A program made the translations under genes and the position numbers. Under the pieces are notes generated by a model, which made no database searches, was not told where the DNA came from, and saw nothing but the letters and a program-made list of their open reading frames with translations. A DNA stretch of 64,000 nt, taken from contig JAWKUM010000003.1 of the NCBI GenBank assembly GCA_041398545.1, forward strand, positions 222,385 through 286,384. The letters are read 5' to 3'. The DNA is from Planctomycetota bacterium. Its GTDB lineage: Bacteria; Planctomycetota; UBA1135; GCA-002748355. This document shows positions 1 through 64,000 of the stretch, in pieces (the stretch's first letter is position 1; each line of letters starts with the position of its first letter).

Positions 1-2143
1 CGCCGCCCTTGACGACGACGTTGCGCATGGCCTCGTCGAGCGCGGCCTCGGCCATCGCGGCCGGGTCGAGCCGCGAGTAGCGCGGGTTGAGGCCGGTGCC
101 GACGGCGAAGCCGAGCGGGCTGTCGGACGACGGGGCGAGCACGGCGCCGTCGCCGGGCCCCCTCTGGCGCGGGCCGGCGAAGGGCTTGGCCGCCGACATG
201 CCCTGGACCTCGTGGTCGTACTGGCGCGTGATCCACTCACGGCTGCAGACCGCGAGGTCGCCGAGGACGCCGGTGAGCTCGGCGCCGAGGTCGAGGCCGT
301 TCGTCGCGACGGGCTCGCCGGGCTCCCGGCCCCGCCACACGGCCTCGCGCCGGAGCCGCGGCACGCCGTCGTGCAGGAAGCCCATGTCGAGGTCGCAGAG
401 CTCCTTGCCCTCGTGGGCGATCCGGAGCCGGCCGTCGCCGGTGAACTCGCCGAGCACGGCGGTCTCGACCTCGTACTTGGCGAAGACCTCGCGGAAGGCC
501 TCGACCTTGGCCGGCGGCACGGCGAAGACCATCCGCTCCTGGGCCTCGCTGATCCAGATCTCGGTCGGCGTCAGGCCGGCGTACTTGAGCGGCGCGGTCG
601 AGAGCTCGACCGAGGCGCCGACCTTCTCGCCCATCTCGCCGACGGCCGACGAGAAGCCGCCGGCCCCGCAGTCGGTCACGGCGTGGTAGAGGTTGCGGTC
701 GCGGGCCTCGAGCATGGCGTCGGCGACCTTCTTCTCGGTGATCGGGTCGCCGATCTGCACGGCCCCCGACGACACGGTCTCGCTCTCCTCGTGTAGCTCG
801 ACCGACGAGAACGTCGCGCCGTGGATGCCGTCGCGGCCGGTGCGACCGCCGGCGCAGAGGATCAGGTCGCCGGGCTCGGCGGCCTTGAACACCTTGGACC
901 GGGGCAGGATGCCGACCGTGCCGCAGTAGACGAGCGGGTTGCCGACGAAGCCCTCGTCGAAGTGGACCGCGCCGGTGACCGTCGGGATGCCCATCGGGTT
1001 GCCGTAGTCGCGGACGCCGGCGACGACGCCGTCGAGCACCCGGGCCGGGTGCAGCGTCCCGGGCGGCAGGGCCGCGTCGTCGTGGTCGGGGGGCGCGACG
1101 CAGAACACGTCGAGGTTGCACAGCGGCCGCGCGCCCAGCCCGGTGCCGAGGATGTCGCGGATCACGCCGCCGACGCCGGTCCCGGCGCCGCCGAACGGCT
1201 CGATCGCCGAGGGGTGGTTGTGGGTCTCGACCTTGATGCACAGGCAGTCGCGCCCGTCGAGGTCGACGACGCCGGCGTTGTCGACGAACACCGACACGCA
1301 CCACGGGCGGTCGAGCTCGGTGGTCACCGCCGCGATCGTCTCGCGCAGGAGGTTGCCGTACTCGCGGGTCTCGCCGGTCGTCTCGTCGCGGAACACGACG
1401 TTGCCGGTCAGCGTCTTGTGCTTGCAGTGCTCGGACCAGGTCTGGGCCAGGGTCTCGAGCTCGGTCAGCGTCGGCGCCCGGCCGAGGCCGTCGAAGTGGG
1501 CCTGGATCGCGCGCATCTCGGCGAGGTTGAGCGACAGGCAGCCGCGCTCGCTGAGCTCGCGCAGGGCGTCGTCGCCGAGGCCGGCGATCGGGACCTCGAC
1601 GCGGCCCTCCCGCGCCGCCCGCCCCGGGTCGGGCAGGCCCGGGGGCAGGGCGTCGACGAGGACCTCCTCGATGACCTCGTTGGCCAGCTCCCGGCCGATG
1701 GCGGCCAGGCGGTCGCGGGCGGCGGCGTCGCCGCCGGCCAGCGGCAGCAGCCAGCTCCGGTAGGTCGCGACGACGTCGGCCTCGATGCCGAGCTCGTCGA
1801 GGGCCTCGCGGGCCGAGCGGGCGACCGGGTCCATGACCCCGGGCAGGCGGCGCACGACGAGGCGGTGGGCCCCGGCGTAGCCCGGCCACAGGTTGGTGGC
1901 CTCGGCCGCGTCCCCGCCGGCGGCGAACACGCGGAAGTCGTCGCTGATCGGGTCGGCCAGGAGCTCGCGGCCGGCGCGCTCGGCGGCGGCCTCGGGCAGT
2001 CGTCCCGGGAGGAGGTAGCCGCGCAGCGGGAGGGGGCGGCCGGAGAGCTCCAGGCCGAGGGCGGCGAGCCGCTCGGCGAGGGGGGCCGCCGCCGGGTCCT
2101 CCCACGGCTCCCGGACCGCGACCTCGACGCACCAGGCTTCCAT
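1..2143 (-). CDS. purL: Phosphoribosylformylglycinamidine synthase II (PurL); the 3' end runs off the window
   Basis: Absent from the ORF track because there is no stop inside the window. Manual minus-strand translation from the ATG at 2143-2141 gives MEAWCVEVAVREPWED... and contains the PurL signatures AQTWSEHCKHKT and VETHNHPSAIEPFGGAGTGVGGVIRD. G/C third-position bias is strong in this frame. Confidence 0.9.
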   Translation of the reverse strand, partial: MEAWCVEVAVREPWEDPAAAPLAERLAALGLELSGRPLPLRGYLLPGRLPEAAAERAGRELLADPISDDFRVFAAGGDAAEATNLWPGYAGAHRLVVRRLPGVMDPVARSAREALDELGIEADVVATYRSWLLPLAGGDAAARDRLAAIGRELANEVIEEVLVDALPPGLPDPGRAAREGRVEVPIAGLGDDALRELSERGCLSLNLAEMRAIQAHFDGLGRAPTLTELETLAQTWSEHCKHKTLTGNVVFRDETTGETREYGNLLRETIAAVTTELDRPWCVSVFVDNAGVVDLDGRDCLCIKVETHNHPSAIEPFGGAGTGVGGVIRDILGTGLGARPLCNLDVFCVAPPDHDDAALPPGTLHPARVLDGVVAGVRDYGNPMGIPTVTGAVHFDEGFVGNPLVYCGTVGILPRSKVFKAAEPGDLILCAGGRTGRDGIHGATFSSVELHEESETVSSGAVQIGDPITEKKVADAMLEARDRNLYHAVTDCGAGGFSSAVGEMGEKVGASVELSTAPLKYAGLTPTEIWISEAQERMVFAVPPAKVEAFREVFAKYEVETAVLGEFTGDGRLRIAHEGKELCDLDMGFLHDGVPRLRREAVWRGREPGEPVATNGLDLGAELTGVLGDLAVCSREWITRQYDHEVQGMSAAKPFAGPRQRGPGDGAVLAPSSDSPLGFAVGTGLNPRYSRLDPAAMAEAALDEAMRNVVVKGG

Positions 2144-2276
2144 GGCGGCCATGTTGGCGGGGTCCTGGGCGCGTTCAAGGGTGCTGGAGCGGGGGCCCGA
2201 CCCTGGTCGCGCTCAAGCCGCGACCCCTCCGGCCGTTCATCCCTCCAGGGAGGATCGCCCTCACCAGGACACCGCG

Positions 2277-2783
2277 ATGAGCGAGCTCAGAGGCATTCCC
2301 GAACCCGGACCCATCGGCGAGGGCCGAGGCGATGCCGGTGCGGACTGGTCGCGGCGCCGCGGCCAGCGGGACGGCGAGCGCACGCAGAGCCGGCTCATCA
2401 AGGGCGAAGACCGCGTGACCCTGTCGCCGCCGGCCGAGGGCGCGCTGGCCATCTTCCGCGACTGCGTGCTCCGCTCGGTCGAGCAGGAGCTGGCCCTGGG
2501 GGGCCGGGAGCGGTCCGCGTTCCCGGGCACGGACGGCGAGGTCGAGCCCCGGCAGGCCGCCGACCACCTCTGCGCCGAGCTCGGCGCGCTGCTGCAGAAG
2601 GCCCGGTCCGAGGCCCGCCTCCAGGCCGACAACCGCCTGCTGTCGGCCGCCCGGCGCGGGACCGAGGACGCCGTGTCCCTGCTGGGACAGCTCGGGTTGC
2701 TCGACGGCGTGGGCGGGGAGAGCGTCAGCGCCCTGCTCGAGGGCTGGGCCGAGCGCCTCGACCGGCTCGTCGGCCAGGGTTAG
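2277..2783 (+). CDS. Hypothetical protein
   Basis: Internal ATG (MSELRGIPEPG...) of track ORF 2142..2783. The composition looks coding (ALAIFRDCVLRSVEQELALGG...LLEGWAERLDRLVGQG). No family motif recognised. Confidence 0.5.
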   Translation: MSELRGIPEPGPIGEGRGDAGADWSRRRGQRDGERTQSRLIKGEDRVTLSPPAEGALAIFRDCVLRSVEQELALGGRERSAFPGTDGEVEPRQAADHLCAELGALLQKARSEARLQADNRLLSAARRGTEDAVSLLGQLGLLDGVGGESVSALLEGWAERLDRLVGQG

Positions 2784-2805
2784 GGGCCGGGTCGGGCCCG
2801 GTCCT

Positions 2806-3174
2806 TCAGTCGGCGACGGCCGAGAGGCGCTGCTGCACGAAGCGGTCGATGGCCCGCAGGTGGTCGCCCGGGACGTGCGTGAAGAAGATCGCGATGTCGT
2901 AGCCCTTGGGCACGCGCTCGCAGCGCACGACCGCACCCTCGAGGTCGACCGGCGCGCCGGCCATCTCGAAGCCGAGCTTGACCAGGGTCATCTCGGGGAT
3001 CGGGTGCGAGAACGAGAAGCGCATGCCGTTGGTCGAGATGTCGCGCAGGTGGCCCGAGCCCTCGGAGCCGAGCGCGTCGAGGCGGATCGGGATCTCGGCC
3101 GCCGCGCGCGGGGCACGACGGCGCTCTGGACCTGTGGGCTTGGAGCTCGACGACGAGGTGGCGCTCAAGGGCAT
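2806..3174 (-). CDS. PilZ domain protein (putative c-di-GMP receptor)
   Basis: Distal part of track ORF 2806..3387, starting at MPLSATSS. It has the canonical PilZ motifs RRRAPR (RxxxR) and DISTNG (D/NxSxxG), followed by beta-barrel-like sequence. Confidence 0.75.
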   Translation of the reverse strand: MPLSATSSSSSKPTGPERRRAPRAAAEIPIRLDALGSEGSGHLRDISTNGMRFSFSHPIPEMTLVKLGFEMAGAPVDLEGAVVRCERVPKGYDIAIFFTHVPGDHLRAIDRFVQQRLSAVAD

Positions 3175-3398
3175 CCTCCGTTGGAGAGGGAGACGAGGAA
3201 CGTCGCTCGGGCACGACGATAGCAGGAGAGGTCCGGGGCGGGAACCTCGGGCGTCCCGAAGGCGGACGCGGTCGTCTTGGACTCCCGTTGGGCCGCGGCT
3301 AGGATCGCGGCTCCGGAGTCGGGCCTGGCACCGACCCGGACCCGCGCGCCCCTCCCGGCGCGTGGGCGTCGCCCCGACCTGCAGCACGGAGACCGGAC

Positions 3399-3845
3399 AT
3401 GGCCAACTTCAACAAGGTGCTCCTGATGGGCAACCTGACCCGCGACCCCGAGGTCCGCACGACGCAGGGCGGGACGCAGGTGGCCAAGTTCGGCATGGCC
3501 GTCAACCGCAAGTTCACGGCCAACGGCCAGACCCAGGAGCAGACCTGCTTCGTCGACTGCACCGCCTTCGGCCGGCAGGCCGAGGTCCTGGCCCAGTACA
3601 TGCGCAAGGGCCGGGGCCTGTTCATCGAGGGCCGCCTCGAGTACCAGACCTGGACCGACCAGCAGGGCGGCAAGCGGTCCAAGCACGAGGTCATCGTCGA
3701 GAACTTCCAGTTCCTCGGCCAGGGCCAGGGTCAGGGTCAGGGCCAGGGCGGCGGGGGCCGGCAGGGGGCGGGGGCCCCGGACGAGGGCGGCTTCGGCAAC
3801 GGCGGCGGCTTCGGCTACGAGGCCGAGGGCGAGATCCCGTTCTGA
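3399..3845 (+). CDS. ssb: Single-stranded DNA-binding protein
   Basis: OB-fold N-terminus (MANFNKVLLMGNLTRDPEVR...), a Gly/Gln-rich linker and an acidic C-terminal tip ...EGEIPF typical of bacterial SSB. Confidence 0.95.
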   Translation: MANFNKVLLMGNLTRDPEVRTTQGGTQVAKFGMAVNRKFTANGQTQEQTCFVDCTAFGRQAEVLAQYMRKGRGLFIEGRLEYQTWTDQQGGKRSKHEVIVENFQFLGQGQGQGQGQGGGGRQGAGAPDEGGFGNGGGFGYEAEGEIPF

Positions 3846-3998
3846 GCCCGGATTGACGGCGCCGGGCGCCGCCGGATCCTGCCGACGACAAGGCCGGATC
3901 CGGGGCCGGGCGGCACTGCTCAAGTTCTGGACGCTCCGGGTCGATGTGGCCACAGGCACCGGGGCCCGATCCGCGTCCAGCAAGAGGAGAAGCCCGGC

Positions 3999-4776
3999 AT
4001 GGAACCCGATCCCGAGGTCCTTGCGACCCTCCAGGCCAAGGCCCGTCAGCAGTCGATCGACGAGCTGAAGGCCAAGGGCAAGACCAAGGTCAAGGTCATC
4101 CGGGCCAAGGACATCGCGGCCTTGATCCAGGAGGCCGTGCAGCGGGCGATCCAGGACTCCTCGCTTCTGACCCAGGACCAGGTCGAGGAGCTGACCCACA
4201 AGAGCAAGGCCGAATTCCAGGAGCTCCAGCAGCGCTGGCGCGAGCGGGAGCAGGCCGAGCGCGAGCGCGACGCCGAGATCGACCGCCTCCGCCAGGCCAA
4301 GGCCACGCTGCAGAAGCAGGTCGACGAGCTCGAGCAGCGGCTGCGCGGCGGCGCCCTGGCGGGGAGCCCCGCGGGGCCGCGGCCGGCGGCGAGGCCGCGG
4401 CCGGGGTCGACCAGAACATGCTGATGCTGCAGATGATGCAGCAGCTCATGGAGCTCAAGTCGCAGGCCTCCGCCCCGGCGCCCGCCGGCGGCGACTCCGA
4501 GGCCACGCTGGCATCGCGCCTGGACGCGATCGTCGGCTCCCTCGACAAGAAGCTCGAGAGCTTCGGCAAGAAGATCGGCGTCTCGAGCGCCGTCGACTCG
4601 GACGTCGACATGACCTCGCTGTTCGAGAGAGCTTCGACGTCGAGCTCGAGTCGAACATGGACGACGTCAAGGTCAAGACCAAGAAGGGCGGCGGCATCGG
4701 GGCCAACCTGGAGCGGATGAAGAAGCTCAGGGCGGCGACTGAGACACCCGGAGGCCGGCCCGCCAGGAAAGGGTAA
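3999..4776 (+). pseudogene. Coiled-coil protein interrupted by two apparent frameshifts (frame 0 -> 2 -> 1)
   Basis: RBS AGGAGA lies 8 nt upstream of the ATG at 3999. Coding-like sequence and high GC3 continue from track ORF 3999..4424 into the 3944..4720 frame (NMLMLQMMQQLMELKSQ...DKKLESFGKKIG...). After ~4625 they continue in the third frame (ESFDVELESNMDDVKVKTKKGGGIGANLERMKKL, stop 4774-4776). Confidence 0.55.
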
Positions 4777-4840
4777 AGGGCGGGCGGCAGACCCTCCGAT
4801 GCATGGATACGACACACCTCATTCCGGGGAGAAGCGAAGC

Positions 4841-5914
4841 ATGACCCACGAAGAGACCAACGAGGGGTTCCAGGACGCCACCGAGGGTTCGGCCGGCACC
4901 CAGACCTCTTCCGGGGCCTCGACCGAGAAGCTGCTCGGGAAGGGCCTCGACATCGGCACGGCCAACCTGGCCGCCGCCATCCAGGACCCTGACGGCGGCA
5001 TCCAGGTCACCGTCGAGCGGAACGCCTTCCTCGACATCAAGGCGGACGTCTACAGCAAGAACATGCTGACGAAGCTCAAGGTGCCCTACGTGGTGCACAA
5101 CGGCCAGATGATCGTCATCGGTCAGGCCGCCTTCGAGCTCGCCAACATCTTCTCGCGCGAGACCCGCCGCCCGATGAAGGACGGCCTGATCTCGCCGAAC
5201 GACGCCGACGCGCTCCCGATGATCAAGCTGATCATCGAGAAGGTCCTCGGCAACCCGGCCGAGGCGGGCGAGAACTGCTACTTCTCGGTCCCGGCCGAGT
5301 CGATCGACGCCGAGAACAACATCGTCTACCACCAGGGCCTGTTCGAGGGCATGCTGCGGAAGATGGGCTACAACGCCAAGGCGATCAACGAGGCCCACGC
5401 GGTCATCTTCGCCGAGCTGGCGGACAGCGACTTCACCGGCATCGGCCTGAGCTTCGGCGGCGGCATGGTCAACGCCTGCGTGGCCTACAAGACCATCCCC
5501 TGCCTGAGCTTCTCCGTCGCCCGCGGCGGCGACTGGATCGACATGAACGTCGCCAAGGTGCTCGGCATCAAGGCCAGCAAGGCGACGCACATCAAGGAGC
5601 AGAACATCGACATCCGGGACCCGAAGAACCGCGAGGAGGAGGCGGTCGCGATCTACTATCGCAACCTGATCCACTACCTCATGGAGAACCTCAAGGTCCG
5701 CTTCGAGGCCGGCTCGGACATGCCGACCTTCCCGGAGCCCGTCGACATCGTCTGCGCCGGCGGCACCTCGCTCGTGGGCGGCTTCATCGAGGTCTTCCGC
5801 GACGAGTTCTCCAAGATCAACTTCCCGATCCCGATCCGCGACGTGCGCCGCGCCGACGAGGCCCTGACCTCCGTCGCCAAGGGCTGCCTGGTCGCGGCCG
5901 CGATCGGCGAGTGA
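4841..5914 (+). CDS. Divergent actin-like ATPase (MreB/ParM/ASKHA superfamily)
   Basis: Track ORF 4799..5914. I prefer the ATG at 4841 (GGGAGA ~9 nt upstream). Actin-fold motifs: GLDIGTANL (phosphate 1), RRPMKDGLI (MreB-like), GIGLSFGGGMVN (phosphate 2), IVCAGGTSLVGGF (adenosine). Confidence 0.8.
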   Translation: MTHEETNEGFQDATEGSAGTQTSSGASTEKLLGKGLDIGTANLAAAIQDPDGGIQVTVERNAFLDIKADVYSKNMLTKLKVPYVVHNGQMIVIGQAAFELANIFSRETRRPMKDGLISPNDADALPMIKLIIEKVLGNPAEAGENCYFSVPAESIDAENNIVYHQGLFEGMLRKMGYNAKAINEAHAVIFAELADSDFTGIGLSFGGGMVNACVAYKTIPCLSFSVARGGDWIDMNVAKVLGIKASKATHIKEQNIDIRDPKNREEEAVAIYYRNLIHYLMENLKVRFEAGSDMPTFPEPVDIVCAGGTSLVGGFIEVFRDEFSKINFPIPIRDVRRADEALTSVAKGCLVAAAIGE

Positions 5915-5938
5915 GCCCAGCGCTTCTCCCGGGCTCGG

Positions 5939-5967
5939 GGCCCGCGCCGGCGTAGCCGGGGCGGGCC
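5939..5967 (+). terminator. Nested GC-rich hairpin downstream of the actin-like gene
   Basis: GGCCCGC-g-CCGGC-gta-GCCGG-g-GCGGGCC, 25 nt after the stop codon. No clear T-tract. Confidence 0.4.
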
Positions 5968-6030
5968 TCTGCACGTACCGGCGGCCCGAGGCCCTCCGGC
6001 GCGGCCGGCGCGGCGTGTAGGCTCACGGCG

Positions 6031-6720
6031 ATGAGGGTCACCGTGCTGCTGTTCGCCGCCTGCCGCGAGGCCGCGGGCCGGGACCGGGTCGAGCTCGAGC
6101 TCGACGCCGGGGCCGACCTCGCCGCCCTGCGCCGGACCCTGGTCGGCCGCTGGCCGGCCCTCGACCGGGTCCCGTTCGTGTTCGCCCACAACCTCGACTA
6201 CGCGGCGCCGGACACGCCGCTCGCCGAGGGCGACGAGGTCGCCCTCGTCCCGGCGATCAGCGGCGGCAGCGGCGAGGGGGGCGGCGCGGAGGCGCGGGTC
6301 GGCTTCGAGCTCGTCGAGGGGCCGCTCGACCCCCGCGCCCTCGAGGCCGAGGTCCGCCGCGACAGCGACGGGGCCGTCGTGACCTTCCTCGGCGTGACCC
6401 GGGACCACCACGAGGGCAGCCAGGTGCTCGGGCTGGCCTACGAGTGCTTCGAGGACATGGCCCGGCGCCGGATGCTGGCGATCCTCGCCGAGGTCCTGGC
6501 CGGCCACGAGCTCGGCCGCATCGCCGTCCGCCACCGCCTCGGCGAGGTGCCGATCGGCGAGGCCTCGGTCGTCGTCGTCGTCTCGGCCCCGCACCGCGGC
6601 CCGGCGTTCGACGCGGCGCGCGAGGTCATGGACCGGCTCAAGCGGGAGGTCCCGATCTTCCAGAAGGAGCGCCTCGCCGACGGCGGGGAGCGCTGGGTCG
6701 GGGAGCTGCCGCAGGCCTGA
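6031..6720 (+). CDS. moaE: Fused molybdopterin synthase: MoaD (sulfur carrier) + MoaE (catalytic subunit)
   Basis: The N-terminal ThiS/MoaD-like domain ends in ...VALVPAISGG. A Gly-rich linker follows, then a MoaE-like domain (DGAVVTFLGVTRDHHEG..., EASVVVVVSAPHRGPAFDA..., VPIFQKE). Confidence 0.85.
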   Translation: MRVTVLLFAACREAAGRDRVELELDAGADLAALRRTLVGRWPALDRVPFVFAHNLDYAAPDTPLAEGDEVALVPAISGGSGEGGGAEARVGFELVEGPLDPRALEAEVRRDSDGAVVTFLGVTRDHHEGSQVLGLAYECFEDMARRRMLAILAEVLAGHELGRIAVRHRLGEVPIGEASVVVVVSAPHRGPAFDAAREVMDRLKREVPIFQKERLADGGERWVGELPQA

Positions 6721-6794
6721 TCCGGGGCCGGGCTTTGGACTGGAAAGGGGCCAGGGGCTAGAACGGCGCGCTCGTTCCCGGAGCCAAGGATGGA

Positions 6795-8288
6795 GTGCGG
6801 ATGAATTTCACGAGCCGGACCGGGTCCCCGACGAGCGCCAAGACCGACATGCTCGTCCTGCTGCACCTCGAGGGGGAGAGGTGCGAGCCGCCGAAGGCCT
6901 TCGACGGGGCGCACAAGGCGGCCAAGGCCGCCGGCGACCTGCCGGGCGAGTTCCGCAAGCACTGCCTGCTGTACCCCGCGGGCCGCGCGAGCCAGAAGCG
7001 CGTGCTGCTGCTCTGCGCCGGGAGCGGCAAGAAGCTCGACGCCGAGCGCGTCCGCCGCCTCGTCGCCCACGCCGGCCGCCTCGCCGAGCAGTGCAAGGCC
7101 GGCGACTACGTCGTCGTGCCGTCCAAGGGCGTCCTCGACGCCGTCGACGCGGGGGCCCTCGGCGTCGCCGCGGGCGAGGGCGCGGTCCTCGGCGCGTACC
7201 GCTACGAGCACCCGACCGGCGACAAGCGCAAGCCGCTCGCGGTCAAGAAGGGCGCGCTGATGGCACCGACGGGCAAGGTCGCCAAGGCCCTGGCCGACGG
7301 CGTCAAGGCCGGCGCCGGCCGCGCCCGCTCGGTCTGCTTCGCCCGCGACCTGGGCAACAAGGGCGGCAACCTGCTCACGCCGTCGATCCTGGCCCGCGAG
7401 GCGCGCAAGCTCGCCGGCCCGGGCATCAAGGTCACCATCCTCGACGAGGCGCGCATGGCCAGGCTGGGCATGCACGCCCTGCTCGGCGTGTCCAAGGGCT
7501 CGGCCGAGCCGGCGCGGCTGATCGTGCTCGACTACAACCCCAAGGGGGCCAAGCAGACGCTCTGCGTCGTCGGCAAGGGCCTGACCTTCGACGCCGGCGG
7601 CATCTCGCTCAAGCCCTCGGCGGCCATGGACGAGATGCGCTACGACATGTGCGGCTCGGCCGCGGTCATGGGCCTGTTCCACGCCCTCGCGTCGGGCGCC
7701 GCGCGGTCGCGCTGCCGCGTCGTCGGCGTCATCGGCTCGAGCGAGAACCTCCCCGACGGCAAGGCCCAGAAGCCCGGCGACATCGTCACGGCCATGAACG
7801 GCAAGACGATCGAGGTCCTCAACACCGACGCCGAGGGCCGCCTCGTCCTGGCCGACGCCCTGTGCTACGCCGTCAAGAACTACGACCCCGACGCGATCGT
7901 CGACCTCGCGACGCTGACCGGCGCGGTCATCATCGCGCTGGGCCACGAGGTCGCCGCGGCCGTCGGCAACGACGACGGCCTCGTCGCCGAGGTCATGGCG
8001 GCCGGCGAGCGGGCCGGCGACCGGCTGTGGCAGCTCCCGCTGTGGGACGTGCACCGCCAGCAGATGAAGGGCCGCTACGCCGACCTGCGCAACATCAACT
8101 CGGGCAAGGCGGACGGCAACGGCACGATCGCCGGCGCCGCCTTCCTCGAGTACTTCGTCGACGGCCGGCCCTGGGTCCACCTCGACATCGCGGGCACGGC
8201 GTGGGGCGCCAAGGCCAAGGACTACTACCAGAGCGGCGCGACCGGCTTCGGCGTCCGCGCCCTGGTCGAGTGGGTCGGCGCGCGCTGA
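6795..8288 (+). CDS. pepA: Leucyl aminopeptidase (M17)
   Basis: M17 signatures VGKGLTFDAGGISLKP and NTDAEGRLVLADAL. Full-length, 497 aa. Confidence 0.92.
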   Translation: MRMNFTSRTGSPTSAKTDMLVLLHLEGERCEPPKAFDGAHKAAKAAGDLPGEFRKHCLLYPAGRASQKRVLLLCAGSGKKLDAERVRRLVAHAGRLAEQCKAGDYVVVPSKGVLDAVDAGALGVAAGEGAVLGAYRYEHPTGDKRKPLAVKKGALMAPTGKVAKALADGVKAGAGRARSVCFARDLGNKGGNLLTPSILAREARKLAGPGIKVTILDEARMARLGMHALLGVSKGSAEPARLIVLDYNPKGAKQTLCVVGKGLTFDAGGISLKPSAAMDEMRYDMCGSAAVMGLFHALASGAARSRCRVVGVIGSSENLPDGKAQKPGDIVTAMNGKTIEVLNTDAEGRLVLADALCYAVKNYDPDAIVDLATLTGAVIIALGHEVAAAVGNDDGLVAEVMAAGERAGDRLWQLPLWDVHRQQMKGRYADLRNINSGKADGNGTIAGAAFLEYFVDGRPWVHLDIAGTAWGAKAKDYYQSGATGFGVRALVEWVGAR

Positions 8289-9712
8289 GCCTCGGCGGCG
8301 CGGCGGCCCTCGGCCTGCTGCTGCCGTGCTGCAGCCCGGCCGAGGAGCCGCTGACGGCCCACCGGGCCGGGCGGCTGCCCGAGGCCTGCCACTCGCTCCT
8401 GACCTGGAACCACGCCCCCGGGGGGCCGGCGCGCAAGCTCTTCGGCGAGCTGCTCGGCCGCGGCGTGCCCGACCTCTTCCTCGAGGGCCCGGGCATCCTG
8501 GCCGGCTGGACCGACCCCGAGACCCACGAGAGCGCCACCGTCGCCTGGGTCGAGCTGCCGGCCCTCGGCGAGGCCGACACCCGCGTCGCCGCGCTGCGCG
8601 CGCGGCTCGGCGACGACCGGGTGCTCGAGCAGCGGGGCCAGGAGCTGTGGCTGCTGCCCAAGGCGCTGGCGGGCTTCGCGCGCCGGGGCGGCCCGCGGCT
8701 CGACGCCCAGCCCTGGTTCGCCGAGGGCGTGGCCGGTCTCGGGCGCGACCCGACCGACGAGCTCGAGGTCGAGATGCACTTCGACCTCCGGCGGCTGCAG
8801 GACATCGCGCGGCAGACGGGGCGCGAGCGCATCGTCGCCGGCCTCAAGGTCCTGCCCGGCATCGAGGGCTTCCTCGGCCTGTCGCTGGCGTTCCGGCCGA
8901 GCGTGTCGGCCGAGCGCGGCCAGATCGACCTGTTCGTGCGCCTCGCCGCGCACCCCCTCGGCATCGCCGCCGCGCTCGACGTCGTCCCCGAGCGGCTCAT
9001 GCCGGTCGCCCTGCCGGGCCTCGACGAGGCCTCGGGCTTCATCCGCGTCGACTTCCGCATGGGCACGTACATGGACGCGCTCAAGCAGCGGCTGCTCGGC
9101 GGGCGGGGTCAGGCCGGCGAGGCCGTGGCCGGCGTCTCGCGGACCCTCGGCATCCTGCTGCAGAACGAGCTGTGGCGCGGCTTCGGCGACGAGTGGGTGC
9201 TCGTCGACCCGCAGGGCGCCCTCGGGGAGGGCCGGGACCTGGCCGAGTCGGGCGCGTACCTCGCGGCCGCGCTCGCGCGCGCGCCCGCGCTGCGCGCGTC
9301 GCTCGTGACCCTGGCCCGCGCCGGCCAGCTCCTCGGCGGCGACATCGCGGTCAAGGACGAGCCGGGGTTGCTCGTCGTCGACGCCGAGCTCGCCGGCCAG
9401 GCCGTCGTCCTGGCGATCGGGGAGCGCATCGGGGGCATGGGGCCGCAGAGCGCGCGCGGAGACCTGCTGACCCTCGTCAAGGCCGCGGGCGAGCCAGGGC
9501 CGCCGGCCCCGATGGCCGACATGCCGCCGGCCCCGCCCGAGGCAAGGCTGCAGGGCCTGGGCCGCTGGTCGCTGGCCTTCCTGGCGATCCTGCTGCCGCA
9601 GGTCGAGGAGGAGTTCCGGCCCTTCGTCCACGCGCTGATCGGCGACGGGCGGCGCATGCGCTTCCAGCTCTGGCGCGTCGCCCAGGGCTTCCGGCTGCAG
9701 GGGCGCTGGTGA
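8270..9712 (+). CDS. Hypothetical exported protein / lipoprotein
   Basis: Distal part of track ORF 6881..9712. A GTG at 8270 gives (M)GRRALSLGGAAALGLLLPCCSPAEEP, a signal-like N-terminus with Cys. Coding-like composition throughout; no family motif recognised. The stop overlaps the next gene's start (GTGA). Confidence 0.6.
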   Translation: MGRRALSLGGAAALGLLLPCCSPAEEPLTAHRAGRLPEACHSLLTWNHAPGGPARKLFGELLGRGVPDLFLEGPGILAGWTDPETHESATVAWVELPALGEADTRVAALRARLGDDRVLEQRGQELWLLPKALAGFARRGGPRLDAQPWFAEGVAGLGRDPTDELEVEMHFDLRRLQDIARQTGRERIVAGLKVLPGIEGFLGLSLAFRPSVSAERGQIDLFVRLAAHPLGIAAALDVVPERLMPVALPGLDEASGFIRVDFRMGTYMDALKQRLLGGRGQAGEAVAGVSRTLGILLQNELWRGFGDEWVLVDPQGALGEGRDLAESGAYLAAALARAPALRASLVTLARAGQLLGGDIAVKDEPGLLVVDAELAGQAVVLAIGERIGGMGPQSARGDLLTLVKAAGEPGPPAPMADMPPAPPEARLQGLGRWSLAFLAILLPQVEEEFRPFVHALIGDGRRMRFQLWRVAQGFRLQGRW

Positions 9713-11409
9713 GCGGCGGCGCGGTCGACCGGGCGGTCCGCAACCGGACCTGGCTCGTGCTGCTGCTGGCCCTCGTGCTGTACGTGCCGTTCAACGGCAT
9801 GCGCGACCTCTGGTATCCCGACGAGCCGGACATCGGCGAGGTCGCGCAGAAGATGTACGAGAGCGGCGACCTCGTCGCGCCGCGCCGCAACGGCACGGTC
9901 TGGGTCGACTACCCGCCGATGCTGTACTGGGTCGGCTGCGGCGTCGCGTTCCTCGCCGGCGGCGTCGGCGAGTGGTCCCTGCGCATGGCCTCCGCCCTCG
10001 GCGCGCTGGCGCTGCTGTGGCTCGTGCTCCGCGCCGGCGCGCGCTGGTTCGGCGCGGAGGCCGCGCTGTGGAGCGCCCTGGCCCTGCTGACGATGGTCCA
10101 GTTCGCGTACAACGCCGTCAGCTACCGGCCCGACGTCCTGTTCACGCTCGGCTTCGCCGGGGGCCTGCTGCTGTACGCCGAGGGCGTCGGCGAGCGGGCC
10201 CGGGCCGGGCCGCGGATCGCCGGCTTCGCGCTGTTCGGCTTCGCGGTCCTGGCCAAGGGCGTCCTCGGCCTGCTGCTGCCGGGCCTGATCCTGGTCCTGT
10301 ACCACGGCTCGCGCCGGGAGTGGCGGCGCATCCTCGCACTGGCCCCGCTGTCGCTGGTCAGCCTGGCCCTGTACCTGCCGTGGTTCGTCGCCTGCGGCAA
10401 GGTCATGGTCGACGAGGGCCTCTCGGCCGGGATCCTGACCGAGGTGTGGGAGCAGAACTGCGCCCGCTTCCTGTCGGGCGAGGAGCGGGGCCACGGCCAG
10501 CCGCTCCTGTACTACGTCGGCGTCCTGTGGGCCGACCTCGCGCCGTGGTCCCTGTTCCTGCCGCTCGTCGCCTGGCAGCTCGTCCGCGACAAGCTGTGGA
10601 GGGAGCCCCGGACACGGCTGCTCGTGATCTGGGCCCTGACCTCGGTGGCGTTCCTGTCGCTGGCGGCGACCAAGCGTCAGGTCTACCTGCTCGTCGCCTA
10701 CCCGGCCTTCGCGCTGCTGATCGGCCGCTGGCTGGCCGGGCTCGCGACCACCGCCCCGGCCGACGCGATGGCCCGCGCGGCCCGCGTCGGCCTCCGCGCC
10801 CTGGCCGTGATCCTCGGCGCCGCCGGCCTCGCCGCCCTGGCCTCGCCGTGGATCCTCGCCGCCGTGCTGGCGCACAAGCCGCGGCCGGCCTTCGAGGCCG
10901 AGGCCCTGACCGCGCTGGCCGGCCCGCTGCGCATCCTCGGCGTCGTCGTCCTCGCCGCCGCGGCCTGGCTGGCCCACGCCGCGTGGGCGCGTGGTCCGCG
11001 GTCCGCCGCCCTGCGCCTGGCCGCGGCGATGGCCGCGACCTTCGTCGTCGTCCAGGCCTTCGTCCTGCCGGCGGCCGACCCGCTCAAGACCTACGCGCCG
11101 GCCGGCCGCTGGCTGCGCGCGCAGCTCCCTGCCGGCGAGCGCCACGTCGCGCTGCACTACCTGGACCTCGGCTTCCACAAGATGGGCGCCTTCGCCTACG
11201 AGCTCGACGGCTGGATCGTCCTGACGAAGTCCGAGGCCGACATCGAGGCCTTCTTCGCCGACCACCCCGACTCCCTCTGCGTCGTCGCCGCCTCCGAGCT
11301 CGACCCCATCCTCGCCTCGACCCGCCACGACTGGCGCACCGCGATCGTCCGCGACGACCTCATCGCCGGCCGCCGCCCCTACGTCGTGCTCCGCGCCCCG
11401 TCCCGCTAG
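9709..11409 (+). CDS. GT39-family (ArnT/PMT-like) membrane glycosyltransferase
   Basis: Distal part of track ORF 8326..11409, with a GTG at 9709 overlapping the upstream stop. Polytopic membrane protein with an ArnT-like N-terminal loop YPDEPDIGEVAQKMYESGDLVAP. Confidence 0.8.
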   Translation: MSGGAVDRAVRNRTWLVLLLALVLYVPFNGMRDLWYPDEPDIGEVAQKMYESGDLVAPRRNGTVWVDYPPMLYWVGCGVAFLAGGVGEWSLRMASALGALALLWLVLRAGARWFGAEAALWSALALLTMVQFAYNAVSYRPDVLFTLGFAGGLLLYAEGVGERARAGPRIAGFALFGFAVLAKGVLGLLLPGLILVLYHGSRREWRRILALAPLSLVSLALYLPWFVACGKVMVDEGLSAGILTEVWEQNCARFLSGEERGHGQPLLYYVGVLWADLAPWSLFLPLVAWQLVRDKLWREPRTRLLVIWALTSVAFLSLAATKRQVYLLVAYPAFALLIGRWLAGLATTAPADAMARAARVGLRALAVILGAAGLAALASPWILAAVLAHKPRPAFEAEALTALAGPLRILGVVVLAAAAWLAHAAWARGPRSAALRLAAAMAATFVVVQAFVLPAADPLKTYAPAGRWLRAQLPAGERHVALHYLDLGFHKMGAFAYELDGWIVLTKSEADIEAFFADHPDSLCVVAASELDPILASTRHDWRTAIVRDDLIAGRRPYVVLRAPSR

Positions 11410-11752
11410 CTCGCTAGCGAGCTCGGAGAGAGCGGAGAGGCTGAGCCCGACAAGATGTCCGCGGAGCGGTCTTCCCCTCGATGACGTGAGACCGGATCGC
11501 GGCCAGAGCGCACCAGCCCGGTTCATGCGGGTCGAGCGATCGTCTCCGATCGAGGGTCGTGTCGTCCCTTGCCGGAGATCGTCCCATTGCCACGCTGCGT
11601 GCAACCCTTATGGGGTCCCACGCATCGTTGCAAAGCGCCTCTCCGGCCCGTCGATCATCTCCCGCCCTCGAGGAGACGCCCGAACGCCTGCAGGATGCTG
11701 GGCGCGCCAGCCACGAGCCGGCAACCCACGCCCACGAGGGAAGGACCGCCGT

Positions 11753-12880
11753 TCAGTCCGGCCAGACGTCGCCGACGGCCCGGCACTCGTCGAGGGTCGG
11801 GACGAGGGCCATGCGGAAGAAGCGCTCCTGGCCGGGGCCGTAGAAGGAGCCCGGGGACACGACGATGCCGGCGTCGCCGAGGCGCTCGGCGTAGGCGACG
11901 TCGGTCTCGCCTCGGGGACCTCGACCCGGAGGAGCAGCGAGGCCGTGCCGGAGGGCGACCGGAGGCCGCGAGGCGAGCGGGTCAGGCAGGACGCGGCCTT
12001 GGCCGCGAAGACCTCGCGGCGCTCGTCGACGTGGGCCTGGTCGGCGCCGGGCCGCGGCGGCGGCCGCCTGGGTCACACCGGGGACTGCATGCCCATGCCG
12101 GCGCGATGGTGGCGCAGGGTCGCGATCAGGAGCCGGGTCGCCGGCCATGCGAAGCCGGTGGTAGCCGGTCGAACGCTTGCTCAACGAGTGGACGACGACG
12201 CAGCCCACCGCGGCCTCTGCTCGACAGGCTCCGCGGCGGCTCCCTCGAACCTACAGGTCGCAGTAGCACTCGTCCGACACCAGGGCGAAGCCGTGCCGGT
12301 CGCGGGCCTCGACCCAGGCCGCGTAGACCTCGCCCGGCATCGTCGCGCCGCTGGGGTTGTGCGGGTAGTTGAGGTAGACGAGCGCGGTCCGGGCCAGCTC
12401 GTCCTCGCCGAGGTCTGCGGGCCGGAGCAGGTAGTCGTTGTCGGGCCCGAGCCGGTGCCCGTGGGGCTCGGCCCCGGCGTACAGCGCGCCGAGCTCGAAG
12501 ACCCTGTACGCGGGCTCGCCGTAGACGACGAGGTCGCGCGGGTCCTCGTCGTGCACGAGGACCATCGGCATGTGGAAGATGGCCTCCATCGAGCCGGCCG
12601 TGGCCAGGACCTCGCGGGCCGGGTCGAGGGCGACGCCGAAGCGCCGCTCGACGTAGCCGGCCGCGGCCTCGCGCAGCTCGTCGCTGCCGTGGACGCTGGT
12701 GTAGGTGCTGCTCGTCGGCACGTTGTCCCGCAGGGCCGCCCGGATGAACTCCGGGGTCGGCTCGTTGGGGTCCCCGGTGCCGAAGTCGTAGAGGTGCAGC
12801 CCCTTGGCCCGGACGGCGGCCTTGCGCTCGTCGAGGCGGACGGTGGGGTACGGCTGGATCGCGGCGAGGCGTCGGTTCAT
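11753..12880 (-). pseudogene. Class I/II PLP aminotransferase (DapC/LL-DAP-aminotransferase-like) with an internal stop and several frameshifts
   Basis: Track ORF 12251..12880 (MNRRLAAIQPYPTVRL...YLNYPHNPSGA...SDECYCDL*) stops prematurely. The remainder is spread over other frames: EPPRSL, VVVHSLSKRS (PLP-lysine motif), GDP.LIATLRHHRAGMG, QAAAAAA, then the in-frame tail ETDVAYAERLGDAGIVVSPGSFYGPGQERFFRMALVPT (track ORF 11753..12208). Confidence 0.7.
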
Positions 12881-13059
12881 CAGGGGTCCGGGGCCCAGGC
12901 TCCGATGGCGCGGCGCCTGTCGCTCCGCGCGCCCGGTGGGGGGCGCCCAGTATTCCCGCTGACGGCCGGCGGTCCAGCACGGTGGGCCGCCGGTCGGGCC
13001 GGGGTTTTTCGGCCTCGGCCGATTGCGGGCCGGACCGGCCCCGACCTAACCTCTCGCCG

Positions 13060-14451
13060 ATGAAGGTCCAGACCATGCGCCGCGTCGACGCCTGGCTCGG
13101 GGTCCCGCTGTGCGCGGTCCTGACCCTGTGGCGCAGGCTCCGCGGCCTGTTCGTCCTCGAGGACCACCGGGTCGGCGAGCAGGGCGGGGGCCGGGCCCGG
13201 CGCGGGATCCTGTTCGTCAAGCTGGCCGAGCAGGGCTCGACGGTGCTGGCCCACGCGGCCCTGCAGCGGGCCGTGGCCGAGTACGGGCGCGAGAACGTCT
13301 GGTTCCTCGTGTTCGCCCAGAACCGGCCGATCCTCGACGCGATGCACGTCATCCCCGAGGCCAACGTCGTCGCGATCCGGACGGCCGGGCTCCTCGGGAC
13401 GCTCCGGGCGACCCTCGCCGCGGTGTGGAAGCTCCGCCGCCTGCGCCTGCACGCGGCCGTCGACCTCGAGTTCTTCGCCCGCTCGTCGGCGATCCTGACC
13501 TACCTGAGCGGCGCCCGCCTGCGCAGCGGCCTGCACGCCTCGGCCGGCGACGGCCCGTGGCGCGGCGACCTGTTCACGCACCGCGTCCTCTACAACCCGC
13601 ACCTGCACACGGCCCAGGTCTTCGACCTCCAGGTCCGGGCCCTGCGCGAGCCGGCCGAGCGCTTCCCGGCCCTCGACCTCGTGCCGACCCCGATCGCCGA
13701 GCTGGCCCGCGGCCGGCTCGAGGCCGGCGAGGGCGAGCTCGCCGAGGTCCGCGGCATCATCGCGACGGCGTTCGGCGGCGACCGGCCCCAGGCCCTGGTC
13801 CTGCTCAACGCCAACTGCAGCGACCTCCTGCCGCTGCGCAAGTGGAGCGAGGAGCGCTACGTCGAGCTCGCCCGCCGCCTGCTGGCCCGCGAGCCCGGGC
13901 TCGGCATCGCGTTCACCGGGGCGCCCGACGAGGCCCCGCACGTCGGCCGCCTCGTCGAGGCCATCGCCTCGCCGCGCTGCGCGTCCCTGGCCGGCAAGAC
14001 GACGATGCGGCAGCTCCTCGTGCTCTACGAGTGCGCCGACGTCCTCGTGACCAACGACAGCGGGCCGGCCCACTTCGGGACCCTGACCCCGGTCGACGTC
14101 GTCGTCCTGTTCGGGCCCGAGACCCCCGAGCTGTTCGGCGGCCTGTCGCCGGCCACGACGATCGTCTGGGCCCGGACGGCCTGCAGCCCCTGCGTCAACG
14201 CCTACAACAACCGGGTCTCGACGTGCCATGACAACGTCTGCATGCAGCGGATCGAGGTCGGCGAGGTCGAGGGCCGGGTCGTCGGAGCCCTGGCCCGGCG
14301 GCGCAGTGGGAAGGGTGTGGAGCGGCCCTACGTCCTGCCGGCCCGGGAGCCCGCGCCGGCCCCGGTGGGGGGTGCGGACCCGACCCCCGTCCCGGGCGGA
14401 AACCCCAGGGAGGCGGCTCCGAGCCTCGAAGAAGGCCCGGGACAGGGCTAG
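13060..14451 (+). CDS. GT9-family glycosyltransferase (heptosyltransferase-like)
   Basis: Track ORF 12982..14451, starting at MKVQTMRRVDAWLG. GT9 hallmark VTNDSGPAHF and typical architecture (ILFVKL..., LLNANCS...LRKW). Confidence 0.8.
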   Translation: MKVQTMRRVDAWLGVPLCAVLTLWRRLRGLFVLEDHRVGEQGGGRARRGILFVKLAEQGSTVLAHAALQRAVAEYGRENVWFLVFAQNRPILDAMHVIPEANVVAIRTAGLLGTLRATLAAVWKLRRLRLHAAVDLEFFARSSAILTYLSGARLRSGLHASAGDGPWRGDLFTHRVLYNPHLHTAQVFDLQVRALREPAERFPALDLVPTPIAELARGRLEAGEGELAEVRGIIATAFGGDRPQALVLLNANCSDLLPLRKWSEERYVELARRLLAREPGLGIAFTGAPDEAPHVGRLVEAIASPRCASLAGKTTMRQLLVLYECADVLVTNDSGPAHFGTLTPVDVVVLFGPETPELFGGLSPATTIVWARTACSPCVNAYNNRVSTCHDNVCMQRIEVGEVEGRVVGALARRRSGKGVERPYVLPAREPAPAPVGGADPTPVPGGNPREAAPSLEEGPGQG

Positions 14452-14493
14452 AATCCCGCGCCATCCGGTCCAGCCGAGGCGGTCGGCAGGACC

Positions 14494-15648
14494 ATGTCCA
14501 GGGAGGGATCCGCTTCGGTCCCCGCTTTCCCATCCTTTCGTGGGGGCCGGTCCCCGGCGTTCACAGGCAGCGGCATGCAGAAGGACAGCACGATCCAGGG
14601 GCAGCCGGCCCCCGGCGAGGGCACCCCGGCCCCGCTGCGCCTGTGGAGCTGGCACACCTTCCTCGGCATCGCCGTGGCCGTGGCCCTGCTCGTCGGGCTC
14701 GCGTACTGGATCGAGCACGAGCAGGAGGGGGGCTGGGCCGCGACCTGGGCCCGGATCCGTGACGCCGCCCTGCCGATCGCCCTGCTCGGTGCGCTCTGCC
14801 ACTACGCGACCTATCCGGTCCGCGGCCTGCGCTGGCGCCGGACGCTGGCCCACCTCGACCCGCCGGCCGGCGGCGGCCGCTTCGGGCTGTTCGTGTTCTT
14901 CTACAACGCCGTCGACAACGTCGTCCCCGGCAAGCTCGGCGACCTCTACGCGGCCCACCTCCTGCGCATCAACCTCGGCATCCGCCGCTCGATCGGCCTC
15001 GGCTCGATCGTGTTCCTGCGCATGATCGACGCCTGGGTCATCCTCGGCCTGGCCGCGGCCGCGTCGTTCCTCCTGTTCTCGGGCCACCTGCCCGAGACCG
15101 TGTTCTGGGCCCTGATCCTCGGCGGCTTGATCGCCGTCGCCGCCAGCCTCGCCCTGCTGACGTTCTTCCTGTGGAAGCACAAGCTCCCGGCCTGGATGCC
15201 GGAGCAGCTCGCGCAGCGGATCCGGGCGTTCCAGTCGGGCATGTGGCCGGGGCGCCGGGAGTACCTGCCGATCGCCGTCCTGACGGTGCTGATCTGGGCC
15301 CTCGAGCTCGCCTTCCTCGGGCTCCTGGCCCTGTCGTTCGGCATCCACCTCGACGGGATCCAGCTCGTGTTCCTGGCCTCGGTCCCGCTGCTGGCCTCGG
15401 CCTTCCCGCTGACGCCATCGGGCGCCGGCGTCGTCGAGCTGACCCTCTACGGCTGCCTCGTCGCCCTCGGCGTCCCGGCCGCCGTCGCCGTCTCGATCAT
15501 GGTCCTGAACCGCCTCCTGGACTATTGGCTGCACCTCGTCCTCGGCCTCCTGACCTGGATCTTCCGCAGGAAGATCGGGCTCCGGAGCTGGCGCGAGGTC
15601 GCCGCACCTCCCCTCGGAACTCCGCAGGCCCTCGAGCCTGCACGCTAG
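14494..15648 (+). CDS. UPF0104 / lysyl-phosphatidylglycerol-synthase-TM-region 'flippase-like' membrane protein (HpnL-like)
   Basis: Polytopic membrane protein with NAVDNVVPGKLGDLY and ...PLTPSGAGVVE, typical of this family. Alternative start at 14575 (MQKD). Confidence 0.75.
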   Translation: MSREGSASVPAFPSFRGGRSPAFTGSGMQKDSTIQGQPAPGEGTPAPLRLWSWHTFLGIAVAVALLVGLAYWIEHEQEGGWAATWARIRDAALPIALLGALCHYATYPVRGLRWRRTLAHLDPPAGGGRFGLFVFFYNAVDNVVPGKLGDLYAAHLLRINLGIRRSIGLGSIVFLRMIDAWVILGLAAAASFLLFSGHLPETVFWALILGGLIAVAASLALLTFFLWKHKLPAWMPEQLAQRIRAFQSGMWPGRREYLPIAVLTVLIWALELAFLGLLALSFGIHLDGIQLVFLASVPLLASAFPLTPSGAGVVELTLYGCLVALGVPAAVAVSIMVLNRLLDYWLHLVLGLLTWIFRRKIGLRSWREVAAPPLGTPQALEPAR

Positions 15649-15661
15649 ACCGGAGTCATCG

Positions 15662-17233
15662 ATGCAGATCCAGTCCGCGCTGCTCGTCCGGGTCTCCTCG
15701 GTCGTCGACAAGGTCGACCACCCGCAGTTCTTCGACCCCTCGTACCAGCTCAAGTACATCCAGGCCGAGCTCGAGCGCCTGCCGGGCACCAAGGTCGTGA
15801 TCCACGACTGTTGGATCCACCCGACGCCGACGGCCGAGCTCCTGGCGATCGCCGAGGAGCTGCAGCCCGACCTCGTCGTGGTGTCGTCGTCGAGCTTCGA
15901 CGTCGACGTGTCCAACGCCTTCGCCGAGGGCCTCGGCAAGCTGGCCAAGAAGCCGATCGTGCTCGGCATCGGCCAGGGCCAGTACCTCAACCGCGACTGG
16001 TCGCAGGGCCACGCCGAGTACTACGACGTCATCCTGCTCGGCGAGCCCGAGGAGGAGTTCCAGGTCCTGCTGAAGCGGATGCTCGACGAGGGCACCGACT
16101 CCAAGGCCTGGCGGATGCACTACAAGCAGCTCTTCGACGACGGCAAGCGCTTCCAGGTCCTCGACCTCGACGCCCTGCCGTTCCCGAGCTACACGCAGGA
16201 GGAGCTCGAGGCCTACCGCTCGATCTACCCCGTGCGCCTGGCCAAGCGGGTCATCTGGGGCTTCCTGATCGCCGGCCGCGGCTGCCCGTACGCCTGCACG
16301 TTCTGCAGCGAGGTCATGCGCGTCTCGATCGGGACCAAGATGCGCGTCCGCTCGGGCCGCAACGTCGCGGACGAGATGGAGCACCTCGTCCGCGAGGGCG
16401 CCAACATCATCTCGTTCCAGGACGACTCGTTCTCGTCGTCCAAGCGCCAGGTCGAGGACGTCTGCCAGGAGCTGATCCGCCGCGGCTCGCGCATCCCGTG
16501 GATGGCCCGCGTCCGCAGCGACGAGGTCGACTACGAGCTGCTCCGGATGATGCGCGACGCCGGCTGCATCTTCCTCGGCATCGGCGTCGAGGCCGGCGCC
16601 CAGCGCATCGTCGACCGCGTGCGCAAGACGTACAAGCCCAAGCCCTGGGCCGACCTCTGCCGCGTGACGTTCAAAGCCTGCCACGAGCTCGGCATCGGCA
16701 CCAACGCCTACTACGTGCTCGGCAACCCGACCGAGACCCGCGAGGAGATGGAGCAGACGATCGAGCTGGCGCTGGAGCTCAACGCCGACTCGATCCAGGT
16801 CCACTTCCACACGCCGTACCCCGGCTCGGCCGACTGGAACGAGTACAAGGAGGTCTACGAGGACCTCGACCCGACCAAGATGTTCCACTACGCCAAGCCG
16901 GTCTACTCGCTGGCCGAGGTCAGCCCGGACGAGCTGCTCGAGATCCGGTCCCGGTTCTACAAGCGCTACCTGTTCCGGCCGGGCTTCGCGCTCCGGCACA
17001 TGTGGAAGCACAAGGGCTTCTACCTCAAGAACCCCGACATCTTCCTGACGCTGCTCGGCATCCGGAAGATCTTCAGCACCAAGGGCCACGACGAGCCCGA
17101 GGGCGAGGCGCCCAAGAAGCGCGCGCGCCCCGGGGCGACCGAGGCCCAGGCCCCGGCGGCGGCCGACGAGGCCCCCGAGCTCGTCGGCGTCGGCGGCGGC
17201 CGGACCAAGGTCGAGCGCAAGGCCACGAGCTGA
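15662..17233 (+). CDS. B12-binding-domain radical SAM enzyme
   Basis: N-terminal Rossmann-like B12-binding region (DLVVVSSSS...) and radical SAM cluster motif GCPYACTFC (CxxxCxxC), followed by a TIM-barrel-like region. Confidence 0.85.
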   Translation: MQIQSALLVRVSSVVDKVDHPQFFDPSYQLKYIQAELERLPGTKVVIHDCWIHPTPTAELLAIAEELQPDLVVVSSSSFDVDVSNAFAEGLGKLAKKPIVLGIGQGQYLNRDWSQGHAEYYDVILLGEPEEEFQVLLKRMLDEGTDSKAWRMHYKQLFDDGKRFQVLDLDALPFPSYTQEELEAYRSIYPVRLAKRVIWGFLIAGRGCPYACTFCSEVMRVSIGTKMRVRSGRNVADEMEHLVREGANIISFQDDSFSSSKRQVEDVCQELIRRGSRIPWMARVRSDEVDYELLRMMRDAGCIFLGIGVEAGAQRIVDRVRKTYKPKPWADLCRVTFKACHELGIGTNAYYVLGNPTETREEMEQTIELALELNADSIQVHFHTPYPGSADWNEYKEVYEDLDPTKMFHYAKPVYSLAEVSPDELLEIRSRFYKRYLFRPGFALRHMWKHKGFYLKNPDIFLTLLGIRKIFSTKGHDEPEGEAPKKRARPGATEAQAPAAADEAPELVGVGGGRTKVERKATS

Positions 17234-17252
17234 GCGGGCACCGGGAGCAGCC

Positions 17253-18569
17253 ATGGCCCTGATCGGCACCATCCCCCGTCGCGCCGTCAACCTGCCCGGC
17301 GGCGCGCTGCGCACTCTGGTCGGCTGCACGCTGCGCGGCCGGCTCGTCGACGGCCCCGACCTCGCGGCCTTCGAGCGGCGCTTCGCCGACTGGCTCGGCA
17401 CGGGCCACGTCCTCGGCGCGGCCCAGGGCCGCTCGGCCTTCCAGCTCGCGCTGATGGCCCTCGACCTGCCCCAGGGCGCCGAGATCGTGTTCCCGAGCTT
17501 CACGTTCCCGGTCATGCCGATGGTCGCCAAGCTGCTCGGCTACGAGCCGGTGTTCTGCGACGTCGACCCGCGGACCTTCAACGCCGGCCGCAAGGAGATC
17601 GAGGCCGTGCTCAGCGACCGGACCGGCGCCGTCCTGGCGACGCACCTGTTCGGCATGCCGTGCCCGATCGAGGACATCGCGGCGCTGGCCAGGGAGCGCG
17701 GCTTCCGGCTCATGGAGGACTGCGCCCACGCCCTCGGCGTCCGCGTCGGCGGCCGGTCGGTCGGGACCTTCGGCGACGTCGGGATCTTCAGCTTCGCCGA
17801 GGGCAAGAACATGCCCTGCATGGGCGGCGGCGCGATCGCGACGGCCGACGAGGGCATCGCGGCGCGCGCGCGGGCCGTCCTCGCCGCGGCCGCCAGGCCG
17901 TCGGCCAAGGAGGTCCGCCAGGAGGGCACCGGCGTGTGGCTGCACTGGCTGGCGACCCGGCCCCTGGTGTTCGGGCTGACGGCCTACCAGGTGCTCAAGC
18001 TCAAGCTCCGCGGCGGCCAGCCGCTGATGGACAGCGAGGTCGGCGACGCCCTGCTCGAGCGCTTCAGGGCCTCCGACCCCAGGATCCAGCCGCTCGCCAA
18101 CCTCCAGGCCGCGATCGGCCTCCGCCAGCTCGAGGTCATCGACCGGTTCAACTCGGGCGCCCGCCGCAACGCCGAGGTCCTGACCGAGGAGCTCGGCGAC
18201 GTCCCCGGCGTGACCGCGCCGCCGATGGACGGCGACCACATCTACGTCTACTACCCGCTGCGGGTCGACCCGGCCCTGCGCGACGACCTGCGCCACTTCC
18301 TGCTGCGCCGCGGCGTCGACGCCAAGAAGACCGACATGGGCGACTGCGCCCAGCTCCGGGCCTTCCGCGAGGGCAAGGACCCCGCGACCCTGCCGCCCGA
18401 CCGCACGCCGACCGAGACCTCGATCCTCGAGATCTGCGTCTACCCGATCCTCAGCGAGCGCCAGATGCGCCGCGTCGCCCGCGCGATCCGCGACTGGTCG
18501 CGCCTGCGCAGGGGCCCCGGCAGCCTCCCGGCCGGCCGCGGCGACGCCGCGCGCAAGATCGCGGTCTGA
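17253..18569 (+). CDS. DegT/DnrJ/EryC1/StrS-family sugar aminotransferase
   Basis: Family-typical FPSFTFPVMP..., LMEDCAHALG and the PLP-lysine region FSFAEGKNMPCMGGGA. RBS GGGAG upstream. Confidence 0.85.
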   Translation: MALIGTIPRRAVNLPGGALRTLVGCTLRGRLVDGPDLAAFERRFADWLGTGHVLGAAQGRSAFQLALMALDLPQGAEIVFPSFTFPVMPMVAKLLGYEPVFCDVDPRTFNAGRKEIEAVLSDRTGAVLATHLFGMPCPIEDIAALARERGFRLMEDCAHALGVRVGGRSVGTFGDVGIFSFAEGKNMPCMGGGAIATADEGIAARARAVLAAAARPSAKEVRQEGTGVWLHWLATRPLVFGLTAYQVLKLKLRGGQPLMDSEVGDALLERFRASDPRIQPLANLQAAIGLRQLEVIDRFNSGARRNAEVLTEELGDVPGVTAPPMDGDHIYVYYPLRVDPALRDDLRHFLLRRGVDAKKTDMGDCAQLRAFREGKDPATLPPDRTPTETSILEICVYPILSERQMRRVARAIRDWSRLRRGPGSLPAGRGDAARKIAV

Positions 18570-18722
18570 GGGCTCCTGGCCCCCCCAGCGGGCCATCGGC
18601 CCCCTCCCAGGGGGCATTGTGGATTCGGGGGCAGAGGTTAGGCTTCAAGCTTCAGGTCCGTCCGACCTGGCTCCTCTGGCATGCCAATCTGCGCTTCTGG
18701 ACCTTGGACCGAGAGGTCAACC

Positions 18723-19439
18723 ATGCGGGTTCAGCTCCCTTCACGCCGAGCAATGGTGATCTCGCGAGGGATTGCATCGCTGCTGTGTTCCTTGGTCATC
18801 GTGCCTTCCGGCTTTTGCGCTTGCCCTCAGACCAGCACTCCCGGAGTTTCGGTCACGGCAAGGACGCTGACCAAGGTCAACTGCTACGCCAAGGCTGAGT
18901 CGGAGGCACGGGTCAAGGAAGTTCCCGCTGACAAGGCGTTCGCGAGGTCCGTGAAGGTGGCCTCCTCCGAATCCAACGCCAGAGCGGACGTTACGGCAGG
19001 GCATTGGACGCGAGAAACACCCACTCGCGCGACGACGATGGTTTACGTCTCGAGCGCAGTGTCACTCCGATTGTCGAAGAAGGCCAATGCCATAGTCCAC
19101 ACCGCCGCAGACACAACGAACCCTGTCAAACATGGGTTCGAGTTCAAGCTGACGGCACCAGTCAAGACAACTGGAACACTGACCTTGACGATCTCCGGCC
19201 GTAGCACGCAGGGCGCGACGGATCAGTTCGATATCGTCGTCAAAGGGGATGGATGGTCCAAGAAACTCGCCTCGAGCAGCGACAAGCGCTTCGCGAAAAC
19301 GGTACTTCCCAACGTCTCCATTGACCCGACCGGGCTGATCATCGAAATCCACGGGTTGGCCGTGGCCAGCCTCACCGACAAAGGTCAATGCTCAGCCATG
19401 GGGCGCGCTTCAGCCCGCTTCGACGTCATCAGGCAATAG
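18723..19439 (+). CDS. Secreted hypothetical protein
   Basis: Track ORF 18681..19439; start preferred at MRVQLPSRRAMVISRGIASLLCSLVIVPSGFCA (signal-peptide-like). Ser/Thr/Ala/Lys-rich beta-type sequence. No motif recognised. Confidence 0.55.
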   Translation: MRVQLPSRRAMVISRGIASLLCSLVIVPSGFCACPQTSTPGVSVTARTLTKVNCYAKAESEARVKEVPADKAFARSVKVASSESNARADVTAGHWTRETPTRATTMVYVSSAVSLRLSKKANAIVHTAADTTNPVKHGFEFKLTAPVKTTGTLTLTISGRSTQGATDQFDIVVKGDGWSKKLASSSDKRFAKTVLPNVSIDPTGLIIEIHGLAVASLTDKGQCSAMGRASARFDVIRQ

Positions 19440-19450
19440 GGGGAGACCAG

Positions 19451-21463
19451 ATGCGGCTCAATTCGGTCTTCATTGTCGGTCTAGCATCTCTGGGCTTGTC
19501 TTGGCTCGGTGTGGGAGTCAGGGCTCAGGCTGTCATCCAAGTTTCCTCGTATGGCGCTGTTGTCAACGACGGCCAGAATGACCTTCAAGCGATCCGTGCT
19601 GCCATTGACGATCTGCCCGCCTCCGACGCGATCCTGCGCTTCGAGATCGGAACCTACGATCTCTATCCACGGGAGGAGCCTCCTACCGGACTCGGAACCC
19701 CGACTCCGGCCGGGGTGTTCCCGGTCAAGACCATGTTCGGCCTCGTGTCCAAAGCGAGGATCACCGTTGACGGCCAGGGCGCAGTCCTGATGTGCCATGA
19801 CTTCCTGCCCGACCAGCCGATCAACTCCAGCTACTACAACCTGTTTGCTTGCACCGATTGCACCGACATCGAGATCAGGGACCTGACGGTCAACATGTCG
19901 CGACTGCCGTACACGATCGGAACGTGTACGCAGATTGCCGGCGACCCAGTGGTAACAAATGTAGCGAACAGGTATTTCAGGATCGACATCGATCCGAGCT
20001 TCTTTGCCACCGGGTCTCTGCAAAACATGACAATGCACACCCTGTTGAATTGGCGGTCTGGGCATCCGAACGGCCAGAATTTCTATTACGTCCAACAGCA
20101 ACCAGCAAAAACGTTTGGCTCTGACTTTTATGTTGGCCAGATTACATCTGGAACGATTCACGACATCAAGGGGAGGTTCCCAATTGGGCCAGGCACATTT
20201 CCTAACGATCCTGGCTGGGTAATGATGAACGAGCTCAAGGCTCCCGGAGCCATCGGGCCAGATGATCATGGGAGGTTGCAGCTCGGAGACCAAGTCGTGA
20301 TTGCGCATCAGTCTAGTTACTACATCGCGTTCATGTTCGTGGATTGCACCCGTAGCTTTCTCACAAGCCTCACGGTGCACACCTGGCCGGGAATGGCGGT
20401 CAATCTCCTGCGCGACCGAGATGTCGTCATCGATGGCCTGCAGGTTCTGCCAGATCCGGCACGGCCATGGCCGGTTACGACTACTGCCGATGCCATCCAT
20501 GTCGCCAACACCGCAGGGACTTTGCAGGTCCATGATTGCCACCTCGAGGGGATGCTCGACGATGGATTCAATTCGTACGTGAATGCCCTGCCTGTAACAG
20601 CAATCGTCTATTCAAACGGGGTTCCCACCGTAAACGCCGTGCCCCGGTTCCCCCTGTGGATCTTCGACCCTGGTTCGACCTGGGAGTTCTACGATCAAGA
20701 CATGATCCCACTTGGGACACGACCGCTCGTCCTTTCGCAGAATGTCACGAATCCATCCACCCATCTGTTGACGTTCGCTAGCGTCCCTATTGGGAACATA
20801 GCCTACGTCTGCAATCTTTCCCATTTTCCGGATACGACAGAGATCGTCGGGACAACCGTCGCCCGGAATCGTGGCATGGGGTTGATCCTGAGGAGGAACA
20901 CCCATGTCGACCAGTGCCTTTTTGAATGGATCACCGGTTCCGGGATCGTGGTCTCTCCTTCGATTGGCTTATGGGACGAAGGGCCTGGCGGGTCGAACGT
21001 CCTGGTCGAAGGCTCCCTGTTACAATATTGCAACCGCGGTTGGGGGTTACACGACGGGGGAGCCACTGAGGGTACGATCAGCGTAAAAACACACAAGTTT
21101 GTCAATGGAGCTTGGACAACCGGTCCTGTGGGCTCGATCCAGGACGTCGTCCTGAGGAACCTGACGATCCAGGATTCTGGGGGTGCCTTGGTGTGCGTCC
21201 GGTCCACGAACAGGTTCACGATCGATCAGTGCGCCCTGGGTGCATGTAATGATCTTGGATATTTGCTCACGGATCGAACAGCAGATCCACAAGATGGGGG
21301 GAGGGATCGGTACGCTGCCGAGTCTCTTTTGTTCTTTACCGAGTCGCAGGACATCACGATTACGAACAACTTCTTCACGGGAGCGGGGACCTATCTCAAC
21401 TCCGACAGAACTTGGCCGATGATCTTCGGATTTTATACCAAAACCAACAACACCGGATTCTAG
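19451..21463 (+). CDS. Secreted right-handed beta-helix (pectate-lyase-fold) protein
   Basis: Track ORF 19388..21463, starting at MRLNSVFIVGLASLGLSWLGVGVRAQA (signal peptide). The N-terminal VSSYGAVVNDGQNDLQAIRAAID resembles the pectate_lyase_3 / GH28-like entry motif. Repeated ~22-25 aa Asn/Gly/hydrophobic turns downstream. Confidence 0.7.
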   Translation: MRLNSVFIVGLASLGLSWLGVGVRAQAVIQVSSYGAVVNDGQNDLQAIRAAIDDLPASDAILRFEIGTYDLYPREEPPTGLGTPTPAGVFPVKTMFGLVSKARITVDGQGAVLMCHDFLPDQPINSSYYNLFACTDCTDIEIRDLTVNMSRLPYTIGTCTQIAGDPVVTNVANRYFRIDIDPSFFATGSLQNMTMHTLLNWRSGHPNGQNFYYVQQQPAKTFGSDFYVGQITSGTIHDIKGRFPIGPGTFPNDPGWVMMNELKAPGAIGPDDHGRLQLGDQVVIAHQSSYYIAFMFVDCTRSFLTSLTVHTWPGMAVNLLRDRDVVIDGLQVLPDPARPWPVTTTADAIHVANTAGTLQVHDCHLEGMLDDGFNSYVNALPVTAIVYSNGVPTVNAVPRFPLWIFDPGSTWEFYDQDMIPLGTRPLVLSQNVTNPSTHLLTFASVPIGNIAYVCNLSHFPDTTEIVGTTVARNRGMGLILRRNTHVDQCLFEWITGSGIVVSPSIGLWDEGPGGSNVLVEGSLLQYCNRGWGLHDGGATEGTISVKTHKFVNGAWTTGPVGSIQDVVLRNLTIQDSGGALVCVRSTNRFTIDQCALGACNDLGYLLTDRTADPQDGGRDRYAAESLLFFTESQDITITNNFFTGAGTYLNSDRTWPMIFGFYTKTNNTGF

Positions 21464-21473
21464 GAGAGAATCC

Positions 21474-23192
21474 ATGTCACGCTGGATCACTCGCAGGCCC
21501 CCATGCGGATGGGCATGGCTCCCCGGCTCCGTGGGCAGGTGCATGCTTCTGCTTTTTGCTACCTTGCTCCTGGTCGCCAACCCGGAGGCGCAGACACATC
21601 TCTACACCCACTACGGGGACAAGGCCGGACAGTGGTTCGGTGGTAGCGTCGCCATCGTCGGCGATACCGACAGGGATGGGTTCGATGACTACGCGACCAC
21701 CTCGGAGTGGTACCCGCCTTCGGCCTCTGGTGGAGATGCGGTGCGGCTGTACTCAGGGCGAGACGGGCATTTGATCGGCAAGGTGCCGCTGCCTGGCCCC
21801 GGGAGCGCCACATCAGTATCTGGGTTGGGGGACATGGACAGTGACGGCCATGCTGACTTCGGGATCTTGATCAATACGACGGTGCTGATTGGATATCAGT
21901 TTCATTCAGGAAAAACCATGCAGATGATTGCCAAGGGATCTTGGCCCTTGTCGCTACAAAACGGAAAAATCCGCCCAATTGCAGATCTTGATCACGACAA
22001 TATTCCCGACGTTATTATTAGTAGTTCAGAGTATTCAAACTCTGATCGGGTCGTGATCGTATCTGGAAAGTCAGGGAAGATAATCTTGGATCTCAAGCCT
22101 GGCGGGCTCAACTACACCTATTTTGGCCATTCGGTTTCAAGGGCTGGAGATGTAAACGGAGACGGGATCGAGGACTTCCTGGTCGGCGATCCGCTGTTCG
22201 GAAGCAATCCAACCTATAATTTCTACGGGCCAGGACGCGCATGGTTGTTCTCTGGGGCGAACGGAGGGGTCATCTACACGTTCTGGGACACGACCTACAA
22301 ACTTCCGTCTCCGTCGCCAGGCTTTGGGAGTTCCGTATGCGGTTGCGGTGATCTTGACGGTGACAAGGTTCCCGATCTCGCCATCGGGTGCCCGGGATTC
22401 GACGGCAACGGCACGGACGCCGGCGCCGTGTTTATCTACTCGGGCAAGACCGGTAATCTCTATCGTACCCTGCACGGCCCTGTCGCAGGATCATACTTGG
22501 GGTGGTCGGGGGCCAACGTGGGCGATTGGAACCGGGACGGCTATCCTGATCTGGCTTGTGGTGGGCAAACATTTCTTCCAGGCAATCAAGCTGCAGGTGT
22601 CGTGCGAGTCATTTCTGGCAAGGACGGAAAGGAGTTCGCCACCATTGTCGACGACAAGGTTGATATGGGATTGGGATCGTGCCTGAACGCCGATGGAGAC
22701 ATCGACGGAGACGGCGTCCGGGATCTGGTCGCGGGTCTGTCGCCAGCATCCTGGGCAAGCAACAACTTGTGGTACTTCAAGTGCTACTCCGGCGCCGGCC
22801 GCTCGCTCTGGAGCGATACGCACAGGGTCTCTGTGGCCGCTCAGGATATGCAGGTCCTGACCCTCGAGGCCGGGGCCGGCCAGGCGGGCAACCCCTATCT
22901 CGTGCTCGGCAGCCTTGCCGGGATCAACCCAGGGCTACAACTAGGTACGCATCTCCTTCCTCTCAACCTCGATCCCTACCTTGTCTGGACGGCGACCGTG
23001 CCCAACAGCCCCTTCCTGCAGGGCTCACTCGGGCTGCTCGATGCAAAGGGGACGGCCAAGATCCAGTTCGTGGCTGGAGCGGGCTTTCCTGCTGGATTGG
23101 CCGGCCTGCGCATGGATCACGCAGCCGTAGTCTTCGGCAACACGGGGATCGCCACGGTCAGCGATTGGGTCCCGCTGCTGCTGGAGAAATAG
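21474..23192 (+). CDS. FG-GAP / integrin-alpha-like beta-propeller repeat protein, secreted
   Basis: Repeated FG..(V/L)...GD.(D/N).DG..D motifs (GDTDRDGFDD, GDMDSDGHAD, GDVNGDGIED, GDLDGDKVPD, GDWNRDGYPD, GDIDGDGVRD). Hydrophobic N-terminus CMLLLFATLLLVA. Confidence 0.8.
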   Translation: MSRWITRRPPCGWAWLPGSVGRCMLLLFATLLLVANPEAQTHLYTHYGDKAGQWFGGSVAIVGDTDRDGFDDYATTSEWYPPSASGGDAVRLYSGRDGHLIGKVPLPGPGSATSVSGLGDMDSDGHADFGILINTTVLIGYQFHSGKTMQMIAKGSWPLSLQNGKIRPIADLDHDNIPDVIISSSEYSNSDRVVIVSGKSGKIILDLKPGGLNYTYFGHSVSRAGDVNGDGIEDFLVGDPLFGSNPTYNFYGPGRAWLFSGANGGVIYTFWDTTYKLPSPSPGFGSSVCGCGDLDGDKVPDLAIGCPGFDGNGTDAGAVFIYSGKTGNLYRTLHGPVAGSYLGWSGANVGDWNRDGYPDLACGGQTFLPGNQAAGVVRVISGKDGKEFATIVDDKVDMGLGSCLNADGDIDGDGVRDLVAGLSPASWASNNLWYFKCYSGAGRSLWSDTHRVSVAAQDMQVLTLEAGAGQAGNPYLVLGSLAGINPGLQLGTHLLPLNLDPYLVWTATVPNSPFLQGSLGLLDAKGTAKIQFVAGAGFPAGLAGLRMDHAAVVFGNTGIATVSDWVPLLLEK

Positions 23193-23282
23193 AACGCAAC
23201 ATTCGCTGGCCGGATCCGCTCGGTCGCGGTCAGCCAGTGGTGACAGGCGAGGGTCTCGTCTTGCACGGGCCCGCTTGCGGCG

Positions 23283-23302
23283 GGACCCATGCAAGTGGGT
23301 CC
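23283..23302. terminator. Hairpin between convergent genes (FG-GAP gene and pfk)
   Basis: GGACCCA-tgcaag-TGGGTCC, a perfect 7-bp stem in the 120-bp convergent intergenic region. Confidence 0.3.
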
Positions 23303-23312
23303 ATCTGAGGGC

Positions 23313-24551
23313 TCAGCCGAAGCGCGCGACGAGTTCCTGCTCGGGCATGCCCGAGGCCTCGGCGAGGCGGGCGCGCTGGACGGGGTCCTCGAGGTGCTCG
23401 CGGTCGAGGCGGATCTGGTAGCGCAGCGAGCAGGTGTAGGTCTCGAGCGTCGTGTCGACGTAGCGGACGCGGGTCCTGCCGGTGCGCTCGTCGCGGAAGT
23501 GCTCGAAGGGGTAGACGAGCATCTCGTTGCCGACGCGGCAGATCACGCCCTGCATGCCGTGGCGCAGGATCGCCCGCATCGCGCCGAAGCCGAGGTCGCG
23601 GGTGTACTCGGCGTCGAACGGGATCGGGTCGGCGCAGCGCAGCTCGTAGCCGATGTTCTTCTCCATGACCTTGACCTCGCGGCCCCGGCTCCGGAACCGG
23701 GCCACGAGCTCGTCGCGGAGGATGCGGCCGAGGGGCAGGTCGGTCAGGCGGATCTTGCCCTTGGGGTCGCGCTCGAGGCCCTCGGTCGACGGCAGCTCGT
23801 CGGGGTCGATGCGCTCGGCCAGGCCCTCGGCGATGACGACGATGCCGTCGGCGCGGCCCTCGGCCATGCGGCGGATCATCGAGCCCTCGATCGGCTTGAG
23901 GATGTCGTCGAGGTGGAGCTTGCCCGCCGGGAACTCCTCGGGGATCAGCGTCAGCGTCGCGCCGGCGGCCTTGCCGATGCCGTGGGCGAGGTGCCCGCTG
24001 TGGCGGCCCATCGTCACGGCCAGGTACCAGCGCCGCGTCGTGCGCGCGTCCTCGGCCAGGCTGTGCACGATGTCGACGCCGACGTGGCGGGCGGTCTGGA
24101 ACCCGAAGGTCGAGAAGCCGCCCGGCAGGTCGATGTCGTTGTCGATCGTCTTGGGCACGTGCAGGTAGGCCAGCCCGTGCTTGTCGTTGTGGTAGAGCGC
24201 GTCGGCGGCCGAGGCCGTGCCGTCGCCGCCGATCGTGATCAGGGCGTGGACCCCGAGCCCGTGCAGGCAGTCGTGGACCCGGTCACGGATCTCGGGCCGG
24301 TCGACCGCGCCCTCGCGCGACGTGCGCAGGACCGAGCCGCCGGTCTTGTGGATCCGGGACACGTCGGCGATGTCGAGCTCGAGGACCTGGCCGCAGTCCC
24401 CGCGCGAGACCCACTTGAGGCCGTCGAGCAGGCCGAGGACCCGCCAGCCCCGGTTGCGGGCCTCGATCGTGATCGCGGCGATGACGCCGTTGATCCCGGG
24501 GGCGGGGCCGCCGCCGACCGCGATCGCGACTGTGGGCTGGGGGGTCGTCAT
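23313..24551 (-). CDS. pfk: 6-phosphofructokinase (ATP- or PPi-dependent; not distinguishable by eye)
   Basis: PFK signatures GGGPAPGINGVI, TIGGDGT, PKTIDNDI, MGRHSGHLA. Confidence 0.9.
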   Translation of the reverse strand: MTTPQPTVAIAVGGGPAPGINGVIAAITIEARNRGWRVLGLLDGLKWVSRGDCGQVLELDIADVSRIHKTGGSVLRTSREGAVDRPEIRDRVHDCLHGLGVHALITIGGDGTASAADALYHNDKHGLAYLHVPKTIDNDIDLPGGFSTFGFQTARHVGVDIVHSLAEDARTTRRWYLAVTMGRHSGHLAHGIGKAAGATLTLIPEEFPAGKLHLDDILKPIEGSMIRRMAEGRADGIVVIAEGLAERIDPDELPSTEGLERDPKGKIRLTDLPLGRILRDELVARFRSRGREVKVMEKNIGYELRCADPIPFDAEYTRDLGFGAMRAILRHGMQGVICRVGNEMLVYPFEHFRDERTGRTRVRYVDTTLETYTCSLRYQIRLDREHLEDPVQRARLAEASGMPEQELVARFG

Positions 24552-24561
24552 GCGTCCCGGG

Positions 24562-27225
24562 TCAGCCCTGCTGGATCCGGGTCGCGTCGAGGGCCTGCTT
24601 CATGCGGCGGACGAGGTCCTGGTAGTGGACCCGCGTGGTCTCGCCGAGGTTGCCGGCCTGGAGCCCGGCCAGGCTCGAGTAGAGCTCCATGAGGTTGGCG
24701 CGGGCGGCGGCCAGGGCGTCGTGGGGGACGACGGCCCCGACGTCCTCGGTCGCGAGCGTGAGCAGGACCTCGACGTAGGCCCGCTGCAGGTTGCGGCGGA
24801 ACACGTCGACGTCCTGGCCGGCGGCGACCTCGGAGAACACGCCCTCGCGGAGGCCGCGGAACAGCTCGGCGACCGTGAACGCGGTCTGGCCCTGGGGGAC
24901 CATGAGCTCGCCCTCGACGATGCGGTCGAGCACGAGCGGGTGGAACAGCTGGTAGAGCACCGAGGTCTGGAAGCCCTTGACCTGGTCGACGAGCGACCAT
25001 TCGATCGGGCCGTCGAGCTGCATGCCCCAGTGGTTCCACCGCCACGGCGTCATGCGCGCGAGCTGGTCGGCCGGGAGCCTGTACGGCTTGCTCGCGAAGC
25101 AGTTCTCGAGCAGGAAGGCCAGGGCCTCGCGCTGCTCGTCGGGGGGCACGGGGTCCATCGGCCGCTCGACGCCGGGGTCGCCCTTGTGCACGCGGCTGAC
25201 GCGGACGCCGCCGATCTTCTTGGCCATGAAGCGGCAGCCCGAGGCGGCCTGGCCGAGCAGGACGCTGACGCCGATGCGCTCGAACTGGTGGCCCTCGCCG
25301 GGGCGCACGAGGCGGTCGGCGACCTCGGGCAGGAGCTTGGCGACGAGCTGCATCCGCTCCTCGGCGAACTCCGAGACGTCGCCGATGTCCCAGGCGTTGC
25401 AGTCGGGGTCGACGCCGGCCCCGAACGGCATGTAGTGCAGGGCGTCCTCGTCGGTGCCGTAGGCGTTGCCGGGCTTGCCGGCCTCGGACGCGATCTCGAG
25501 CAGCTTGGGCAGCTCGGCCTCGGGCGCCGGGGCGTCGATCGGCGTGTAGCCGTAGCGGATCGCCCAGACGTCGTACGGGCCGACGCAGCTCGCGTAGTAC
25601 TCGCCCTGGGTCTCGCCCTCGGGGGCGATGTTGATCGCGTTGTAGTCCATGACCGAGCCGACGAGGCCCTCCTTGGCGGTCTTCTCGGCGTCGTTGATCT
25701 CCTTGCCGTCGTGCAGGGTCGAGGCCTTGAAGTTGTGGCGCAGCCCGAGGGTGTGGCCGACCTCGTGCATGACGGTCTCGCGCAGGGCCTGCTCGAGGTA
25801 GGTGAAGGGGACCTTGCGGGCCGGCGTCGCGTCGGCCAGGTCGACCGGCTGCACGCCCTCGGACGGGTCGGGGAGCATGCCCGACAGCATGTGCATCAGC
25901 GTGATCTCCTGCGACCGGTGCATGCCCTGGGTGCAGTAGGCGCGCAGCTTGTGGTCCTGGCCGAGGCTCTCGGCCGTCGAGATCGCCAGGACCTCGGCCA
26001 TCGAGGCCTTGGGGTCGTAGGCCGGGATCTGGAACTGGTACTCGAACCAGAAGCCCCGCATGAGGCTCTCCTCGAACAGGATGTCGGCGTCGAGGATCTG
26101 GCCGGTGTAGGGGTCGACCCGCGACGGGCCGATCGCGCCGAACGTCGACTCGTGCGACGTGATCCAGCGCAGGCTGTTGTAGCTCGCGTCCTCGGGGTCG
26201 AACTGGTCGTCGGAGAGCTGCTGCCGGACCTCGATGGCGTTGACGAAGCCGGCCTCGGCGAAGGCCTTGTTCCAGCCGAGCGCGCCCTCGCGCACGGCCT
26301 TGCGCCACTCGATCGGCACCGTGTTCTCGATCCAGAAGATGATCGGCTCCTTGGGCGGGCTGACCTTGGCCGTGGGGTCGGCCTTCTCGAGCTTCCAGCG
26401 GTTGATGTAGCGGACCCAGCTCGAGAGCTGCTGCATGCGCGCGAAGTCGCGCTTGGCCGTCAGGAAGTAGCCGACGCGATCGTCGGCCAGCCGCGGCCGG
26501 TACGAGCCCGGGGGCGGCAGGATGCGGAAGCTCGTGTGCACGGCCAGGGTCATGTAGCGGGCGTCGCCGCTCGTGTAGACCTGCTCCTGGCTCTGGCCGC
26601 TGTAGGCGCAGTCGACGCGGACCTCGACGTTCTGGCCGAAGGCCTTGCAGTAGTCGACGGTCGTGCGCGACGGGTCGAAGCGGTACGCGCCCTGGAAGTC
26701 CTTGGACACCTGGCGGGCGAGGTCGTGGGGGTCGCGCAGGAGCCAGCCGGTCAGGTCGACGACCATGCCGCCCTTGGGCGACCTGGACAGCAGCGGCAGC
26801 ACGGCCAGGATGGACTTGGGGTAGCCCATCTTGACGGCCTTCTTGAGCGCCTCGCCCTTGCTGGCGACGAAGCGGGGGTTCTCGCGCAGCAGGTAGACCT
26901 TGTCCTCGCCGGGGACGAACTTGACGACCCACTCGTCGATCGGCATGCCCGACAGGAGCCAGCCCTTGCCGAGCCCGGACGCCAGCGTCGAGATCATCAG
27001 CAGCGGCCGGTCCATGACCGGGCGCGGCAGCTCGGCGAGCAGCCGCCCGTCCTTGTAGTAGAGGTTGAACAGCCCCTCCTTGCTCGGCACGTCGGGGGCG
27101 CGTTGCATGCCCTCGACGACCTTGGCGAAGTCCTGGAGCTTGGAGTCCTGGGCCGCGAGCGGCAGGGTCGCGAGGCCCAGGGTGACGGCGGCGGCGAGCT
27201 TGTGCGTGAGCATCTTGGTCGTCAT
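24562..27225 (-). CDS. Secreted zinc metalloprotease (metzincin-type; DUF5117/DUF4953-like large protease)
   Basis: Distal 887 aa of track ORF 24562..28842, starting at MTTKMLTHKLAAAVTLGLATLPLAAQ (signal peptide). HEVGHTLGLRHNF (HExxHxxGxxH) and a downstream GSVMDY Met-turn. Confidence 0.85.
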   Translation of the reverse strand: MTTKMLTHKLAAAVTLGLATLPLAAQDSKLQDFAKVVEGMQRAPDVPSKEGLFNLYYKDGRLLAELPRPVMDRPLLMISTLASGLGKGWLLSGMPIDEWVVKFVPGEDKVYLLRENPRFVASKGEALKKAVKMGYPKSILAVLPLLSRSPKGGMVVDLTGWLLRDPHDLARQVSKDFQGAYRFDPSRTTVDYCKAFGQNVEVRVDCAYSGQSQEQVYTSGDARYMTLAVHTSFRILPPPGSYRPRLADDRVGYFLTAKRDFARMQQLSSWVRYINRWKLEKADPTAKVSPPKEPIIFWIENTVPIEWRKAVREGALGWNKAFAEAGFVNAIEVRQQLSDDQFDPEDASYNSLRWITSHESTFGAIGPSRVDPYTGQILDADILFEESLMRGFWFEYQFQIPAYDPKASMAEVLAISTAESLGQDHKLRAYCTQGMHRSQEITLMHMLSGMLPDPSEGVQPVDLADATPARKVPFTYLEQALRETVMHEVGHTLGLRHNFKASTLHDGKEINDAEKTAKEGLVGSVMDYNAINIAPEGETQGEYYASCVGPYDVWAIRYGYTPIDAPAPEAELPKLLEIASEAGKPGNAYGTDEDALHYMPFGAGVDPDCNAWDIGDVSEFAEERMQLVAKLLPEVADRLVRPGEGHQFERIGVSVLLGQAASGCRFMAKKIGGVRVSRVHKGDPGVERPMDPVPPDEQREALAFLLENCFASKPYRLPADQLARMTPWRWNHWGMQLDGPIEWSLVDQVKGFQTSVLYQLFHPLVLDRIVEGELMVPQGQTAFTVAELFRGLREGVFSEVAAGQDVDVFRRNLQRAYVEVLLTLATEDVGAVVPHDALAAARANLMELYSSLAGLQAGNLGETTRVHYQDLVRRMKQALDATRIQQG

Positions 27226-28793
27226 GAGATCGGGAAGGGCCGGCGGCGGTACTCGTTGCCGACCGACTTGAGGATCCGGCACATGGTCTGGGTCGAGTCC
27301 GCGTCCTCGCGCATGAAGAGGTGCAGGACCGAGTCGAAGGTCGTCAGGTAGGCCGAGGGGTCGACGACGAGCTCGCCGCGGCCCGGGGGCACGAGGTCGA
27401 CGAACAGCGGCGTGACCTCGCGATAGCGCAGGACGTCGAGGAGCGCCGGGATCAGGTAGTCCGGGCCCTCGAGCAGCGGGAAGCGGCGGTGGAGCTGGAA
27501 GACGTTGTCGAAGGCCAGCCGCCGGATGCCGGGGTCGCGCTCCGGGTCGTCGCCGGGCGCGACCATGCGCTGGATGTCGGACAGGAACTTGCCGGCCGAC
27601 AGGAACTCCGGGTGGAGGTACAGCAGCCGGAACCGGTCCGAGAAGCGGCCGCCCTCGAGCAGCGGGGCCAGCGACGCGTGGCGGCGGCAGATGCGCAGGA
27701 CCGCGTCGTCGTCCTCCTTGGTCGAGACCAGCAGGCCGGTCTCGCCCCGGGACGCTCCGGCGGCCAGGAAGCGCAGGGCGAACAGGGTGTAGCGCGTGCC
27801 GGGCTCGGCCAGGACGACGGTCGAGGACAGCTGGACCGGGCCGCTGCCGGCCTCGAAGGCCTCGTGGAACTCGGGCGTCAGGAACGGGATGGGCTCGTCT
27901 CCGCGCGGGGGGACCTGGAGCTGGCTGGTGTCGCGGACGAGCGAGAGCTGGGCCGCGACCGAGGGGTAGACGTGCACCCCCGGCCCGCGCTCCCCGCGGG
28001 CGCCGAGGTAGAGGTCGCGGCGGATGGCCCGGCCGGCGATCGAGAACTGGTGCTTGCCGCGGTAGTAGTACTGGTGTCGCGCCTTGCGGATCTCGAGCGT
28101 GCGCGACTTGAAGGTCCCGATGTCCTCGAGCGAGAGGTGGAGGATGACGTCGGTCGACAGCTCCTCGGCGCTCGGGAACTTCTGCCGGACCGCCGGCTGG
28201 TCCTCGAGGATGAAGATCGAGTGGATCTGGTGGCGCAGCAGCTCCTTGCGGGTCGCGACGAGGGCCTGGCGCTTCTCGTAGTAGTCGAGGTCGGTCAGCA
28301 GGAGCCCGACGTTGTCGAGGCAGACCATGCCGATCTCCTGCGCGCGCAGGTAGTTGGACACCTCGGTCTGGATCCAGTCGAGGTCCACGCGGAACTCGCG
28401 GCCCAGCGTGCCGCCGGCGCCCGGGGTCGCCTGGGTCAGGACGAGGCGGTTGACGCCGCCCGACGGGGCCTCGGTCTCGAACGCGATGCGGTGGGAGGTC
28501 TCGCCCTCGGCCGTCTCGACCGGGTTGGGGGCGCCGTAGAAGCCGCCGAAGTCCTCGACGAGCTTCTTGTGCAGGTCCTTGGGGCTCTGCTCGACCGAGT
28601 AGAACAGGAAGGTCCGCCCGCCCCGGTCGTCGCTCCACCAGGCCCGGACGAGGAACTCGAGCCCGAGCAGGGTCTTGCCGGCGCCCGGCTCCCCCGTCAC
28701 GAACATGAACGCCGCCGAGTCGGACGGGAAGCGGATGCCTCCGCCGAGGATCGCGTCGAGACCGTCGATGCCGGTCTGGATGGTCGAGAACAA
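27222..28793 (-). CDS. KaiC-like / RecA-superfamily two-domain ATPase
   Basis: The N-terminus IQTGIDGLDAILGGGI...FVTGEPGAGKTLLGLEF has the KaiC/RadA-type Walker A. The second homologous domain has a degenerate P-loop (LAEPGTRYTLFALRF, no Lys). The stop overlaps the protease start (ATGA). Confidence 0.8.
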   Translation of the reverse strand: MFSTIQTGIDGLDAILGGGIRFPSDSAAFMFVTGEPGAGKTLLGLEFLVRAWWSDDRGGRTFLFYSVEQSPKDLHKKLVEDFGGFYGAPNPVETAEGETSHRIAFETEAPSGGVNRLVLTQATPGAGGTLGREFRVDLDWIQTEVSNYLRAQEIGMVCLDNVGLLLTDLDYYEKRQALVATRKELLRHQIHSIFILEDQPAVRQKFPSAEELSTDVILHLSLEDIGTFKSRTLEIRKARHQYYYRGKHQFSIAGRAIRRDLYLGARGERGPGVHVYPSVAAQLSLVRDTSQLQVPPRGDEPIPFLTPEFHEAFEAGSGPVQLSSTVVLAEPGTRYTLFALRFLAAGASRGETGLLVSTKEDDDAVLRICRRHASLAPLLEGGRFSDRFRLLYLHPEFLSAGKFLSDIQRMVAPGDDPERDPGIRRLAFDNVFQLHRRFPLLEGPDYLIPALLDVLRYREVTPLFVDLVPPGRGELVVDPSAYLTTFDSVLHLFMREDADSTQTMCRILKSVGNEYRRRPFPIS

Positions 28794-28840
28794 CTGGCTC
28801 TCCGTTCGATTCGTCGGAAGGCGGCCAGCATACTGACCTC

Positions 28841-29476
28841 ATGCTGTCCGAGCCCGAGGACTTCGCGCGCCTGATCCTGCTGCGCCACCCCCAACTCGCC
28901 GACCCCGACCGCGAGCTCGCGCTCGGCCGGCGCGACGGCGAGCTGGCGCGGCGCGGCCGGGCGCAGACCCTGGAGGTCCTCCGCGCCCTGGCCGGGCTCC
29001 GGCTCGACGCGGTCTGGTCGGCCCCGGCCCGGCACTGCCGCGAGGCGGCCGCGGCCCTGGTCGCCGACCTCGAGCTCGAGGTCGGCGTCGACGAGCGGCT
29101 GGCCGACCAGGACCTCGGCGACTGGAGCGGGCTGCGCTGGGACGAGATCCGGGCCCGCGACGAGGCCCTGCTGCGCGACTTCTTCGCCGACTACGGCCTC
29201 GTGGCCCCGCCCGGCGGCGAGCGGCTGGCCGACACCGTCGACCGGGCCCTGGACTGGTGGAACGAGCAGGCCGAGGCGGCCCGCGGCCGGACCTGGCTCC
29301 TGGTCCTGCCGGCCCCGATCCTCGGCGGGCTGGCGGCCCGCCTGCTCGGCCTGTCCCTGCGCCGGGCCCCGGCCCTGAGCCTGCCGGCCGCGGCCCTGGG
29401 CATCCTCGACGTGTTCCGGGACGGGGCCGTGCTCCGCTCCTGGCACCCCCTCTGCCTGCGCGACGACATGCCCTGA
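28841..29476 (+). CDS. Histidine phosphatase (phosphoglycerate-mutase-like) family protein
   Basis: LILLRHP (RHG-type motif), ...ERLADQDLGDWSGLRWDEI, LVLPAPIL. Divergent from the KaiC-like gene with a 47-bp spacer. Confidence 0.7.
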   Translation: MLSEPEDFARLILLRHPQLADPDRELALGRRDGELARRGRAQTLEVLRALAGLRLDAVWSAPARHCREAAAALVADLELEVGVDERLADQDLGDWSGLRWDEIRARDEALLRDFFADYGLVAPPGGERLADTVDRALDWWNEQAEAARGRTWLLVLPAPILGGLAARLLGLSLRRAPALSLPAAALGILDVFRDGAVLRSWHPLCLRDDMP

Positions 29477-29542
29477 GGCCGGGCCCCGGGGCCCCCCGGC
29501 AGGCCCTGGATGTCAGGGTTGTGTTCGGGTAGCGTCCCGGCC

Positions 29543-30994
29543 ATGGAAAGGGCTTCCCCCGCGACCGGGCGGGGGGGAGCGCGACGGCGCTCCCCGACCC
29601 GGTCGGCGCTGCTCCTGCACCTCGACATCGACGCCTTCCTGGCCTCGGTCGCCCAGCTCGTCGAGCCGTCCCTGCTCGGCCTGCCGGTCGTCGTCGGCAG
29701 CGGCGTCGTCGCCTCGCGCTCGTACGAGGCCAAGGCCCGCGGCGTCGAGACCGCGATGCCGATCGCCGAGGCCATGCGGCGCTGCCCCGGCCTCGTGCTC
29801 CGCGAGGGCGACGCCTTCGTCGCCGAGCGCTTCCGCCGGCGCGTCGCGGCGATCCTCGGCGGCTTCGCGCCGCTGGTCGAGGTCGGCTCGCTCGACGACA
29901 TGTACGCCGACCTGTCGGGGCTGTTCGCCGAGGAGCTGTGGCAGGCGCCGCCCGACGCCACGGGCCTCGCGCCGCTCGACCACGCGCTGGCCGCGTGGAC
30001 CGCGGCGCTGCGCGCGCGGGTGCGCGGCGAGACCGGCCTGTCGGTGTCGCTCGGCCTCGGCCCGACGCGGACCCTGGCGCGGCTCGCGACCGACCGGGCC
30101 AAGCCCGGCGGGACCTTCCGCGTGCGGCCCGGCGAGGAGCGCGCCTTCCTCGACCCGCTGCCGGTCGCCAAGCTGCCGGGCGTCGGGCGCCGGACCGCGG
30201 CCGAGCTCGAGCGCTACCGCATCCGCACGGTCGGCGAGCTGCGCCTCGTCGACCGCGCCCTGCTCGAGGAGTGCTTCGGCCGCCGCGGCGGCGACCTGTG
30301 GCTGCGCGCGCGCGGGCTGCCGGCCGGCTCCAAGGACCTCGTCGTGCACGGCGGCGCCGAGCACGGGCGCGCCGGCGGGGCCTTCGGCGCCGACGGCCTG
30401 GCCAAGGAGCTGTCGCGCGAGACGACCCTGGTCGAGCCGTCGGCCGACCCCGGCCTGCTGCGCGCGATGCTGTCGTACCTCGTCGACCGCGCGAGCCACC
30501 GGCTGCGCGGCCAGGACCGGCTGGCCGGCCGGCTCGAGCTGCGCCTGGCGGCCTGGGCCGCCGAGGCGGCCGCCCGGCCGGCGCTGCGCCGCGCGCGCGC
30601 AGCCTCGAGTGGGCGCGCCGGCGCGGCGGCTGCGCGAGCGAGCGCCGGCGCGGCGATGAGCTCGTCGCCGTGGCCCTGGCCCTGCTCGACGAGGCCGTCG
30701 GGTCCCGGCGGCTGCTCGCCGGCGGCGCCGGCGTGTGCCTGCAGGACCTCGAGCCGGCGCACCCCCGCGCCAGGGGCCGACCTGTTCGCGTTGCTGGTCG
30801 CCGAGGGCGGGGCGGGCCTCCGCGGCGACGGCCTTCAGGCGCTGCGGGCGCGCCGGCTCGACGAGAGCCTCGACGCCGTCCGCGCACGCCACGGCTTCGG
30901 CGCCGTCGTCGCCGGGGCCTCGATCGCCCTGCTCGGGAGCCTGCCGCGCACGCGCGACGGCTTCCGGCTCTACGCCCCGTCCCTGAGCCTGTGA
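29543..30994 (+). pseudogene. Y-family DNA polymerase (DinB/ImuB-like) with an out-of-frame central segment
   Basis: Track ORF 29510..30994, starting at MERASPATG. Motifs: LHLDIDAFLASV, SLDDMYADLSG, LPVAKLPGVGRRTA. Between ~30540 and ~30780 the plausible sequence (DELVAVALALLDEAVGSRRLLAGGAGVCLQDLEP) lies in another frame (track ORF 29938..31434), then returns to the original frame (GADLFALL...). Confidence 0.7.
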
Positions 30995-33900
30995 CCGCCC
31001 TGCTGCGCTGCCTGAGCCACTTCAGCTTCCTGACCGGGACGCTGGCGCCGAGCGAGCTGTGCTCGCTGGCCGCGCGCCACGACGTCGCCCACGTCGGGCT
31101 GTGCGACTGGGGCGGTTGCATGCAGCCCGCTGTTCGCGGCCGAGGCCGCCCGCGTCGGCCTCCACGCCCTGCACGGGGTCGTGCTCGGCGGCGGCGCCGG
31201 CATGGTCACGTCATACCTGGCGACGAGGACGGCCTCCTGCTCGCTCTGGCCGCGTCGTGTCGGACTGGCCGGCTCGAGAGACCTTCGGCGTGGCCGACCG
31301 GGTCGCGGCCCTGGTCGACCTCGTCGCCGCCAACCGCGACGGCCTGTTCGTGCTGGCCGAGCGCGTCGCCGGGCTGCTGGCCGCGCTCGGGCCCGACGAC
31401 CTGCGCGTGGCCCCGCCGCTGCAGCCTGGCCTGACCGCCTGCGCCCTCGGCGAAGGCCGCGGCGCGCGCCCGCGCTCGAGCGTCGCGGACGGCGGCCGGC
31501 CCGGGCGGGCGCGCCCGCGGCCGACCCCGGGCGACGACGTCGCGGCCGACGCGCGCAAGGTCCTCGACCTGCCGCGGCCCGACCCGCGGCACCGCCTGCT
31601 GGCCTTCGCCGAGGCCCGTGGCGTGGTCGCCGTGGCCGCGCCCTGGTCGCCTACGGCGGGCCGGCGACCGCGCGCGCCACCGCCTCGCGACGGCCTGCAA
31701 GAAGGGCACGCTGGTCGACCTCGTCGGCGACCGCGCGCTGGCCCTGCGCGGCTCGTTCTTCCCGACGCCGGCCGAGCTCCGCGAGGGCTACGCCGACCGG
31801 CCCGCGGCCCTGGCCGAGGCCGAGCGCCTCGCCCTGCGCTGCACCCTCGACCTGTCGCGGCCGCGGCGCATCGTGTTCCCGTCGGCCGCCGGCGCCCTCG
31901 GCGGCGACCCCGCCGAGGCCGAGGGGCGCGCGGCCGCGGTCCTGCGCGCCCGCGCCGAGGCCGGGTCTTTTCCGCGGCTGTTCGATCGCGCCGGAGCGCC
32001 GGCCCGGGAGCCGCCCGGCCGAGGCCCGGCGCCGGCTCGAGCAGGAGCTCGGCACGATCGCCGAGCTCGGCTTCGCGCCGTACTTCCTCGTCGTCGACGA
32101 GATCGTCCAGCTCGCCCGCGCCCACGGCATCCCGGTGTTCGGCCGCGGCTCGGCCGCCGACAGCCTGGTCGCGCACCGCCTCGTCACCGACGCCGACCTC
32201 GCTGCGCTACCGGCCAGCTTCGAGCGCTTCCTCAACGCCGACCGTTTCCGCCGCGGCGAGGGCGACCCGCTACCTCGACGTCGACCTCGACTTAGCGCGC
32301 CGCCGCGACGAGCCGTCGGCCTCGTCGCGCGCCGCTTCGATGGCGACCGCGTCGCGCTGCTGTCGACGGTGCCGACGCTCGGCTTCCGCGCGGCTCGCGC
32401 GAGGTCGCGCGGGCCCAATGGCCTGCCGCGCCGCTCGACGAGGCCGACCGCTGCGCCCGCGGCCTGCCGCGGACGCTCGACCCCGCCACGGTCGCCGCCG
32501 CCGCGCCGGCGACCCGCCGCTCGCGCCGATCGCGGCCCGCGCCGGAGTTCGGGCGGCGGCTCGCCGGCGCCGCCGGGCCTCGAGGAGCGCCGCCGCGAGG
32601 CGCGCATGCTGCGCGGGGCCTTCGCGCTCGTCGGCGCGCACCGCTGCCTCGGCCTGCACCCGGGCGGGACCGTGCTCGCGCCGGTGCCGGCCCGCGACCT
32701 GATGCCGCTCGAGCGCGCGGCCAAGGGGCTCGTCTGCGTGCAGTGGGACAAGCACGTCGCCCCGCGCATGGGCCTCGTCAAGATCGACCTGCTCGGCAAC
32801 CACGGTCTGTCGATCTTCGAGGACGCGCAGCGCGAGCTGCTGCGGCTCGGCGTGTCGCTCGAGGCCGTCGAGGCCCTGCGCGAGACGCCCGAGGAGGACC
32901 CGCAGGCGGCCGCGCTGGCCCGGGCCGGGCGCACGCTCGGCGTGTTCCAGGTCGAGTCGCCGGGCATGCGCGCGCTCCTGACCCGCGTCGACGCGGGCCG
33001 CTGCGACGACGTGATCCGCGCGCTGGCGCTGATCCGGCCGGGCCCGGCCGGCTCCGGCATGCTCGACCGCTACGTGCGGCGCGTGCGCGGGCTCGAGCCG
33101 ACGCCGGCCCTGCCGCCCGGCCTCGGGCCCGTGCTCGGCGACAGCCGCGGCGTGATGCTGTACCAGGAGGACGTCATCCACGTGCTCGCGGCCCTGACCG
33201 GGCTGCCGCTCGGCCAGGCCGACCTGCTGCGCCGCGACCTCGGCAAGGAGTGCCGCGGGGCGGGGCGACGGGCCGGTGCCGGCGACGGGCCGGCGACGGC
33301 CCGCTTCCACGCGCTGTGCGCGGCCAGGGCGTCGACGCGGCCACGGCCGACGCCTTCTGTCCAGCTCGCCCGCTTCGGCGGCTACTCGTTCAACAAGGCC
33401 CACGCCGTGACCTACGGCCGCCTGGCCTGGCGCATCCTGCGGGCCAAGGCGCAGCAGCCGGCCGCGCTGTTCGCGGCGATCCTGGCCAACGACACCGGCT
33501 ACCACGACAAGCGCGTCTACGTCGAGGAGGCCCGCCGCCTCGAAGCGTGCCGGTGCTCGCGCCCTGCGTACCGCTGGCGCTCGGCTTCCGCGCCGAGCGC
33601 CAGGGCGGCACCGGGGCCGCGCGCTGCGCGTCGGCCTCGGCGAGGTCAAGGGCCTGCCCGAGGCCTTCGGCGAGGCCTCGTCGCCGACCGCGAGGACCGC
33701 GGGCCGCATTTCGCCGCCGACGAGCTCGTCGGCCGGGTCGGGGAGCGCGGCCTGACGGTCGAGGAGGACTGGATCGAGCGGCTGATCCTCGTCGGCGCCT
33801 TCGACCTGCTCGAGGGCACGCGGCCCGAGAAGCTGTGGCGCTTCCGCGTCGGCTTCGGCCGGCGCCGCCGCCGCGCGGCCGCGCCCGGCCCCGCCGGCGG

Positions 33901-34348
33901 CGAGCTGTTCCCCGGCGCGCTCGAGCGCCGCGCGCCGATCATCCCCTGCCTGCCCGAGTATTCCGACGCCGAGAAGGCGCGCCTCGAGGTCGAGCTGCTC
34001 GGCTACCCGATCCGCGCGCACGCGATCACGTACGCGCCGCCGCTCGACGACGCCGGCGGCTGCCTGCCGCTGAGCGAGGTCCCGGCCCACGTCGGCCGGT
34101 CGGTGCAGGTCCTCGGCTGGCTCGCGGCCACGCGCCGCCACCGCACGCGCGGCGGCGAGTGGATGTGCTTCCTGACCCTCGAGGACGCCGGCGGCATGGT
34201 CGAGGCCGTGCTGTTCCCGGCGGTGTTCCGGCGCTGCGGCGGCGAGCTGGCCGGCCAGGGCCGCTACCGCCTGCGCGGCCGCGTCGAGCTCCGCGAGGGC
34301 GCCGTCGCCCTCCACGCCGACATGCTCGAGCGCGTCGACGGGGAGTGA
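30991..34348 (+). pseudogene. dnaE2: Error-prone DNA polymerase III alpha (DnaE2-like), heavily frameshifted
   Basis: GTG at 30991 overlaps the upstream stop (GTGA). Pol III alpha motifs are scattered over all three + frames: LSHFSFLTGT, ELGTIAELGFAPYFLVVDEIV, GRGSAADSLV, FERFLN, RYLDVDLDL, GVFQVESPGMR, GGYSFNKAHAVTYG, ALRVGLGEVKGLPE, and an intact C-terminal OB region (...WMCFLTLEDAGGMVEAVLFP...). I traced more than ten frame switches by eye. Confidence 0.8.
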
Positions 34349-34429
34349 CGCCCGGGTGGGGGGCTCCGGTCCGGCCGCCGGACGCTAGACTGCGCGCGCC
34401 CAGTGGTCGACCCGCATCGAGGAGGGCAG

Positions 34430-36130
34430 ATGCGCACCCGACTCCCCCTGGTCGTCGCCGTATTGACGGGCTCCGTGACCGGAGCGACGCCGCCTCCCCG
34501 ACAGGACCCGGCCGCGCAGGTCCGGGCCGAGGTCGAGGCCGTCGTGCGCTGGCGCAAGCCGCCGTTCCCCGAGGCGGTCGACGAGAGCTGCGCGCTGGTG
34601 TCGCTGACCAAGGACCCGCGGGTCCCGCGCTTCGTCGCCCTGAAGACGGGGGGCGACGGTCGGCTCGAGTGGCGGCACAGCGTCGCGAAGGGCACGCGGA
34701 TCCCGGCGCGGTTCCAGCTCGTGCGCGGGCTGCGGACGAGGCAGGACGTCGCGGCCTTCCGCCGGGATCCGGGGAGCCGGGACTGGCGTGTCGTGGACTG
34801 CGACCTCACCGAAGGCCTGACGTCGGCCCGCGTCGGTCCCCTGGCCCGTGCCGGCAGCCGGGTCCTGGCCTGGGGCCGCATCGTCGACCAGGACGGCCAG
34901 CCGTTCACCGGCAGGACCACCGTGTTCCTCGAGGTCGAGGAGGAGGACGTCGCCGGCGGCGAGCCTCGTCGGCGATGGACGGATCCGGGATATGCCCTGA
35001 TCCTGGCCATCGACGAGCACGACGGGGCCTTCGCGCTGCAGGCCGGCCCGGCGCCGGCCCAGGAGGCGAGACCGACACGGTTCAAGATCCTGACGCCCGC
35101 GAGGTACCGGAGCCAGGAGAACTGGATCACCGCGAGACCCTATCCGGCCGACGCGAGCATGCCGCTGGCCGTGAGGATGATCCACCCGGCCATGTTCGAC
35201 GTCAGGGTCTGGCATCCCGCGGCGACCAACCTGCCGCGGATCGCAGTCGAGCTCGTTCCCGAGCGAGACAACCTTTCCCTGCTCGGGACCCGGGTCGTCG
35301 ACCACAAGGCCACGTTCCGCAGCATTCCGCCGGCCAGGTACACGCTCCGGGTCCTGGACGCGGATCTCTCGGTACCGCTGGTCGAGCGCGCCGGGTTGAA
35401 CTTCGGGATCGGGGAGGAGCGCTCGCTGCACGGCTCGCAGGCGCTCGACGTCAGCGCCGGGCTCCGTCCGGTGCGCATCGTCGTGCTGGACGCGGACGGC
35501 AAGGTGCTCGGGCCGGGCAAGGCCTCGGTGTTCCGCGTCCACCCACGCAGGCCCCGGTACGGGCTCGAGGCGTGGCGGCCGGACCCCGACGGCACGTTCA
35601 CGTCGCTGGTCACGTCGGAGGGAATCCAGCTGCTGGTCACGGCTCCAGGTCAGGCCCCGCTGTGGGTGCCCAAGCTCGAGCGGGACGAGGTGCTGCGCCT
35701 GCCGCGCGCCGTCCAGGTCCGGATCGAGCTCCGGGGAGACGGGGTCGGCGCGGTCCCCGCCTCCGGGATCGACGTCGTCGCCGAGCCGGTAGGCCCGGTT
35801 CCCGAGTGTCTGCGCCGGCAGTGGGACGAGCGCTGGAGCGCCTACCTCGCGCGCATCGACCGCGGCCTCGACGTCGAGCCGGCCGAGCAGGACCCCCTCG
35901 GGCTTCTGGTGCTGCGTGGTCTGTGGACGAGGGATCGAAAGTCCTCGATCACCGTGCCGGGGGCGGGCCGCTACCGCTTCGAGCTCGTGCTCCGGCGCAA
36001 GGGGGCCCGGTCGGTGTCGCTCGGCCCGGCCCGGGAGGTCGAGGTCCTCGGGGGAGCCCATGACGACGTCGCCGAGCTCGAGCTGACCCGGGAAGTCCTC
36101 CACGGCGCAGAGCGGGCTCCGAGACGCTAG
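34430..36130 (+). CDS. Secreted beta-sandwich protein, paralog 1 of 4 (most divergent)
   Basis: Track ORF 34403..36130. ATG at 34430 with GGAGGG 4 nt upstream. N-terminus MRTRLPLVVAVLTGSVTG. Colinear with paralogs 2-4 (IPARF.LVRGL..R.DVAAFRRDP..RDW...). Confidence 0.7.
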   Translation: MRTRLPLVVAVLTGSVTGATPPPRQDPAAQVRAEVEAVVRWRKPPFPEAVDESCALVSLTKDPRVPRFVALKTGGDGRLEWRHSVAKGTRIPARFQLVRGLRTRQDVAAFRRDPGSRDWRVVDCDLTEGLTSARVGPLARAGSRVLAWGRIVDQDGQPFTGRTTVFLEVEEEDVAGGEPRRRWTDPGYALILAIDEHDGAFALQAGPAPAQEARPTRFKILTPARYRSQENWITARPYPADASMPLAVRMIHPAMFDVRVWHPAATNLPRIAVELVPERDNLSLLGTRVVDHKATFRSIPPARYTLRVLDADLSVPLVERAGLNFGIGEERSLHGSQALDVSAGLRPVRIVVLDADGKVLGPGKASVFRVHPRRPRYGLEAWRPDPDGTFTSLVTSEGIQLLVTAPGQAPLWVPKLERDEVLRLPRAVQVRIELRGDGVGAVPASGIDVVAEPVGPVPECLRRQWDERWSAYLARIDRGLDVEPAEQDPLGLLVLRGLWTRDRKSSITVPGAGRYRFELVLRRKGARSVSLGPAREVEVLGGAHDDVAELELTREVLHGAERAPRR

Positions 36131-36175
36131 ACTGCCGCGGCCCCGGCACCCATGTCCCGGAGGAGGAGCGCGCCG

Positions 36176-37834
36176 ATGCTCCCGATCCTGCTGTCCGTGC
36201 TCGCCCTGCCGGCGTCCCCGCTCGTCGCCCAGGACGCCGACGAGGACCTGCGCGTCGAGATCCGCCGGCCCAAGACGGCGGCGCCGCTCGAGGCGGGAAC
36301 AAAGTTCGGGGTCGTGCTCGGCTCGATGAGCCAGGGCATGCCGCGGTTCATGACCGCGACCCTCGCGGACGGCTGGATCGTCCTGAAGGTGCCGGCGCGG
36401 TTCTGCGACCAGCGGACGGTCCGCCTCTACCTCGTGCAGGGCCTCGCGGACCGCGACGAGGTCGGGGGGTTCTGGGCCAGGCCGTACGACCGGCGGTGGG
36501 GCAGCCTCGACCTGCGGCTGGATCGGGGCGGGCGGCTCCGGATGAACGCGGACTGGGTCGCGGAGGCCAACGCGCTGCTCGGCCGCGGCGAGCTCGTCGG
36601 CGCCGACGGCAAGGTCCCGCGGGAGCCGGAGATCCGGGTCTGGGCCGAGTTCGACCCCAAGGGCTATCGCCTGCAGCTCGGCTGCGTCGTCCTGTACGAC
36701 CCGTGGAGCGGGCGGTTCTGTGTACAGAAGCACGAGATGCGGGCTGGCAGCCACATCCGCCCTCATCGCGTCGTCTGCGAGGCCCTGACCTCGGGATCGT
36801 TCCCGCACGACCCCGGCACCGCGACCGCCGAGGCCGTCGAGCTCGACCCGGGTCGGACGGCCCGGCTCGAGCTGGTGCCCCGTTGCGCGCTCCGCGTCCG
36901 GATCCCGGGAGGGTGGCGCGAGGACCTCGGGAGCATGCAGTTCTTCCTCACGGGGAAGGACGCGGACGAAGGCCTCCAGGGCAGCATCCACGAGGACGGC
37001 GACGGACACGTCCTGTGGTTCGCCGGCGTGAGTCCGGGGACCTATCGACTCCGGCTGTATCCGCGGTGCTCCGACCTGCCGGCGTGGTCCTTCCTGCCCC
37101 GGTGGGAGAAGGGCGACCTCGTCCTGAAGGCCGGCGACGTGAAGGTGCCGGGTTGGGGCGTGCCGATCGGCGAGGAGTTCCAACGGATCGAGCTGACGGT
37201 GCTGGACGCGGACGGCGATCCCGTGCCCGGCGGCATCGTCAGGTGGATCGCGCTCCCCGACCTGGGCAAGGGCTACGGGTCGAACACCGTGGGCTTCGAC
37301 GGCTCGGCGAAGGGGCGCGTCCACTTCACGGTCCCCAACGGCGAGGGGCGCTTCGTCGTCGACGTCCCCGGGCACGAGCTCGCGTTCGTCGAGACGGCCG
37401 ATGACGAGGCGACGGTCCGGCTGAAGCGTGAGGTCGCCGGCAAGTCGAGGTGCGAGGTCTCCGTCCAGGGGATGCCAGAGGACAAGCGGCTCCACAAGGA
37501 CCTCTGGGTCGCCTGTGAGCGTGACGTGGACGTCCCGGCCTGGGCCCGACGCGTGGGGTCGTTCGGCCGCAAGCTGCCCCGGGCCGAGGTCGACGCCGAC
37601 GGCCGAGCCGTCGTCGAGGGCCTGGTCCCCGGCCGCTATCGAGTCCGGCTCCTCTACTACAAGCTCGGCCGTTCCGTCCTCGTCGATCGCCTCCCCGGAG
37701 ACGTCGTCGAGGTCCCCGCCGAAGGCGCGCGGGCCAAGTTCATCGTCGTCGAGCGACCGCTCTACCGGGCATTCAACTACTGGGACAGGATGCGTCCCTT
37801 CAAGGTGTCCACCGACGTCCCGGGGCAGAAGTGA
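36176..37834 (+). CDS. Secreted beta-sandwich protein, paralog 2 of 4
   Basis: Track ORF 36152..37834. ATG at 36176 (GGAGGAGG upstream) gives MLPILLSVLALPASPLVAQ. Family motifs FGVVLGS, VPARFC, YDPWSGRFCVQ, GSFPHDPG, DLWV, VDADGRAVVEGLVPGRYRVRL. Confidence 0.75.
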   Translation: MLPILLSVLALPASPLVAQDADEDLRVEIRRPKTAAPLEAGTKFGVVLGSMSQGMPRFMTATLADGWIVLKVPARFCDQRTVRLYLVQGLADRDEVGGFWARPYDRRWGSLDLRLDRGGRLRMNADWVAEANALLGRGELVGADGKVPREPEIRVWAEFDPKGYRLQLGCVVLYDPWSGRFCVQKHEMRAGSHIRPHRVVCEALTSGSFPHDPGTATAEAVELDPGRTARLELVPRCALRVRIPGGWREDLGSMQFFLTGKDADEGLQGSIHEDGDGHVLWFAGVSPGTYRLRLYPRCSDLPAWSFLPRWEKGDLVLKAGDVKVPGWGVPIGEEFQRIELTVLDADGDPVPGGIVRWIALPDLGKGYGSNTVGFDGSAKGRVHFTVPNGEGRFVVDVPGHELAFVETADDEATVRLKREVAGKSRCEVSVQGMPEDKRLHKDLWVACERDVDVPAWARRVGSFGRKLPRAEVDADGRAVVEGLVPGRYRVRLLYYKLGRSVLVDRLPGDVVEVPAEGARAKFIVVERPLYRAFNYWDRMRPFKVSTDVPGQK

Positions 37835-37923
37835 GGCCGGCCGGAGGATCCCACCCGGTGTCCCGCGACGACCGGGGCCCCGGACCGGGCCGTGAGGCCC
37901 TGCCTGCTCCAAGGAGAGTAACC

Positions 37924-39597
37924 ATGCTCCCGATCCTGCTGTCGCTGCTCGCCGTGACGCTTCCGCTCTCGACGGCAATCGCGGGTCCCTCCGACGGGAT
38001 CCAATCTGCCGCCCAAGACGCCTGCAAGCTCAGCACGTCCACCCCGAGCGAGGATGGCAAGCTGGTGGAGGGAGGCCGGTACGGGGTCGTGCTCGGTTCG
38101 GCGATCCCTGACATGGTGCGCTTCCAGGTCGTCGAAGCCGTCAAGGGTCGAATCGAGTGGGAGGTCCCGGCCCGGTTCTGCAACGGTCAGAGCGTCGTCT
38201 GGTACATCGTCCAGGGGCTCGACGACAAGGAACGGCTGGCGGAGTTCTGGAAGGACCCCGGCTCCTGGCGTTGGGGGCGCGTCCAGTTCTTCCTCCAACA
38301 TGTCGGGAGAAATGGCGGGGGAACCTCCTGGGTCCACCCGGAGGGCCGCGTCCTCGGCTCCGGTCGGCTCGTCGACTCAAGAAGGTCGGTGCCGGACAAC
38401 CTGTCGTTCGAGCTGGAGGCCACCAACGCTCAGCTCGAACAGCGAGGCAAGATCTTCCGCTCCCATGCCCAATGCATCCCGATCGTGGATCCCTGGAGCG
38501 GCCGGTACTGGATCCAGAGCCCCTGGCCCACGGGCTCGTGCGCTTGGATCCGTGTGCGATCGGCCGGGAGGTTCCCCGACCGACCGGCTGAGACCTCCGG
38601 CGAGTGGATCGAGCTGGGCACGGACGAGGCCGAGGTCATACGCCTCCAACCCCTCGCAGGCCTGAGGATCCCCGTGACCGGCAAGGACCCCTTGCTCCTG
38701 TGGGAGATGAAGGGGCGCTTGGACAGTTGGGAACAGCATCTGGCCTCGGGGTCCGTGGTGCCGATCCAGGTCGACGGCGGGACCTGGCTGTGGATCGACG
38801 GGATCAGTCAGGGAAAGCACCAGGTCCTGCTCGGGGTCGAGGGGGAGAACTCGCCGCTTTGGACCAGCGAGCCCGTGAGCCTCGAGAAGGGCATGGTCAA
38901 GACGCTCGAGCAGGGCCTCGACCTGGACCGCGTCATCTGGAAGGTCCGGGTCGAGGTGAAGGACGATCGGGGTGCCGCCCTGAAGGGCGCGGTGGTCTAC
39001 CGGATCACGCACTTCGACGAGAACGGCAAGGGTGCCGGCCACAGGGGCGGCGCGGTGGACGACGAGGGTGCGGCGAGCTTGCCCGTGACCTCGCGGGGAG
39101 GTCGCTTGGTAGTGCTCGCTGAGGGCTTCGAGCCGGGCATCCTCGGTGGCGTCAAGGAGGACCTGGTCGTCAGGCTGCGGCGCCTGCCCGTCGGAGCGGC
39201 CACCCTCGACGTCGTCCTCCAGGGCCTCCCCCGCGAGGCGGGGATGCTCGACGACCTCTGGGTGCGGATGGAGCCGGTGGAGGGGATCCCCGACTGGGCG
39301 GCCTATGTCCTGGCCAGCTCCAACAAGCTCCGCAAGGCCGCCGTGGACAAGGACGGACGTGCGTCCTTCGCGAGGCTCCCACTGGGCAAGGTCCGCCTCC
39401 GCCTGGCCTACGGCAAGGAACGGTACTGGGTCGCGGTCCGGGACAAGGACGGCTTCGAGGTCGAGGTCGTCGAGGGCGGTCGCCAGGCCCTGATGCCGGT
39501 CCCCGAAAAGGCGCTGCGACAGGCCCATGAGCAGTGGGCACGGCACGTTCGGTTCGTTGACGATCGGAATCGGAGGATTCCTCCGCAACGGCGTTGA
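37924..39597 (+). CDS. Secreted beta-sandwich protein, paralog 3 of 4
   Basis: Track ORF 37831..39597. ATG at 37924 with AAGGAG upstream gives MLPILLSLLAVTLPLSTAIAG. Motifs YGVVLGS, VPARFC, EFWKDPGSWRWGRV, VDPWSGRYWIQ, DLWV, VDKDGRASFARLPLGKVRLRL. Confidence 0.75.
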   Translation: MLPILLSLLAVTLPLSTAIAGPSDGIQSAAQDACKLSTSTPSEDGKLVEGGRYGVVLGSAIPDMVRFQVVEAVKGRIEWEVPARFCNGQSVVWYIVQGLDDKERLAEFWKDPGSWRWGRVQFFLQHVGRNGGGTSWVHPEGRVLGSGRLVDSRRSVPDNLSFELEATNAQLEQRGKIFRSHAQCIPIVDPWSGRYWIQSPWPTGSCAWIRVRSAGRFPDRPAETSGEWIELGTDEAEVIRLQPLAGLRIPVTGKDPLLLWEMKGRLDSWEQHLASGSVVPIQVDGGTWLWIDGISQGKHQVLLGVEGENSPLWTSEPVSLEKGMVKTLEQGLDLDRVIWKVRVEVKDDRGAALKGAVVYRITHFDENGKGAGHRGGAVDDEGAASLPVTSRGGRLVVLAEGFEPGILGGVKEDLVVRLRRLPVGAATLDVVLQGLPREAGMLDDLWVRMEPVEGIPDWAAYVLASSNKLRKAAVDKDGRASFARLPLGKVRLRLAYGKERYWVAVRDKDGFEVEVVEGGRQALMPVPEKALRQAHEQWARHVRFVDDRNRRIPPQRR

Positions 39598-39622
39598 GCA
39601 TCGGGAAAGAGGTCACGATGAG

Positions 39623-41332
39623 ATGAATGCGGTACTGCTCGCCAGCACCCCCCTCGTGCTGCTCCTTCCCTGCCAGGACCCGACCCCGAAGCCGCGGGCG
39701 CCGGAGCCGGGCTGCAGGATCTCGGTGCCGCTGGTCGCGGACCGCGGCGATCCCGCGGACGCGAAGCGCTTCGGGCTCGTGCTCGGCTCGGACCGGGCCG
39801 GGATGCGGCGCTTCGAGGTGCTCGACGTCCAGGACGGGAAGCTCGCGTGGGACGTGCCGGCCCGGGCCTGCGACGGGACGAGGCTGACCTGGTACCTCGT
39901 GCGCGGGCTCTCCGACAAGGAGCAGGTGGGGGAGTTCTGGAAGGATCCGACCCGCTGGCGTTGGGGTCGGGTCGACGTCGAGGCGCAGAAGGGCAAGCAG
40001 CTGGACGGGTATGTGGCCTGGGTGTCCGAGGACCCGGTCCTGCTCGGTTCGGGAATCCTCGAGGAAGCGGACGGTGGGGCGCCGAGGGACCCGCGCTTCT
40101 CGGTCACGGTCAAGGAGAGATACCAGCTGGTGCAGGCCCGGATGAACTGGCACCTGAGCTCCAACGCGGTCCTGTACGATCCCTGGAGCGGCCGCTTCTG
40201 GGTCCAGGGCGTCGACCTGGACACCGACGGCAAGGGGGCACAGGTCTGGTGCACGGTCGAGACCACAGGTTCGTTCCCCGATCTTCCGGGCAGCGCTACG
40301 GAGCAGAGGGTCGAGCTGGATCCGGGTGAGGGGCTCAGGATCCGACTCCGACCCACCGCCGCGTTGATCGCGAGGATCGATCCCGGCGGGTTCACGCAGT
40401 TGGACCGGTTCCAGTTCTATCTCTGGTCCGAATCGGGCAAGGACTGCTCCTACGGCACGGTCCATGATTCGGGATCCGGTCCGAGGGCCTGGTTCGACCG
40501 CCTGCCCGAGGGCTCGTACAGGCTCGAGTGCAGGTCGCCCAGCTCCGGCGCTGCCGACTGGTCCCGTGAGGGCATCCGGGTCAAGGCCGGTGAGGTCATG
40601 GAGCTGCCCGTCGCGATCCCGCTGGACGAGGTCGCCCGCCGGATCGAGTTCCAGGTCACCGACGCCTCCGGGCAACCAGTGAGGTCCGGCCAGATCCGCG
40701 TCGTCTACCACTACCTGACGCCGAACCCTGACGGCTCCCGGTCGACCTCCAGTGGAGGGAAGCGCTTCCAACCTGACGGGGACGGCCGCCTCGTCTTCGA
40801 GGTCCCGGCCCGTGGCAGCCGCTTCGTCGTCATCGTTCCCGGACACGAGCCCGTGGTCATCGACGAGACCAACGAGGACCACAAGGTCAGGCTCCAACGG
40901 CAGCACACCGGCAAGACCGCGCTCGAGGTCGCGCTCGCGGGCATCGACGAGGAACCGCAGCTGAAGCAGGACCTCTGGGTCCTGCTCGAGCCGGTCGCCG
41001 ACGTCCCGGTCTGGGCCAGCCAACACTGCTTCGGCGGGGTCATGGATCTGCGCAGGGCCAGGGTCGACAAGGACGGGCTGGCCCGCTTCGAGGGGCTGCC
41101 GGCCGAAGGCTTCCGGATCCGGCTCACGTACGGGGACGAGGAGGGGAGCTGGAAGGTGCCCGAGGACATCTCGCAGAGGGTCCTCTTCTGCCAGGAACGG
41201 GCCAAGACGACCCTTCCGGTCAACGCGAACCGGCTGCGCGAGTCCCACGCGACCTGGCAGAGGCTGCTCGAGGGCCGCAGGAAGCGGGAGGAAGCGGCCT
41301 CTCGCGGATCTTCGGGCTCTGGCAGGGAGTAG
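39623..41332 (+). CDS. Secreted beta-sandwich protein, paralog 4 of 4
   Basis: Track ORF 39527..41332. ATG at 39623 gives MNAVLLASTPLVLLLPCQD. Motifs FGLVLGS, VPARAC, EFWKDPTRWRWGRV, YDPWSGRFWVQ, GSFPDLPG, DLWV, VDKDGLARFEGLPAEGFRIRL. Confidence 0.75.
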   Translation: MNAVLLASTPLVLLLPCQDPTPKPRAPEPGCRISVPLVADRGDPADAKRFGLVLGSDRAGMRRFEVLDVQDGKLAWDVPARACDGTRLTWYLVRGLSDKEQVGEFWKDPTRWRWGRVDVEAQKGKQLDGYVAWVSEDPVLLGSGILEEADGGAPRDPRFSVTVKERYQLVQARMNWHLSSNAVLYDPWSGRFWVQGVDLDTDGKGAQVWCTVETTGSFPDLPGSATEQRVELDPGEGLRIRLRPTAALIARIDPGGFTQLDRFQFYLWSESGKDCSYGTVHDSGSGPRAWFDRLPEGSYRLECRSPSSGAADWSREGIRVKAGEVMELPVAIPLDEVARRIEFQVTDASGQPVRSGQIRVVYHYLTPNPDGSRSTSSGGKRFQPDGDGRLVFEVPARGSRFVVIVPGHEPVVIDETNEDHKVRLQRQHTGKTALEVALAGIDEEPQLKQDLWVLLEPVADVPVWASQHCFGGVMDLRRARVDKDGLARFEGLPAEGFRIRLTYGDEEGSWKVPEDISQRVLFCQERAKTTLPVNANRLRESHATWQRLLEGRRKREEAASRGSSGSGRE

Positions 41333-41441
41333 CAGGCGAACACCCCAAGGGGCCTTCCCGAAAGTGGAAAGTCGCGGGGCTCCGTAACATTCCCGCCTCG
41401 AATTCCCAGACTGCTCCCTCCCCTTATCCAGGAGCCCCCGC

Positions 41442-42806
41442 ATGTCCTTCGCCAGCTCGCTGCGGCTCGCCGCCGCCGTCGCCGTCATCGCCTGCGCCGC
41501 CCAGGCCCAGGTCGTGGTCCAGGAGTCGATGACCAACTGGACCCACGCCGGGACGACCGGCTGGACCGACGACTTCACGCTGTCCGGCTCGTTCTCGGGC
41601 AAGGTCGACCGCCTCGACTCGGCGACCTCGCTCAACTACACGCGCACGCTCAACACCCTCAAGAAGGGCCACTACGTCGCGACGATCCGCGTCCAGAAGT
41701 TCAAGGACAACGTCGGGACCGCCCCGCTGACCCTCGAGGTCATCGGCGCCGGCAAGACCACCGAGGAGACGATCACGTTCTCCCAGCTCGGCGAGAACGA
41801 CGTCAAGGTCGGCCAGTGGATCTGGCTCCAGAGTGCGACGTTCACGGTCGCGGCCGACAACGCCCCGGTCCTGTTCCGGCTCTACAACCTCGACACCCAG
41901 GTCACCAAGCAGAACTACTACTTCGACGAGTTCAAGGTCGGCGCGATCCCCGAGGGCAAGGCGCTCAAGTACCAGAGCCTCGACCTCGACTACGCCCCGT
42001 GGACCGGCGCCTGGGTCGGCAACACGACGTACTTCGCGGCCCACACGCCCGAGAAGTCCTCGGCGTTCGGCGAGGTCGCCAAGCTCAACTACGTCAGCTG
42101 GATGGAGTTCAAGAGCTACTACGGCTGGAACAGCAACCAGCCGGTGCACCACATGGTCCTCCAGCCGGGGACCTACACGATCAACTGGCGCGTCCAGGTC
42201 CCGACCAGCGGCGCCCAGCCGATCGACATGATCTACAACATCAACTCGACCGGCAACGTGACCCGGACCTGGGCCACGGCCGAGCAGGTCGCCGGCCAGT
42301 GGCAGCTGACGCCCAACGTGTCGTTCACGATCACGCAGAAGGACACGCCGGTCCGCTTCATCTTCCGCAACATCGCGTCGACCTCCAAGTCGGGCTTCGC
42401 CTTCGACTCGTTCATGGTCCGGGCCGGCGCCTTCGACGTGTCCGGCACGGCCTGCAAGTCCTCGCTCGGCGACGTCCTCATCGACGGCAACGTGCCCCAG
42501 CTCGGCGAGCCGTTCACGACGACGGTCACCGGCGTGCCCCAGGTCGCGGTGTTCTTCATCGGCGCCCAGGCCACCAGCGTCGACATGAGCCCGGCCGGCA
42601 TGACCGGCTGCACGCTCTACACGCTGCCGATGGCCCTGTTCCCGGCCACGGCCGCGGCCAACGTCGCCGCGCTGACGATCCCCGTGCCCAACGACACCAC
42701 GCTGCTCGGCGCCGCCTGGTACCAGCAGGCCTTCGTCCTCGACGCCCAGGCCAACAACTTCGGCGGCGCGCTCAGCACGGTCGGCAAGGCCCTGATCGCC
42801 AACTGA
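41442..42806 (+). CDS. Secreted hypothetical protein (two beta-rich, CBM-like halves plus a C-terminal beta domain)
   Basis: RBS AGGAG upstream. Signal peptide MSFASSLRLAAAVAVIACAAQAQ. Asn/Thr/Tyr/Trp-rich sequence. No catalytic motif recognised. Confidence 0.65.
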   Translation: MSFASSLRLAAAVAVIACAAQAQVVVQESMTNWTHAGTTGWTDDFTLSGSFSGKVDRLDSATSLNYTRTLNTLKKGHYVATIRVQKFKDNVGTAPLTLEVIGAGKTTEETITFSQLGENDVKVGQWIWLQSATFTVAADNAPVLFRLYNLDTQVTKQNYYFDEFKVGAIPEGKALKYQSLDLDYAPWTGAWVGNTTYFAAHTPEKSSAFGEVAKLNYVSWMEFKSYYGWNSNQPVHHMVLQPGTYTINWRVQVPTSGAQPIDMIYNINSTGNVTRTWATAEQVAGQWQLTPNVSFTITQKDTPVRFIFRNIASTSKSGFAFDSFMVRAGAFDVSGTACKSSLGDVLIDGNVPQLGEPFTTTVTGVPQVAVFFIGAQATSVDMSPAGMTGCTLYTLPMALFPATAAANVAALTIPVPNDTTLLGAAWYQQAFVLDAQANNFGGALSTVGKALIAN

Positions 42807-42817
42807 GGCCCCCGCGT

Positions 42818-42847
42818 CACATCCGGGGGGCCCGCCCCCCGGATGTG
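42818..42847 (+). terminator. Strong hairpin terminator candidate
   Basis: CACATCCGGGGGG-cccg-CCCCCCGGATGTG, a perfect 13-bp stem starting 12 nt after the stop at 42806. Confidence 0.6.
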
Positions 42848-42893
42848 CCGGGTCCGGCTTCCCTGACCACCCCGCCGGCGTAGACTCCGGCCC

Positions 42894-43364
42894 ATGGCCA
42901 GGGCGCCGGTCCGCAAGATCCTCGTGCCGGTCGACCTCTCGCGGCGCGACGTGGAGACGGTCGACTACGCGATCGCCCTCGCCCTGCAGCTCGGCGCCGA
43001 GCTGTGGCTGTTCTCGGTCATCGACTCGCCGACCAAGCTCTACCTGATCCAGAGCCAGCCGGCCGAGCACAAGAAGGACGAGGGCTTCAACGCCAGGGTC
43101 GTCGAGGACGCCAAGGTCCTGCTCCGGCGGCTCGTCGACCGGGCGACCCAGAAGGGCGTCCAGGCCTTCGGGCACGCCGTCGTGTCCGAGCGGCCCGACC
43201 GCGAGATCCCGCGCGAGGCCCAGGAGCGCGGCGTCGACCTGATCCTGTTCGGCGACCGCGAGCACGGGCTGCTGTCGCGGCTGTTCTTCGGCGACACGAC
43301 CGAGGAGGTGCTGGAGAAGGCACCCTGCCCGGTCCTCGTGGTCAAGCACAGGGACCGCCGATGA
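42894..43364 (+). CDS. Universal stress protein (UspA family)
   Basis: ILVPVDLS..., ...LILFGDREHG..., GDTTEEVLEKAPCPVLVV, typical of Usp. Confidence 0.85.
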   Translation: MARAPVRKILVPVDLSRRDVETVDYAIALALQLGAELWLFSVIDSPTKLYLIQSQPAEHKKDEGFNARVVEDAKVLLRRLVDRATQKGVQAFGHAVVSERPDREIPREAQERGVDLILFGDREHGLLSRLFFGDTTEEVLEKAPCPVLVVKHRDRR

Positions 43365-44257
43365 CGGGGAGGCGGCGCCCGCCCGCCCGGCCGCTCCTGC
43401 TCGCCGCGCTCGGCCTCGGGGCCTGCGCGGCGCCCAGGGTCCCGGCCGGCCCGGCCCAGGGCGCGGCCCCGCTCGGCCGGGCCGAGGTCCTGGCCGAGCC
43501 GGCCTGGAGCCGGATGTCGTCGACCCCGCGCCGCGACGAGGGCACGGCCCGCTTCGACCTCGCCTTCGAGGCCCAGGACCCCGGCGACCGGGGGCGGGAG
43601 GCCCTGCGCTTCGTCAACCGAATCGGCTACGACGTGGACCCGGTGTTCCGGGCCCGCTTCGAGTGGCAGCCGCTGACCTGGGTCGACGACGCGAGCGGGG
43701 ACCGGAGCGCGAGCACGACCGGGGACGTCGTCCTGGGCGTCGACGCCCGCCTGCTCGAGAGCGTCCAGCCCCTGTCCGAGTCGACCGTCGTCGACGTCGA
43801 GGGCGGCCTCGACCTGTTCGGCGTGATCCCGACCGGCCAGCCCAAGCCGCCCCGCTGGCCCGGTGTCATCGAGTCGGAGGAGGGCCTGTTCATGCTCGGC
43901 AACCTCCGGGCCGGCAGCCGCGACCGCGGCCTCGGCCTCGACCTCGGCGGGGGGCTCGCCGGCCTGCCGGGCTCGACGAGCCGGACCGGCCGCCTCCTCG
44001 GCGGCCTGTCGTGGACCGAGGGCCTCGGCCTCAGGCCCGGCGACCTCGGCCTCGACGGCGCGCGGCTCGGCGTGGGGACCTTCTGGACCCACGACTTCGG
44101 CGGTCACCGCAGCTTCGGCGAGCTCTCGGTCCACCTCACGCTGGCGATCGAGACCGTCGAGCTGGACTTCGGGTTCAGGGCCGGGCTCACCCCCGAGTCC
44201 CCTGACCGGATCTTCACGGTCATGTTCGGAACCCGCCTGTTCGACGTGTTCTGGTAG
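43361..44257 (+). CDS. Putative outer-membrane lipoprotein / beta-barrel protein
   Basis: Distal part of track ORF 43004..44257. The ATG at 43361 overlaps the usp stop (ATGA). Lipobox-like LGLGAC. Gly/Leu/Asp-rich alternating sequence with a C-terminal aromatic end ...RLFDVFW. Confidence 0.55.
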   Translation: MTGRRRPPARPLLLAALGLGACAAPRVPAGPAQGAAPLGRAEVLAEPAWSRMSSTPRRDEGTARFDLAFEAQDPGDRGREALRFVNRIGYDVDPVFRARFEWQPLTWVDDASGDRSASTTGDVVLGVDARLLESVQPLSESTVVDVEGGLDLFGVIPTGQPKPPRWPGVIESEEGLFMLGNLRAGSRDRGLGLDLGGGLAGLPGSTSRTGRLLGGLSWTEGLGLRPGDLGLDGARLGVGTFWTHDFGGHRSFGELSVHLTLAIETVELDFGFRAGLTPESPDRIFTVMFGTRLFDVFW

Positions 44258-44490
44258 GCCGACGCCGCTCCGCGACGCCCCGGCGGCACATCCCGCGCCC
44301 AGGCCGTGGGAAGTGGCGCGTCGCTGTCCTAGGATGCTCCGGTTTCCGGGTCTGCCGGTGCACCCGCGGCCCGTCCTGGCTATCCTGTTCCGCCTTTATC
44401 GGCGGGTCGCGGGCGAGCGTGCCGGGCGGTGCCCGGAGCCGGTGACCCGACGGGCCGATCCACTGGCACCGCGACGAGGCACGATCAGCG

Positions 44491-46374
44491 ATGACGAGCG
44501 TCGAGACCCCTGGAACGGGGACGAGCAGGGAAGTCGAGGTCCTGGACGAGGCGGTCATCCGCTTCGCCGGCGACTCCGGTGACGGCATGCAGCTCACCGG
44601 CACGCAGTTCACCAACACGGCCGCCCTGCTCGGCAACGACCTGGCGACCTTCCCGGACTACCCGGCCGAGATCCGTGCCCCTGCGGGCACGCTGCCGGGC
44701 GTGTCGGCGTTCCAGATCCGGTTCAGCAACTTCGACATCCACACGCCGGGCGACAAGCCCGACGTGCTCGTCGCGATGAACCCGGCCTCGCTCAAGGTCC
44801 ACCTCGACGAGCTCAAGCGTGGCGGCGTCCTGATCGTCAACACCGGCATGTTCCGGGCCAAGGAGATCAAGATGGCCGGCTTCGAGGTGAACCCCCTCGA
44901 GGACGAGAAGCTGTCCCTGTCGCAGCACTACCGGCTGATCTCGGTCGACCTCAACCAGCTCACCAACGAGACCCTCAAGGAGAGCCCGCTCGACGCCCGC
45001 GGCAAGATGCGCTGCAAGAACATGGCGGCGCTGGGCATCCTGTTCTGGCTCTACAACCGTCCGCTCGAGCCGACGATCGAGGAGATCCAGGCCAAGTTCG
45101 GCAAGAAGCCGGAGATCGCCGAGGCCAACATCAGCGTGCTCAAGGCCGGCTACCACTACGGCGAGACGGCCGAGCTGCTGCAGCACACCTACCGCGTCGA
45201 CAAGGCCGAGCTGCCCTCGGGCATCTACCGCAACATCAACGGCAACGACGCCACGGCCTACGGCATGGTCGCCGCCAGCAAGCTCGCCGGCGTGCCGCTG
45301 TTCCTCGGCTCCTACCCGATCACCCCGGCCAGCGACATCCTGCACTTCCTGAGCGGGATGAAGAGCGAGGGCGTCGTGACCTTCCAGGCCGAGGACGAGA
45401 TCGCCGGCATCTGCTCCGCGATCGGTGCGGCCTGGGCCGGCAACCTCGCCGTCACGACCTCGTCCGGCCCGGGCATCGCCCTCAAGGGCGAGGCCATCGG
45501 CCTGGCCGTCATGACCGAGCTGCCCCTCGTCATCGTCAACGTCCAGCGCGGCGGGCCGTCGACCGGCCTCCCGACCAAGACCGAGCAGGCCGACCTGTTC
45601 CAGGCCATCTACGGCCGCAACGGCGAGTGCCCGCTGCCGGTCCTGGCCGCGGCCACGCCGAGCGACTGCTTCAACATGGTCATCGAGGCCTTCCGCATCG
45701 CGACCAAGCACATGATCCCGGTCATGCTGCTGACCGACGGCTACCTCGCCAACGGCTCCGAGCCGTGGCGCCTGCCCGAGGTCGCCGACCTGCCGCGGAT
45801 CGACGTGCGCTTCGCCGGACCGGCCGACCTCGAGGACGGGCACTTCCTGCCGTACAAGCGCGGCGCCGACAGCCTCGCGCGGCCCTGGGCCAAGCCGGGC
45901 ACGCCCGGCCTCGAGCACCGCATCGGCGGCCTCGAGAAGGCCGACATCACCGGCAACGTCAGCTACGACCCGGACAACCACTTCCACATGGTCCGGCTGC
46001 GCCAGGAGAAGGTCGACCGGATCGCCGACGACATCGTCGAGCCCGAGCTGTTCGGCGAGCAGTCGGGCGGCCTCGTCGTCGTCGGCTGGGGCTCGACCTA
46101 CGGCGCGATCTGCGGCGGCGTCAACCAGGCCCGCAGGCGCGGCCTCAAGGTCTCGCGCCTGCACCTGCGCCACCTCAACCCGCTGCCCAAGTCGCTCGGG
46201 GACACCCTCCGGCGCTTCGACAAGGTGCTCGTCCCCGAGATGAACCTCGGCCAGCTGGCCACGGTGCTGCGCAGCCGGTTCCAGGACATCCGGTTCGAGC
46301 AGCTCAACAAGGTCAACGGCCGCCCGTTCAGCAACACCGAGATCCGCGAGAAGATCGAGGAGGTGCTCGCGTGA
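44491..46374 (+). CDS. korA: 2-oxoglutarate/2-oxoacid:ferredoxin oxidoreductase, alpha subunit
   Basis: 627-aa protein with the typical N-terminus (IRFAGDSGDGMQLTG...FPDYPAEIRAP.GT) and a central YPITPAS motif. Followed by a coupled beta subunit. Confidence 0.9.
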   Translation: MTSVETPGTGTSREVEVLDEAVIRFAGDSGDGMQLTGTQFTNTAALLGNDLATFPDYPAEIRAPAGTLPGVSAFQIRFSNFDIHTPGDKPDVLVAMNPASLKVHLDELKRGGVLIVNTGMFRAKEIKMAGFEVNPLEDEKLSLSQHYRLISVDLNQLTNETLKESPLDARGKMRCKNMAALGILFWLYNRPLEPTIEEIQAKFGKKPEIAEANISVLKAGYHYGETAELLQHTYRVDKAELPSGIYRNINGNDATAYGMVAASKLAGVPLFLGSYPITPASDILHFLSGMKSEGVVTFQAEDEIAGICSAIGAAWAGNLAVTTSSGPGIALKGEAIGLAVMTELPLVIVNVQRGGPSTGLPTKTEQADLFQAIYGRNGECPLPVLAAATPSDCFNMVIEAFRIATKHMIPVMLLTDGYLANGSEPWRLPEVADLPRIDVRFAGPADLEDGHFLPYKRGADSLARPWAKPGTPGLEHRIGGLEKADITGNVSYDPDNHFHMVRLRQEKVDRIADDIVEPELFGEQSGGLVVVGWGSTYGAICGGVNQARRRGLKVSRLHLRHLNPLPKSLGDTLRRFDKVLVPEMNLGQLATVLRSRFQDIRFEQLNKVNGRPFSNTEIREKIEEVLA

Positions 46375-47411
46375 CCACCACCGAACCCGCCAAGCTCCGC
46401 GACAAGGACTATGCCAGCGACCAGGACGTGCGCTGGTGCCCCGGCTGCGGCGACTACGGCATCCTCAAGGCCGTGCAGGTCGCCTTCGCCGACCTCCAGC
46501 TCCCCCGGGAGAAGGTCGCCTTCGTGTCGGGCATCGGCTGCTCGAGCCGGTTCCCGTACTACATGGACACCTACGGGTTCCACGGCATCCACGGCCGGGC
46601 CCCGGCGCTCGCCACGGGCGTCAAGCTCGCCAACCCCGAGCTGACCGTGTGGGTCGCGACCGGCGACGGCGACGGGCTGTCGATCGGCGGCAACCACTTC
46701 ATCCACATGCTGCGCCGCAACATCGGCCTCAAGGTCCTGCTGTTCAACAACAGGATCTACGGGCTGACCAAGGGCCAGTACTCCCCGACGTCCGAGGTCG
46801 GCAAGGTCACCAAGTCCACGCCGATGGGCTCGCTCGACTCGCCGTTCAACCCGCTGGCCCTCGCGCTGGGCTCGGGCACGACGTTCGTCGCCCGCGGCAT
46901 CGACATCATCCGGCCCAAGCTGCAGGAGATCATCAAGGAGGCCCAGGCCCACGAGGGCACGGCCTTCATCGAGATCTTCCAGAACTGCAACATCTTCAAC
47001 GACGGCGCCTTCGAGCACGTCACCGACAAGAAGATCCGCGACGACCTGCTCGTCGAGGTCCGCCACGGCGAGCCGCTCGTCTACGGCAAGGAGCACGACA
47101 AGGGCCTGATCTGGACCGGCAGCCGCCTCGAGGGCGTGCACATCGGCCAGCACAGCGACGTGCTCGGGCGCGAGGTCACCGGCGAGGACATCGTCGTCTG
47201 GGACGCCGAGGACCCCAACCCGACCATGGCCTTCGCCCTGACCCAGCTCCGCGAGGGCATCGACCCGACCCCGGTCGGCGTCATCCGCAACGTCAAGGAC
47301 CACCTCCCGTACGAGCGCCTGGTCCACGACCAGATCCACATGGCCCAGCAGAAGCGCAAGCCCCGCACCCTCGAGGAGCTGCTCCACAGCGGCCGCACCT
47401 GGAAGGTCTGA
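46371..47411 (+). CDS. korB: 2-oxoglutarate/2-oxoacid:ferredoxin oxidoreductase, beta subunit (TPP-binding)
   Basis: Distal part of track ORF 45627..47411. The GTG at 46371 overlaps the korA stop. Motifs WCPGCGDYG and GDGDGLSIGGNH. Confidence 0.9.
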   Translation: MTTTEPAKLRDKDYASDQDVRWCPGCGDYGILKAVQVAFADLQLPREKVAFVSGIGCSSRFPYYMDTYGFHGIHGRAPALATGVKLANPELTVWVATGDGDGLSIGGNHFIHMLRRNIGLKVLLFNNRIYGLTKGQYSPTSEVGKVTKSTPMGSLDSPFNPLALALGSGTTFVARGIDIIRPKLQEIIKEAQAHEGTAFIEIFQNCNIFNDGAFEHVTDKKIRDDLLVEVRHGEPLVYGKEHDKGLIWTGSRLEGVHIGQHSDVLGREVTGEDIVVWDAEDPNPTMAFALTQLREGIDPTPVGVIRNVKDHLPYERLVHDQIHMAQQKRKPRTLEELLHSGRTWKV

Positions 47412-47431
47412 CCCGACCTCCGGGTCCCCAC

Positions 47432-47465
47432 GAGCCCGTCCGCCGCGCCCGCGGCCGACGGGCTC
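47432..47465 (+). terminator. Hairpin terminator candidate after korB
   Basis: GAGCCCGTC-16 nt-GACGGGCTC, a 9-bp stem starting 21 nt after the stop. Confidence 0.45.
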
Positions 47466-47525
47466 GCGCATGTACCGTCGGAGCGCGGGCGGTGGAGATC
47501 TTCTGACGGGCTTCGTGGCGCCCCT

Positions 47526-47654
47526 CGCGGAGCCGTCGTCGGGGACATCCCGGCTGGTCTCGGAGGGGTGACGGGGAGAGGACAATAGGCGAATCGGCTC
47601 GTAGCCCGTCACCCAAGTCGCCTGCGCCGGGATGTCCCATCGACGACAGGCTCC
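47526..47654 (+). repeat. 129-bp structured repeat, copy 1 (self-complementary arms)
   Basis: 116/129 positions match the reverse complement of 48089..48217 in an ungapped manual alignment. Internal arms GTCGTCG-GGGACATCCCGG / CCGGGATGTCCC-at-CGACGAC and GGGTGACGGG / CCCGTCACCC. Confidence 0.8.
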
Positions 47655-48088
47655 GGTCGGCATCACACGCGATCCGGCAGGGAACCTCCCACGGCCCGTC
47701 CAGGACTTCCGACCGGGAGGGTGCTGCGCGGTCGAGGGGATGAGGAGGCGGGACGTGCCCGGCCAGGGAGGTGGCATCGACCGCTTTCGACCCTCGACAC
47801 GCATGGTCGGACGGATGGACCCGGAAGCCGCCGCTGCCCCCTCTTGATCAAAGGTGCGGCAGGCGACCGTGCATCGCCGACCGGAGTCGAAGCTCGTCTC
47901 CGTCTCGTCGACATCGGGCGAACCACCTCGCACCAGTGACTCGTGGCCCGATGGTCCCCGACGACAACGAACCGAAGGCTTCAAGGCAGGACGTCCCCGC
48001 TCCTCCGTCGGACGATCCTCGACAACGCCGGTCCGTGCCTCGACTCCTCGGTCCCGGTCCCGTCGTCTCCCTCCGTGGAATCCTGCCA

Positions 48089-48217
48089 GGAGCCTGTCGT
48101 CGGAGGGACATCCCGGCGCAGTCGACTTGGGTGACGGGCGATGACGGGATTCGCCTATTGGAGTCCCTCCGTCACCCCTCCGAGACCAGCCGGGATGTCC
48201 CCGACGACGGCTCCGCG
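48089..48217 (-). repeat. 129-bp structured repeat, copy 2 (inverted relative to copy 1)
   Basis: See copy 1. The 13 mismatches lie mainly in the central part of the element, around a conserved CAATAGGCGAATC core. Confidence 0.8.
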
Positions 48218-48334
48218 TGCATCCCCACGGAGCGTTGCAGGATCGTCCCCGTGCAGTCCAGTCCGTCCGACCGCCGGCCGAGTGGACGTCAATCGCCAGG
48301 CTTCAGGCGGTCCCGCCGGCCCGTCGACCGCGGG

Positions 48335-49096
48335 CTACATGCCCTCGAGCTGGCGCTTGAGGTAGTCGAGGTCGTCGGCGAACTGGGCGAGGGCGAGGCG
48401 GTCGCCCTCGGGGAGGTCCTGGAACTGGGCGGTGACGACGACCTGGGCGCGGCCGTCCTCGTCGCCGGTCTCGACCTCGAGGACCTTGGCGCGGACCTCG
48501 AAGAAGCCCTTCTTGCACAGCTTGACCTGGAACTTGACGTCGACCTCCGAGCCACGGGGGAAGACGCGCGCCAGGTCGTCGGCAGGGGTGTCGACGCCGA
48601 CGCTGCCGCTCCAGCGGAAGCGGATGCGCTCGTGGTCGACCGAGAGGACGGTGCCGAGGCCCTTGCCGTGCCGGACGAGGCCGGCCAGGGCGGGGTCGGC
48701 GGGGGCGAACAGGACCTGGCTCTCGCCGATGACGTCGACGAGGCCCTGCTCCTGCAGGTGGGACAGGAGGTACTCCTGGGCCTGGGGCAGGTCGTCGAAC
48801 ATCGGGACGATGCGGTCGACGCCGACCTTGGTCAGGACGTCCCGCGTGAACCGGCTCGGCTCGGCGATGCAGAGGTCGCCGCCCTCGGCCTTGAACCGCT
48901 TGTAGGACTTGATGATCGCCCCGAGCGCCGTCGAGTTGATGAACTTGACGAGCCGCAGGTTGAGGATGACGTAGAGCATCCCCTCCTGGACCAGCTTGTC
49001 GACCTCCTCGACGAGCTTGGGGCAGTAGAAGGTGTCGAACTCGCCGCGGAGGCGGAGCTCGGCGAAGTGCTCGTAGATCAGCTTGTCGATCTTCAT
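48335..49096 (-). CDS. STAS-domain (anti-sigma-antagonist-like) protein with a C-terminal PilZ-like beta-barrel
   Basis: N-terminus LRLRGEFDTFYCPKL...LVKFINSTALGAII...RFTRDVLTKVGVDRIVPMFD is STAS-like. The C-terminal ~120 aa (GTVLSVDHERIRFRW...VDVKFQV...FEVRAKVLEV) looks PilZ-like but lacks a clean RxxxR/DxSxxG pair. Confidence 0.7.
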   Translation of the reverse strand: MKIDKLIYEHFAELRLRGEFDTFYCPKLVEEVDKLVQEGMLYVILNLRLVKFINSTALGAIIKSYKRFKAEGGDLCIAEPSRFTRDVLTKVGVDRIVPMFDDLPQAQEYLLSHLQEQGLVDVIGESQVLFAPADPALAGLVRHGKGLGTVLSVDHERIRFRWSGSVGVDTPADDLARVFPRGSEVDVKFQVKLCKKGFFEVRAKVLEVETGDEDGRAQVVVTAQFQDLPEGDRLALAQFADDLDYLKRQLEGM

Positions 49097-49240
49097 CGGG
49101 GTGCCGGGCGAGGGGTCGGGCGGGCGGGAAGGGCGGCCAAGGTACCGCCCGGCCCAGGGGGGGTAAAGCGTCCGCGGCCGGCGCTGGTCCCCGGCCCCGG
49201 CTTGGCCTAGGCTCGCCGCCCGTCACTTGGAGCCCCTCCC

Positions 49241-50602
49241 ATGATCTTCCGGCGCAAGAGCAGCACGCGGGCCGGGGACCGTCCGGCCGAGCAGCCGCGG
49301 CCGGCCGACCGGTCGACGGCGTTCATCACCGGCGACCTGACCAGCGACCGGCGGAGCCTCCAGCTCCTGCTCGACACCCTCGCCGAGGTCGCCTCGACGA
49401 CCCGCTACGAGGACCTCCTGGTCCGGCTCGTCGACAAGTCGGTCGAGGTCACGCAGAGCGAGCGGGGCATCCTGCTGCTCGGCGAGGAGGGCCGGCCCGT
49501 GCGGATCGCCGTGGCCCGCGGGGCCGGCGGGACCGACCTGCCCAAGGGCCTGGCCTACTCGACCTCGGTGACCCAGCGGGTGCTGCGCACCGGCGAGCCC
49601 CTGGCCAGCGTCGTGCACAGCTCGAGCCAGGCCCTCGACCTCGGCCAGAGCGCCTACGACCTCAAGCTCCGGGCCGTCATGTGCGTGCCCCTGGCCGTCC
49701 AGGGCCGGGTCATCGGCGCCGTCTACGTCGACTCCCAGGCCCAGCGCAAGGAGTTCCACGCGCAGGACCTGGCGTTCTTCGCGGCCCTCGGCCAGCAGCT
49801 CGCGATCCTGGCCGAGAACGCCAGGCTCCACAACGCGGCCCTCGAGGCGGCCCGCTTCGGGCACGAGATGGAGATCGCCCGCGGGATCCAGCGCCAGCTC
49901 ATGACCGCCATCGGCGACCTGCCCCCGGGCCTCGACGCGGCCCAGTGGTTCGAGCCCTGCGAGGTCGCCTCCGGCGACGCCTTCGACGTCATGCCCGACG
50001 GGCGGGGCGGCCTCCACGTCATGATCGGCGACGCGACCGGCCACGGCATAGGGCCGGCCCTGATCGCGCACTCGGTCCAGGCGGCCATGCGCTCGTACCT
50101 CGAGGTCCTCGACGACGACGCCGAGGTCCTGCGCCGCATGAACGAGCGGCTCGTGTCCCACATGGACCCCGGGACCTTCATGTCCCTGTTCCTGGCCCGG
50201 CTCCTGCCGGCCGGCGAGGGCCGCTTCCGGCTGCGCTTCGTCAACGCCGGCCACGGCTGCGCCTACCTGTGCACGTCGTCCGGCGTGCGCGTGCTCGAGA
50301 GCACCGGGCCGGCGACGGGGATGATGGGCGGCGTCGGCTGGGAGCTCGGCCACGAGGAGCTGCTCGGGCACGGCGACACGCTGCTCCTGACCAGCGACGG
50401 CGTCGTCGAGGCCCGCAACGCGGCCCGCGACATGCTCGGCGAGGGGGCGCTGTTCGAGGTGCTCGAGGCCACCCACGGCCAGGGCGCCGAGGCCACGATC
50501 GCGGCGATCCGCGCCCGGCTGGCCGAGCACGCGGCCGGGGCGCCGCTCGAGGACGACGTCATGGCCCTGGCGCTGTGCGTGACCGGAGGGAACGGAGCAT
50601 GA
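49241..50602 (+). CDS. GAF-domain PP2C/SpoIIE-family serine phosphatase (RsbU-like)
   Basis: GAF-like region (SERGILLL...LRAVMCVPLAVQGRVIGAVYVD). PP2C/SpoIIE motifs ASGDAFDV, MIGDATGHGIGPAL, LLLTSDGVVEA. Confidence 0.85.
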   Translation: MIFRRKSSTRAGDRPAEQPRPADRSTAFITGDLTSDRRSLQLLLDTLAEVASTTRYEDLLVRLVDKSVEVTQSERGILLLGEEGRPVRIAVARGAGGTDLPKGLAYSTSVTQRVLRTGEPLASVVHSSSQALDLGQSAYDLKLRAVMCVPLAVQGRVIGAVYVDSQAQRKEFHAQDLAFFAALGQQLAILAENARLHNAALEAARFGHEMEIARGIQRQLMTAIGDLPPGLDAAQWFEPCEVASGDAFDVMPDGRGGLHVMIGDATGHGIGPALIAHSVQAAMRSYLEVLDDDAEVLRRMNERLVSHMDPGTFMSLFLARLLPAGEGRFRLRFVNAGHGCAYLCTSSGVRVLESTGPATGMMGGVGWELGHEELLGHGDTLLLTSDGVVEARNAARDMLGEGALFEVLEATHGQGAEATIAAIRARLAEHAAGAPLEDDVMALALCVTGGNGA

Positions 50603-51990
50603 CCGACGTGACGAGCGACTACCCCGGGACGCCCGGCGACCTCCTGGTCCGTGGGGGCAGGCTCGGCCCCGACGGGCCGCCGGCCGACGTCCGGGTGCGC
50701 GGCGGGCGGATCGTCGAGCTCGGCGAGGGGCTCGCGCCGGCCGGCGAGCCGGCCCTCGACGCCGGGGGGCTGTGGGTCCTGCCAGGGGCGATCGACAACC
50801 ACGTCCACTTCCGCGACCCCGGCCTGACCCGCAAGGAGGACTACGGCAGCGGCTCCCGCGGCGCCCTGCGCGGCGGCGTCACGACCGTGCTCGAGGTCCA
50901 GAACAACGACCCGCTGCTGCTCGACGCCTCGCGCTGCCGGGCCAAGGTCGCCGAGGTCTCGTCGCGCTCGCTGGTCAACTTCGGGATCTACCCCAACCTC
51001 CTCGAGCAGACGCTCGGGACGCTGCCGGAGATGGCCCCCTGGGCCTCGGCCTACAAGCTGTTCATGGGCGCCTCGACCGGGATGGGGGGGAGCAGCGACT
51101 ACGGCCTCATGCGCGAGGAGTTCCGGGCCGCGGCCGCGACCGGTCGCCTCGTCGTCCTGCACTGCGAGGAGGAGTCGATCCTGGCCCGGACCTCGCGCCA
51201 GCCGGACCTCGACGTCACCGAGCACGGCTCCCGGGCCAGGCCCCCGGTCACCGAGGCGCTGTCGGTCGCGGCCGCGATCGAGATGGCCCGCGAGTGGGGC
51301 ACGCGGATCCACGTGTTCCACCTGTCGACGGCGCGCGGGCTGCAGCTGATCGAGCACGCCCGGGCCGACGGCGTCGACGTCAGCTGCTCGACCTGCTTCC
51401 AGTACCTGTGGTTCACCGAGGACGACTTCGCGACGCTCGGCAACCTCATCAAGTGCAACCCGGCGATCCACACGGCCGCCGATCGGGACGCCCTCCTCGA
51501 CGGCATCGCCCGCGGCGCCGTCGAGGTGGTCTCGACCGACCACGCGCCGCACACCCTCGAGGAGAAGCAGCGCCCGTACCTCCAGGCCCCCTCGGGCATC
51601 CCCTCGGTCGACCTGTTCTACCCCCTGCTGCTGACGCTCGTCGCCGAGGGCAGGCTGCCGATGGACCGCGCCCTCGACGCCGTGACCGGGGCCCCGGCCC
51701 GGGTCCACGGCCTCGCCGACCGTGGCCGGGTCGAGGCCGGGGCCTGGGGCGACCTGGCCCTGGTCGACCCGGACCGGGTCAAGGCCGTCGAGCTCGGCGA
51801 CCTGTCGAGCCGCTCGCCGTTCACGCCCTTCCTGGGCCGGGAGCTCCGGGGCTGGCCGGTCGCGACCGTCGTCCAGGGCCGGGTGGCCTGGGACGCCCGG
51901 CGGGAGCCGGCCTTCGACGACGCGGTGCGGGGCGCCTTCGTCGCCTCCGAGGCCCCGGTGGCACCGGGGTCAGGGGATCGCAGGGAATAG
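50599..51990 (+). CDS. pyrC: Dihydroorotase-like cyclic amidohydrolase
   Basis: Distal part of track ORF 49681..51990. The ATG at 50599 overlaps the upstream stop. Metal-binding motifs DNHVHFRDPG and VSTDHAPH. By eye, assignment to pyrC versus allantoinase/hydantoinase is not certain. Confidence 0.75.
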   Translation: MTDVTSDYPGTPGDLLVRGGRLGPDGPPADVRVRGGRIVELGEGLAPAGEPALDAGGLWVLPGAIDNHVHFRDPGLTRKEDYGSGSRGALRGGVTTVLEVQNNDPLLLDASRCRAKVAEVSSRSLVNFGIYPNLLEQTLGTLPEMAPWASAYKLFMGASTGMGGSSDYGLMREEFRAAAATGRLVVLHCEEESILARTSRQPDLDVTEHGSRARPPVTEALSVAAAIEMAREWGTRIHVFHLSTARGLQLIEHARADGVDVSCSTCFQYLWFTEDDFATLGNLIKCNPAIHTAADRDALLDGIARGAVEVVSTDHAPHTLEEKQRPYLQAPSGIPSVDLFYPLLLTLVAEGRLPMDRALDAVTGAPARVHGLADRGRVEAGAWGDLALVDPDRVKAVELGDLSSRSPFTPFLGRELRGWPVATVVQGRVAWDARREPAFDDAVRGAFVASEAPVAPGSGDRRE

Positions 51991-52028
51991 GATCAACCCC
52001 GGGGCGGGCGGCGGTCGATCTCATCGAC

Positions 52029-52901
52029 ATGCTGCCCTTCGTCTGGATCATGCTCGGCGTCCTGCTCCTGCCCTTCCAGGGCAAGCGCATGGAGGTCACG
52101 TTGACGACCGGCAAGGTCGTCGTCGGGGAAGTGCTCCAGGAGGACGACAAGGCCCTGATCCTGGAGACGGACCTCGGGACGCTCATGATCCCGGTCGAGA
52201 AGATCGAGGCCCGCCGCGTCCTGACCAAGGACGGCAAGCCCGTGGCCGAGGCTGAGCCGCAGGGCGACGGCAAGCAGGGCAAGAAGAAGGACGACCCCTT
52301 CGCCCTCGAGAAGATCGTGGCCGAGCTCGAGAAGAAGGGCGAGGCCGAGGGCGGGGACGAGGCCAAGCCCGAGGCCAAGGGCGATGCGGCCGCGGACGGC
52401 GCCGCCCAGGCCGAGCGGCCCGAGGCCCCCGCCGGCGCCGCCCCGACGCCGCGCACCGCGCCGGACGAGGAGAAGGTCGACGACGGCCGTAACGCCCTGT
52501 GGCCCGGCCGGCTGATCGACAACTACGTGTGGGTCCGCGACCTCCAGGGCAGCAGCAAGATCGGCATCCTCGCCGCCCTGTTCCTGCTGTTCACGTTCGC
52601 GATCCGCTTCCTCGGCCGCCTGCTCGACATCGAGTACCTGACGACCGGGCGCAGCATGGCCTCGGGCCTGATCTGGCTGGCCATCCTGCTGGGGATCATG
52701 ATGATCCCCAACCCGACGATCGTCATCGCCGGCGTCGTCGGCTTCCTGCTGCTCGTCGCGTGGATGATGACGACCCGCGGGCTCATGGGCGCGAGCTGGA
52801 TCCAGGCGATCCAGTTCCTGTTCCTCGGCGCCTTCGGCGTCCTGCTGCTGATCCTCCTCGTCGAGGTCGGCGAGCACATCCTCGCGCTCAAGGTCCAGTA
52901 G
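52029..52901 (+). CDS. Hypothetical membrane protein
   Basis: Distal part of track ORF 50772..52901, starting at MLPFVWIMLGVLLLPF. Lys/Glu/Ala-rich middle region and four C-terminal hydrophobic segments. Confidence 0.55.
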   Translation: MLPFVWIMLGVLLLPFQGKRMEVTLTTGKVVVGEVLQEDDKALILETDLGTLMIPVEKIEARRVLTKDGKPVAEAEPQGDGKQGKKKDDPFALEKIVAELEKKGEAEGGDEAKPEAKGDAAADGAAQAERPEAPAGAAPTPRTAPDEEKVDDGRNALWPGRLIDNYVWVRDLQGSSKIGILAALFLLFTFAIRFLGRLLDIEYLTTGRSMASGLIWLAILLGIMMIPNPTIVIAGVVGFLLLVAWMMTTRGLMGASWIQAIQFLFLGAFGVLLLILLVEVGEHILALKVQ

Positions 52902-52949
52902 CCGCCGCGCGGCGCTATCCTCGGCGCCGGTACCGGCCGCGGAGGACGC

Positions 52950-53891
52950 ATGCGCAGGAGGGCACGGAGGGGCAGGATCGCGATCATCGGGGCCCTCGTG
53001 GCCCTGCTCCTGTTCCTCGCCTGGCTGCTCGAGCTGCCGGGCGGGACCTGGCCCAAGCCGGGGGACGGCGGCACGGCCAAGGTCGGCGGCGGCGCGGGCG
53101 GCGGGGCCGCCGGCGAGCAGACCGCCGAGACCGGCCCGGAGCGCCCCGAGGCCGGGGGGACCACGGGAGCCGGCGGCGCGGCCGCTGCCGGAGGCGCCCC
53201 GGGTGAGCCGGACGCGGGCACCGGGCCCCGCGGCGGGGAGCCGTCGCCGGCCGGGCCACCTCCGGAGGACTGGCTGGCCGGTCAGCGCGAAGCCTTCCTC
53301 GGCCTGCTCGGGGACGACCGGGTCGGCGACGCCCGCGCCATCGTCGCGCGCCTGCGCGCCAACGGCCACCAGACCGCCCTGGACCTCGCCGCCGAGCTCG
53401 ACCGCGAGCTGATGCGCCACCTCCGACGCCTCGAGCAGGGCTTCCGCACGGCCTGGGACGGCGGGGACCTGGGCGCGGCCGAGGCGGCCCTCAGGCCGCT
53501 GCGGCAGGGCTTCCCGGAGCGGGCCGAGCTCCTGCTCGGCGGCCCGCTGCGCAGGGCCGAGGTCGGCGAGGACGAGCTCCGCGGGCTGGCCGCGGCCCTC
53601 GACGACGTGCTGCCGCGGATCCTCGACGCCGGCCGGACCCTCGTCCGGCTCGAGGGTCGCTTCGCCGTCGTGCGCGTGCCCGGGACCAAGGGCGGCCACC
53701 GCGACGTCAAGGTACCGCTGACCGACCTCGACCCGGCGACCATGTACCGGACCCTCGACGCGGCCGGGGCGCGGGCGCGGGCGACCGTGCTCGCGCGGCT
53801 CTACCTGGCCGACGACCGGCCGCTGGCCGCGGCGCTGGCGCTCAGGGGGCGGCTGAGCCTTCCGGAGGCGCTTCCGGATCCCGGCCGATGA
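52950..53891 (+). CDS. Hypothetical membrane-anchored protein
   Basis: MRRRARRGRIAIIGALVALLLFLAWLL (N-terminal anchor), a Gly/Ala/Pro-rich linker and a helical C-terminal domain. No motif recognised. Confidence 0.5.
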   Translation: MRRRARRGRIAIIGALVALLLFLAWLLELPGGTWPKPGDGGTAKVGGGAGGGAAGEQTAETGPERPEAGGTTGAGGAAAAGGAPGEPDAGTGPRGGEPSPAGPPPEDWLAGQREAFLGLLGDDRVGDARAIVARLRANGHQTALDLAAELDRELMRHLRRLEQGFRTAWDGGDLGAAEAALRPLRQGFPERAELLLGGPLRRAEVGEDELRGLAAALDDVLPRILDAGRTLVRLEGRFAVVRVPGTKGGHRDVKVPLTDLDPATMYRTLDAAGARARATVLARLYLADDRPLAAALALRGRLSLPEALPDPGR

Positions 53892-55935
53892 CGCGCAGGA
53901 ACACCAGGATCGCGACGGCCCCGAGGACGAGGGCGATCCACGGCGAGAGGCCGAGGCCGGCGACCGGGAGGTAGCCGAGGACCAGTGCCGTGGCCATGAC
54001 CAGGAGGGCGTAGGGGGCCTGCGTGCGCACGTGGTGGAGGTGGTCGGAGCCGGTCGCGACCGAGCTCAGCAGCGTCGTGTCCGAGATCGGCGAGCAGTGG
54101 TCGCCGAAGATCGCGCCCTCCATGACCGCCCCGATCGACAGGACGACGAGGCCGTACGAGCCGATGTCGGTCCCCGCCCCGAGCTCGTTGGCCATGAGCA
54201 CGACGTTGGGCAGCAGGATCGCCATCGTCGTCCACGACGAGCCGGTCGCGAAGGCCGCGAGGCAGGCGACCAGGAACAGGATGCTCGGCAGCAGCCAGTA
54301 GAGGTCGCGGGCCTGCAGGGCCAGGGCGCTGAGCCAGTAGCGCGAGCCGAGGTCGTCGCAGGCGAAGCCGATGCACCAGGCCAGGACGAGGATCGCGACG
54401 GCGAAGCCGAGCATGCGGGTGCCCTTGAGGCCCGTGACGACGACGTCGCCCGGTCTGAGCGCGCGGCCCAGCAGCGGCAGCAGGGCCGCGCCGAGCGCGG
54501 CGGCGGCCGAGCCGCAGAAGATCGCCCAGGCCGAGTCGGCCGCCCCGACGATCTCGACGAGCCGGCGGAAGCCGCCGAGCTCGGCCCAGGGGCCGTTCCA
54601 GTACCCGTCGCCGCCGGCGCCGAGGCTGGCGAGCCCGGACTGCACGATCAGGCCGATCGTCACGCCGACGAGGAGCAGGATCGGCACGAGGCCGTAGCTG
54701 GCGCGCGGCCGGACCCCCGGCGCGGGGCTGGCCATCTCCCCGGCCGCGCCGACCATCGGCCGGGCGTCCTCGGCCAGCGGCCGGCCGTCGCGTCGGGCCC
54801 GGCGCTCGGCCGTGAGCATCGGGCCGAACTCCCGCCGGGCCAGGATCGTCATCGCGACCATGATGATCGTCAGCAGGCAGTAGAAGCGCAGCGGCATCGT
54901 CTCGAGGAAGACCGAGAAGCCCTGGCCGTCGAGCAGGGTGCCGTCGGGGCGCCGCAGGCCCTCGAGCTGGGGCTGGAAGTACGAGATCTCGGTCGCGACC
55001 CAGGTCGACAGCGGGACGAGGCCGGCGATCGGGGCGGCCGTGGAGTCGACGATGTAGGCCAGCTTCTCGCGGGAGACGCGGAGGCGGTCGGTCAGGGGCC
55101 GCATCGTCGAGCCGACGACGATCGAGTTGGCGTAGTCGTCGAAGAACACGAGCAGGCCCATGAGCCAGGCCGTGAGCTGCGAGCTGCGCGCGCTGCGCGC
55201 CAGGCCGGCGACGAGCTCGACCATGCCCTCGATGCCGCCCGAGCGCGTCATCAACGCGACGGCGACCGAGAGCAGCACGACGAAGCCGAGCACGTGGAGC
55301 TGGAAGGTCTCGCGGAAGACCCCGGTCACGAGCCAGGCGTCGACGAAGTACGGGAGCCCGCCGAGCGGGCCCGCGTGCATCAGCGCGCCGAGCAGGACGC
55401 CGCAGAACAGCGAGGGGATCGTGCGCAGGGTCAGGACGGCGAGCAGGAGGACGAGGAACGGCGGGAACAGGCTCGTCCAGCCCGCGACCGCGGCCTCGAC
55501 CGTGACCGCCGGCAGCGCGCCGGCCTCGCGGCGGTCCTCGGCCGTCAGCGCGAGCCGCCCGCTGCCGGGCTCGTGGGCGAGCCGCAGCACGAGCGGCCGC
55601 TCGCCGCCTTCGACCGGCCGCAGCCACGCCGCGCCGTCGTCGCGCCCGCCCCAGCGGCGCTCGTAGCCGGCCTCGAGCGCCTTGCGCAGCTTGCCCTGGA
55701 CCGGGCCGACCGACGGCGGCGGTCCCTCGAAGCGGACCGGGACGGCCACGGGCGGGGCCTCGCGCCCGGCCTCGAGCCCGGCGAAGGCGTCGTCGAGGAG
55801 GTGGGCGACGATGGACTCGCCCTGGACCGCGAGGAGGTCGGGCTCCGCGGGGCCGGCCAGGCCGAGCAGGGCGAGCAGGAGCAGCACGCCGGCCGCGAGC
55901 AGGACCCGGATCCTCGGCAACATCCCGCGGAGCAT
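53842..55935 (-). CDS. Na+/H+ antiporter, NhaC family, with an N-terminal extracytoplasmic extension
   Basis: Polytopic membrane protein with the NhaC-type motif [23 protein letters not shown]. Confidence 0.8.
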
Positions 55936-56036
55936 AGGCGCCCCGCCCGGACCGCAAAGGGCGGAGGCCCCGGCGGCGGCTTCGTTGCCCGCCCTGCGGG
56001 CCCAACCTATGCTCTCGGCTCCTCCGAGGACCCCGC

Positions 56037-56552
56037 GTGCCCGACATCCTCTACTTCACCCTGCTGTTCGTGACCCTCGTCGTCCTGGCGGCCATCCTCT
56101 GGTCGCGGCTCGGGCGGTACGAGGCGTACCTCCGCGACCTGCAGGGGATCCAGACCCTCAACGAGCGGCTCCGGGACCTCGTCGACGGGCTCGAGGGCCT
56201 CAAGACCCGCCGGGTCGAGGAGCAGCTCCTCGGCGTCCAGGACCTCCTCGAGCAGATCCGCAACGGCATCCAGCGGTCCCTGGACCGCCCGGCGGTCGTG
56301 CAGGAGCTCGTCGCCGCGCCGGCGGGCCAGCCCGAGCTGACGATCCACGACCTCGTCGAGGCCAAGCTGTTCAACCTCGGCTACCGCGAGGTCGTCATCG
56401 TCAACGACCTGGACGTGGCCGAGCCCGGCGAGCCGATCCGCGTCGTCGTCGAGGCGCGCAAGGACGGCGCGATCCACAAGGGCCACCTCGTGCTCAAGGG
56501 CCGCAGCGTCACCGAGGTGGACCTGCAGCCCGTGTTCGGCAGTTTTCCGTGA
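56037..56552 (+). CDS. Hypothetical membrane-anchored coiled-coil protein
   Basis: N-terminal TM segment [19 protein letters not shown], a helical region, and a C-terminal alpha/beta region. The stop is immediately followed by hexamer array A. Confidence 0.55.
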
Positions 56553-56702
56553 AACCGGAACCGGAACCGGAACCGGAGCCGGAACCGGAGCCGGAACCGG
56601 AACCGGAACCGGAGCCGGGACCGGAACCGGAACCGGGACCGGAACCGGAACCGGGACCGGAACCGGAACCGGAACCGGAACCGGGACCGGGACCGGAACC
56701 GA
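56553..56702 (+). repeat. Hexanucleotide tandem array A: 25 units, consensus AACCGG
   Basis: Counted by hand: AACCGG x16, GACCGG x5, AGCCGG x3, AACCGA x1, perfectly phased. One + frame reads (Glu-Pro)n and closes with TGA at 56705-56707. Confidence 0.95.
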
Positions 56703-56786
56703 AGTGAGAACGTTGGCCTTGGCAACAACCGCAGAGTGAGTCGGAATGGAAATCAAAGCTGAGGGAACAGCTCGATCCGGAGCAGC

Positions 56787-56942
56787 CTCCAGCTCCCGCT
56801 CCGTCTCCGGATACGGCTCCGTCTCCGTCTCCGGCTCCGGATGCGTCTCCGGTTGCGGTTCCGTCTCCGGATACGGCTCCGGATGCGTCTCCGGCTCCGG
56901 AACCGTCTCCGGTTCCGGTTCCGTCTCCGTCTCCGTCTCCGG
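56787..56942 (+). repeat. Hexanucleotide tandem array B: 26 units, consensus CTCCG(G/T)
   Basis: Units are CTCCGG/CTCCGT with variants TTCCGG, TTCCGT, ATACGG, ATGCGT, TTGCGG, AACCGT. It is related to array A by reverse complementation (CTCCGG vs AGCCGG; TTCCGG vs AACCGG). It ends 24 nt before the asnS start. Confidence 0.95.
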
Positions 56943-56966
56943 TCCCCACATCCATCGACGACCGCG

Positions 56967-58293
<1,327 letters not shown>

Positions 58294-58317
58294 GCGTCCG
58301 GCCGGGCACCGGCCCGC

Positions 58318-58971
58318 TCAGCGGCCGGCGGACCTCCCAGCGCTCGGCGTCGCTCGGGCCACAGGGCGGCGAGCTCGGCCCGACTCGCGGCCGGGACCGG
58401 CGACGGCAGCGCGGCGAGGGCGGCGCCCAGCGCCTTGACCGAGGCCGCATCTGCGGCGCGCCCTGCTGATGCTAGAGAACGGGACCTCCTGGCCGGCGCC
58501 CACGAGGCGGCGTTCGAGGGGTCCAGGGCCATCTCGCGGACGAAGGCCATCTCCTCCCTGGCGCGGATCGCGAGGGCTGTGGAGGCCTCCTCCTGGCCCG
58601 GCAGCCAGCCGCGAGGACGGCCAGGCAGGCCTCCTGCGCCGAGGGGAAGCCGAAGGCGCACAGCGCGCTACGGCGCGGCTGCGCTCCGACAGGTCGAAGC
58701 GCGGGTTACGCCAGATCCCGAGCAGGAACGGGGCCGCGCCGACCTCGCCGCGGGCCTCGACGGCGTCGATCGCCCGCAGCAGGGGCAGGCCGGTGCCGGT
58801 CGCAGAGCTCGGGAAGTCCTGGCGGCCCGTGAGCGTGCCCGAGGGGCTGCCCGCGCATGCGGGGCCAGGGCGAGGAGGACGGGTCAGACCACGCCGCCCT
58901 GGGGAAGGTGGAGGGGCGGGCGGCCCTGGGGGCGGGACAGGGGCCCTGGTGGGGTGGTGCGCGGGCGACAT
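58318..58971 (-). pseudogene. Unidentified minus-strand coding remnant; frames inconsistent
   Basis: Coding-like stretches on the minus strand occur in three frames: GLPLLRAIDAVEARGEVGAAPFLLGIWRNPRFDLSE; ALCAFGFPSAQEACLAVLAAG; WLPGQEEASTALAIRAREEMAFVREMALDPSNAA; VKALGAALAALPSPVPAASRAELAALWPE. Family not recognised and boundaries uncertain. Confidence 0.25.
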
Positions 58972-59042
58972 GGCCCGCAGCCTAGCCGCTGCCCGGGCCG
59001 GGGACAGCGGCCGGTCGTGATGCCCCGGGGACGCGGCCGGGC

Positions 59043-59417
59043 TCAGGCCTCGCCGTCGGCCTCGGGGTCCTTCTCGCGGCGGCGACGGCTCGCGGCGACG
59101 CAGGCCAGGCCGGTGCCGACCAGGAGCAGGGTCGTCGGCTCGGGCACGGCCGGGGGCGGCGGGTCTTCGCCGTTGGGCCCGGGCTGCGGGCCCGGCGCGC
59201 CGCTGGCATCGAGGCCGGGGGTCGTCACCGGGGCGTCGACCGGTGCGGCCTGGGTGCCGCCGGTCGTCGGCGGCTGGAACACGCGGCCGTCGTCCTTGGG
59301 CACGTCGGTCGAGTCGGGGGCGGCAAGCGGGGCGGAGGTGCCCTTGTCATTGCAGCTCGACAAGGGCAGCAGCAGCGCAGAGACGAACGCGAGCTGATGG
59401 AGGAGCTTCATGGTCAC
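59043..59417 (-). CDS. PEP-CTERM sorting-domain protein (small secreted, Pro/Thr-rich)
   Basis: Signal/lipoprotein-like N-terminus MKLLHQLAFVSALLLPLSSC and C-terminal VPEPTTLLLVGTGLACVAASRRRR (PEP motif + TM + basic tail). Confidence 0.8.
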   Translation of the reverse strand: MTMKLLHQLAFVSALLLPLSSCNDKGTSAPLAAPDSTDVPKDDGRVFQPPTTGGTQAAPVDAPVTTPGLDASGAPGPQPGPNGEDPPPPAVPEPTTLLLVGTGLACVAASRRRREKDPEADGEA

Positions 59418-59646
59418 GACGGCGGTCCAGTGGCGGCAGACGGAGCGCCCGCACGCACACCCACGGAATGCAAGCGTGATGCCAGTCGGTGGGAGGCCAG
59501 GCGGGGAGGACGTTCGCTGCGGGGTGGTGTTCAGCCGACGCGGGGCAGGACCGCGATCACGAGGGAACTAGCGGCCCGTTCAGGGCTTGTAACCGCCATC
59601 ATTCCGGGATCGGGACCCCCGGGCGCGCGCGCCGGAACCCGCGGCC

Positions 59647-59672
59647 GGGACGTTGGATCGGTGCAACGTCCC
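59647..59672 (-). terminator. Hairpin downstream of the large minus-strand gene
   Basis: GGGACGTTG-gatcggtg-CAACGTCCC, a perfect 9-bp stem 18 nt beyond the stop at 59690. No T-tract. Confidence 0.3.
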
Positions 59673-59689
59673 GTCGCTCCCGGACAACG

Positions 59690-62600
59690 TCACTTGCCCG
59701 GGCCGGCCTGGGCTCCTTCGAGCAGCGCCTGCATCGGCGCGGTCGGGTAGAGCGAGACCTCGCCGTCGGCCGCGATGAACAGGATCCGATCCTCGCCGGC
59801 CGAGAGCATCGGGACCTCGCTGGCCTTGCCCGCGGCCAGCCGGCAGAACGGCTGGGCGCCCTCGGTCCGGAACAGGTGGCCGCCCTGCTTGTCGAGCGGG
59901 ACCAGGATCAGCCCTCCGGGCCACAGCACGGGGGCCGCGGTCGGCTGTGCCCTGAGCTCCTGCTTGGTGCGCAGCTTGCCGTCGGTGAGCCCGAAGATCC
60001 GCAGCTCCTTGTTGCGCGTGGCCACGTAGACGTGGGCCTTGTCGACCGCGAGGCCCAGGCGCAGGTCGTCGCCGGCGTCGGCCTCCCACATCCAGGTGCC
60101 GTCGTCGGCGCCGTAGGCGTGGAGCTTGTTGGTCGTCGTCGGCACGAGCACCCGGCCCTGGGCGACGAACGGGGAGGCCCAGCCGCAGTTGGCCAGCTCC
60201 ATCTCCCAGCTGACGCTGCCGTCGTACGAGATGCAGCGGACCTTGCCGTCGGTGGTCGCCACGAACAGGCGGGACCGACCGTCGCTCCCCGGGGCCACGC
60301 GCAGCTCGTCGGACGCGAACAGCTGGCGCCGGCGGGCCTCGGCCCGCGGCTCCATCGCCAGGACCTTGCCGGTCTTGGTCGTCAGGGCGAGCTCCCGGCC
60401 CAGGCAGGCGACGGGGAACAGCACGTCCTCGTCGACCTTGACCTCCCACTCGGTCGCGCCGTCGCGCGGGGCCAGGCCGCGGACGACGCCCTCGCGCGAG
60501 ACGAGGACGACGACGTCCCCGAAAGCCAGCGGCCGGTCGAACTCCCCGCTGAGGCCCGGGAAGCGGCGCTGCCACAGCTGCTTGCCGTCCGACAGCCGCA
60601 GGCCGTGGACCTTGCCGTCGCGGTCGGTCACGACGACGAGGTCCTTGTCCGGCAGGCACAGGGCCGGGCTCGTGACGGTGCCCTCGATCGAGGTCTTCCA
60701 GGTCGCGAGGAGCTCCAGGTGGGCCAGGAACCGCGAGTCGGTCGCGGTCCTGGACGGGAACGACACCGGGTCGAAGCCCTCGAGCTCGACGCGGACCTCG
60801 GTCCCCGACTCGGCCAGCATCGGCAGGGTCATCGGCGTGCGGCCGACCGGGTTGCCCCCGACGATGAGCCTGGCTCCCTCGGGGATCGAGCTGACCTCGA
60901 GCGGCAGGCGTACGACCTTGTAGAAGGGCAGGTCCGGGAAGGCCAGGAGGAGGTCGCGGTAGGCGATCAGCGAGCCGCGGTGGTCGCCGCTCCTGCCGCA
61001 GGCCTCGATCTTTTCGAGGAACGACAGGATCTTCTCGCACAGGGCGGCCTTCTGGGCGAACTCCTCCCGCATCGCCTGGTCGGAGACGTTCTTGGCCAGG
61101 TGGCGGTAGTTGGTCAGGGCCTTCTTGAAGTCGAGCTGGCCGAAGGACAGCTGGGCGTCCTTGAAGATCCGGTCGAGCTGGACCGTGTGGGTGAAGGCCT
61201 GCAGGTCGTTCCGGAGATGGTCCTCGAGCCCCTCGACGCGGTCCAGGAGCTCCGAGTAGCGGGCGGCGGCACCGCCCTTGCCTACGCGGCGGGCCCACTC
61301 GATGGCCTGGAGCCGGCCGTTCTTGCCGGCCAGCATGACCTCCAGCTCGAGCTGGCCGTCCTTGAGCGCGTCGAGCCGCATCTCGTTGTCCCCGTCCTCC
61401 TTGGCGAGGAAGTCGTGCAGGCTGCCGAGCCGCTCGTAGATGCCGATCAGGGCGTCGAGCTCGTCCTTGACCGGCTCGAAGCGCCGGCGACCCTGCTCCG
61501 CGGCCAGGATCTCGTTGACCTCGGCGACCTTGACCTGGCGCTGGACCTCGGGGTCGAGGAGCCGCTCCATGAGCTCGCGGTCGTGCTCGCGGCGGGCCTC
61601 GGTGGCCAGCGTCGCCCAGCCCCGGGCCTCGCTGAGGCCGCTGAGCTCGGCGATCATCGACCGCGGGTGGCCGGCGTTCCGCTCCAGGATGTCGGCGATG
61701 ACCTGGACGAAGTCGTAGATCCGCGTCTTGAGGTCGCGGCCCTCGAAACGGTCCTGGGCGAAGCCGAGCTCGCGCAGCCGCTTGGCGCGGTCCTGGTCGT
61801 CGATGCCGGGGGCCTGCAGGACCTGCACGGCCTTGCGCAGCTCGAGGATCCGAGCGGTCTCCTCGTCCTCGAGCTGCCGGCTGCGCACGACCTGCTCCTG
61901 GAACCGGCGCTCGGCCTGCTCGAGCTCGCCGCGATAGTGCAGCGGGTGGGCGGCCAGCCGCTCGGTGAGCTGGCGACGGATCTGCTCGGGGTCGACGTTG
62001 GTCGGGCTCTGGACCAGGATCGCCTGGTAGCCGGCGAGGTCCTCGAGGATCCGCAGCAGGGCCAGCTTGGTCGGGTCGGCCAGCATCAGGGCCTCCTGGG
62101 CGACCAGGAGGCGGGCCGAGGGGCTGCCGTGCTTGATCGCCTCGGCGAGCCTCAGCAGGTCGTCCTCGTCGAGGGTCCGGAGCGGCTTGCTGATGTCGAC
62201 CCCGGGGGCCCGCTGGCCGCTGATCAGCTTGGTGACCTCGGCGAGCTTGTCGACCTCCTCCTTGTTCTTGTCGATCTCGGTGAAGTCGCCGAGCAGCTCC
62301 TCGCTGTAGCCGGGCAGGACGCTGGCGTTGGTCGTGACCTCCTCCTCGGAGAAGAACGGGTGGTGCTTCTCGAGCGTCAGGCGGGCCAGCTCGAGGAACC
62401 TCCGGAACGCGACGCGCCGGGCCTCGGGGAACCGGGCCTGGAGGGCCTCGAGCGCCTGGTTGCGCTCCGCCTCGTTGTGCATCGCGTTGGGGTCGGGCAG
62501 CGGCTCCGTGCCGGACCGGGCGACCTCGTCGAGGAGCTCCCGCGCGAGGCCCTCCTCGAGCTCGCGGAAGACCCCGTGGATCTGCTCGCCACGCTTCTTG

Positions 62601-64000
62601 TGCGTGTCGTGGGTGAACAGCTCCAGGAAGCGGCGGAACCCGTCGTCGAAGCGGCCGCGGGCGAAGGTCGCCCGCGCGGCCTTGAGCTGGACCTCGAAGG
62701 CCTCGTACTCGGCCTTCTCCTTGGCCTCGCGGACGCGCCGGCGCTCGGCCTCGACCTGGTCGATCAGGGCCTGGGCCTCCTTGGCCAGGCTCGAGCCCTC
62801 GGCCCGGGCGAGGGCCTGGCGGGCGAGCTTGACCGCCTCCTCCTTCTGCTCCTCGCTGCCGGTGACGAGGCCGCGGGCCTGCTCGAGCAGGCCCCGCGTC
62901 TCGTCACGGTCCTGGGACCTGCCGTACCACATGAACCCGGCGACCGCGAGGATCGCACCCACGACGCCGGCGGCGATCAGGCGCCGCGTGCGCTTGCTGA
63001 CGGCCGAGCGCAGGTCGCGGAGCTCGCTCCGGGCGCGCGGGTGGTTGGGCGCGATCCGCAGGACCTGCTCGAGGCAGTGCCCGTGCTCCCGGCTCTTGCC
63101 GGCCTTGCGGAACGAGGCCGCGAGCTTGAGCAGGAGCGCGACGGCCTCGTCCCCGCGGTGCAGGTGGGTCAGGACCTTGCTGCGCAGGATCGTGACCTTG
63201 AACTCGTCGACGCCGAAGGACTCGAGCTTGTCGAGCACGGCCAGGGACCGGTCGGGCTGGTCGCGCTGCAGCTCGAGCTCGGCCAGCTCGATGCCGATGT
63301 CGGCGAAGTCCTGGCGGCGCTGCTCGAACCGGTTCGGCCGCGCGTCGCGGCCGCGGGTCGGGGTCGGGTCCGCGGCCTCGTCGCCGGCCTCCGCGCCCTC
63401 GGCGTCGAGGGCGGCCTGGGGGTCGGCGTCGCCGGCGTCCGCCGCGGCCTGCGGCTCGGGCTGGAGGTCCCGGTCGTCCTCGTCGGCGTGGGCCTCCGGT
63501 CCCCGGGCCAGCCAGTCGGCCAGGCCGTCGAGGAGCTTGCCCAGGATCGCGGGGTTGCGCGGGTCGAGGCGCTTGGCCTTGTAGAGGTAGGCGAGCTTCT
63601 CGGCCTCGTCGACGACGAGGTCGGCGCACTCGGACATGGCCTTGCCGGCGTCCTTGGGCCGCCCGACGCGCAGCAGGATGTCCGACAGCATCTCGAGCTG
63701 CTCGAGCGACAGCGGGCGCCGGAACGTCGAGACGACGTTGAGGTAGAACGCCGCGCGCTTGACCTGCTCGGCGCTGATGTCGGCCTCGGCGAGGGCGAAC
63801 AGGTCCTCGGTCGGGACCTTCTCGATGAGCCCGCGGACCGACATGGTCTGCGCGGCCTTCATGACGTCGAACAGGCTGTGCGTCATCCCGCCGGCGATGT
63901 CCGACAGGCTGCGCGTGCCGTCGAGCTGGCTCAGCAGGGCCCGGTCGACCTCGGAGACGTCCTGGTGCTCGAGCCAGGCCGCCTCGGACGGGCGGAAGAC
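59690..64000 (-). CDS. Very large TPR-like / single-TM / coiled-coil / PEGA / PQQ-like beta-propeller protein; the 5' end probably lies beyond the window
   Basis: Track ORF 59690..63886 (1398 aa). The frame stays open and coding-like upstream to 64000 (...VFRPSEAAWLEHQDVSEVDRALLSQLDGTRSLSDIAGGMTHSLF...). One TM segment (LIAAGVVGAILAVAGFMWY), a long Glu/Arg/Leu-rich helical region, a PEGA-like ARLIVGGNPVGRTPMTLP, and C-terminal repeats of the type DGKVHGLRLSDGKQLWQ / DGKVRCISYDGSVSWE / LHAYGADDGTWMWE (BamB/PQQ-like). Confidence 0.8.
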   Translation of the reverse strand, partial: VFRPSEAAWLEHQDVSEVDRALLSQLDGTRSLSDIAGGMTHSLFDVMKAAQTMSVRGLIEKVPTEDLFALAEADISAEQVKRAAFYLNVVSTFRRPLSLEQLEMLSDILLRVGRPKDAGKAMSECADLVVDEAEKLAYLYKAKRLDPRNPAILGKLLDGLADWLARGPEAHADEDDRDLQPEPQAAADAGDADPQAALDAEGAEAGDEAADPTPTRGRDARPNRFEQRRQDFADIGIELAELELQRDQPDRSLAVLDKLESFGVDEFKVTILRSKVLTHLHRGDEAVALLLKLAASFRKAGKSREHGHCLEQVLRIAPNHPRARSELRDLRSAVSKRTRRLIAAGVVGAILAVAGFMWYGRSQDRDETRGLLEQARGLVTGSEEQKEEAVKLARQALARAEGSSLAKEAQALIDQVEAERRRVREAKEKAEYEAFEVQLKAARATFARGRFDDGFRRFLELFTHDTHKKRGEQIHGVFRELEEGLARELLDEVARSGTEPLPDPNAMHNEAERNQALEALQARFPEARRVAFRRFLELARLTLEKHHPFFSEEEVTTNASVLPGYSEELLGDFTEIDKNKEEVDKLAEVTKLISGQRAPGVDISKPLRTLDEDDLLRLAEAIKHGSPSARLLVAQEALMLADPTKLALLRILEDLAGYQAILVQSPTNVDPEQIRRQLTERLAAHPLHYRGELEQAERRFQEQVVRSRQLEDEETARILELRKAVQVLQAPGIDDQDRAKRLRELGFAQDRFEGRDLKTRIYDFVQVIADILERNAGHPRSMIAELSGLSEARGWATLATEARREHDRELMERLLDPEVQRQVKVAEVNEILAAEQGRRRFEPVKDELDALIGIYERLGSLHDFLAKEDGDNEMRLDALKDGQLELEVMLAGKNGRLQAIEWARRVGKGGAAARYSELLDRVEGLEDHLRNDLQAFTHTVQLDRIFKDAQLSFGQLDFKKALTNYRHLAKNVSDQAMREEFAQKAALCEKILSFLEKIEACGRSGDHRGSLIAYRDLLLAFPDLPFYKVVRLPLEVSSIPEGARLIVGGNPVGRTPMTLPMLAESGTEVRVELEGFDPVSFPSRTATDSRFLAHLELLATWKTSIEGTVTSPALCLPDKDLVVVTDRDGKVHGLRLSDGKQLWQRRFPGLSGEFDRPLAFGDVVVLVSREGVVRGLAPRDGATEWEVKVDEDVLFPVACLGRELALTTKTGKVLAMEPRAEARRRQLFASDELRVAPGSDGRSRLFVATTDGKVRCISYDGSVSWEMELANCGWASPFVAQGRVLVPTTTNKLHAYGADDGTWMWEADAGDDLRLGLAVDKAHVYVATRNKELRIFGLTDGKLRTKQELRAQPTAAPVLWPGGLILVPLDKQGGHLFRTEGAQPFCRLAAGKASEVPMLSAGEDRILFIAADGEVSLYPTAPMQALLEGAQAGPGK

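Follow-up and report, generated by a model that had tools for sequence, protein, structure and literature searches.

In a 64,000-nucleotide stretch of a Planctomycetota genome (hereafter the window; GC ~72%), a gene for a KaiC-like double-domain ATPase adjoins a gene for a secreted metzincin, and we consider it likely that this juxtaposition is an operonic coincidence of tight packing, the regular partner of the KaiC-like family being a histidine-phosphatase-fold (His_Phos) protein. The conserved neighbour of the ATPase gene is the divergently transcribed His_Phos gene and not the metzincin gene.

Gene arrangement at the locus

The features of the locus are as follows, in coordinates of the window:

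23313..24551, minus strand: PPi-dependent phosphofructokinase (PFK), 412 aa, by Pfam match; 10 bp 3' of the metzincin gene
24562..27225, minus strand: metzincin (DUF5118-DUF5117-DUF4953), secreted zinc metalloprotease, 887 aa, by Pfam matches
25642..25656, minus strand: Met-turn region SVMDY, read in the sequence
25735..25767, minus strand: zinc-binding motif HEVGHTLGLRH (HEXXHXXGXXH), read in the sequence
27151..27225, minus strand: predicted signal peptide MTTKMLTHKLAAAVTLGLATLPLAA, from its basic n-region, 16-residue hydrophobic core and AA|Q site
27222..27225, minus strand: ATGA stop/start overlap of ATPase and metzincin genes; alternative metzincin ATG at 27213-27211
27222..28793, minus strand: KaiC-like double RecA-domain ATPase, 523 aa, from ORF and translation; TTG start, GGAG Shine-Dalgarno motif 6 nt upstream
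27786..27809, minus strand: degenerate Walker A of domain 2, AEPGTRYT, without the lysine, read in the sequence
28671..28694, minus strand: intact Walker A of domain 1, GEPGAGKT, read in the sequence
28794..28840, no strand: divergent spacer between ATPase and His_Phos genes, exactly 47 bp
28841..29476, plus strand: atypical histidine-phosphatase-fold protein (His_Phos_1), 211 aa, PF00300 114.7 bits
29510..30994, plus strand: Y-family DNA polymerase gene, PF00817 114.5 bits; starts 33 bp after the His_Phos gene
31181..34348, plus strand: DnaE2-like (error-prone Pol III alpha) gene, by NCBIfam matches that are all below cut-off; true start uncertain

The sequence-only reading had described the 523-aa KaiC-like ORF with one intact and one lysine-less P-loop, the ATGA overlap, the 887-aa signal-peptide-bearing zinc protease and the divergent histidine-phosphatase-family gene 47 bp away; each of these was reproduced, and its calls of a KaiC-like double RecA-fold ATPase, a secreted metzincin and a histidine-phosphatase-family neighbour proved right, with Pfam matches to KaiC, DUF5118/DUF5117/DUF4953 and His_Phos_1. 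The PFK gene that follows the metzincin gene was absent from that description. Use of the overlapping metzincin start is likely and not proven, because another ATG follows in frame 12 nt further on, the use of which would leave an 8-nt gap, and a plausible signal peptide is obtained from either candidate. Co-directional bacterial genes meet most often in a 4-nt ATGA overlap, which taken alone is nothing beyond expectation for neighbours in the same operon. A scan of 23000-29600 gave neither a sigma-70-like promoter nor a terminator consensus; the ATPase, metzincin and PFK genes of this uncultured organism are probably co-transcribed. A 1426-aa ORF listed at 24562-28842 was rejected as a high-GC artefact and not a real gene, since the metzincin frame stays open across the ATPase gene.

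The KaiC-like family and its divergent partner

The ATPase is a member of an uncharacterised KaiC-like family, so far only in Planctomycetota, with identities of 45-73% over 80 loci from Planctomycetota metagenome-assembled genomes (MAGs). It scored 99 bits against Pfam PF06745 (KaiC; cut-off 26.6), and it lies under every NCBIfam KaiC cut-off (it reached 61 bits where 408 are required, and 29 where 546 are). The top PDB matches of its AF2 model (pLDDT 73) are full-length KaiC structures covering both domains (Foldseek E 5e-19), although at an identity of only 17-20%. In common with KaiC (PF06745; TIGR02655 / PRK09302), it has a pair of RecA-like domains in tandem, each about 250 aa long, the N-terminal TGIxGLDxxLGGG segment and, in domain 1, Walker A and Walker B with the catalytic Glu; unlike cyanobacterial KaiC, it belongs to a family found only in Planctomycetota MAGs, and the neighbours called at six loci included no KaiB or KaiA family member. 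The Pfam domain is also shared with the KaiC/GvpD/RAD55-type RecA-like ATPases, such as PH0284, SSO2452 and the Pseudomonas KaiC-like proteins, which, as KaiC homologues outside clock systems, are likewise uncharacterised (bioRxiv 10.1101/2022.01.26.477890). The solved archaeal KaiC-like examples are single-domain, whereas the present family combines a fixed pair of one active and one degenerate domain with a fixed His_Phos neighbour.

Among 89 family members, G34, G37, G39 and K40 of the domain 1 Walker A are invariant, as are E68 and D160 (Walker B), and T41 is conserved in all but one (S); domain 1 thus has a complete set of catalytic motifs (Walker A and B, catalytic Glu) and would be expected to hydrolyse ATP. 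The lysine position of the domain 2 Walker A never holds K (0/89) and is taken by Y, A, S or G instead, while E330, P331, G332 and T336 hardly vary; this P-loop therefore degenerated long ago, and its degenerate state is conserved. Domain 2 is a conserved pseudo-ATPase domain, which may serve as a scaffold or in regulation. The kinase activity of KaiC and its phosphosites belong to domain 2. The "KaiC-like autokinase" label proposed from the sequence is thus unsupported, because the corresponding domain is lysine-less here in every family member.

The phosphatase, which the same reading had touched on in a side remark, turned out to be the better lead, being a conserved partner, though one with an incomplete catalytic core. 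Its gene diverges from that of the ATPase in 76 of 81 loci, within 200 bp in 65 of them (median spacer 96 bp), and one sub-clade has a fixed spacer of ~76 nt with conserved blocks. Local synteny is fairly high in this clade, as M17 peptidase and acetyl-CoA synthetase genes recur a few kb off in 42-47 loci; the His_Phos adjacency could thus be due in part to inherited gene order and not to function. The AF2 model of the protein (pLDDT 90.5) resembles CobC, GpgP, PhoE and PspA with a TM of about 0.8, and its sequence falls under all NCBIfam cut-offs. It has the fold and the RH nucleophile motif in common with branch 1 of the histidine phosphatase superfamily (PhoE 1H2E/1EBB, CobC, GpgP, PspA), as well as an acidic residue at the proton-donor position (Asp for Glu), retaining R15, H16 and D89 in the window, and the nucleophilic His is kept in 72 of 74 orthologues. 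The motif reads, however, RHPE and not RHGE/Q, and none of the 74 orthologues has a counterpart of either PhoE Arg59 (Q or H instead) or His151 (P, S, A or G instead). With the nucleophilic Arg-His pair kept and half of the phosphate pocket gone, the protein may be an enzyme of low activity or one put to a new use, or else a partner that binds phosphate. The anatomy of the genes, the states of the motifs and the neighbourhood counts were observed directly, and any interaction between the ATPase and the His_Phos-fold protein is what we infer from them.

It could be hypothesised that the ATPase autophosphorylates and that the His_Phos protein removes, accepts or reads the phosphate, with PFK and, here, the metzincin as co-regulated outputs. 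The close divergent adjacency, the fixed spacer of the sub-clade, the retained nucleophile and the complete domain 1 motifs are consistent with this proposition, as is an invariant EE(F/L)STD segment in domain 1, which aligns weakly (8 bits only) with the KaiC S431 region. We nevertheless regard it as unlikely: autophosphorylation in KaiC is an activity of domain 2, which is without its Walker A lysine here, and the EE(F/L)STD segment aligns better with a KaiC CI segment, which is non-phosphorylated. Moreover, the second Arg and second His missing from the His_Phos protein are needed for normal turnover, its fold is akin to small-molecule phosphatases and not to SixA-type protein phosphatases, the adjacency could be inherited synteny, and that of PFK is limited to one sub-clade.

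The metzincin and the site 3' of the ATPase gene

The metzincin scored 244 bits against PF16313 (DUF4953), 105 bits against PF17148 and 27 bits against PF17162. With the DUF5117/DUF4953 "zinc-dependent metalloprotease" family (PF17148/PF16313, Met-zincin) it has in common the three-domain architecture, the HEXXHXXGXXH motif, the Met-turn and the signal peptide. H487, E488, H491, G494 and H497, as well as S524, M526, D527 and Y528, are invariant in a 16-sequence family alignment; the window protein has every invariant family residue and nothing functional differs, but it is divergent, the top non-self match among 7149 scored homologues being only 48% identical and all others at most 41%. No solved structure was found for this family (top PDB sequence match E 0.006), nor any paper naming these domains in the literature searched. 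We take the metzincin for an ordinary representative of a very large family, exported and with predicted catalytic competence, which would work outside the cytoplasm independently of the ATPase. Its GC3 of 0.995 against 0.985-0.99 for its neighbours indicates native codon usage and therefore long residence without recent transfer.

The ATPase-metzincin pair is known from just two lineages, the window genome and one other population. No metzincin lies within the fetched flanks of 80 related ATPase loci from species-representative genomes (at least 1 kb downstream in 74), and no KaiC-like, His_Phos or PFK gene (E <= 1e-3) occurs at 80 metagenome loci encoding metzincin relatives 33-41% identical (at least 1.6 kb upstream in 49); the neighbours of the relative P0123 (40% identical) are unrelated. 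The sequence-only reading had wavered between a regulatory or stress module and operonic coincidence, and these counts favour the second and speak against the first; that the pair is conserved in no related genome narrowly fails to hold, because one other lineage carries it. Between the two carriers the ATPases are 57% identical and the metzincins 48%, the latter being mutual best matches, from which it follows that the adjacency outlived a long divergence. Such persistence could reflect selection and not synteny inertia, an argument which is weakened, although not removed, by the synteny of the whole block (Y-family polymerase, His_Phos, ATPase, metzincin and PFK) in both lineages. In an unbootstrapped NJ tree, each carrier stands beside a non-carrier sister lineage without the metzincin.

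A true module, in which the ATPase would, for example, govern how the protease is expressed, folded or exported under stress, and in which translational coupling would fix the ratio of the two proteins, appears improbable to us. The shared strand and ATGA overlap in the window, the lack of a terminator-like site between the two genes and the identical gene order in the divergent second population are in its favour. The second carrier, however, has a 75-bp gap with no overlap and an inverted PFK gene, hence the coupling is not conserved; the pair is missing from both 80-locus samples and from the sisters of both carriers, and in one relative (L002) the ATPase stop likewise overlaps a start, that of PFK, as TGATG. 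Since the ATPase family is strongly conserved, with invariant motifs, without the metzincin, the function of the ATPase cannot depend on it.

The PFK gene (PF00365 164 bits; NF041103 514 bits, just under the 550 cut-off) lies directly 3' of the KaiC-like gene in 11 of the 12 closest relatives, with gaps of -4 to 176 bp; in the twelfth, which is the closest (L001/L081), a CheY-like response regulator fills this site. PFK adjoins the ATPase only in one sub-clade, and in the window the metzincin gene is located between the two.

The adjoining polymerase genes and the overall reading

The KaiC-like protein might also serve the adjoining translesion cassette (His_Phos, Y-family polymerase and DnaE2), as ImuA/RecA would in ImuA-ImuB-DnaE2 mutasomes. 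The window shares with these a Y-family polymerase gene with a DnaE2-like gene after it and an adjoining RecA-superfamily gene, the KaiC-like gene, which diverges from the cassette; ImuA-less variants with proposed RecA-like partners are documented (PMC6511836). The stretch of 23.3-34.3 kb showed no imuA-like gene, and about 12 of 80 loci have a Y-family gene on the side of His_Phos, with DnaE2 in two. The polymerase gene is below the NCBIfam Pol IV cut-offs, and the sub-cut-off matches of the DnaE2-like gene are DNA polymerase III alpha and error-prone polymerase. This role is very unlikely, given that a Y-family gene within 10 kb is absent at most loci, that no SOS box was identified, that the His_Phos gene of the closest relative leads a histidine-biosynthesis operon instead, and that ImuA, unlike this two-domain protein, is a RecA homologue with one domain and no ATPase motifs. 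The locus also differs from the mutasome cassette in that the gene before the window polymerase encodes the His_Phos protein and not ImuA, in that the RecA-superfamily gene is divergent and its two-domain product ATPase-competent by its motifs, and in that the linkage is limited to a minority of loci.

We therefore return to operonic coincidence as the likely reading. The ancestral order in this sub-lineage would be the KaiC-like gene followed by PFK, at a site that appears to admit other genes, namely the metzincin in the window genome and one other population and the response regulator in the closest relative. The resulting run of KaiC-like ATPase, metzincin and PPi-phosphofructokinase may be seen as three functionally unrelated, tightly packed genes, in which the ATGA overlap would represent operon compaction and no dedicated mechanism linking ATPase and protease.

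Gene layout around the KaiC-like ATPase

The ATPase gene and its immediate neighbours are arranged in the window as follows:

23313-24551, minus strand: PPi-type phosphofructokinase (PFK) gene, starting 10 bp after the protease gene
24562-27225, minus strand: metzincin (protease) gene following the ATPase gene; 887 aa, with DUF5118, DUF5117 and DUF4953 (Met-zincin, 244 bits)
27222-28793, minus strand: KaiC-like ATPase gene; 523 aa, matching PF06745 in three stretches
28841-29476, plus strand: His_Phos_1 (PF00300) gene, hereafter His_Phos, divergent from the ATPase gene across a spacer of exactly 47 bp

The sequence-only reading had described the divergent histidine-phosphatase-family gene 47 bp away correctly; the PFK gene was absent from it. 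The GC content of the window is ~72%, and the native genes have a third-position GC (GC3) near 0.99, so that wrong frames stay open and mechanical ORF lists are unreliable in the window; such frames run for kilobases, as in a 1426-aa ORF at 24562-28842 and many arginine- or proline-rich shadow ORFs. The TTG assigned to the ATPase is the earliest possible start past the upstream stop, with a GGAG 6 nt ahead of it. At its other end, the gene's TGA does overlap an ATG, as the proposed ATGA at 27222-27225 implies, but another metzincin ATG, 12 nt farther downstream, is just as plausible as the start, and the overlap may thus be an 8-nt gap instead. Scans of 23000-29600 returned no promoter-like site and one terminator-like site, which lies inside the ATPase gene and does not exceed the number in shuffled sequences, and scanning for Rfam families and tRNA genes gave no match anywhere in the window. 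Recent horizontal acquisition of the metzincin was rejected, as the gene is native in its GC3 (0.995) and in its codon usage and matches its neighbours in both. The two plus-strand genes directly beyond PFK (19388-23192), which encode a 691-aa right-handed beta-helix protein and a 572-aa protein with FG-GAP repeats, have a GC3 of 0.67-0.68 against 0.985-0.995 in the flanks and are clearly a foreign island.

An uncharacterised family of KaiC-domain ATPases

The ATPase is a KaiC-domain RecA-like ATPase, both by fold and by its Walker A and B residues. Profile searches, a check suggested with the sequence-only reading, place it above the gathering cut-off of PF06745 (99.1 bits against 26.6), with weak sequence similarity to KaiC (profile E 3e-16). 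The AF2 model (pLDDT 73) defines domain 2 better than domain 1, and its top Foldseek matches are all KaiC; full-length KaiC is matched over both domains with an E of 5e-19 and a TM of only ~0.4, since the orientation of the domains differs. Both P-loops reported earlier, GEPGAGKT and AEPGTRYT, are where they had been placed. In domain 1, none of 89 family sequences departs from G34, G37, G39 and K40 of the Walker A, from E68 or from the Walker B D160; T41 is a threonine in 88. In domain 2 the Walker A takes the form AEPGTR(Y/A/S/G)T, the lysine being replaced by Y, A, S or G in all 89 members, while E330, P331, G332, T336, E360, D361 and D429 are retained in the family alignment. Judged from this alignment, domain 2 is an old, conserved pseudo-ATPase domain.

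In true KaiC, by contrast, CI and CII each carry a functional Walker A (GxxxxGKT/S), whereas the present ATPase has one in domain 1 only. A bona fide circadian KaiC was rejected on this lysine-less motif and on the curated equivalog scores, which fall far short of their cut-offs (TIGR02655, 28.7 with 546 needed; PRK09302, 61.2 bits with 408 needed). No member of the KaiB or KaiA Pfam families was found among the called neighbour genes of six loci. The kinase activity of KaiC and its phosphosites, S431 and T432, are located in CII, and the label of autokinase given to the ATPase therefore does not carry over; the EELSTD of domain 1 aligns weakly with the S431 region (8 bits), and the segment aligns better with CI. 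RadA/Sms, a well-characterised family that had been raised as a possible identity, is ruled out by NCBIfam scores and domain content: RadA/Sms is marked by an N-terminal zinc finger, a KNRFG motif and a C-terminal Lon-like domain, the ATPase gave no Pfam or NCBIfam match to RadA or Lon domains, and its second half is a second RecA-like domain. A defence system was likewise rejected, PADLOC giving a 19.7-bit P-loop match for the ATPase and none for the other two genes.

An alignment of 20 homologues was used to fetch 80 related loci from species-representative genomes. Their ATPases are 45-73% identical, and all come from Planctomycetota MAGs except for one locus assigned to Luminiphilus (L051), likely through mis-binning. 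The full-length members recovered by a full-library profile search form only three or four clusters at 50% identity; more distant relatives (180-260 bits) are also from Planctomycetota wherever named, and many are ~1000-1100 aa long with extra undescribed regions that offer no functional clue. An exact look-up of the window protein found no record; at NCBI, an identical protein is listed from a Planctomycetota MAG. The family is strongly conserved and uncharacterised, and has so far been seen in Planctomycetota only.

The histidine-phosphatase-fold neighbour

By fold, His_Phos is a branch 1 member of the histidine phosphatase superfamily: it scores 114.7 bits against Pfam (gathering cut-off 21.7), and its confident AF2 model (pLDDT 90.5) reaches a TM of ~0.8 to CobC, GpgP, PhoE and PspA. 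Its catalytic core is nevertheless incomplete. After alignment to PhoE, residue states were counted over 74 orthologues; R15, H16 and D89 are each retained in 72, the position of PhoE Arg59 holds Q (63) or H (11), and that of PhoE His151 holds P, S, A or G (with one gap) and in none of the 74 a histidine. As the core of the superfamily is defined by Arg-His, Arg, an acid and His, the protein is an incomplete enzyme; it may be slow, re-purposed or merely phosphate-binding.

The two genes are divergent in 76 of 81 loci, with a spacer of at most 200 bp in 65 and a median of 96 bp; they lie in tandem in five loci, four of which come from a single JGI population, and one or two genes are inserted between them in a few. 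In one large sub-clade (26 loci, L020-L079; e.g. L059 9865-9940) the spacer is fixed at ~76 nt and shows conserved blocks, namely CATCTTG, (G/T)TCCAYCGTGGCC and a TAnnnT-like hexamer, TA(G/C)(C/G)(C/G)T, the last placed 6-8 nt ahead of a GTG start. It can be hypothesised from these blocks that the spacer holds two back-to-back promoters producing leaderless transcripts. The window spacer is built differently, with its 47 bp and its GGAG Shine-Dalgarno motif. The adjacency has to be read with caution because local synteny in the clade is appreciable, housekeeping genes recurring a few kb off in 42-47 loci. When the ORFs of these 80 loci were clustered, with much noise from the shadow ORFs that high GC yields, the recurrent nearby genes proved to be housekeeping (M17 peptidase, acetyl-CoA synthetase, MoaD/E, DnaJ/GrpE, GroEL). 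A word-indexed search with the His_Phos protein reached the close sub-clade only, which contributed 16 proteins of at least 50% identity. Considering the recurrent divergent arrangement on one side, and the incomplete catalytic core and background synteny on the other, a phospho-switch of ATPase and His_Phos with co-regulated outputs appears decidedly unlikely.

A variable slot between the ATPase and phosphofructokinase genes

Among DUF4953 metzincins, the protease is a regular member. It scores 244 bits against PF16313 (gathering cut-off 24.2), and its zinc site HEVGHTLGLRH (HEXXHXXGXXH) and SVMDY Met-turn are both invariant in the family; the 887-aa zinc protease described earlier is thus confirmed, with an N-terminus that, by its sequence, looks like a signal peptide. 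Its association with the ATPase is another matter. In tblastn searches with the window proteins, the metzincin was found in none of the 80 related ATPase loci, where at least 1 kb downstream of the ATPase gene is available in 74 and at least 2.7 kb in 65. From the protease side, a KaiC-like, His_Phos or PFK gene was found in none of 80 metagenome loci of metzincin relatives (33-41% identity), with at least 1.6 kb upstream in 49. Relatives of the metzincin are very numerous, 7149 significant ones having been counted in 8000 scored candidates, and only one protein, P0122, exceeds 41% identity to the window metzincin, at 48%. In five JGI metagenome samples, on contigs that come from a single population, the P0122 gene lies immediately behind a KaiC-like gene whose product is 57% identical to the window ATPase; the two genes are separated by a 75-bp gap and do not overlap, and PFK is inverted farther along. 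In a neighbour-joining tree of the ATPases, L001 groups with the window protein and L010 with that of the second carrier; neither locus has the metzincin. Of ~14 lineages sampled in one sub-clade, two thus carry the pair, which is found nowhere else. It was either ancestral in the sub-clade and lost several times or inserted twice, and on both histories the ATPase family does without the metzincin.

Of the 12 closest relatives, 11 have PFK immediately behind the ATPase gene on the same strand, with gaps of -4 to 176 bp. This order indicates that the window protease sits in a variable slot within a KaiC-like-PFK operon. The closest relative (L001/L081, 73% identity) has a 122-aa CheY-like response regulator between ATPase and PFK (L081 10135-10503), filling the slot that the metzincin holds in the window. 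Stop/start overlaps are made with whichever gene comes next, the metzincin in the window and PFK in L002 (TGATG, 11575-11580), and are by themselves poor evidence for functional coupling. In two close relatives (L089, 4857-5858; L090, 4845-5801), a ROK-family (glucokinase-like) gene is divergent from the KaiC-like gene and His_Phos is displaced farther upstream; together with PFK it lends the neighbourhood a sugar-metabolism flavour, in that sub-clade only.

The sequence-only reading had offered, as one of two possibilities, that ATPase and protease form a regulatory or stress module. The neighbourhood comparison yields one other population with the pair and its absence from both sets of 80 loci; a conserved ATPase-protease operon is not supported, and a true module is very improbable.

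On the His_Phos side (28841-34348), that gene is followed 33 bp on by a Y-family polymerase gene, with SLDD, in a comparison by eye, where DinB has SLDE, and then by a DnaE2-like gene. In the ImuA-ImuB-DnaE2 mutasome, an imuA-type RecA homologue shares an operon with imuB and dnaE2 under LexA control; the present layout resembles such a cassette, with His_Phos in the usual place of imuA, and inspection of the stretch around the ATPase and DnaE2 genes revealed no ImuA gene. An ImuA-like role for the ATPase would suit the presence of both polymerase genes, yet it is hardly credible given that the KaiC-like gene is divergent from them and that a Y-family gene accompanies His_Phos in just ~12 of the 80 related loci (DnaE2 in L026 and L043).

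Significance of the arrangement

All three of these alternatives have some support, yet more evidence against than for. We propose that the tight run of unrelated genes is probably operon packing, the best-supported account, and the operonic coincidence already envisaged in the sequence-only reading is the likely answer. An uncharacterised KaiC-like ring ATPase would hydrolyse ATP in domain 1, with the His_Phos-fold protein as its probable partner; the metzincin would be an ordinary exported enzyme acting independently outside the cytoplasm, and a glycolytic PFK would complete the operon. Had an exported protease been wired to a KaiC-type ATPase, this would have meant a new kind of regulatory module; the evidence against it spares follow-up effort.

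Searches of the library turned up no paper on this ATPase family or pairing, and none on DUF4953/DUF5117 or on 'KaiC-like' with 'histidine phosphatase'. No new kind of system is involved; what is new is an uncharacterised family that falls within known kinds, together with one mildly unusual conserved pairing. It is unlikely, albeit conceivable, that the ATPase, with its active domain 1 and its pseudo-ATPase domain 2, and His_Phos (nucleophilic Arg-His only) constitute an undescribed two-protein switch, nucleotide- or phosphate-dependent, specific to an uncultured Planctomycetota lineage and sharing a back-to-back promoter region. Within the sub-lineage of the window, the switch would head an operon that contains PFK and, in the window itself, a secreted protease. 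If so, central carbon flux or secretion might be tied to the switch. The remainder is modest yet real: a KaiC-like family whose domain 2 is permanently degenerate and beside which a catalytically incomplete histidine-phosphatase-fold protein is regularly encoded. For the non-clock KaiC homologues, most of them still unexplained, this provides a concrete pair that can be tested.

Follow-up and report, generated by a model that had tools for sequence, protein, structure and literature searches.

An ImuA-less PolY-DnaE2 cassette in a Planctomycetota metagenome assembly, with frameshifts that probably reflect local consensus errors

Relationship to described PolY-DnaE2 modules

PolY-DnaE2(-RecA) modules that lack ImuA have been described and are putative mutasomes (Timinskas & Venclovas 2019, PMC6511836; NAR 2026, PMC12926913). 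Among them are DnaE2B-PolY-RecA in Bacteroidetes (Cellulophaga algicola) and DnaE2B-iPolY-RecA in Streptomyces (scDinB2) and the gbDinB2 group (PMC6511836, PMC12926913), and the class of RecA-NT-like motifs in PolY tails was described in the first of these studies (PMC6511836).

We analysed a 64,000-nt stretch (the window) of an NCBI Planctomycetota metagenome-assembled genome (MAG) from a mixed community. Its PFK protein is 100% identical to NCBI MEZ5987994.1 (Planctomycetota). Neither an independent assembly nor a close relative was found, identity to the best relatives being no more than 52-61%. The window carries a cassette which the initial annotation had recognised as a Y-family polymerase gene (polY) and a DnaE2-like C-family polymerase gene in operon-like order, and this identification was upheld. 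The overlap of the two genes is seen in the sequence, where the GTG start (30991-30993) overlaps the PolY stop codon TGA (30992-30994) in a GTGA tetranucleotide. Feature coordinates are collected in Table 1.

The cassette shares with the ImuA-less PolY-DnaE2(-RecA) modules a polY gene placed directly upstream of, and co-oriented with, a dnaE2-like gene, an operon devoid of imuA, and a PolY tail with a RecA-NT-like motif (recognised by eye) and no ImuB-C domain. The gene order is conserved in relatives: of 162 related loci, 44 have a PolY homolog close to dnaE2, and each of the 19 inspected more closely has it upstream on the same strand (directly upstream in L003, L053, L036, L010, L002 and L040, among others). 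It differs from these modules in its Planctomycetota lineage, in a deposited sequence that is frameshifted, and in a PolY that keeps the D-x-D and SLDD motifs, with D for the catalytic E. With the canonical ImuA-ImuB-DnaE2 system of Proteobacteria and Actinobacteria (ImuABC) it has in common an operon-like pairing of a DnaE2-type polymerase with a Y-family partner carrying clamp-like and RecA-NT-like motifs. In contrast to ImuABC, however, no ImuA or ImuA' gene is present and a histidine phosphatase gene stands upstream instead, while the Y-family protein has its acidic active-site residues in place and no ImuB-C domain, its best scores being to Pol IV models. A canonical mutasome was rejected on these grounds, with no imuA at the cassette in the 64-kb window and a PolY that does not have the hallmarks of ImuB, a dead active site and an ImuB-C domain.

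Upstream of the cassette stands a histidine phosphatase gene, as the initial annotation had it (Pfam His_Phos_1, 1-191/194, 114.7 bits; GC3 0.991). Beyond it lies a divergent gene for a 523-aa KaiC-like ATPase, which is not ImuA; a phosphatase homolog adjoining a KaiC-like gene is likewise found upstream of polY-dnaE2 in two related loci (L019 and L055). No imuA or imuA' was found in or beside the cassette within the 64-kb window, and the ORFs downstream have no relevant Pfam match. The missing imuA, which the initial annotation had noted, is not an anomaly in view of the published ImuA-less modules (PMC6511836, PMC12926913).

As judged from its sequence features, the Y-family protein is DinB-like and not an ImuB. 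The acidic motifs LHLDIDAF (D-x-D) and SLDD are present, the catalytic E being replaced by D in the latter; the best NCBIfam matches, none of which reaches its cutoff, are to Pol IV models, and no NCBIfam ImuB model matches. A clamp-like Q-G-D-L-F motif (~30771-30787) precedes the RecA-NT-like motif RRLDESLDAVRARHGFGAVVAG, whose consensus in the profile of 17 relatives is rrrrLdaalDalRarhGFgkllrG and whose likeness to the N-terminal helix of RecA was judged by eye. Since only ~25 residues follow this motif, there is no ImuB-C domain.

The locus is best read as an ordinary ImuA-less translesion-synthesis module, in which a DinB-like PolY bearing a clamp-like motif and, in its tail, a RecA-NT-like one would be translationally coupled to the DnaE2-like polymerase via the GTGA overlap. 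By analogy with the published PolY-DnaE2(-RecA) modules, PolY may bind the beta clamp and RecA where the DNA carries a lesion and bring in DnaE2, which would then carry out the error-prone extension. Frameshifts aside, the cassette is a Planctomycetota example of these recently described modules, a modest addition.

Table 1. Features of the cassette and of the other frameshifted genes (window coordinates)
Feature	Position	Strand	Remarks
Hypothetical coiled-coil protein gene	3999..4776	+	Patch 1; switches probably at ~4380 and ~4640
Class I/II aminotransferase gene	11756..12880	-	Patch 2, 11908-12254; ~6 frame switches (three-frame reading)
Histidine phosphatase (branch 1) gene	28841..29476	+	Directly upstream of cassette, co-oriented; no frameshifts
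Y-family polymerase gene (DinB-like PolY)	29510..30994	+	Open ORF; alternative ATG at 29543; Pfam IMS, IMS_HHH, IMS_C
Out-of-frame stretch of PolY (end of little finger)	30607..30776	+	Entry by -1 shift, exit net +1
Patch 3	30607..33677		3.1 kb; all 13-16 or more junctions of both polymerase genes; spans polY/dnaE2 boundary
RecA-NT-like motif in PolY tail	30851..30916	+	Conserved in profile of 17 relatives
DnaE2-like C-family polymerase gene	30991..34348	+	GTG start; at least 11-14 frame switches needed to read it
asnS (asparaginyl-tRNA synthetase)	56967..58270	+	Patch 4, 57566-58255

Frame switches in the two polymerase genes

Frameshifts were located with a purpose-written, frameshift-aware profile-to-DNA alignment, in which dnaE2 was represented by a profile of 40 intact Planctomycetota homologs and by a second one built from the two closest relatives, and PolY by a profile of 17 relatives. 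Phase switches were called in addition from GC3 phase plots and a 7-state Viterbi path.

With the 40-homolog profile, the dnaE2 fragments form a single Pol III alpha homolog, colinear over profile positions 11-1067, and the frameshift-aware alignment, a check suggested with the initial annotation, scored 862 bits, compared with 678 bits for the highest-scoring match in a single frame. Its path contains 11 switches (six +1 and five -1), at ~31107, 31247, 31640, 31963, 32276, 32312, 32395, 32548, 33542, 33604 and 33677. At the same penalty the profile of the two closest relatives gave 14 switches, and up to 23 at a lower penalty. The earlier count of more than ten switches is borne out by this range of 11-14, and the peptides quoted in its support (LSHFSFLTGT, LFAAEAARVGLHALHGVV, FGVADRVAALVDLVAANRDGLF, DVDLDL, GVDAATADAF and ALRVGLGEVKGLPE) all lie on the alignment path or in the frame given for them. 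From 30588 to 33676, the GC3 phase and Viterbi analysis called ~12-15 same-strand phase switches, none of them with a stop codon at the junction. Brief excursions that are compensated after 15-50 nt occur frequently (e.g. 32277-32312 and 33313-33360 in dnaE2), and the net shift from the start of dnaE2 to its end is nonzero.

Repair of the frame yields a product of 1119 aa with DNA_pol3_alpha (15-260/260), finger, HHH_6 and OB domains (Pfam), ending directly after the OB fold. It matches the NCBIfam 'error-prone DNA polymerase' model NF004225 over 9-1031/1047 with 352 bits, under the 939-bit cutoff; the DnaE1 model NF004226 gives 423 bits, far under its cutoff and with coverage only from residue 200. 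The database label of its relatives is 'error-prone DNA polymerase'. The motifs GRGSAADS, PDVDLD, KIDLLG, FQVES, RPGP, LYQED and KAHA are kept in the corrected frames. None of the ~1100 corrected codons is a stop, where 2.5-5 would be expected if substitutions were 10-20 times as numerous as indels, a multiplier that we assumed. An intact single-frame dnaE2 is found in relatives as 40 complete ORFs of 1000-1200 aa, and is also intact in L082, whereas in the closest relative, L081 (61% identity), the gene is truncated and has one frameshift.

In polY, an out-of-frame part had been placed in the centre of the gene with a length of ~240 bp. Its existence is confirmed by the alignment (455 bits with shifts, 420 without), but it is shorter, ~170-190 nt (30607-30776 by alignment, 30588-30774 by GC3 Viterbi), and falls in the C-terminal third. 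The Pfam IMS_C match, which covered 2-49/109 and stayed below cutoff at 19 bits, takes in 2-109/109 at 36 bits once the frame is repaired.

Other damaged genes and the extent of the patches

Frame switches are not restricted to the cassette. In asnS at least four were located (~57566, 57722, 57936 and 58228), together with a -1/+1 pair which turns the class II motif 2 GPTFRAE into GLTFGPR. The frameshift-aware score was 483 bits compared with 262, and Pfam tRNA-synt_2 coverage rose from 5-80/308 in the raw ORF to 5-297/308 (173.6 bits) after repair; the repaired product aligns over its full length with T. thermophilus AsnRS 5zg8 (426 bits). Tandem hexamer arrays adjoin the asnS patch. In the aminotransferase gene the 5' 60% is clean; the Pfam Aminotran_1_2 match, 5-190/361 at 66 bits before repair, extends over 5-350/361 at 94 bits after it, and the product then aligns colinearly to PDB aminotransferases as far as residue 363. 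The hypothetical coiled-coil gene probably carries two frame switches, as suggested by three successive GC3-phase segments whose junctions lack stops and by readable peptides across frames, in a sequence with no homolog for confirmation.

All junctions fall in four patches totalling ~4.4 kb (~4.36-4.64, 11.9-12.25, 30.6-33.7 and 57.57-58.26 kb). The remaining ~59 kb shows no switches by GC3 phase, and its large genes give full-length single-frame Pfam matches. Patch 3 is flanked by clean parts, the first 1.07 kb of polY (~1.1 kb) and the last 0.66 kb of dnaE2; the probability of junctions falling in so narrow a range is 0.007 for this patch and 0.012 for the aminotransferase. Frameshift density in the damaged genes is ~5-17 per kb, all of them ±1. 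The G/C third-position bias, which the initial annotation had described as sharp throughout, is indeed maintained, with GC3 at 0.974 in patch 3 compared with 0.978-0.991 in the clean parts. At 0.42 GC3-phase switches per kb, the window ranks highest of 65 high-GC sequences (itself and 64 related contigs, the median of the contigs being 0). The junctions lie mostly away from homopolymers of at least 4 bases, and the patches, with a GC content of 0.70-0.79, are not the highest-GC segments of the window. The classic error signatures, homopolymer slips and GC-dropout polishing gaps, are for this reason not seen.

Origin of the frameshifts

Indel-rich consensus patches occur in long-read or hybrid-read metagenome assemblies that are incompletely polished. 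The patches described here resemble them in their local, dense single-base indels, which strike essential and non-essential genes with neither stops nor compositional decay, and differ in that the expected association with homopolymers or extreme GC is not evident. We consider local consensus errors in the MAG contig to be the probable explanation of the frameshifts, because asnS and the aminotransferase gene, at other places in the window, show the same kind of damage. The same ±1 shifts in unrelated and housekeeping genes, in patches that ignore gene boundaries, are what such errors would produce. The exclusive occurrence of indels, the absence of stops and the preservation of GC3 and motifs speak for this explanation, as do the compensated excursions, the MAG source, the intact dnaE2 of relatives and the top phase-switch rate. 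Against it speak the lack of a link to homopolymers or GC extremes, the clustering of indels in particular genes, as in real pseudogenes, and the frameshift in the dnaE2 of L081.

The frameshifts would then be single-base consensus errors limited to a few low-quality patches of the contig, possibly stretches covered by noisy long reads only or missed by polishing, and the genes of the organism itself are probably intact. The initial annotation had proposed that the mutagenesis cassette in particular was broken, or was rescued by frameshifting. This is not supported in view of the same shifts in asnS, the aminotransferase gene and probably the hypothetical gene; its fallback, that the indels are artefacts, accounts better for sub-gene patches which disregard a gene boundary, contain no stops and keep GC3. 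Claims of pseudogenes, gene loss or frameshifting drawn from the contig's indel-rich patches, at least four in number, should be withheld pending a check of the reads.

Real decay, in which the PolY-DnaE2 module, asnS, the aminotransferase gene and others are true pseudogenes of a lineage that is losing genes and has lost its error-prone polymerase, is the main rival explanation but unlikely, with a small but appreciable chance of being right. In the deposited sequence the frameshifts are beyond doubt; they are clustered in particular genes and are tied neither to homopolymers nor to extreme GC. Translesion-synthesis cassettes are dispensable, asnS and the aminotransferase could be so if the genome has GatCAB or paralogs, and the dnaE2 of the closest relative is likewise frameshifted and truncated. 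Pseudogenes of decaying genomes such as that of Mycobacterium leprae also have several frameshifts per gene. Such pseudogenes, however, carry nonsense mutations, deletions and compositional drift as well, along the whole gene, whereas here only ±1 indels are found, in sub-gene patches with GC3 at ~0.97. Old decay would have to be assumed for at least five pseudogenes among ~45 genes, each with 5-17 indels per kb, but in-frame stops and large deletions are absent and the catalytic motifs persist. Patches that cover half a gene, and one that crosses a gene boundary, are unlike uniform neutral decay, motif 2 of asnS is affected, and the rest of the window, very long ORFs included, is pristine. 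With zero stops, GC3 held and junctions confined to sub-gene intervals, the damage does not show the marks of true pseudogenes formed by neutral decay. If the frameshifts were real, this would be a free-living planctomycete without a damage-inducible mutagenic polymerase, which bears on the DNA-damage tolerance of such lineages.

The more specific proposition that the patches are real tracts of single-base indels on the kilobase scale, inactivating PolY-DnaE2, asnS and the aminotransferase in a free-living, high-GC planctomycete, is improbable; if true, it would indicate either that several genes have decayed very recently or that some unknown process generates indels locally.

It is quite improbable that the patches arose by mis-assembly, with strains living side by side, or paralogous copies, collapsed or chimerically joined in a consensus that would match no real molecule. 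The mixed-community origin of the MAG, the sharp patch edges and the hexamer arrays beside the asnS patch are compatible with it, but such collapse usually produces SNP mosaics and not dense single-base indels, and tblastn detected no second copy of dnaE2 or asnS in the window, the sole other match being the OB fold of asnS itself.

Finally, the chance that the genes function despite the shifts, through programmed ribosomal frameshifting, transcriptional slippage or selected compensated frameshift pairs, is close to negligible, for while the polY ORF stays open and several excursions regain the home frame within 15-190 nt (the polY pair and the two in dnaE2 given above), there are at least 14 sites with neither slippery heptamers nor homopolymer tracts, more than in any recoding system known to us, the net shift of dnaE2 does not cancel, and the catalytic PDVDLD, motif 2 of asnS and the last part of the little finger in PolY all lie off the open frame.

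Frameshifts along the dnaE2 gene

The GC content of the window is very high (71.5% overall, 77–82% over 29–34.5 kb), so that long ORFs occur in all frames and an open ORF is no proof of an intact gene. Since intact genes here have a GC3 of 0.98–0.99, GC3 phase sharply indicates the reading frame. As shown by GC3 phase plots and a 7-state Viterbi analysis, the region 30588–33676 contains about 12–15 switches of the + strand coding phase, and none of the junctions has a stop codon. When 65 high-GC sequences, namely the window plus 64 related contigs, were put through the same analysis, the window had the highest phase-switch rate (0.42 per kb; median 0). Outside the frameshift-rich patches, full-length single-frame matches were obtained for PFK, an 889-aa Met-zincin and a Na+/H+ antiporter, and a 1397-aa PQQ/PEGA protein also matched in a single frame.

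At a GC content of 78% there are few stop codons, and tblastn with intact homologs consequently ran through the shifts. We therefore wrote a frameshift-aware profile-to-DNA alignment (a dynamic programme), applied to dnaE2 over 30900–34400. Relatives were fetched from 80 genome and 80 metagenome loci, all on Planctomycetota-type MAG contigs and with identities of at most 52–55%; the profile consisted of 40 of these with intact single-frame ORFs of 1000–1200 aa. The alignment was colinear through profile positions 11–1067, needed 11 frame switches, of which six were +1 and five −1, and scored 862 bits compared to 678 bits for the best single-frame match. Such an alignment had been proposed in the initial annotation, and it assigns the fragments to one gene. 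The claim that dnaE2 is readable only with more than ten switches was likewise confirmed, 11 being a lower bound since a profile made of the two closest relatives, L082 and L081, gave 14 switches when the penalty was kept and as many as 23 when it was lowered. The motifs GRGSAADS, PDVDLD, KIDLLG, FQVES, RPGP, LYQED, KAHAVTYG and RVGLGEVKGL are kept across the fragments. In Pfam searches the repaired product matched DNA_pol3_alpha (15–260/260) as one stretch, and showed an HHH_6 domain which is absent from the raw ORF.

Fragmentation as a family trait, first suggested by search matches all of 571 aa or less, was rejected because the 40 related loci are intact at 1000–1200 aa, as is L082. Likewise, the weak tblastn match near 57 kb is the OB fold of asnS and not a further copy of dnaE2. 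The closest protein (P0001, from L081) shares 61% identity with the window dnaE2 product. Its gene (332–2811 of a 3.6 kb contig, GCA_046754305.1) carries one frameshift too, at about 1778, and is truncated, ending at profile position ~790 and followed by a glycosyltransferase gene.

PolY and the type of cassette

The GTGA start/stop overlap at 30991–30994 is present as described. With a profile of 17 upstream homologs, positions 30607–30776 of polY were read in another frame (455 versus 420 bits); the out-of-frame stretch reported initially therefore exists, at this extent instead of ~240 bp. The Pfam IMS_C domain was full-length and above cutoff only after repair, and the acidic motifs LHLDIDAF and SLDD are retained. 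The best NCBIfam matches of PolY were Pol IV models, all below cutoff. Its tail carries a clamp-like Q-G-D-L-F and, as judged by eye, a RecA-NT-like RRLDESLDAVRARHGFG motif (motif classes from PMC6511836). Only ~25 residues follow the latter, so that PolY lacks an ImuB-C domain; this Y-family protein is not an ImuB. The C-family protein and the NCBIfam 'error-prone DNA polymerase' model aligned from end to end, with a score below cutoff; the protein stops after the OB fold. In many relatives, PolY lies directly upstream of dnaE2.

PolY-DnaE2 modules without ImuA, probably using RecA instead, have been published (Timinskas & Venclovas 2019, PMC6511836; also a 2026 survey, PMC12926913). The absence of imuA noted in the initial annotation is thus expected for this type of cassette which, frameshifts aside, belongs to these already known modules. 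By analogy, at a lesion PolY would bind both RecA and the clamp, and would recruit DnaE2 for mutagenic extension. Upstream of polY, a gene for a KaiC-like double-domain ATPase is divergent from a histidine phosphatase gene. In L019 and L055, two related loci of Planctomycetota, the same pair precedes polY-dnaE2, so the neighbourhood is partly conserved.

Coordinates of features in the window and of the conserved gene pair in related loci
Feature	Position	Strand	Remark
Hypothetical coiled-coil gene	3999–4776		seems to run through three frames
Class I/II aminotransferase	11756–12880	−	~6 frame switches, all within 11908–12254
Low-GC island ORF 1	18681–19439	+	
Low-GC island ORF 2	19388–21463	+	beta-helix
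Low-GC island ORF 3	21474–23192	+	FG-GAP repeats
KaiC-like ATPase	27222–28793	−	
Histidine phosphatase	28841–29476		
polY	29510–30994	+	
dnaE2	30991–34348	+	
AACCGG tandem array	56553–56701		~25 copies
CTCCGG tandem array	56787–56942		~26 copies
asnS (asparaginyl-tRNA synthetase)	56967–58270		open ORF, N-terminal 254 aa only
KaiC-like/phosphatase pair, L019	1271–3387		
KaiC-like/phosphatase pair, L055	3–1491		

Frameshifts in other genes of the window

Besides the cassette, coding-phase analysis marks three further places in the window; the damage is not specific to the polymerase genes. Frameshift-aware alignment of asnS scored 483 bits versus 262 bits, with at least four switches (~57566, 57722, 57936 and 58228). 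Its raw ORF covers tRNA-synt_2 at 5–80/308 only, against 5–297/308 (174 bits) for the joined frames, and the joined protein aligned over its full length with Thermus thermophilus AsnRS (PDB 5zg8, 426 bits). Class II motif 2 reads GLTFGPR in place of the expected GPTFRAE, which we interpret as a −1 and a +1 shift separated by nine bases. For the aminotransferase, Pfam coverage rose from 5–190/361 to 5–350/361 upon repair, and the repaired protein gave colinear matches to PDB aminotransferases. The coiled-coil gene, which had neither a homolog nor a Pfam family to compare with, probably contains two switches, at ~4380 and ~4640. A candidate patch at 52.98–53.2 kb was rejected as a frameshift, being a low-complexity Gly/Ala-rich segment.

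Two hexanucleotide tandem arrays lie just upstream of asnS; translation of the CTCCGG array gives, depending on the frame, a Pro/Ala/Ser-rich or an (LR)n repeat. At 58300–59050 both strands have a noisy coding phase, and no protein could be read from them; this segment may be non-coding or of low complexity, or may extend the asnS error patch. No RNA feature emerged from Rfam and tRNA scans of the window. The stretch at 18600–23300 (GC 54–61% versus ~72%) is devoid of the GC3 periodicity of the other parts; an rRNA reading was rejected in favour of a low-GC protein-coding island, which may have been acquired horizontally.

Consensus error or gene decay

The source is a MAG, the window PFK being 100% identical to NCBI MEZ5987994.1 (MAG: Planctomycetota bacterium). 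At least 28 junctions fall in four patches (~4.36–4.64, 11.9–12.25, 30.6–33.7 and 57.57–58.26 kb) totalling ~4.4 kb, 7% of the window, with 5–17 indels per kb. Shifts are absent from the first 1.07 kb of polY and from the last 0.66 kb of dnaE2, and the 3.07 kb between, across the gene junction, carry 16 or more; the first 60% of the aminotransferase gene is clean. Junction ranges so narrow had probabilities of 0.007 and 0.012. All lesions are indels, with 0 stop codons in ~1100 corrected dnaE2 codons and no large deletion seen. Assuming 10–20 substitutions per indel, taken as typical of bacterial mutation spectra, and with a stop-generating fraction of 1.8% computed here, an estimated 2.5–5 stops would be expected in dnaE2. 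GC3, described initially as still sharp in the fragments, is 0.974 away from the junctions versus 0.978–0.991 in clean parts of the same operon.

The initial annotation was therefore right in all essentials about the frameshifts of both genes, as judged by phase plots and frameshift-aware alignments, and its alternative that the indels are artefacts best explains the patch layout, the indel-only lesions and the other genes struck. The biologically broken mutasome is unsupported, the same shifts affecting asnS, the aminotransferase and probably the coiled-coil gene. We infer that the frameshifts are likely a local consensus error. This is weakened by junctions that are not at long homopolymers, by patches that are not the most GC-rich segments, by asnS and aminotransferase genes that could be dispensable, and by the single frameshift in the nearest relative. 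As for the cause, GC dropout was rejected, since patch GC is 0.70–0.79 and equally GC-rich neighbours are clean, as was homopolymer slippage as the main source, few junctions being near runs of at least 4 bases. Runs of at least 5 bases occur at 0.3 per kb in the main patch (30500–33700) and at 2–3 per kb in its flanks. The four indel-rich patches of the contig need flagging before any pseudogene claim downstream.

Real decay, a true loss of the frameshifted genes, would accommodate these same weaknesses but appears unlikely. Neutral decay is disfavoured because the patches are smaller than genes and ignore their boundaries, because damage is confined to indels at nearly intact GC3, and because a housekeeping synthetase is struck in a catalytic motif; moreover, the indel density would imply very old pseudogenes, in conflict with indel-only damage. 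Recoding or compensated frameshifts are implausible, as 14 or more non-slippery sites would be required, the net shift differs from zero and, in the open ORF, catalytic motifs are not in frame.

What the first reader, a model, noticed from the sequence alone, without database searches (positions are those of the whole stretch)
47526..48217. Pair of inverted 129-bp hairpin-forming repeats flanking a 434-bp ORF-less segment
Positions 47526-47654 and the reverse complement of 48089-48217 align without gaps at 116 of 129 positions (manual count), and weaker similarity continues ~15 bp outward. Each copy is itself a long imperfect palindrome. The outer arms are GTCGTCG/GGGACATCCCGG pairing with CCGGGATGTCCC/CGACGAC. 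The inner arms are GGGTGACGGG pairing with CCCGTCACCC. An invariant CAATAGGCGAATC sits near the apex. The 13 mismatches lie mainly in the central part of the element. Together the copies delimit a ~690-bp unit in the 920-bp gap between korB and the STAS gene. The interior has lower G+C and no credible ORF. Possible identities are a non-autonomous transposon (MITE) with very long terminal inverted repeats, a REP/BIME-like element, or structured sRNAs.
Basis: seen in the sequence. Interest (0 to 1): 0.62.

Follow-up and report, generated by a model that had tools for sequence, protein, structure and literature searches.

The report
Orphan inverted pair of long DNA hairpins
Two inverted, 90%-identical copies of a 129-base hairpin-forming sequence bracket 434 bases of non-coding DNA, inside about 900 bp that only this planctomycete lineage carries between two convergent genes; it is most likely a relic or non-autonomous mobile element of an ordinary kind, but mobility could not be shown.

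Summary
Positions 47526-47654 and the reverse complement of 48089-48217 match at 116/129. Each copy folds into a 36-bp, three-block hairpin, and the 434-bp interior has no coding or structural signal. The host is an uncultured Planctomycetota MAG. In seven relatives with the same korB/STAS convergent pair the stop codons lie 18-55 bp apart; here the gap is 923 bp, so the whole spacer is a lineage-specific gain. Of the 13 differences between copies, 12 fall in unpaired positions. All 71 intact stem pairs are Watson-Crick, with no G-U, and both strands fold equally well. This points to a constraint at the DNA level rather than an RNA gene. I found no third copy in the 64-kb window, GTDB representative genomes, JGI metagenomes, plasmids, phages or IMG/VR, and no match to its translations among 5.8 billion protein clusters. 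There is no target-site duplication, no transposase, recombinase or Y1-HUH gene nearby, and no Rfam hit. Best reading (about 0.4): a foldback or MITE-composite-like insertion, possibly a gutted REPtron/TIRtron-type unit, that would incidentally place the same strong hairpin in both 3' UTRs. An in-situ inverted duplication kept as a read-through barrier is the main rival. Interest is low to moderate.

The parts
47526..47654 (+). Left 129-nt palindromic module; its sense is defined by CAATAGGCGAATC on the + strand. Stems are 47529-47541 with 47641-47654 (13 bp, one bulged A), 47542-47554 with 47626-47638 (13 bp, GGGACATCCCGGC), and 47566-47575 with 47605-47614 (10 bp, GGGTGACGGG). There is an 11x11 internal loop and a 29-nt apex at 47576-47604.
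48089..48217 (-). Right 129-nt module in inverted orientation, 116/129 identical to the left one. It has the same three stems; the terminal pair of the inner stem is broken by a G-to-A change at element position 50.
47583..47595 (+). Invariant apex 13-mer CAATAGGCGAATC. Its partner lies at 48148-48160 on the - strand.
47510..47669 (.). Extended left arm of the inverted repeat (160 nt, 84% complementary to 48074-48233).
48074..48233 (.). Extended right arm of the inverted repeat.
47655..48088 (.). 434-bp interior. It shows no codon-position GC signal, no Pfam hit in any of six frames, no homolog in the protein collection, and no excess RNA structure (z +0.4 to +0.7).
47431..47466 (+). Short GC-rich hairpin 20 nt after the korB stop. 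It has 15 pairs, DNA dG -20 kcal/mol, z -4.5, and no U-tract. It is terminator-like and belongs to the lineage-specific spacer.
47412..48334 (.). The whole 923-bp korB/STAS spacer. The same junction is 18-55 bp in seven relatives.
46371..47411 (+). Context: korB-type 2-oxoacid:ferredoxin oxidoreductase beta subunit (TPP_enzyme_C). It is convergent with the STAS gene.
48335..49096 (-). Context: STAS-domain (anti-sigma-factor antagonist-like) gene. It is 100% identical to NCBI MEZ5988009.1 from a Planctomycetota MAG.

Best explanation
The 923-bp spacer is DNA gained in this planctomycete lineage. Its core (47526-48217, or 47510-48233 with the weaker extensions) is a foldback-type, non-autonomous element or a relic of one. 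It consists of two inverted copies of a 129-nt palindromic module bracketing 434 bp of non-coding, unstructured DNA. That geometry matches a composite of two MITE-like units, or a REPtron/TIRtron-type unit whose central gene is gone. Each module is built from two about 50-nt arms that share three blocks: GGAGCC(T)GTCGTCG, GGGACATCCCGGC and GGGTGACGGG. I read these blocks as the recognition or structure determinants. They are kept perfectly complementary and identical in all four arms, while the loops have diverged. Shown: the anatomy, the lineage-specific presence, the confinement of substitutions to unpaired positions, the strand symmetry, and the absence of coding capacity. Inferred: that the DNA arrived by transposition or recombination rather than arising in place, and that a trans-acting enzyme recognises the blocks. 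A secondary consequence follows from the geometry. Read-through from korB (+) or from the STAS gene (-) would copy the same-sense module 114 and 117 nt after the respective stop codon. Each transcript would then carry a hairpin of about -86 kcal/mol that could block read-through or 3' exonucleases between the convergent genes. Whether the region is transcribed is untested.
For: Seven relatives that keep korA-korB >< STAS-SpoIIE/GAF synteny have 18-55 bp between the stop codons, against 923 bp here. The unit is bounded by 129-160-nt inverted repeats. The interior has no coding signal, no Pfam hit, no homolog and no excess structure. 12 of the 13 differences between copies lie in the 57 unpaired positions and only 1 in the 72 stem positions (binomial P=4e-4; P=0.016 if runs are counted as 8 events). 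71 of 72 stem cells are Watson-Crick, with no G-U. The + and - strands fold about equally well as RNA and as DNA. That is what symmetric DNA ends would show, and is unusual for an RNA gene. Long hairpin-forming, TIR-bearing non-coding elements and REPtron/TIRtron units, including ones in Planctomycetes, are established classes (PMC3733652; PMC6006769). GGGGACAT, present in two of the four arms, matches 7 of 8 positions of the GGGG[AT][CG]A[CG] consensus reported for TIRs flanking TIRYT genes (PMC6006769).
Against: There is no third copy in the 64-kb window by pattern search, blastn or a covariance model without filters; the next best hit scores 18 bits at E=0.1. There is none in GTDB representative genomes with the same interior, JGI metagenomes, plasmids or phages or IMG/VR. 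Six-frame translations of the module and of the interior match nothing among 5.8 billion protein clusters. I could find no direct target-site duplication at either the 129-nt or the 160-nt boundaries (sequence). No transposase, recombinase or HUH-Y1 motif appears in the window ORFs examined. About 100 bp on each side of the repeat are also lineage-specific and are not explained by a single 0.7-kb insertion. The nearest relatives are distant (66% STAS identity or less), so the 'empty site' evidence spans a long evolutionary distance.
Confidence: 0.4

Rival explanations
1. In-situ origin with a host function. A palindromic, terminator-like sequence in the korB/STAS spacer was duplicated in inverted orientation, for example by template switching at the hairpin. 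Both copies are kept by selection as read-through barriers, 3'-end stabilisers or cruciform-forming insulators between the two convergent genes.
For: The layout is nearly two-fold symmetric. Each gene is followed by a short GC-rich hairpin and then, 114 or 117 nt after the stop codon, by the same-sense 129-nt hairpin. The stems are conserved while the loops, flanks and interior have diverged. In relatives the 18-25-bp spacer is itself a small hairpin bridging both stop codons, so a hairpin at this junction is ancestral. A 14-nt string at the left module's inner edge (AGGCTCCGGTCGGC, 47648-47661) is identical to the spacer of relative L008/L009. A 16-mer is shared in inverted sense by the two outer flanks (p about 0.03). 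No other copy exists anywhere searched.
Against: There are no U-tracts and no terminator-like sites by the consensus scan. A pure hairpin function would not need the invariant 13-nt apex motif or the conserved, non-complementary 11x11 internal loop. It also does not explain where 434 bp of interior DNA came from. The absence of any G-U pair is unexpected for a structure selected at the RNA level. The 14-mer match has a post-hoc chance probability of roughly 0.005 by my own estimate and may be coincidence.
Confidence: 0.25
2. Decayed REPtron/TIRtron. The two modules are the inverted structured ends that once flanked a Y1-HUH (RAYT/TIRYT or class 3 TnpA-Y1) gene. That gene has since been deleted or degraded. 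This is a specific sub-case of the mobile-element reading.
For: The geometry, inverted hairpin-forming repeats about 0.4-0.5 kb apart, is that of REPtrons and TIRtrons. Class 3 Y1 genes flanked by atypical secondary structures occur mainly in Planctomycetes, and Rhodopirellula baltica has many such genes with flanking repeats (PMC6006769; PMC3733652). There is a 7/8 match to the GGGG[AT][CG]A[CG] TIR consensus. The absence of a target-site duplication fits HUH-type transposition (established knowledge of IS200/IS605).
Against: None of the six frames of the interior hits Y1_Tnp or any other Pfam family even at E<=10, and none has a homolog. No residual codon periodicity remains. A regex for HUH...Y motifs finds nothing in the window. 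Only two of the four arms carry GGGG, and the last consensus position does not fit. The published supplements contain no GGGGACA-type TIR.
Confidence: 0.1
3. Two paralogous small-RNA genes, or one sRNA locus flanked by structured elements.
For: The predicted hairpins are very stable. The apex carries an invariant 13-nt loop motif that could act as a seed or a protein-binding site.
Against: There is no Rfam match beyond a noise-level miRNA hit at E=0.39. There are no G-U pairs and no strand preference in folding. No promoter-like or terminator-like sites are found. No conservation exists in any relative. With only two sequences, covariation cannot be tested.
Confidence: 0.07
4. Invertible segment. 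The 129-160-nt inverted repeats mediate flipping of the 434-bp interior, by RecA or a site-specific invertase, as a phase-variation switch.
For: Inverted repeats flanking a short ORF-less segment are the defining geometry of invertons.
Against: No recombinase gene is found among the neighbouring or other examined ORFs. The interior has no promoter-like site. Both flanking genes point into the segment, so a promoter inside it would only produce antisense RNA. Known inverton repeats are usually 10-40 bp (my own knowledge).
Confidence: 0.05
5. Assembly artefact of the MAG, such as a foldback chimera or mis-join at a palindrome.
For: The source is a metagenome-assembled genome.
Against: The two copies differ at 13 of 129 positions, and the differences are non-randomly placed. 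An artefactual inverted duplication would be identical. The flanking gene order is exactly that of the relatives.
Confidence: 0.02

Closest known systems
ERIC / IRU elements (127-bp imperfect palindromes of Enterobacteriaceae and Vibrio) and YPAL-type palindromic MITEs
   Same: About 127-130 nt, an imperfect palindrome that folds into one long hairpin, non-coding, intergenic, and lying in 3' regions that can be co-transcribed with neighbouring genes (class description in PMC3733652; the rest is my own knowledge).
   Different: The sequence is unrelated and the phylum is different. ERIC elements occur in tens to hundreds of dispersed copies. Only two adjacent copies are known here, and no empty-site polymorphism is seen among close strains.
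Bacterial MITEs (Correia/NEMIS, RUP, Nezha) and MITE-flanked composite units
   Same: A small non-coding unit whose ends are inverted repeats (here about 50-nt arms sharing three blocks) and which folds into a stable hairpin. Two inverted copies bracketing a passenger segment resemble MITE composites.
   Different: There is no target-site duplication, no demonstrated multicopy family, and no IS with matching ends. The arms are interrupted by an 11-nt block with 0/11 identity between arms.
REPIN/REP-RAYT systems and TIRtrons (TIRYT) or class 3 TnpA-Y1 loci
   Same: Hairpin-forming inverted doublets, and inverted structured repeats about 0.4-0.5 kb apart as in a REPtron/TIRtron. Such systems are reported in Planctomycetes. 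GGGGACAT resembles the GGGG[AT][CG]A[CG] TIR consensus (PMC3733652; PMC6006769).
   Different: No Y1-HUH gene or remnant lies between the repeats. No conserved GTAG or CGTC tag or CnGA foot is identified. The module is about 4 times longer than a REP. Copy number is unknown.
Bidirectional or hairpin terminators between convergent genes
   Same: Strong GC-rich hairpins placed downstream of both stop codons. Relatives have a small hairpin bridging the two stop codons.
   Different: The hairpins are 129 nt long with an 11x11 internal loop and a 29-nt apex, have no U-tract, lie 114-117 nt from the stops, and are separated by 434 bp.
About 110-nt MITE-like family in Solirubrobacterales MAGs (L001, L002, L003, L005, L006), found here
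   Same: Hairpin elements carrying the same 12-mer, GGGACATCCCGG with CCGGGATGTCCC, in both arms.
   Different: The interiors are unrelated and A+T-rich. The 12-mer is terminal there but 16 nt inside the repeat here. The phylum is different. Sharing a 12-mer is within what chance allows in a 596-Gb scan (my estimate: about 0.3-3 families).

Membership tests
MITE | Small (under about 300-700 bp) element without coding capacity | tested here: met
   The modules are 129 nt and the whole unit is 692-724 bp. There is no codon-position GC signal, no Pfam hit and no homolog.
MITE | Terminal inverted repeats | tested here: met
   Each module has complementary arms with 36 bp in three blocks. The unit as a whole has 129-160-nt inverted ends.
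MITE | Direct target-site duplication flanking the element | tested here: not met
   No direct repeat is found at the 47525/47526 and 48217/48218 boundaries, at the 47509/47510 and 48233/48234 boundaries, or around either single module (sequence; alignment).
MITE | Multiple dispersed copies in the genome | tested here: inconclusive
   The other 63 kb of the window hold none, and no public collection searched holds one.
MITE | Cognate autonomous IS with matching ends | tested here: inconclusive
   No transposase appears among the window ORFs scanned. The rest of the genome was not searchable.
REP / BIME / REPIN | 20-40-bp palindromic unit with an unpaired GTAG or CGTC tag (PMC3733652) | tested here: not met
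   No short tagged unit exists. GTAG occurs once, in the apex of the left copy only, and reads CATCG in the right copy.
REP / BIME / REPIN | High copy number and an associated RAYT gene | tested here: inconclusive
   The window holds two copies only and no HUH-Y1 motif. The rest of the genome could not be tested.
REPtron / TIRtron (TIRYT, class 3 TnpA-Y1) | Y1-HUH transposase gene between the inverted structures | tested here: not met
   Six-frame Pfam scan of the interior at E<=10 gave nothing. The homolog search gave nothing. There is no HUH...Y motif.
REPtron / TIRtron (TIRYT, class 3 TnpA-Y1) | TIR motif GGGG[AT][CG]A[CG] (PMC6006769) | tested here: inconclusive
   GGGGACAT matches 7 of 8 positions in two of the four arms. 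The other two arms read TGGGACAT and AGGGACAT.
Any Rfam RNA family | Covariance-model score at or above the gathering threshold | tested here: not met
   No family reaches its threshold in the window. The best sub-threshold hit is MIR1883, at 23 bits against a threshold of 128.
Inverton (invertible promoter switch) | Inverted repeats flanking a promoter-bearing segment next to an invertase gene, with both orientations present in the population | tested here: inconclusive
   The inverted repeats are present. No promoter-like site is found and no recombinase among the ORFs scanned. Orientation heterogeneity needs the reads.
Intrinsic terminator | GC-rich stem-loop followed by a U-tract | tested here: not met
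   No terminator-like site is found in 47300-48450 on either strand.

The most novel reading that the evidence does not exclude
The 129-nt modules would be the first glimpse of an undescribed planctomycetal family of strand-symmetric DNA hairpin elements recognised through the three conserved blocks. One version has them as ends mobilised in trans by a Y1-HUH (TIRYT or class 3-like) enzyme. Another has them as dedicated cruciform or hairpin insulators installed between convergent genes. In either version the GGGACATCCCGG block shared with Solirubrobacterales hairpin elements would reflect a common recognition motif rather than chance.
Probability: 0.1. Interest if true: 0.5.

Novelty: new member of a known kind. 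Interest (0 to 1): 0.27.

Why it matters
If the modules prove to be mobile, they would add a family of long palindromic elements in Planctomycetota. Repeat elements are barely catalogued in that phylum, although Y1-HUH 'REPtron-like' loci with atypical structures are already known to be concentrated there. The locus would then give a clean example of such an element expanding a 20-bp convergent-gene junction to 0.9 kb. If instead they arose in place, the locus shows a shared bidirectional hairpin being replaced by two separate, selectively maintained hairpins. Either outcome is incremental. On present evidence it is a two-copy orphan in one MAG, with no link to phenotype.

Tried and rejected
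- **Streptomyces or other actinobacterial origin.** Rejected: the STAS protein is 100% identical to a Planctomycetota MAG protein, and all close homologs are planctomycetal.
- **Known RNA family.** Rejected.
- **Family members via a genome-contig scan with both outer 12-mers.** This returned only Solirubrobacterales and actinobacterial hairpins with unrelated interiors. A metagenome scan with an arm-specific pattern returned only chance one-arm matches.
- **Plasmids, phages and IMG/VR.** Nothing found.
- **Spurious-ORF trick.** I searched chimeric queries made of the open reading frames through the module and through the interior against the 5.8-billion-cluster protein collection. Nothing scored at E<=10.
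- **Fetching the source contig by exact protein look-up.** It is not on record.
- **Residual palindromy of the flanks or of the interior halves.** Only a 16-mer in the flanks (p about 0.03) and nothing in the interior.
- **DGR template/variable repeat pair.** Rejected: the mismatches are not adenine-specific and no reverse transcriptase is nearby.
- **Integron attC, protelomerase tel site, retron msd, IS110 bridge RNA, rolling-circle sso.** I considered these from memory and dropped them. The required partner gene or motif is absent from the window, and the orientation or architecture does not fit.
- **TIR sequences in the supplements of PMC3733652 and PMC6006769.** No GGGGACA or GGGACATCC strings.
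- **Literature search for the 12-mers and 13-mers.** Only irrelevant primer hits.

Full report
**Observation**

The feature is real and is described accurately. The gapless alignment of 47526-47654 (+) with 48089-48217 (-) has 116 identities out of 129. The 13 mismatches fall at element positions 50, 52, 55-57, 71-73, 76, 78, 96 and 114-115. The repeat finder extends the inverted repeat to 47510-47669 / 48074-48233, 160 nt at 84%, and blastn gives E=5e-46.

Each copy is an imperfect palindrome with 36 base pairs in three blocks:
- GGAGCC+GTCGTCG pairs with CGACGAC(A)GGCTCC.
- GGGACATCCCGGC pairs with GCCGGGATGTCCC.
- GGGTGACGGG pairs with CCCGTCACCC.

These blocks are separated by a 0x2 bulge and an 11x11 internal loop. 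The hairpin is closed by a 29-nt apex that contains the invariant CAATAGGCGAATC.

Folding energies lie far below those of shuffled controls on both strands:

| Molecule | Energy (kcal/mol) | z-score |
|---|---|---|
| RNA | -85 to -90 | -5.3 to -7.5 |
| DNA | -43 to -45 | about -6.5 |

The 434-bp interior shows no sign of function:
- It has no codon-position GC signal: 0.6-0.75 at every position, against GC3 of 0.98-0.99 in the neighbouring genes.
- It has no Pfam hit in the listed ORFs, and none in any of six frames even at E<=10.
- It has no homolog in the protein collection.
- It has no excess RNA structure, with z of +0.4 to +0.7.

The interior is 68.7% and the whole gap 70.3%, against 71.5% for the window and 64-81% for other apparent intergenic segments.

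**Host and context**

The STAS protein downstream is 100% identical to NCBI MEZ5988009.1 from an uncultured Planctomycetota MAG, on a contig of 296,567 bp. The next best homolog is only 66% identical, so the lineage is poorly sampled.

The local gene order is korA, korB (+), then the spacer, then STAS (-), SpoIIE/GAF phosphatase (+), an amidohydrolase, two unknown genes and a Na+/H+ antiporter. That order is conserved in the relatives.

In seven relatives with the korB >< STAS junction (L007, L008/L009, L021, L025, L027, L028/L029), the two stop codons are 18-55 bp apart. In the closest relatives the spacer is a small hairpin that bridges both stops. Here the spacer is 923 bp, so essentially all of it is a lineage-specific gain.

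No transposase, integrase, invertase or HUH-Y1 motif was found among about 40 window ORFs scanned or by a motif regex.

**Copy number and distribution**

Within the window there are only the two copies.
- Pattern searches allowing up to 2 mismatches and word-7 blastn both find nothing else.
- A covariance model built from the two copies and run without filters also finds nothing. The copies score 162 and 159 bits, their opposite strands 52 bits, and the next hit 18 bits at E=0.1.

Outside the window, no member of this family was found.
- Plasmids and phages gave no match, and IMG/VR gave none.
- A scan of 185,579 GTDB representative genomes, requiring both outer 12-mers 60-90 nt apart, returned six loci in Solirubrobacterales or actinobacterial MAGs. 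Five belong to one family of about 110 nt with an A+T-rich interior, and the sixth is another hairpin. All have interiors unrelated to ours.
- A scan of the JGI metagenomes for one arm (GGGACATCCCGGC...GGGTGACGG) returned only chance single-arm matches.
- Translating the module in its open frames, and separately the interior in all six frames, then searching 5.8 billion protein clusters for spurious ORFs that run through other copies, gave nothing at E<=10.

The source contig could not be fetched, so the rest of the source genome remains unsearched. With zero extra copies in 63 kb, a family of up to a few hundred copies per genome cannot be excluded. This limit is my own estimate.

**What the two copies say about constraint**

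Twelve of the 13 differences lie in the 57 unpaired positions. Only one, the terminal pair of the inner stem, lies in the 72 stem positions. The binomial probability is 4e-4, or 0.016 if adjacent changes are counted as 8 events.

All 71 intact stem cells are Watson-Crick, with no G-U pair. Neither strand folds consistently better than the other. The two arms of a module share the three blocks but have 0/11 identity in the spacer between blocks 2 and 3. That spacer is nevertheless conserved between the copies.

Together these points indicate that the paired blocks are maintained and that the maintenance is symmetric at the DNA level. Transposon ends or protein- and cruciform-related DNA sites would behave this way. 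A structure selected only as RNA would not be expected to.

With only two sequences, covariation cannot be assessed.

**Mechanism**

The best-supported reading, at confidence about 0.4, is that the spacer holds a foldback-type non-autonomous element or its relic. It consists of two inverted 129-nt palindromic modules bracketing passenger or decayed DNA.

This matches the geometry of a MITE composite or of a REPtron/TIRtron whose central gene is gone. The second option is a lead from the literature:
- Y1-HUH genes flanked by long inverted repeats or atypical secondary structures are described, and class 3 TnpA-Y1 genes occur mainly in Planctomycetes.
- Many such flanking repeats share the consensus GGGG[AT][CG]A[CG] (PMC3733652; PMC6006769).
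- GGGGACAT, present in two of our four arms, fits 7 of its 8 positions.

The interior carries no trace of a Y1 gene, so membership is not established.

The weaknesses of the mobile reading are as follows:
- There is no target-site duplication.
- No further copies are known.
- About 100 bp of additional lineage-specific DNA lie on each side of the repeat.

The main rival, at about 0.25, is an in-situ inverted duplication of a terminator-like palindrome, retained as a barrier between the convergent genes.
- The near-symmetric layout supports it: the modules start 114 and 117 nt after the two stop codons, and each gene also has a short GC-rich hairpin of its own.
- An ancestral hairpin exists at this junction in the relatives.
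- Two small sequence coincidences also fit: a 14-mer shared with the L008/L009 spacer and a 16-mer shared in inverted sense by the flanks.
- Against it, there are no U-tracts. A simple hairpin role also does not need the conserved apex motif or internal loop.

Whatever the origin, the geometry means that read-through from either gene would transcribe the same-sense module. Each transcript would form a hairpin of about -86 kcal/mol. This is inferred and has not been tested.

The remaining readings are less likely, for the reasons listed under the rival explanations: sRNA genes (0.07), an inverton (0.05) and an assembly artefact (0.02). The artefact reading is contradicted by the 10%, non-randomly placed divergence between the copies.

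**Comparison with known families and novelty**

In form, the modules are closest to ERIC/IRU- and YPAL-type palindromic elements and to MITEs in general. In arrangement, they are closest to MITE composites or REPtron/TIRtron loci. The sequence matches none of these families.

The defining features of MITEs (TSD, dispersed copies, cognate IS) and of REP/REPIN systems (tagged short units, RAYT gene, high copy number) are either not met or could not be tested. I therefore file it as a probable new member of the broad, known kind 'palindromic non-coding intergenic repeat or foldback element', not as a member of any named family.

The GGGACATCCCGG block shared with the Solirubrobacterales elements is within what chance can produce in a 596-Gb scan. 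I do not build on it.

**Verdict**

Interest is low to moderate (0.27). The one decisive and easy test is a search of the remaining contigs of the source MAG for further copies and for a transposase flanked by the same hairpins.

Noticed in passing
window 19000-23200: There is a low-GC island of 55-58% in a 71.5% GC window. It carries three + strand ORFs (18681-19439; 19388-21463 with a beta-helix hit; 21474-23192 with FG-GAP repeats). It looks horizontally acquired, and no mobility gene was seen.
   Followed up: partly
window 56553-56701 and 56787-56943: There are two hexanucleotide arrays: (AACCGG) x about 25 at 90% match and (CTCCGG) x about 26 at 72%. They are mutually inverted, 73% complementary over 95 nt. 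They lie just upstream of and overlapping the 5' end of a class II aminoacyl-tRNA synthetase ORF.
   Followed up: no
window 56841-58293: The class II aaRS (tRNA_anti-codon + tRNA-synt_2) appears split over at least two reading frames, 56841-57605 and 57766/57988-58293. This suggests a frameshift, either a pseudogene or a MAG consensus error.
   Followed up: partly
window 29510-34348: A Y-family polymerase-like gene (IMS/impB family, 29510-30994) is followed by a DnaE-type Pol III alpha paralog (31181-34348). This is the arrangement of an imuB-dnaE2 damage-inducible mutagenesis cassette.
   Followed up: no
window 47648-47661 vs L008 and L009 korB/STAS spacer: The 14-nt string AGGCTCCGGTCGGC, which spans the inner edge of the left module, is identical to most of the 18-bp spacer between korB and STAS in relative L008/L009. 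It may be coincidence (my rough post-hoc estimate is p about 0.005) or a trace of the ancestral spacer.
   Followed up: partly
window 47448-47463 and 48319-48334: The two outer flanks of the spacer share CCCGCGG[C/T]CGACGGGC in inverted sense (15/16). On the left it lies within the korB-proximal hairpin, and on the right it directly abuts the STAS stop codon. 8 of 300 shuffles score as high.
   Followed up: partly
L001:1062-1171, L002:1174-1284, L003:5654-5764, L005:5875-5984, L006:3725-3834: An intergenic hairpin (MITE-like) family of about 110 nt occurs in Solirubrobacterales MAGs. It has the termini GGGACATCCCGG[T/C]AGGG and an A+T-rich interior in genomes of 70-72% GC. At least four copies lie in one MAG, and no consistent TSD is seen.
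   Followed up: partly
L005:2067-2161: The same Solirubrobacterales MAG holds another 95-nt hairpin element, with outer stem GGGAGGGACGGGGACACCCCC and inner stem AAATGACGGCC. Its GGGGACAC fits the published TIRYT-TIR consensus GGGG[AT][CG]A[CG] exactly.
   Followed up: no
L007, L008, L009, L021 korB/STAS junctions: In the relatives, the 18-21-bp spacer between the convergent korB and STAS stop codons forms a short GC hairpin that overlaps both stops (for example GCCGAG...CTCGGC in L021). It looks like a shared bidirectional terminator.
   Followed up: no

Follow-up and report, generated by a model that had tools for sequence, protein, structure and literature searches.

Repeat arrays between a membrane-protein gene and asnS

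The window (the whole 64-kb stretch of DNA that was analyzed) carries on its plus strand a conserved gene whose 171-aa product has a hydrophobic helix at its N-terminus (56037–56552; GC3 of 0.99 in frame; no Pfam family matched), followed by asnS, which encodes asparaginyl-tRNA synthetase (AsnRS; 56967–58293; Pfam PF01336 tRNA_anti-codon and PF00152 tRNA-synt_2). Other neighboring genes lie on the minus strand and encode an NhaC-type antiporter (53842–55935), a PEP-CTERM protein (59043–59417), and a giant PQQ/PEGA protein of 1398 aa. The two plus-strand genes are separated by a block of 414 bp (56553–56966, without strand), which is made up of two hexanucleotide repeat arrays, termed A and B, a spacer between them, and a short unique tail.

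Array A (56553–56702, plus strand) consists of 25 units with the consensus AACCGG (AACCGG ×16, GACCGG ×5, AGCCGG ×3, and AACCGA ×1), the first of which abuts the TGA stop codon of the upstream gene (56550–56552). Array B (56787–56942, plus strand) consists of 26 units with the consensus CTCCGG/CTCCGT (CTCCGG ×10, CTCCGT ×5, ATACGG ×2, ATGCGT ×2, TTCCGT ×2, and five singletons). Analysis with TRF returned period 6 for both arrays, with 24.8 copies for A and 26 copies for B; the tracts are thus long and nearly pure in the case of array A (90% matches between copies), array B reaching only 72%. Both contain higher-order patterns, namely the unit series GACCGG-AACCGG-AACCGG, found three times in A, and periods of 30, 42, and 60 bp in B, the last at 91%. 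The spacer (56703–56786, without strand) is unique and 84 bp, or 14 × 6, long, so that the two arrays stand in one hexamer phase, and its G+C content lies below the 71.5% of the window (59% in the 90-bp bin 56670–56759, which covers most of it). The 24-bp tail GTCCCCACATCCATCGACGACCGCG (56943–56966, plus strand) leads from array B to the asnS ATG at 56967 and contains no GGAGG-type purine run.

The units of the two arrays are related as reverse complements: (AACCGG)n corresponds to (TTCCGG)n, and (CTCCGG)n to (AGCCGG)n. With at most one mismatch, the sequence AACCGGAACCGG has 26 matches in the window versus 0.41 expected, and those outside the block are just three isolated single ones. A first-pass annotation of this DNA had given the unit counts, array boundaries, 84-bp spacer, and common phase exactly to the base, as the unit tally and TRF established; its statements on the low G+C of the spacer and the reverse-complementary units were likewise correct, as was the placement between a membrane-protein gene and asnS, which agrees with the ORFs and Pfam matches.

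The block is absent from orthologous loci

Orthologous loci were retrieved via the upstream protein and number 11 (L001–L008 and L152–L154), representing nine distinct relatives with 50–97% protein identity. In all 11, asnS starts between −4 and +30 bp relative to the end of the upstream gene (170 aa in this comparison). The closest relatives, L001 and L002, stem from separate JGI metagenomes (97% protein identity, ~96–97% DNA identity to the window), and their two genes overlap as ATGA (CCATGAGCG). At 60–66% identity, 12 bp separate the genes, and this junction takes the form of the purine-rich spacer RSCGAGAGAGAM, which most relatives have where the window has its tail; the longest distance, 30 bp, occurs in L154. 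When the window is aligned to L001 and L002 at the DNA level, positions 56553–56966 face one continuous gap of 414 bp on the side of the relatives, and the alignment continues without indels for 560 bp on one side of the block and for >1 kb on the other. In the window, asnS begins with ATGACCGAACAA (MTEQS), a start of ancestral type that L154 has as well. The surrounding gene order, i.e., antiporter (minus), 170-aa gene (plus), asnS (plus), PEP-CTERM (minus), and giant PQQ-PEGA (minus), is conserved in L003 and L004, the two loci whose contigs reach far enough for this to be judged.

Since asnS follows the upstream gene at −4 to +30 bp in the relatives, the block is, as judged from these alignments, a lineage-specific insertion. 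The first-pass annotation had allowed for the arrays turning out to lie inside a low-complexity protein of relatives; the relatives lack the arrays. Given that the two genes overlap or lie at most 30 bp apart in every sampled relative, they are presumably co-transcribed and translationally coupled there. A TGA is present at both ends of the block, the first being the upstream stop codon and the second lying within the ATGA of the asnS start, and the ancestral junction may have been the 12-bp spacer. Stop and start codons of a short junction account adequately for both ends, which therefore establish no target-site duplication. Growth of array A in situ from the ancestral 12-bp spacer was considered and rejected, the similarity of the end of the array to that spacer (AACCGAAGTGAGAAC and ACCGAGAGAGAC) being no better than chance (311 of 2000 shuffles).

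Folding potential follows from the CCGG core

The RNA of positions 56540–56975 is predicted to form one long imperfect hairpin in which array A pairs with array B and the spacer is the loop (MFE of −237.4 kcal/mol; z = −6.2 relative to dinucleotide shuffles). Its arms, each about 150 nt, are 72% complementary in every in-phase register, with 67% forced by the shared CCGG core. Folded singly, A reaches −100 kcal/mol and B −72 kcal/mol. A control in which array B was replaced by a second copy of A folds about as well as the actual combination (−226 kcal/mol for A+spacer+A versus −228 kcal/mol for A+spacer+B), and shuffling the order of the units within the arrays leaves the energy unchanged (−227.9 ± 5.7 kcal/mol), while a true inverted copy of A would fold at −390 kcal/mol. 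With 72% complementarity against a forced 67%, and with the control and the shuffled arrays folding equally well, there is no sign of selection on the pairing between A and B or of register-specific matching.

These properties have a trivial cause. Because CCGG is its own reverse complement, arrays of such units pair mutually and read Pro-X on both strands: CCG-GAA (Pro-Glu) is CCG-GTT (Pro-Val) on the opposite strand, and CCG-GAG (Pro-Glu) likewise becomes CCG-GCT (Pro-Ala). What appear as an inverted relation of the arrays, a dipeptide reading, and a hairpin are therefore three views of a single property, all by-products of the unit, which calls for caution in sequence-only screens, where the inverted repeat, Pro-X reading, and hairpin of CCG-G units should not be counted as three independent clues. 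Of the pairing proposed in the first-pass annotation, the long imperfect RNA hairpin thus holds as a prediction; a cruciform in the DNA is unlikely to be extruded when the loop measures 84 nt and the arms are 72% complementary.

The block has no conserved coding capacity

Translated, array A reads (Glu-Pro)n on the plus strand and array B (Pro-Glu/Thr-Glu)n on the minus strand, as noted previously. These readings raise the alternative that the block is a displaced fragment of an X-Pro linker gene of the TonB type, (EP)n...(XP)n, or that one of two small ORFs of 52 and 74 codons is translated. Both arrays are indeed Pro-X in a single plus frame with one stop between them, and a fully open minus frame reads (PE/TE)n, 28 aa, and (VP)n; however, any CCG-G unit reads Pro-X on either strand, and this is not independent evidence of coding. 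Each of the three plus frames contains one stop inside the block. In the Pro-X plus frame it is the TGA at 56705–56707, with no start codon downstream of it, and the open minus frames end only after an antisense run through the conserved upstream gene, of 540 nt for the Pro-X minus frame.

Codon usage also argues against translation. Genes of the window have a GC3 of 0.98–0.99 and codon scores near +1, with strong avoidance of certain codons (GAA accounts for 4% of Glu, GTT for 0% of Val, TCT 1%, GCT 1%, GAT 2%, and GGA 3%), and in none of their native high-GC3 frames does an X-Pro tract exceed 4 units. The Pro-X frames of the block, with a GC3 of about 0.5–0.6 and negative codon scores, are built from codons nearly absent from these genes: GAA-CCG in the (EP)n reading of array A, GTT-CCG in its minus-strand (VP)n reading, and CCG-TCT/GCT/GTT/GAT in the P-S/P-A/P-V/P-D reading of array B. 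The only frames that fit the codon bias are (NR)n/(RF)n for array A and (PE/TE)n/(LR)n for array B. Such statistics are suggestive rather than decisive in repeats, where one unit is counted many times, and the argument is weaker in that a young expansion need not mirror long-term codon bias.

The first of the small ORFs, GTG-AAA-(CCG-GAA)n-CCG-AAG-TGA (56549–56707, plus strand), has a GTG that overlaps the upstream stop codon (GTGA), and the second, (SG/SV)n...HIHRRPR (56746–56970, plus strand), starts inside the spacer, at an ATG, and its closing TGA overlaps the asnS ATG (ATGA); both overlaps are of the kind seen in translational coupling. Neither is considered a gene. The Glu codons of the 52-codon ORF are nearly all GAA, and its only Pfam match, Trypan_PARP, is sub-threshold (27.6 bits versus a cut-off of 100). 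The 74-codon ORF has a synonymous-codon score of 0.01 in array B versus about 1.0 for real genes, and the part within the spacer contains, by inspection, the rare codons GAA, AAA, GCT, GGA, ACA, and CGA. Pfam searches of the block as a whole gave sub-threshold low-complexity matches only, with no flanking TonB domains. No candidate homologue was found for the minus-frame spacer peptide, and the plus-frame peptide has a single match (E = 1.7e-4) among 1.84 billion representatives, to a five-fold repeat protein with about 10 of 27 residues matched per copy; this is a summed weak match and defines no family.

Attachment of the arrays to either neighboring protein was also rejected. An (EP)n or (NR)n C-terminal tail of the upstream protein disagrees with its 14 homologues, all of 156–176 aa, every one of which ends at the same residue, and an N-terminal extension of AsnRS disagrees with the MT(E/F)Q start shared by the relatives. 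The distance from the GTG at 56549 to the ATG at 56967 is 3n+1, with a TGA in that frame, and an in-frame ATG at 56841 would give AsnRS an (LR)n extension that is present in no relative.

Apparent coding tracts of related composition occur elsewhere. At locus L136 (a Myxococcales MAG), a mixed GACCGG/CTCCGG array reads (EP)n(VP)n in optimal codons and is laid out as a TonB linker, directly downstream of two genes that we take, by eye from an N-terminal motif, to be of the ExbD type; L130 and L148 also look like real X-Pro coding tracts. The (EP)n and (PE/TE)n...(VP)n readings of the block do resemble the (Glu-Pro)n-(Lys-Pro)n spacer of TonB and the EP repeats of trypanosome procyclin. Unlike these X-Pro linkers, the block has no enclosing ORF with start, stop, and flanking domains, no resident codon usage, and no homologues of its spacer peptides, and no relative has an ORF at this position. 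Altogether, a displaced or newly arisen coding sequence appears quite improbable.

Spacers of similar architectures elsewhere resemble that of the block no more than by chance

Additional (AACCGG)n tracts, for which the first-pass annotation had suggested searching, failed to appear in the 64-kb window: it contains no second copy of the block, and the spacer resembles neither the rest of the window nor the fetched loci. A 24-mer of the spacer was matched exactly by none of 185,579 species genomes and by none of 241 million metagenome records, and an exact look-up of the upstream protein, with V or M as first residue, matched no record; these searches thus turned up no second sample with the block. 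BLAST against plasmids produced only low-complexity matches, to array B, and the literature search on the block returned only papers on organelle genomes.

Single (RRCCGG)n arrays are common. They were found in more than 120 viral contigs (the (RRCCGG)6 pattern being unspecific and the count a lower bound of at least 120), mostly as (AGCCGG)n and with up to 26 units. Among the matches listed, each viral array lies within a long open frame in some phase, and none of the 120 single-array viral loci listed has an inverted partner array. A structural pattern composed of an R-type arm, 100–130 nt, and a Y-type arm retrieved 12 genome loci, 11 metagenome loci, and 0 viral loci. Five of the look-alikes, L133 (Streptomyces), L141, L142, L143, and L145, have the architecture found in the window and lie mostly outside high-GC3 open frames. 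Others are of different kinds: the X-Pro tracts L130, L136, and L148 described above belong to this set, L137 lies at a contig end and forms a perfect palindrome such as assemblers make, and at L138 stop codons are followed by short hairpins of hexamer repeats. That the look-alikes form a sequence family was considered and rejected, their spacers being no more similar to that of the window than expected by chance. As far as these comparisons reach, the paired-array architecture appears to recur rarely and independently, with no evidence of a sequence family.

These results bear on the possibility that the block is a mobile, non-autonomous element of the foldback or MITE type, with inverted repeat arms and a unique core, that transposed into the gene junction. 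It is a discrete unit, missing from relatives that are ~96–97% identical, with inverted arms of about 150 nt and a TGA at both ends, and the same architecture, including a lower-GC spacer of ~100 nt, is present in the five unrelated high-GC genome and metagenome loci named above. However, the CCGG cores can account for the complementarity of the arms, as can the stop and start codons for the ends; neither the 64 kb nor the genome and metagenome collections yielded another copy; the spacers of the look-alikes match the window no better than chance; no such array pair occurs in viral contigs; and no transposase is linked to the block. In these searches, the block was thus neither highly repeated in the manner of REP/BIME families nor multi-copy in the manner of MITEs and foldback elements, and a mobile element is considered unlikely. 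It is highly improbable that the block represents a still undescribed kind of foldback insertion of high-GC genomes, with microsatellite arms of complementary CCGG/CCCGG-core hexamers and a unique core of ~100 nt, that arises or inserts at gene junctions and, by means of a very large RNA hairpin, silences or uncouples the downstream gene; the five loci named above would be independent look-alikes. In a specific version of that idea, the 74-codon ORF, running from the loop to the ATGA on the asnS start, would restore coupling by translation through array B.

No evidence for a regulatory switch

The first-pass annotation had proposed that the arrays are prone to slippage and form a contingency or length-variable locus. 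In such a locus, slippage would alter the size of the hairpin or the spacing and thereby switch or tune asnS. Past slippage finds support in the internal unit patterns, which indicate multi-unit steps. The arrays are long, array A is fairly pure, and the block lies directly upstream of asnS, where the energy of the hairpin would scale with array length. Against a contingency function, the unit is 6 nt long, a multiple of 3, and slippage consequently cannot switch the reading frame; the arrays lie within no credible ORF; and a scan of 55900–57100, which covers the promoters of this phylum poorly, found no promoter consensus of the sigma-70 type. Thus, neither an ORF with a unit that is not a multiple of 3 nor a tract within promoter spacing, the hallmarks of phase-variable loci, was found. 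The intrinsic-terminator consensus was not found at the block, and an Rfam scan of 56300–57200 gave two chance-level matches, far below gathering scores, and no T-box-type leader. Furthermore, the relatives manage entirely without the arrays, the arms show no evidence of selected matching, and stochastic switching is unusual for a housekeeping gene such as that of a tRNA synthetase. A contingency locus is accordingly rated very improbable. Such loci are known, for example, in Neisseria and Haemophilus, and the block resembles them in having a long repeat tract beside a gene start, but it differs in its unit length, in its position outside any ORF or recognizable promoter elements, and in its housekeeping target. 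The block is best described as unusual, young, junk-like DNA.

State of asnS and authenticity of the block

The first ~568 bp of asnS align to L001 without indels, with 12 synonymous versus 2 nonsynonymous codon differences. From 57535 onward, the next ~700 bp contain at least 7 small indels, which often amount to ±1 within a short run and divide the gene among several reading frames, as seen from GC3 phase changes, the alignment to L001, and tblastn with the AsnRS proteins of L003 and L004. This damage extends into the convergent 213-aa gene, fragments of which lie in three frames (58524–58863). Two frameshift clusters were found in the window, one at 57.5–58.9 kb and the other at about 29.5–34.3 kb, the latter apparently in a pair of genes that we take, by eye, to be imuB/dinB-like and dnaE2-like. 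The damage near asnS forms one continuous stretch across two genes and leaves the 5′ part of asnS untouched, so that locally poor sequence seems somewhat more likely than uniform pseudogene decay. Real frameshifts would mean that asnS was lost where the insertion occurred; if they are sequence errors, arguments from single stop codons or from the exact length of the block become weaker.

The same observations raise the possibility that the organism lacks the block, at least with this exact length and content, and that an assembly or sequencing artefact produced it. Conserved genes of the window contain regional clusters of small indels, those in asnS continue into the neighboring gene as a poor-sequence patch would, low-complexity arrays are hard to assemble, and one look-alike (L137) is an assembler-type palindrome. 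On the other hand, the junctions are clean and preserve both the upstream stop codon and the ancestral-type asnS start; the flanks of 560 bp and >1 kb align to the relatives free of indels; the arms are 72% complementary with different unit spectra, unlike exact-copy foldback chimeras; and the variants within the arrays are structured rather than noise-like. Taken together, these points argue that the arrays themselves, carried by one assembly, are real, and an artefact is regarded as decidedly unlikely.

Proposed origin of the block and comparison with known elements

We consider it rather probable that the block is a young, noncoding, lineage-specific insertion with arrays grown by slippage that uncouples asnS from the gene upstream. 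Such an insertion would have entered, or taken the place of, the very short junction between the membrane-protein gene and asnS. Both arrays may have grown by replication slippage in multi-unit steps, as suggested by the threefold GACCGG-AACCGG-AACCGG pattern in A and the 60-bp period in B. The near-zero spacing that presumably coupled asnS to the upstream gene would thereby have been destroyed and the purine-rich spacer common to most relatives removed, placing about 400 nt of untranslated, highly structured, self-pairing leader before asnS. Expression of asnS might be expected to be lower or uncoupled as a result. If the sequence is real, microsatellite-rich DNA has appeared abruptly in a very tight bacterial gene junction, whose ATGA or 12-bp coupling is conserved in the clade, and the block could be used for studying loss of translational coupling and the origin of paired arrays in high-GC genomes.

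Microsatellite arrays and intergenic palindromic insertions are each already known; the paired, inverted microsatellite form and the unusual site are new here. Eukaryotic foldback (FB) elements likewise have long inverted arms of short tandem repeats around a unique loop; they are multi-copy and demonstrably mobile, whereas the block is known from one sequence, with a single copy seen. REP/BIME, ERIC, Correia, and other MITEs are multi-copy families of intergenic palindromic elements found within operons. These families have conserved sequences, and MITEs have defined terminal repeats and target duplications, whereas the block is single-copy as far as seen, has microsatellite arms, and shows no demonstrable duplication. 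Nevertheless, they are the nearest parallel to the way in which the block would act, since it too is a palindrome between two plus-strand genes with a stable predicted RNA hairpin, which, if transcribed, could alter expression of the flanking genes. With regard to its makeup, the block differs from bacterial SSRs and VNTRs in having two complementary-type arrays, inverted around a unique core, at an intergenic site in one lineage; it shares with them head-to-tail 6-bp units in about 25 copies with variants propagated in blocks, and hexamer arrays with a CCGG core, reaching 26 units, are common elsewhere.

Small open reading frames and the asnS start

Two small open reading frames (ORFs) lie in the lineage-specific insertion that carries the paired arrays, and both are joined to the flanking genes by overlaps of the coupling type. 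A 52-codon GTG-(EP)n ORF (56549-56707) begins with a GTG that overlaps the stop of the upstream gene (GTGA), and a 74-codon ORF (56746-56970) starts at an ATG within the spacer and ends in a TGA that overlaps the asnS ATG (ATGA). Rare codons are used in both, and neither has a counterpart in the relatives.

At 56967-56981, asnS reads ACC GAA CAA TCG, versus AGC GAG CAG GAG in the closest relatives. This amounts to five differences over 14 nt, as compared to a divergence of ~3% elsewhere, and the A-ending codons among these first asnS codons are rare in the genome. The divergence may reflect the insertion event itself or selection favouring a less structured start region.

Similar hexanucleotide arrays at other loci

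The layout of the insertion, with two complementary hexamer-repeat arms on either side of a unique spacer of lower GC, recurs in unrelated high-GC genomes and metagenome contigs, namely at loci L133 (3989-4153), L141 (195-346), L143 (1820-1989), L145 (74-243) and L142 (233-392). The spacer is ~100 nt long in the first four and short in L142, the units of which are AACCGG/TTCCGG. Most of these loci lie outside open frames with high third-codon-position GC (GC3), and no similarity was found between their spacers and the window.

At L136 (2640-2900), in the Myxococcales MAG contig JADJGV010000013.1, a mixed GACCGG/CTCCGG array directly adjoins, on the downstream side, two minus-strand genes judged by eye to be of the ExbD type. 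It reads as a codon-optimal (EP)n(VP)n and is probably the proline-rich linker of a tonB-like gene frameshifted in a long-read assembly. The perfect palindrome (CCGGAG)4 ... (CTCCGG)4 at L137 (9-169), at the extreme start of a Microbacterium MAG contig, appears to be either a foldback artefact of the assembler or the end of a replicon. Among the matches listed, viral contigs frequently carry hexanucleotide arrays with a CCGG core, (AGCCGG)n and similar, that comprise 6-26 units; every one falls inside a long open frame (a putative gene) in varying phase, with dipeptide readings of GS, SR, AG, PE or PA.

Regional frameshift clusters

Comparison with the relatives revealed small indels clustered at 57535-58900 in two adjacent genes: asnS, whose first ~568 bp are intact and whose indels start at 57535, and, 3′ of it, a convergent gene of 213 aa, fragmented into three frames (58524-58863). 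Of the neighbours, the NhaC-type, 171-aa and PEP-CTERM genes are likewise intact. These indels represent either locally poor sequence or decay of two neighbouring genes.

What appears to be a second regional frameshift cluster spans 29500-34350, where an imuB/dinB-like Y-family polymerase gene (29510-30994, plus strand) is followed on its 3′ side by a dnaE2-like polymerase gene (31181-34348, plus strand), both identified by eye. In-frame stretches alternate with out-of-frame ones in this pair, and the GC3 phase flips at ~30601, ~30755 and ~30973.
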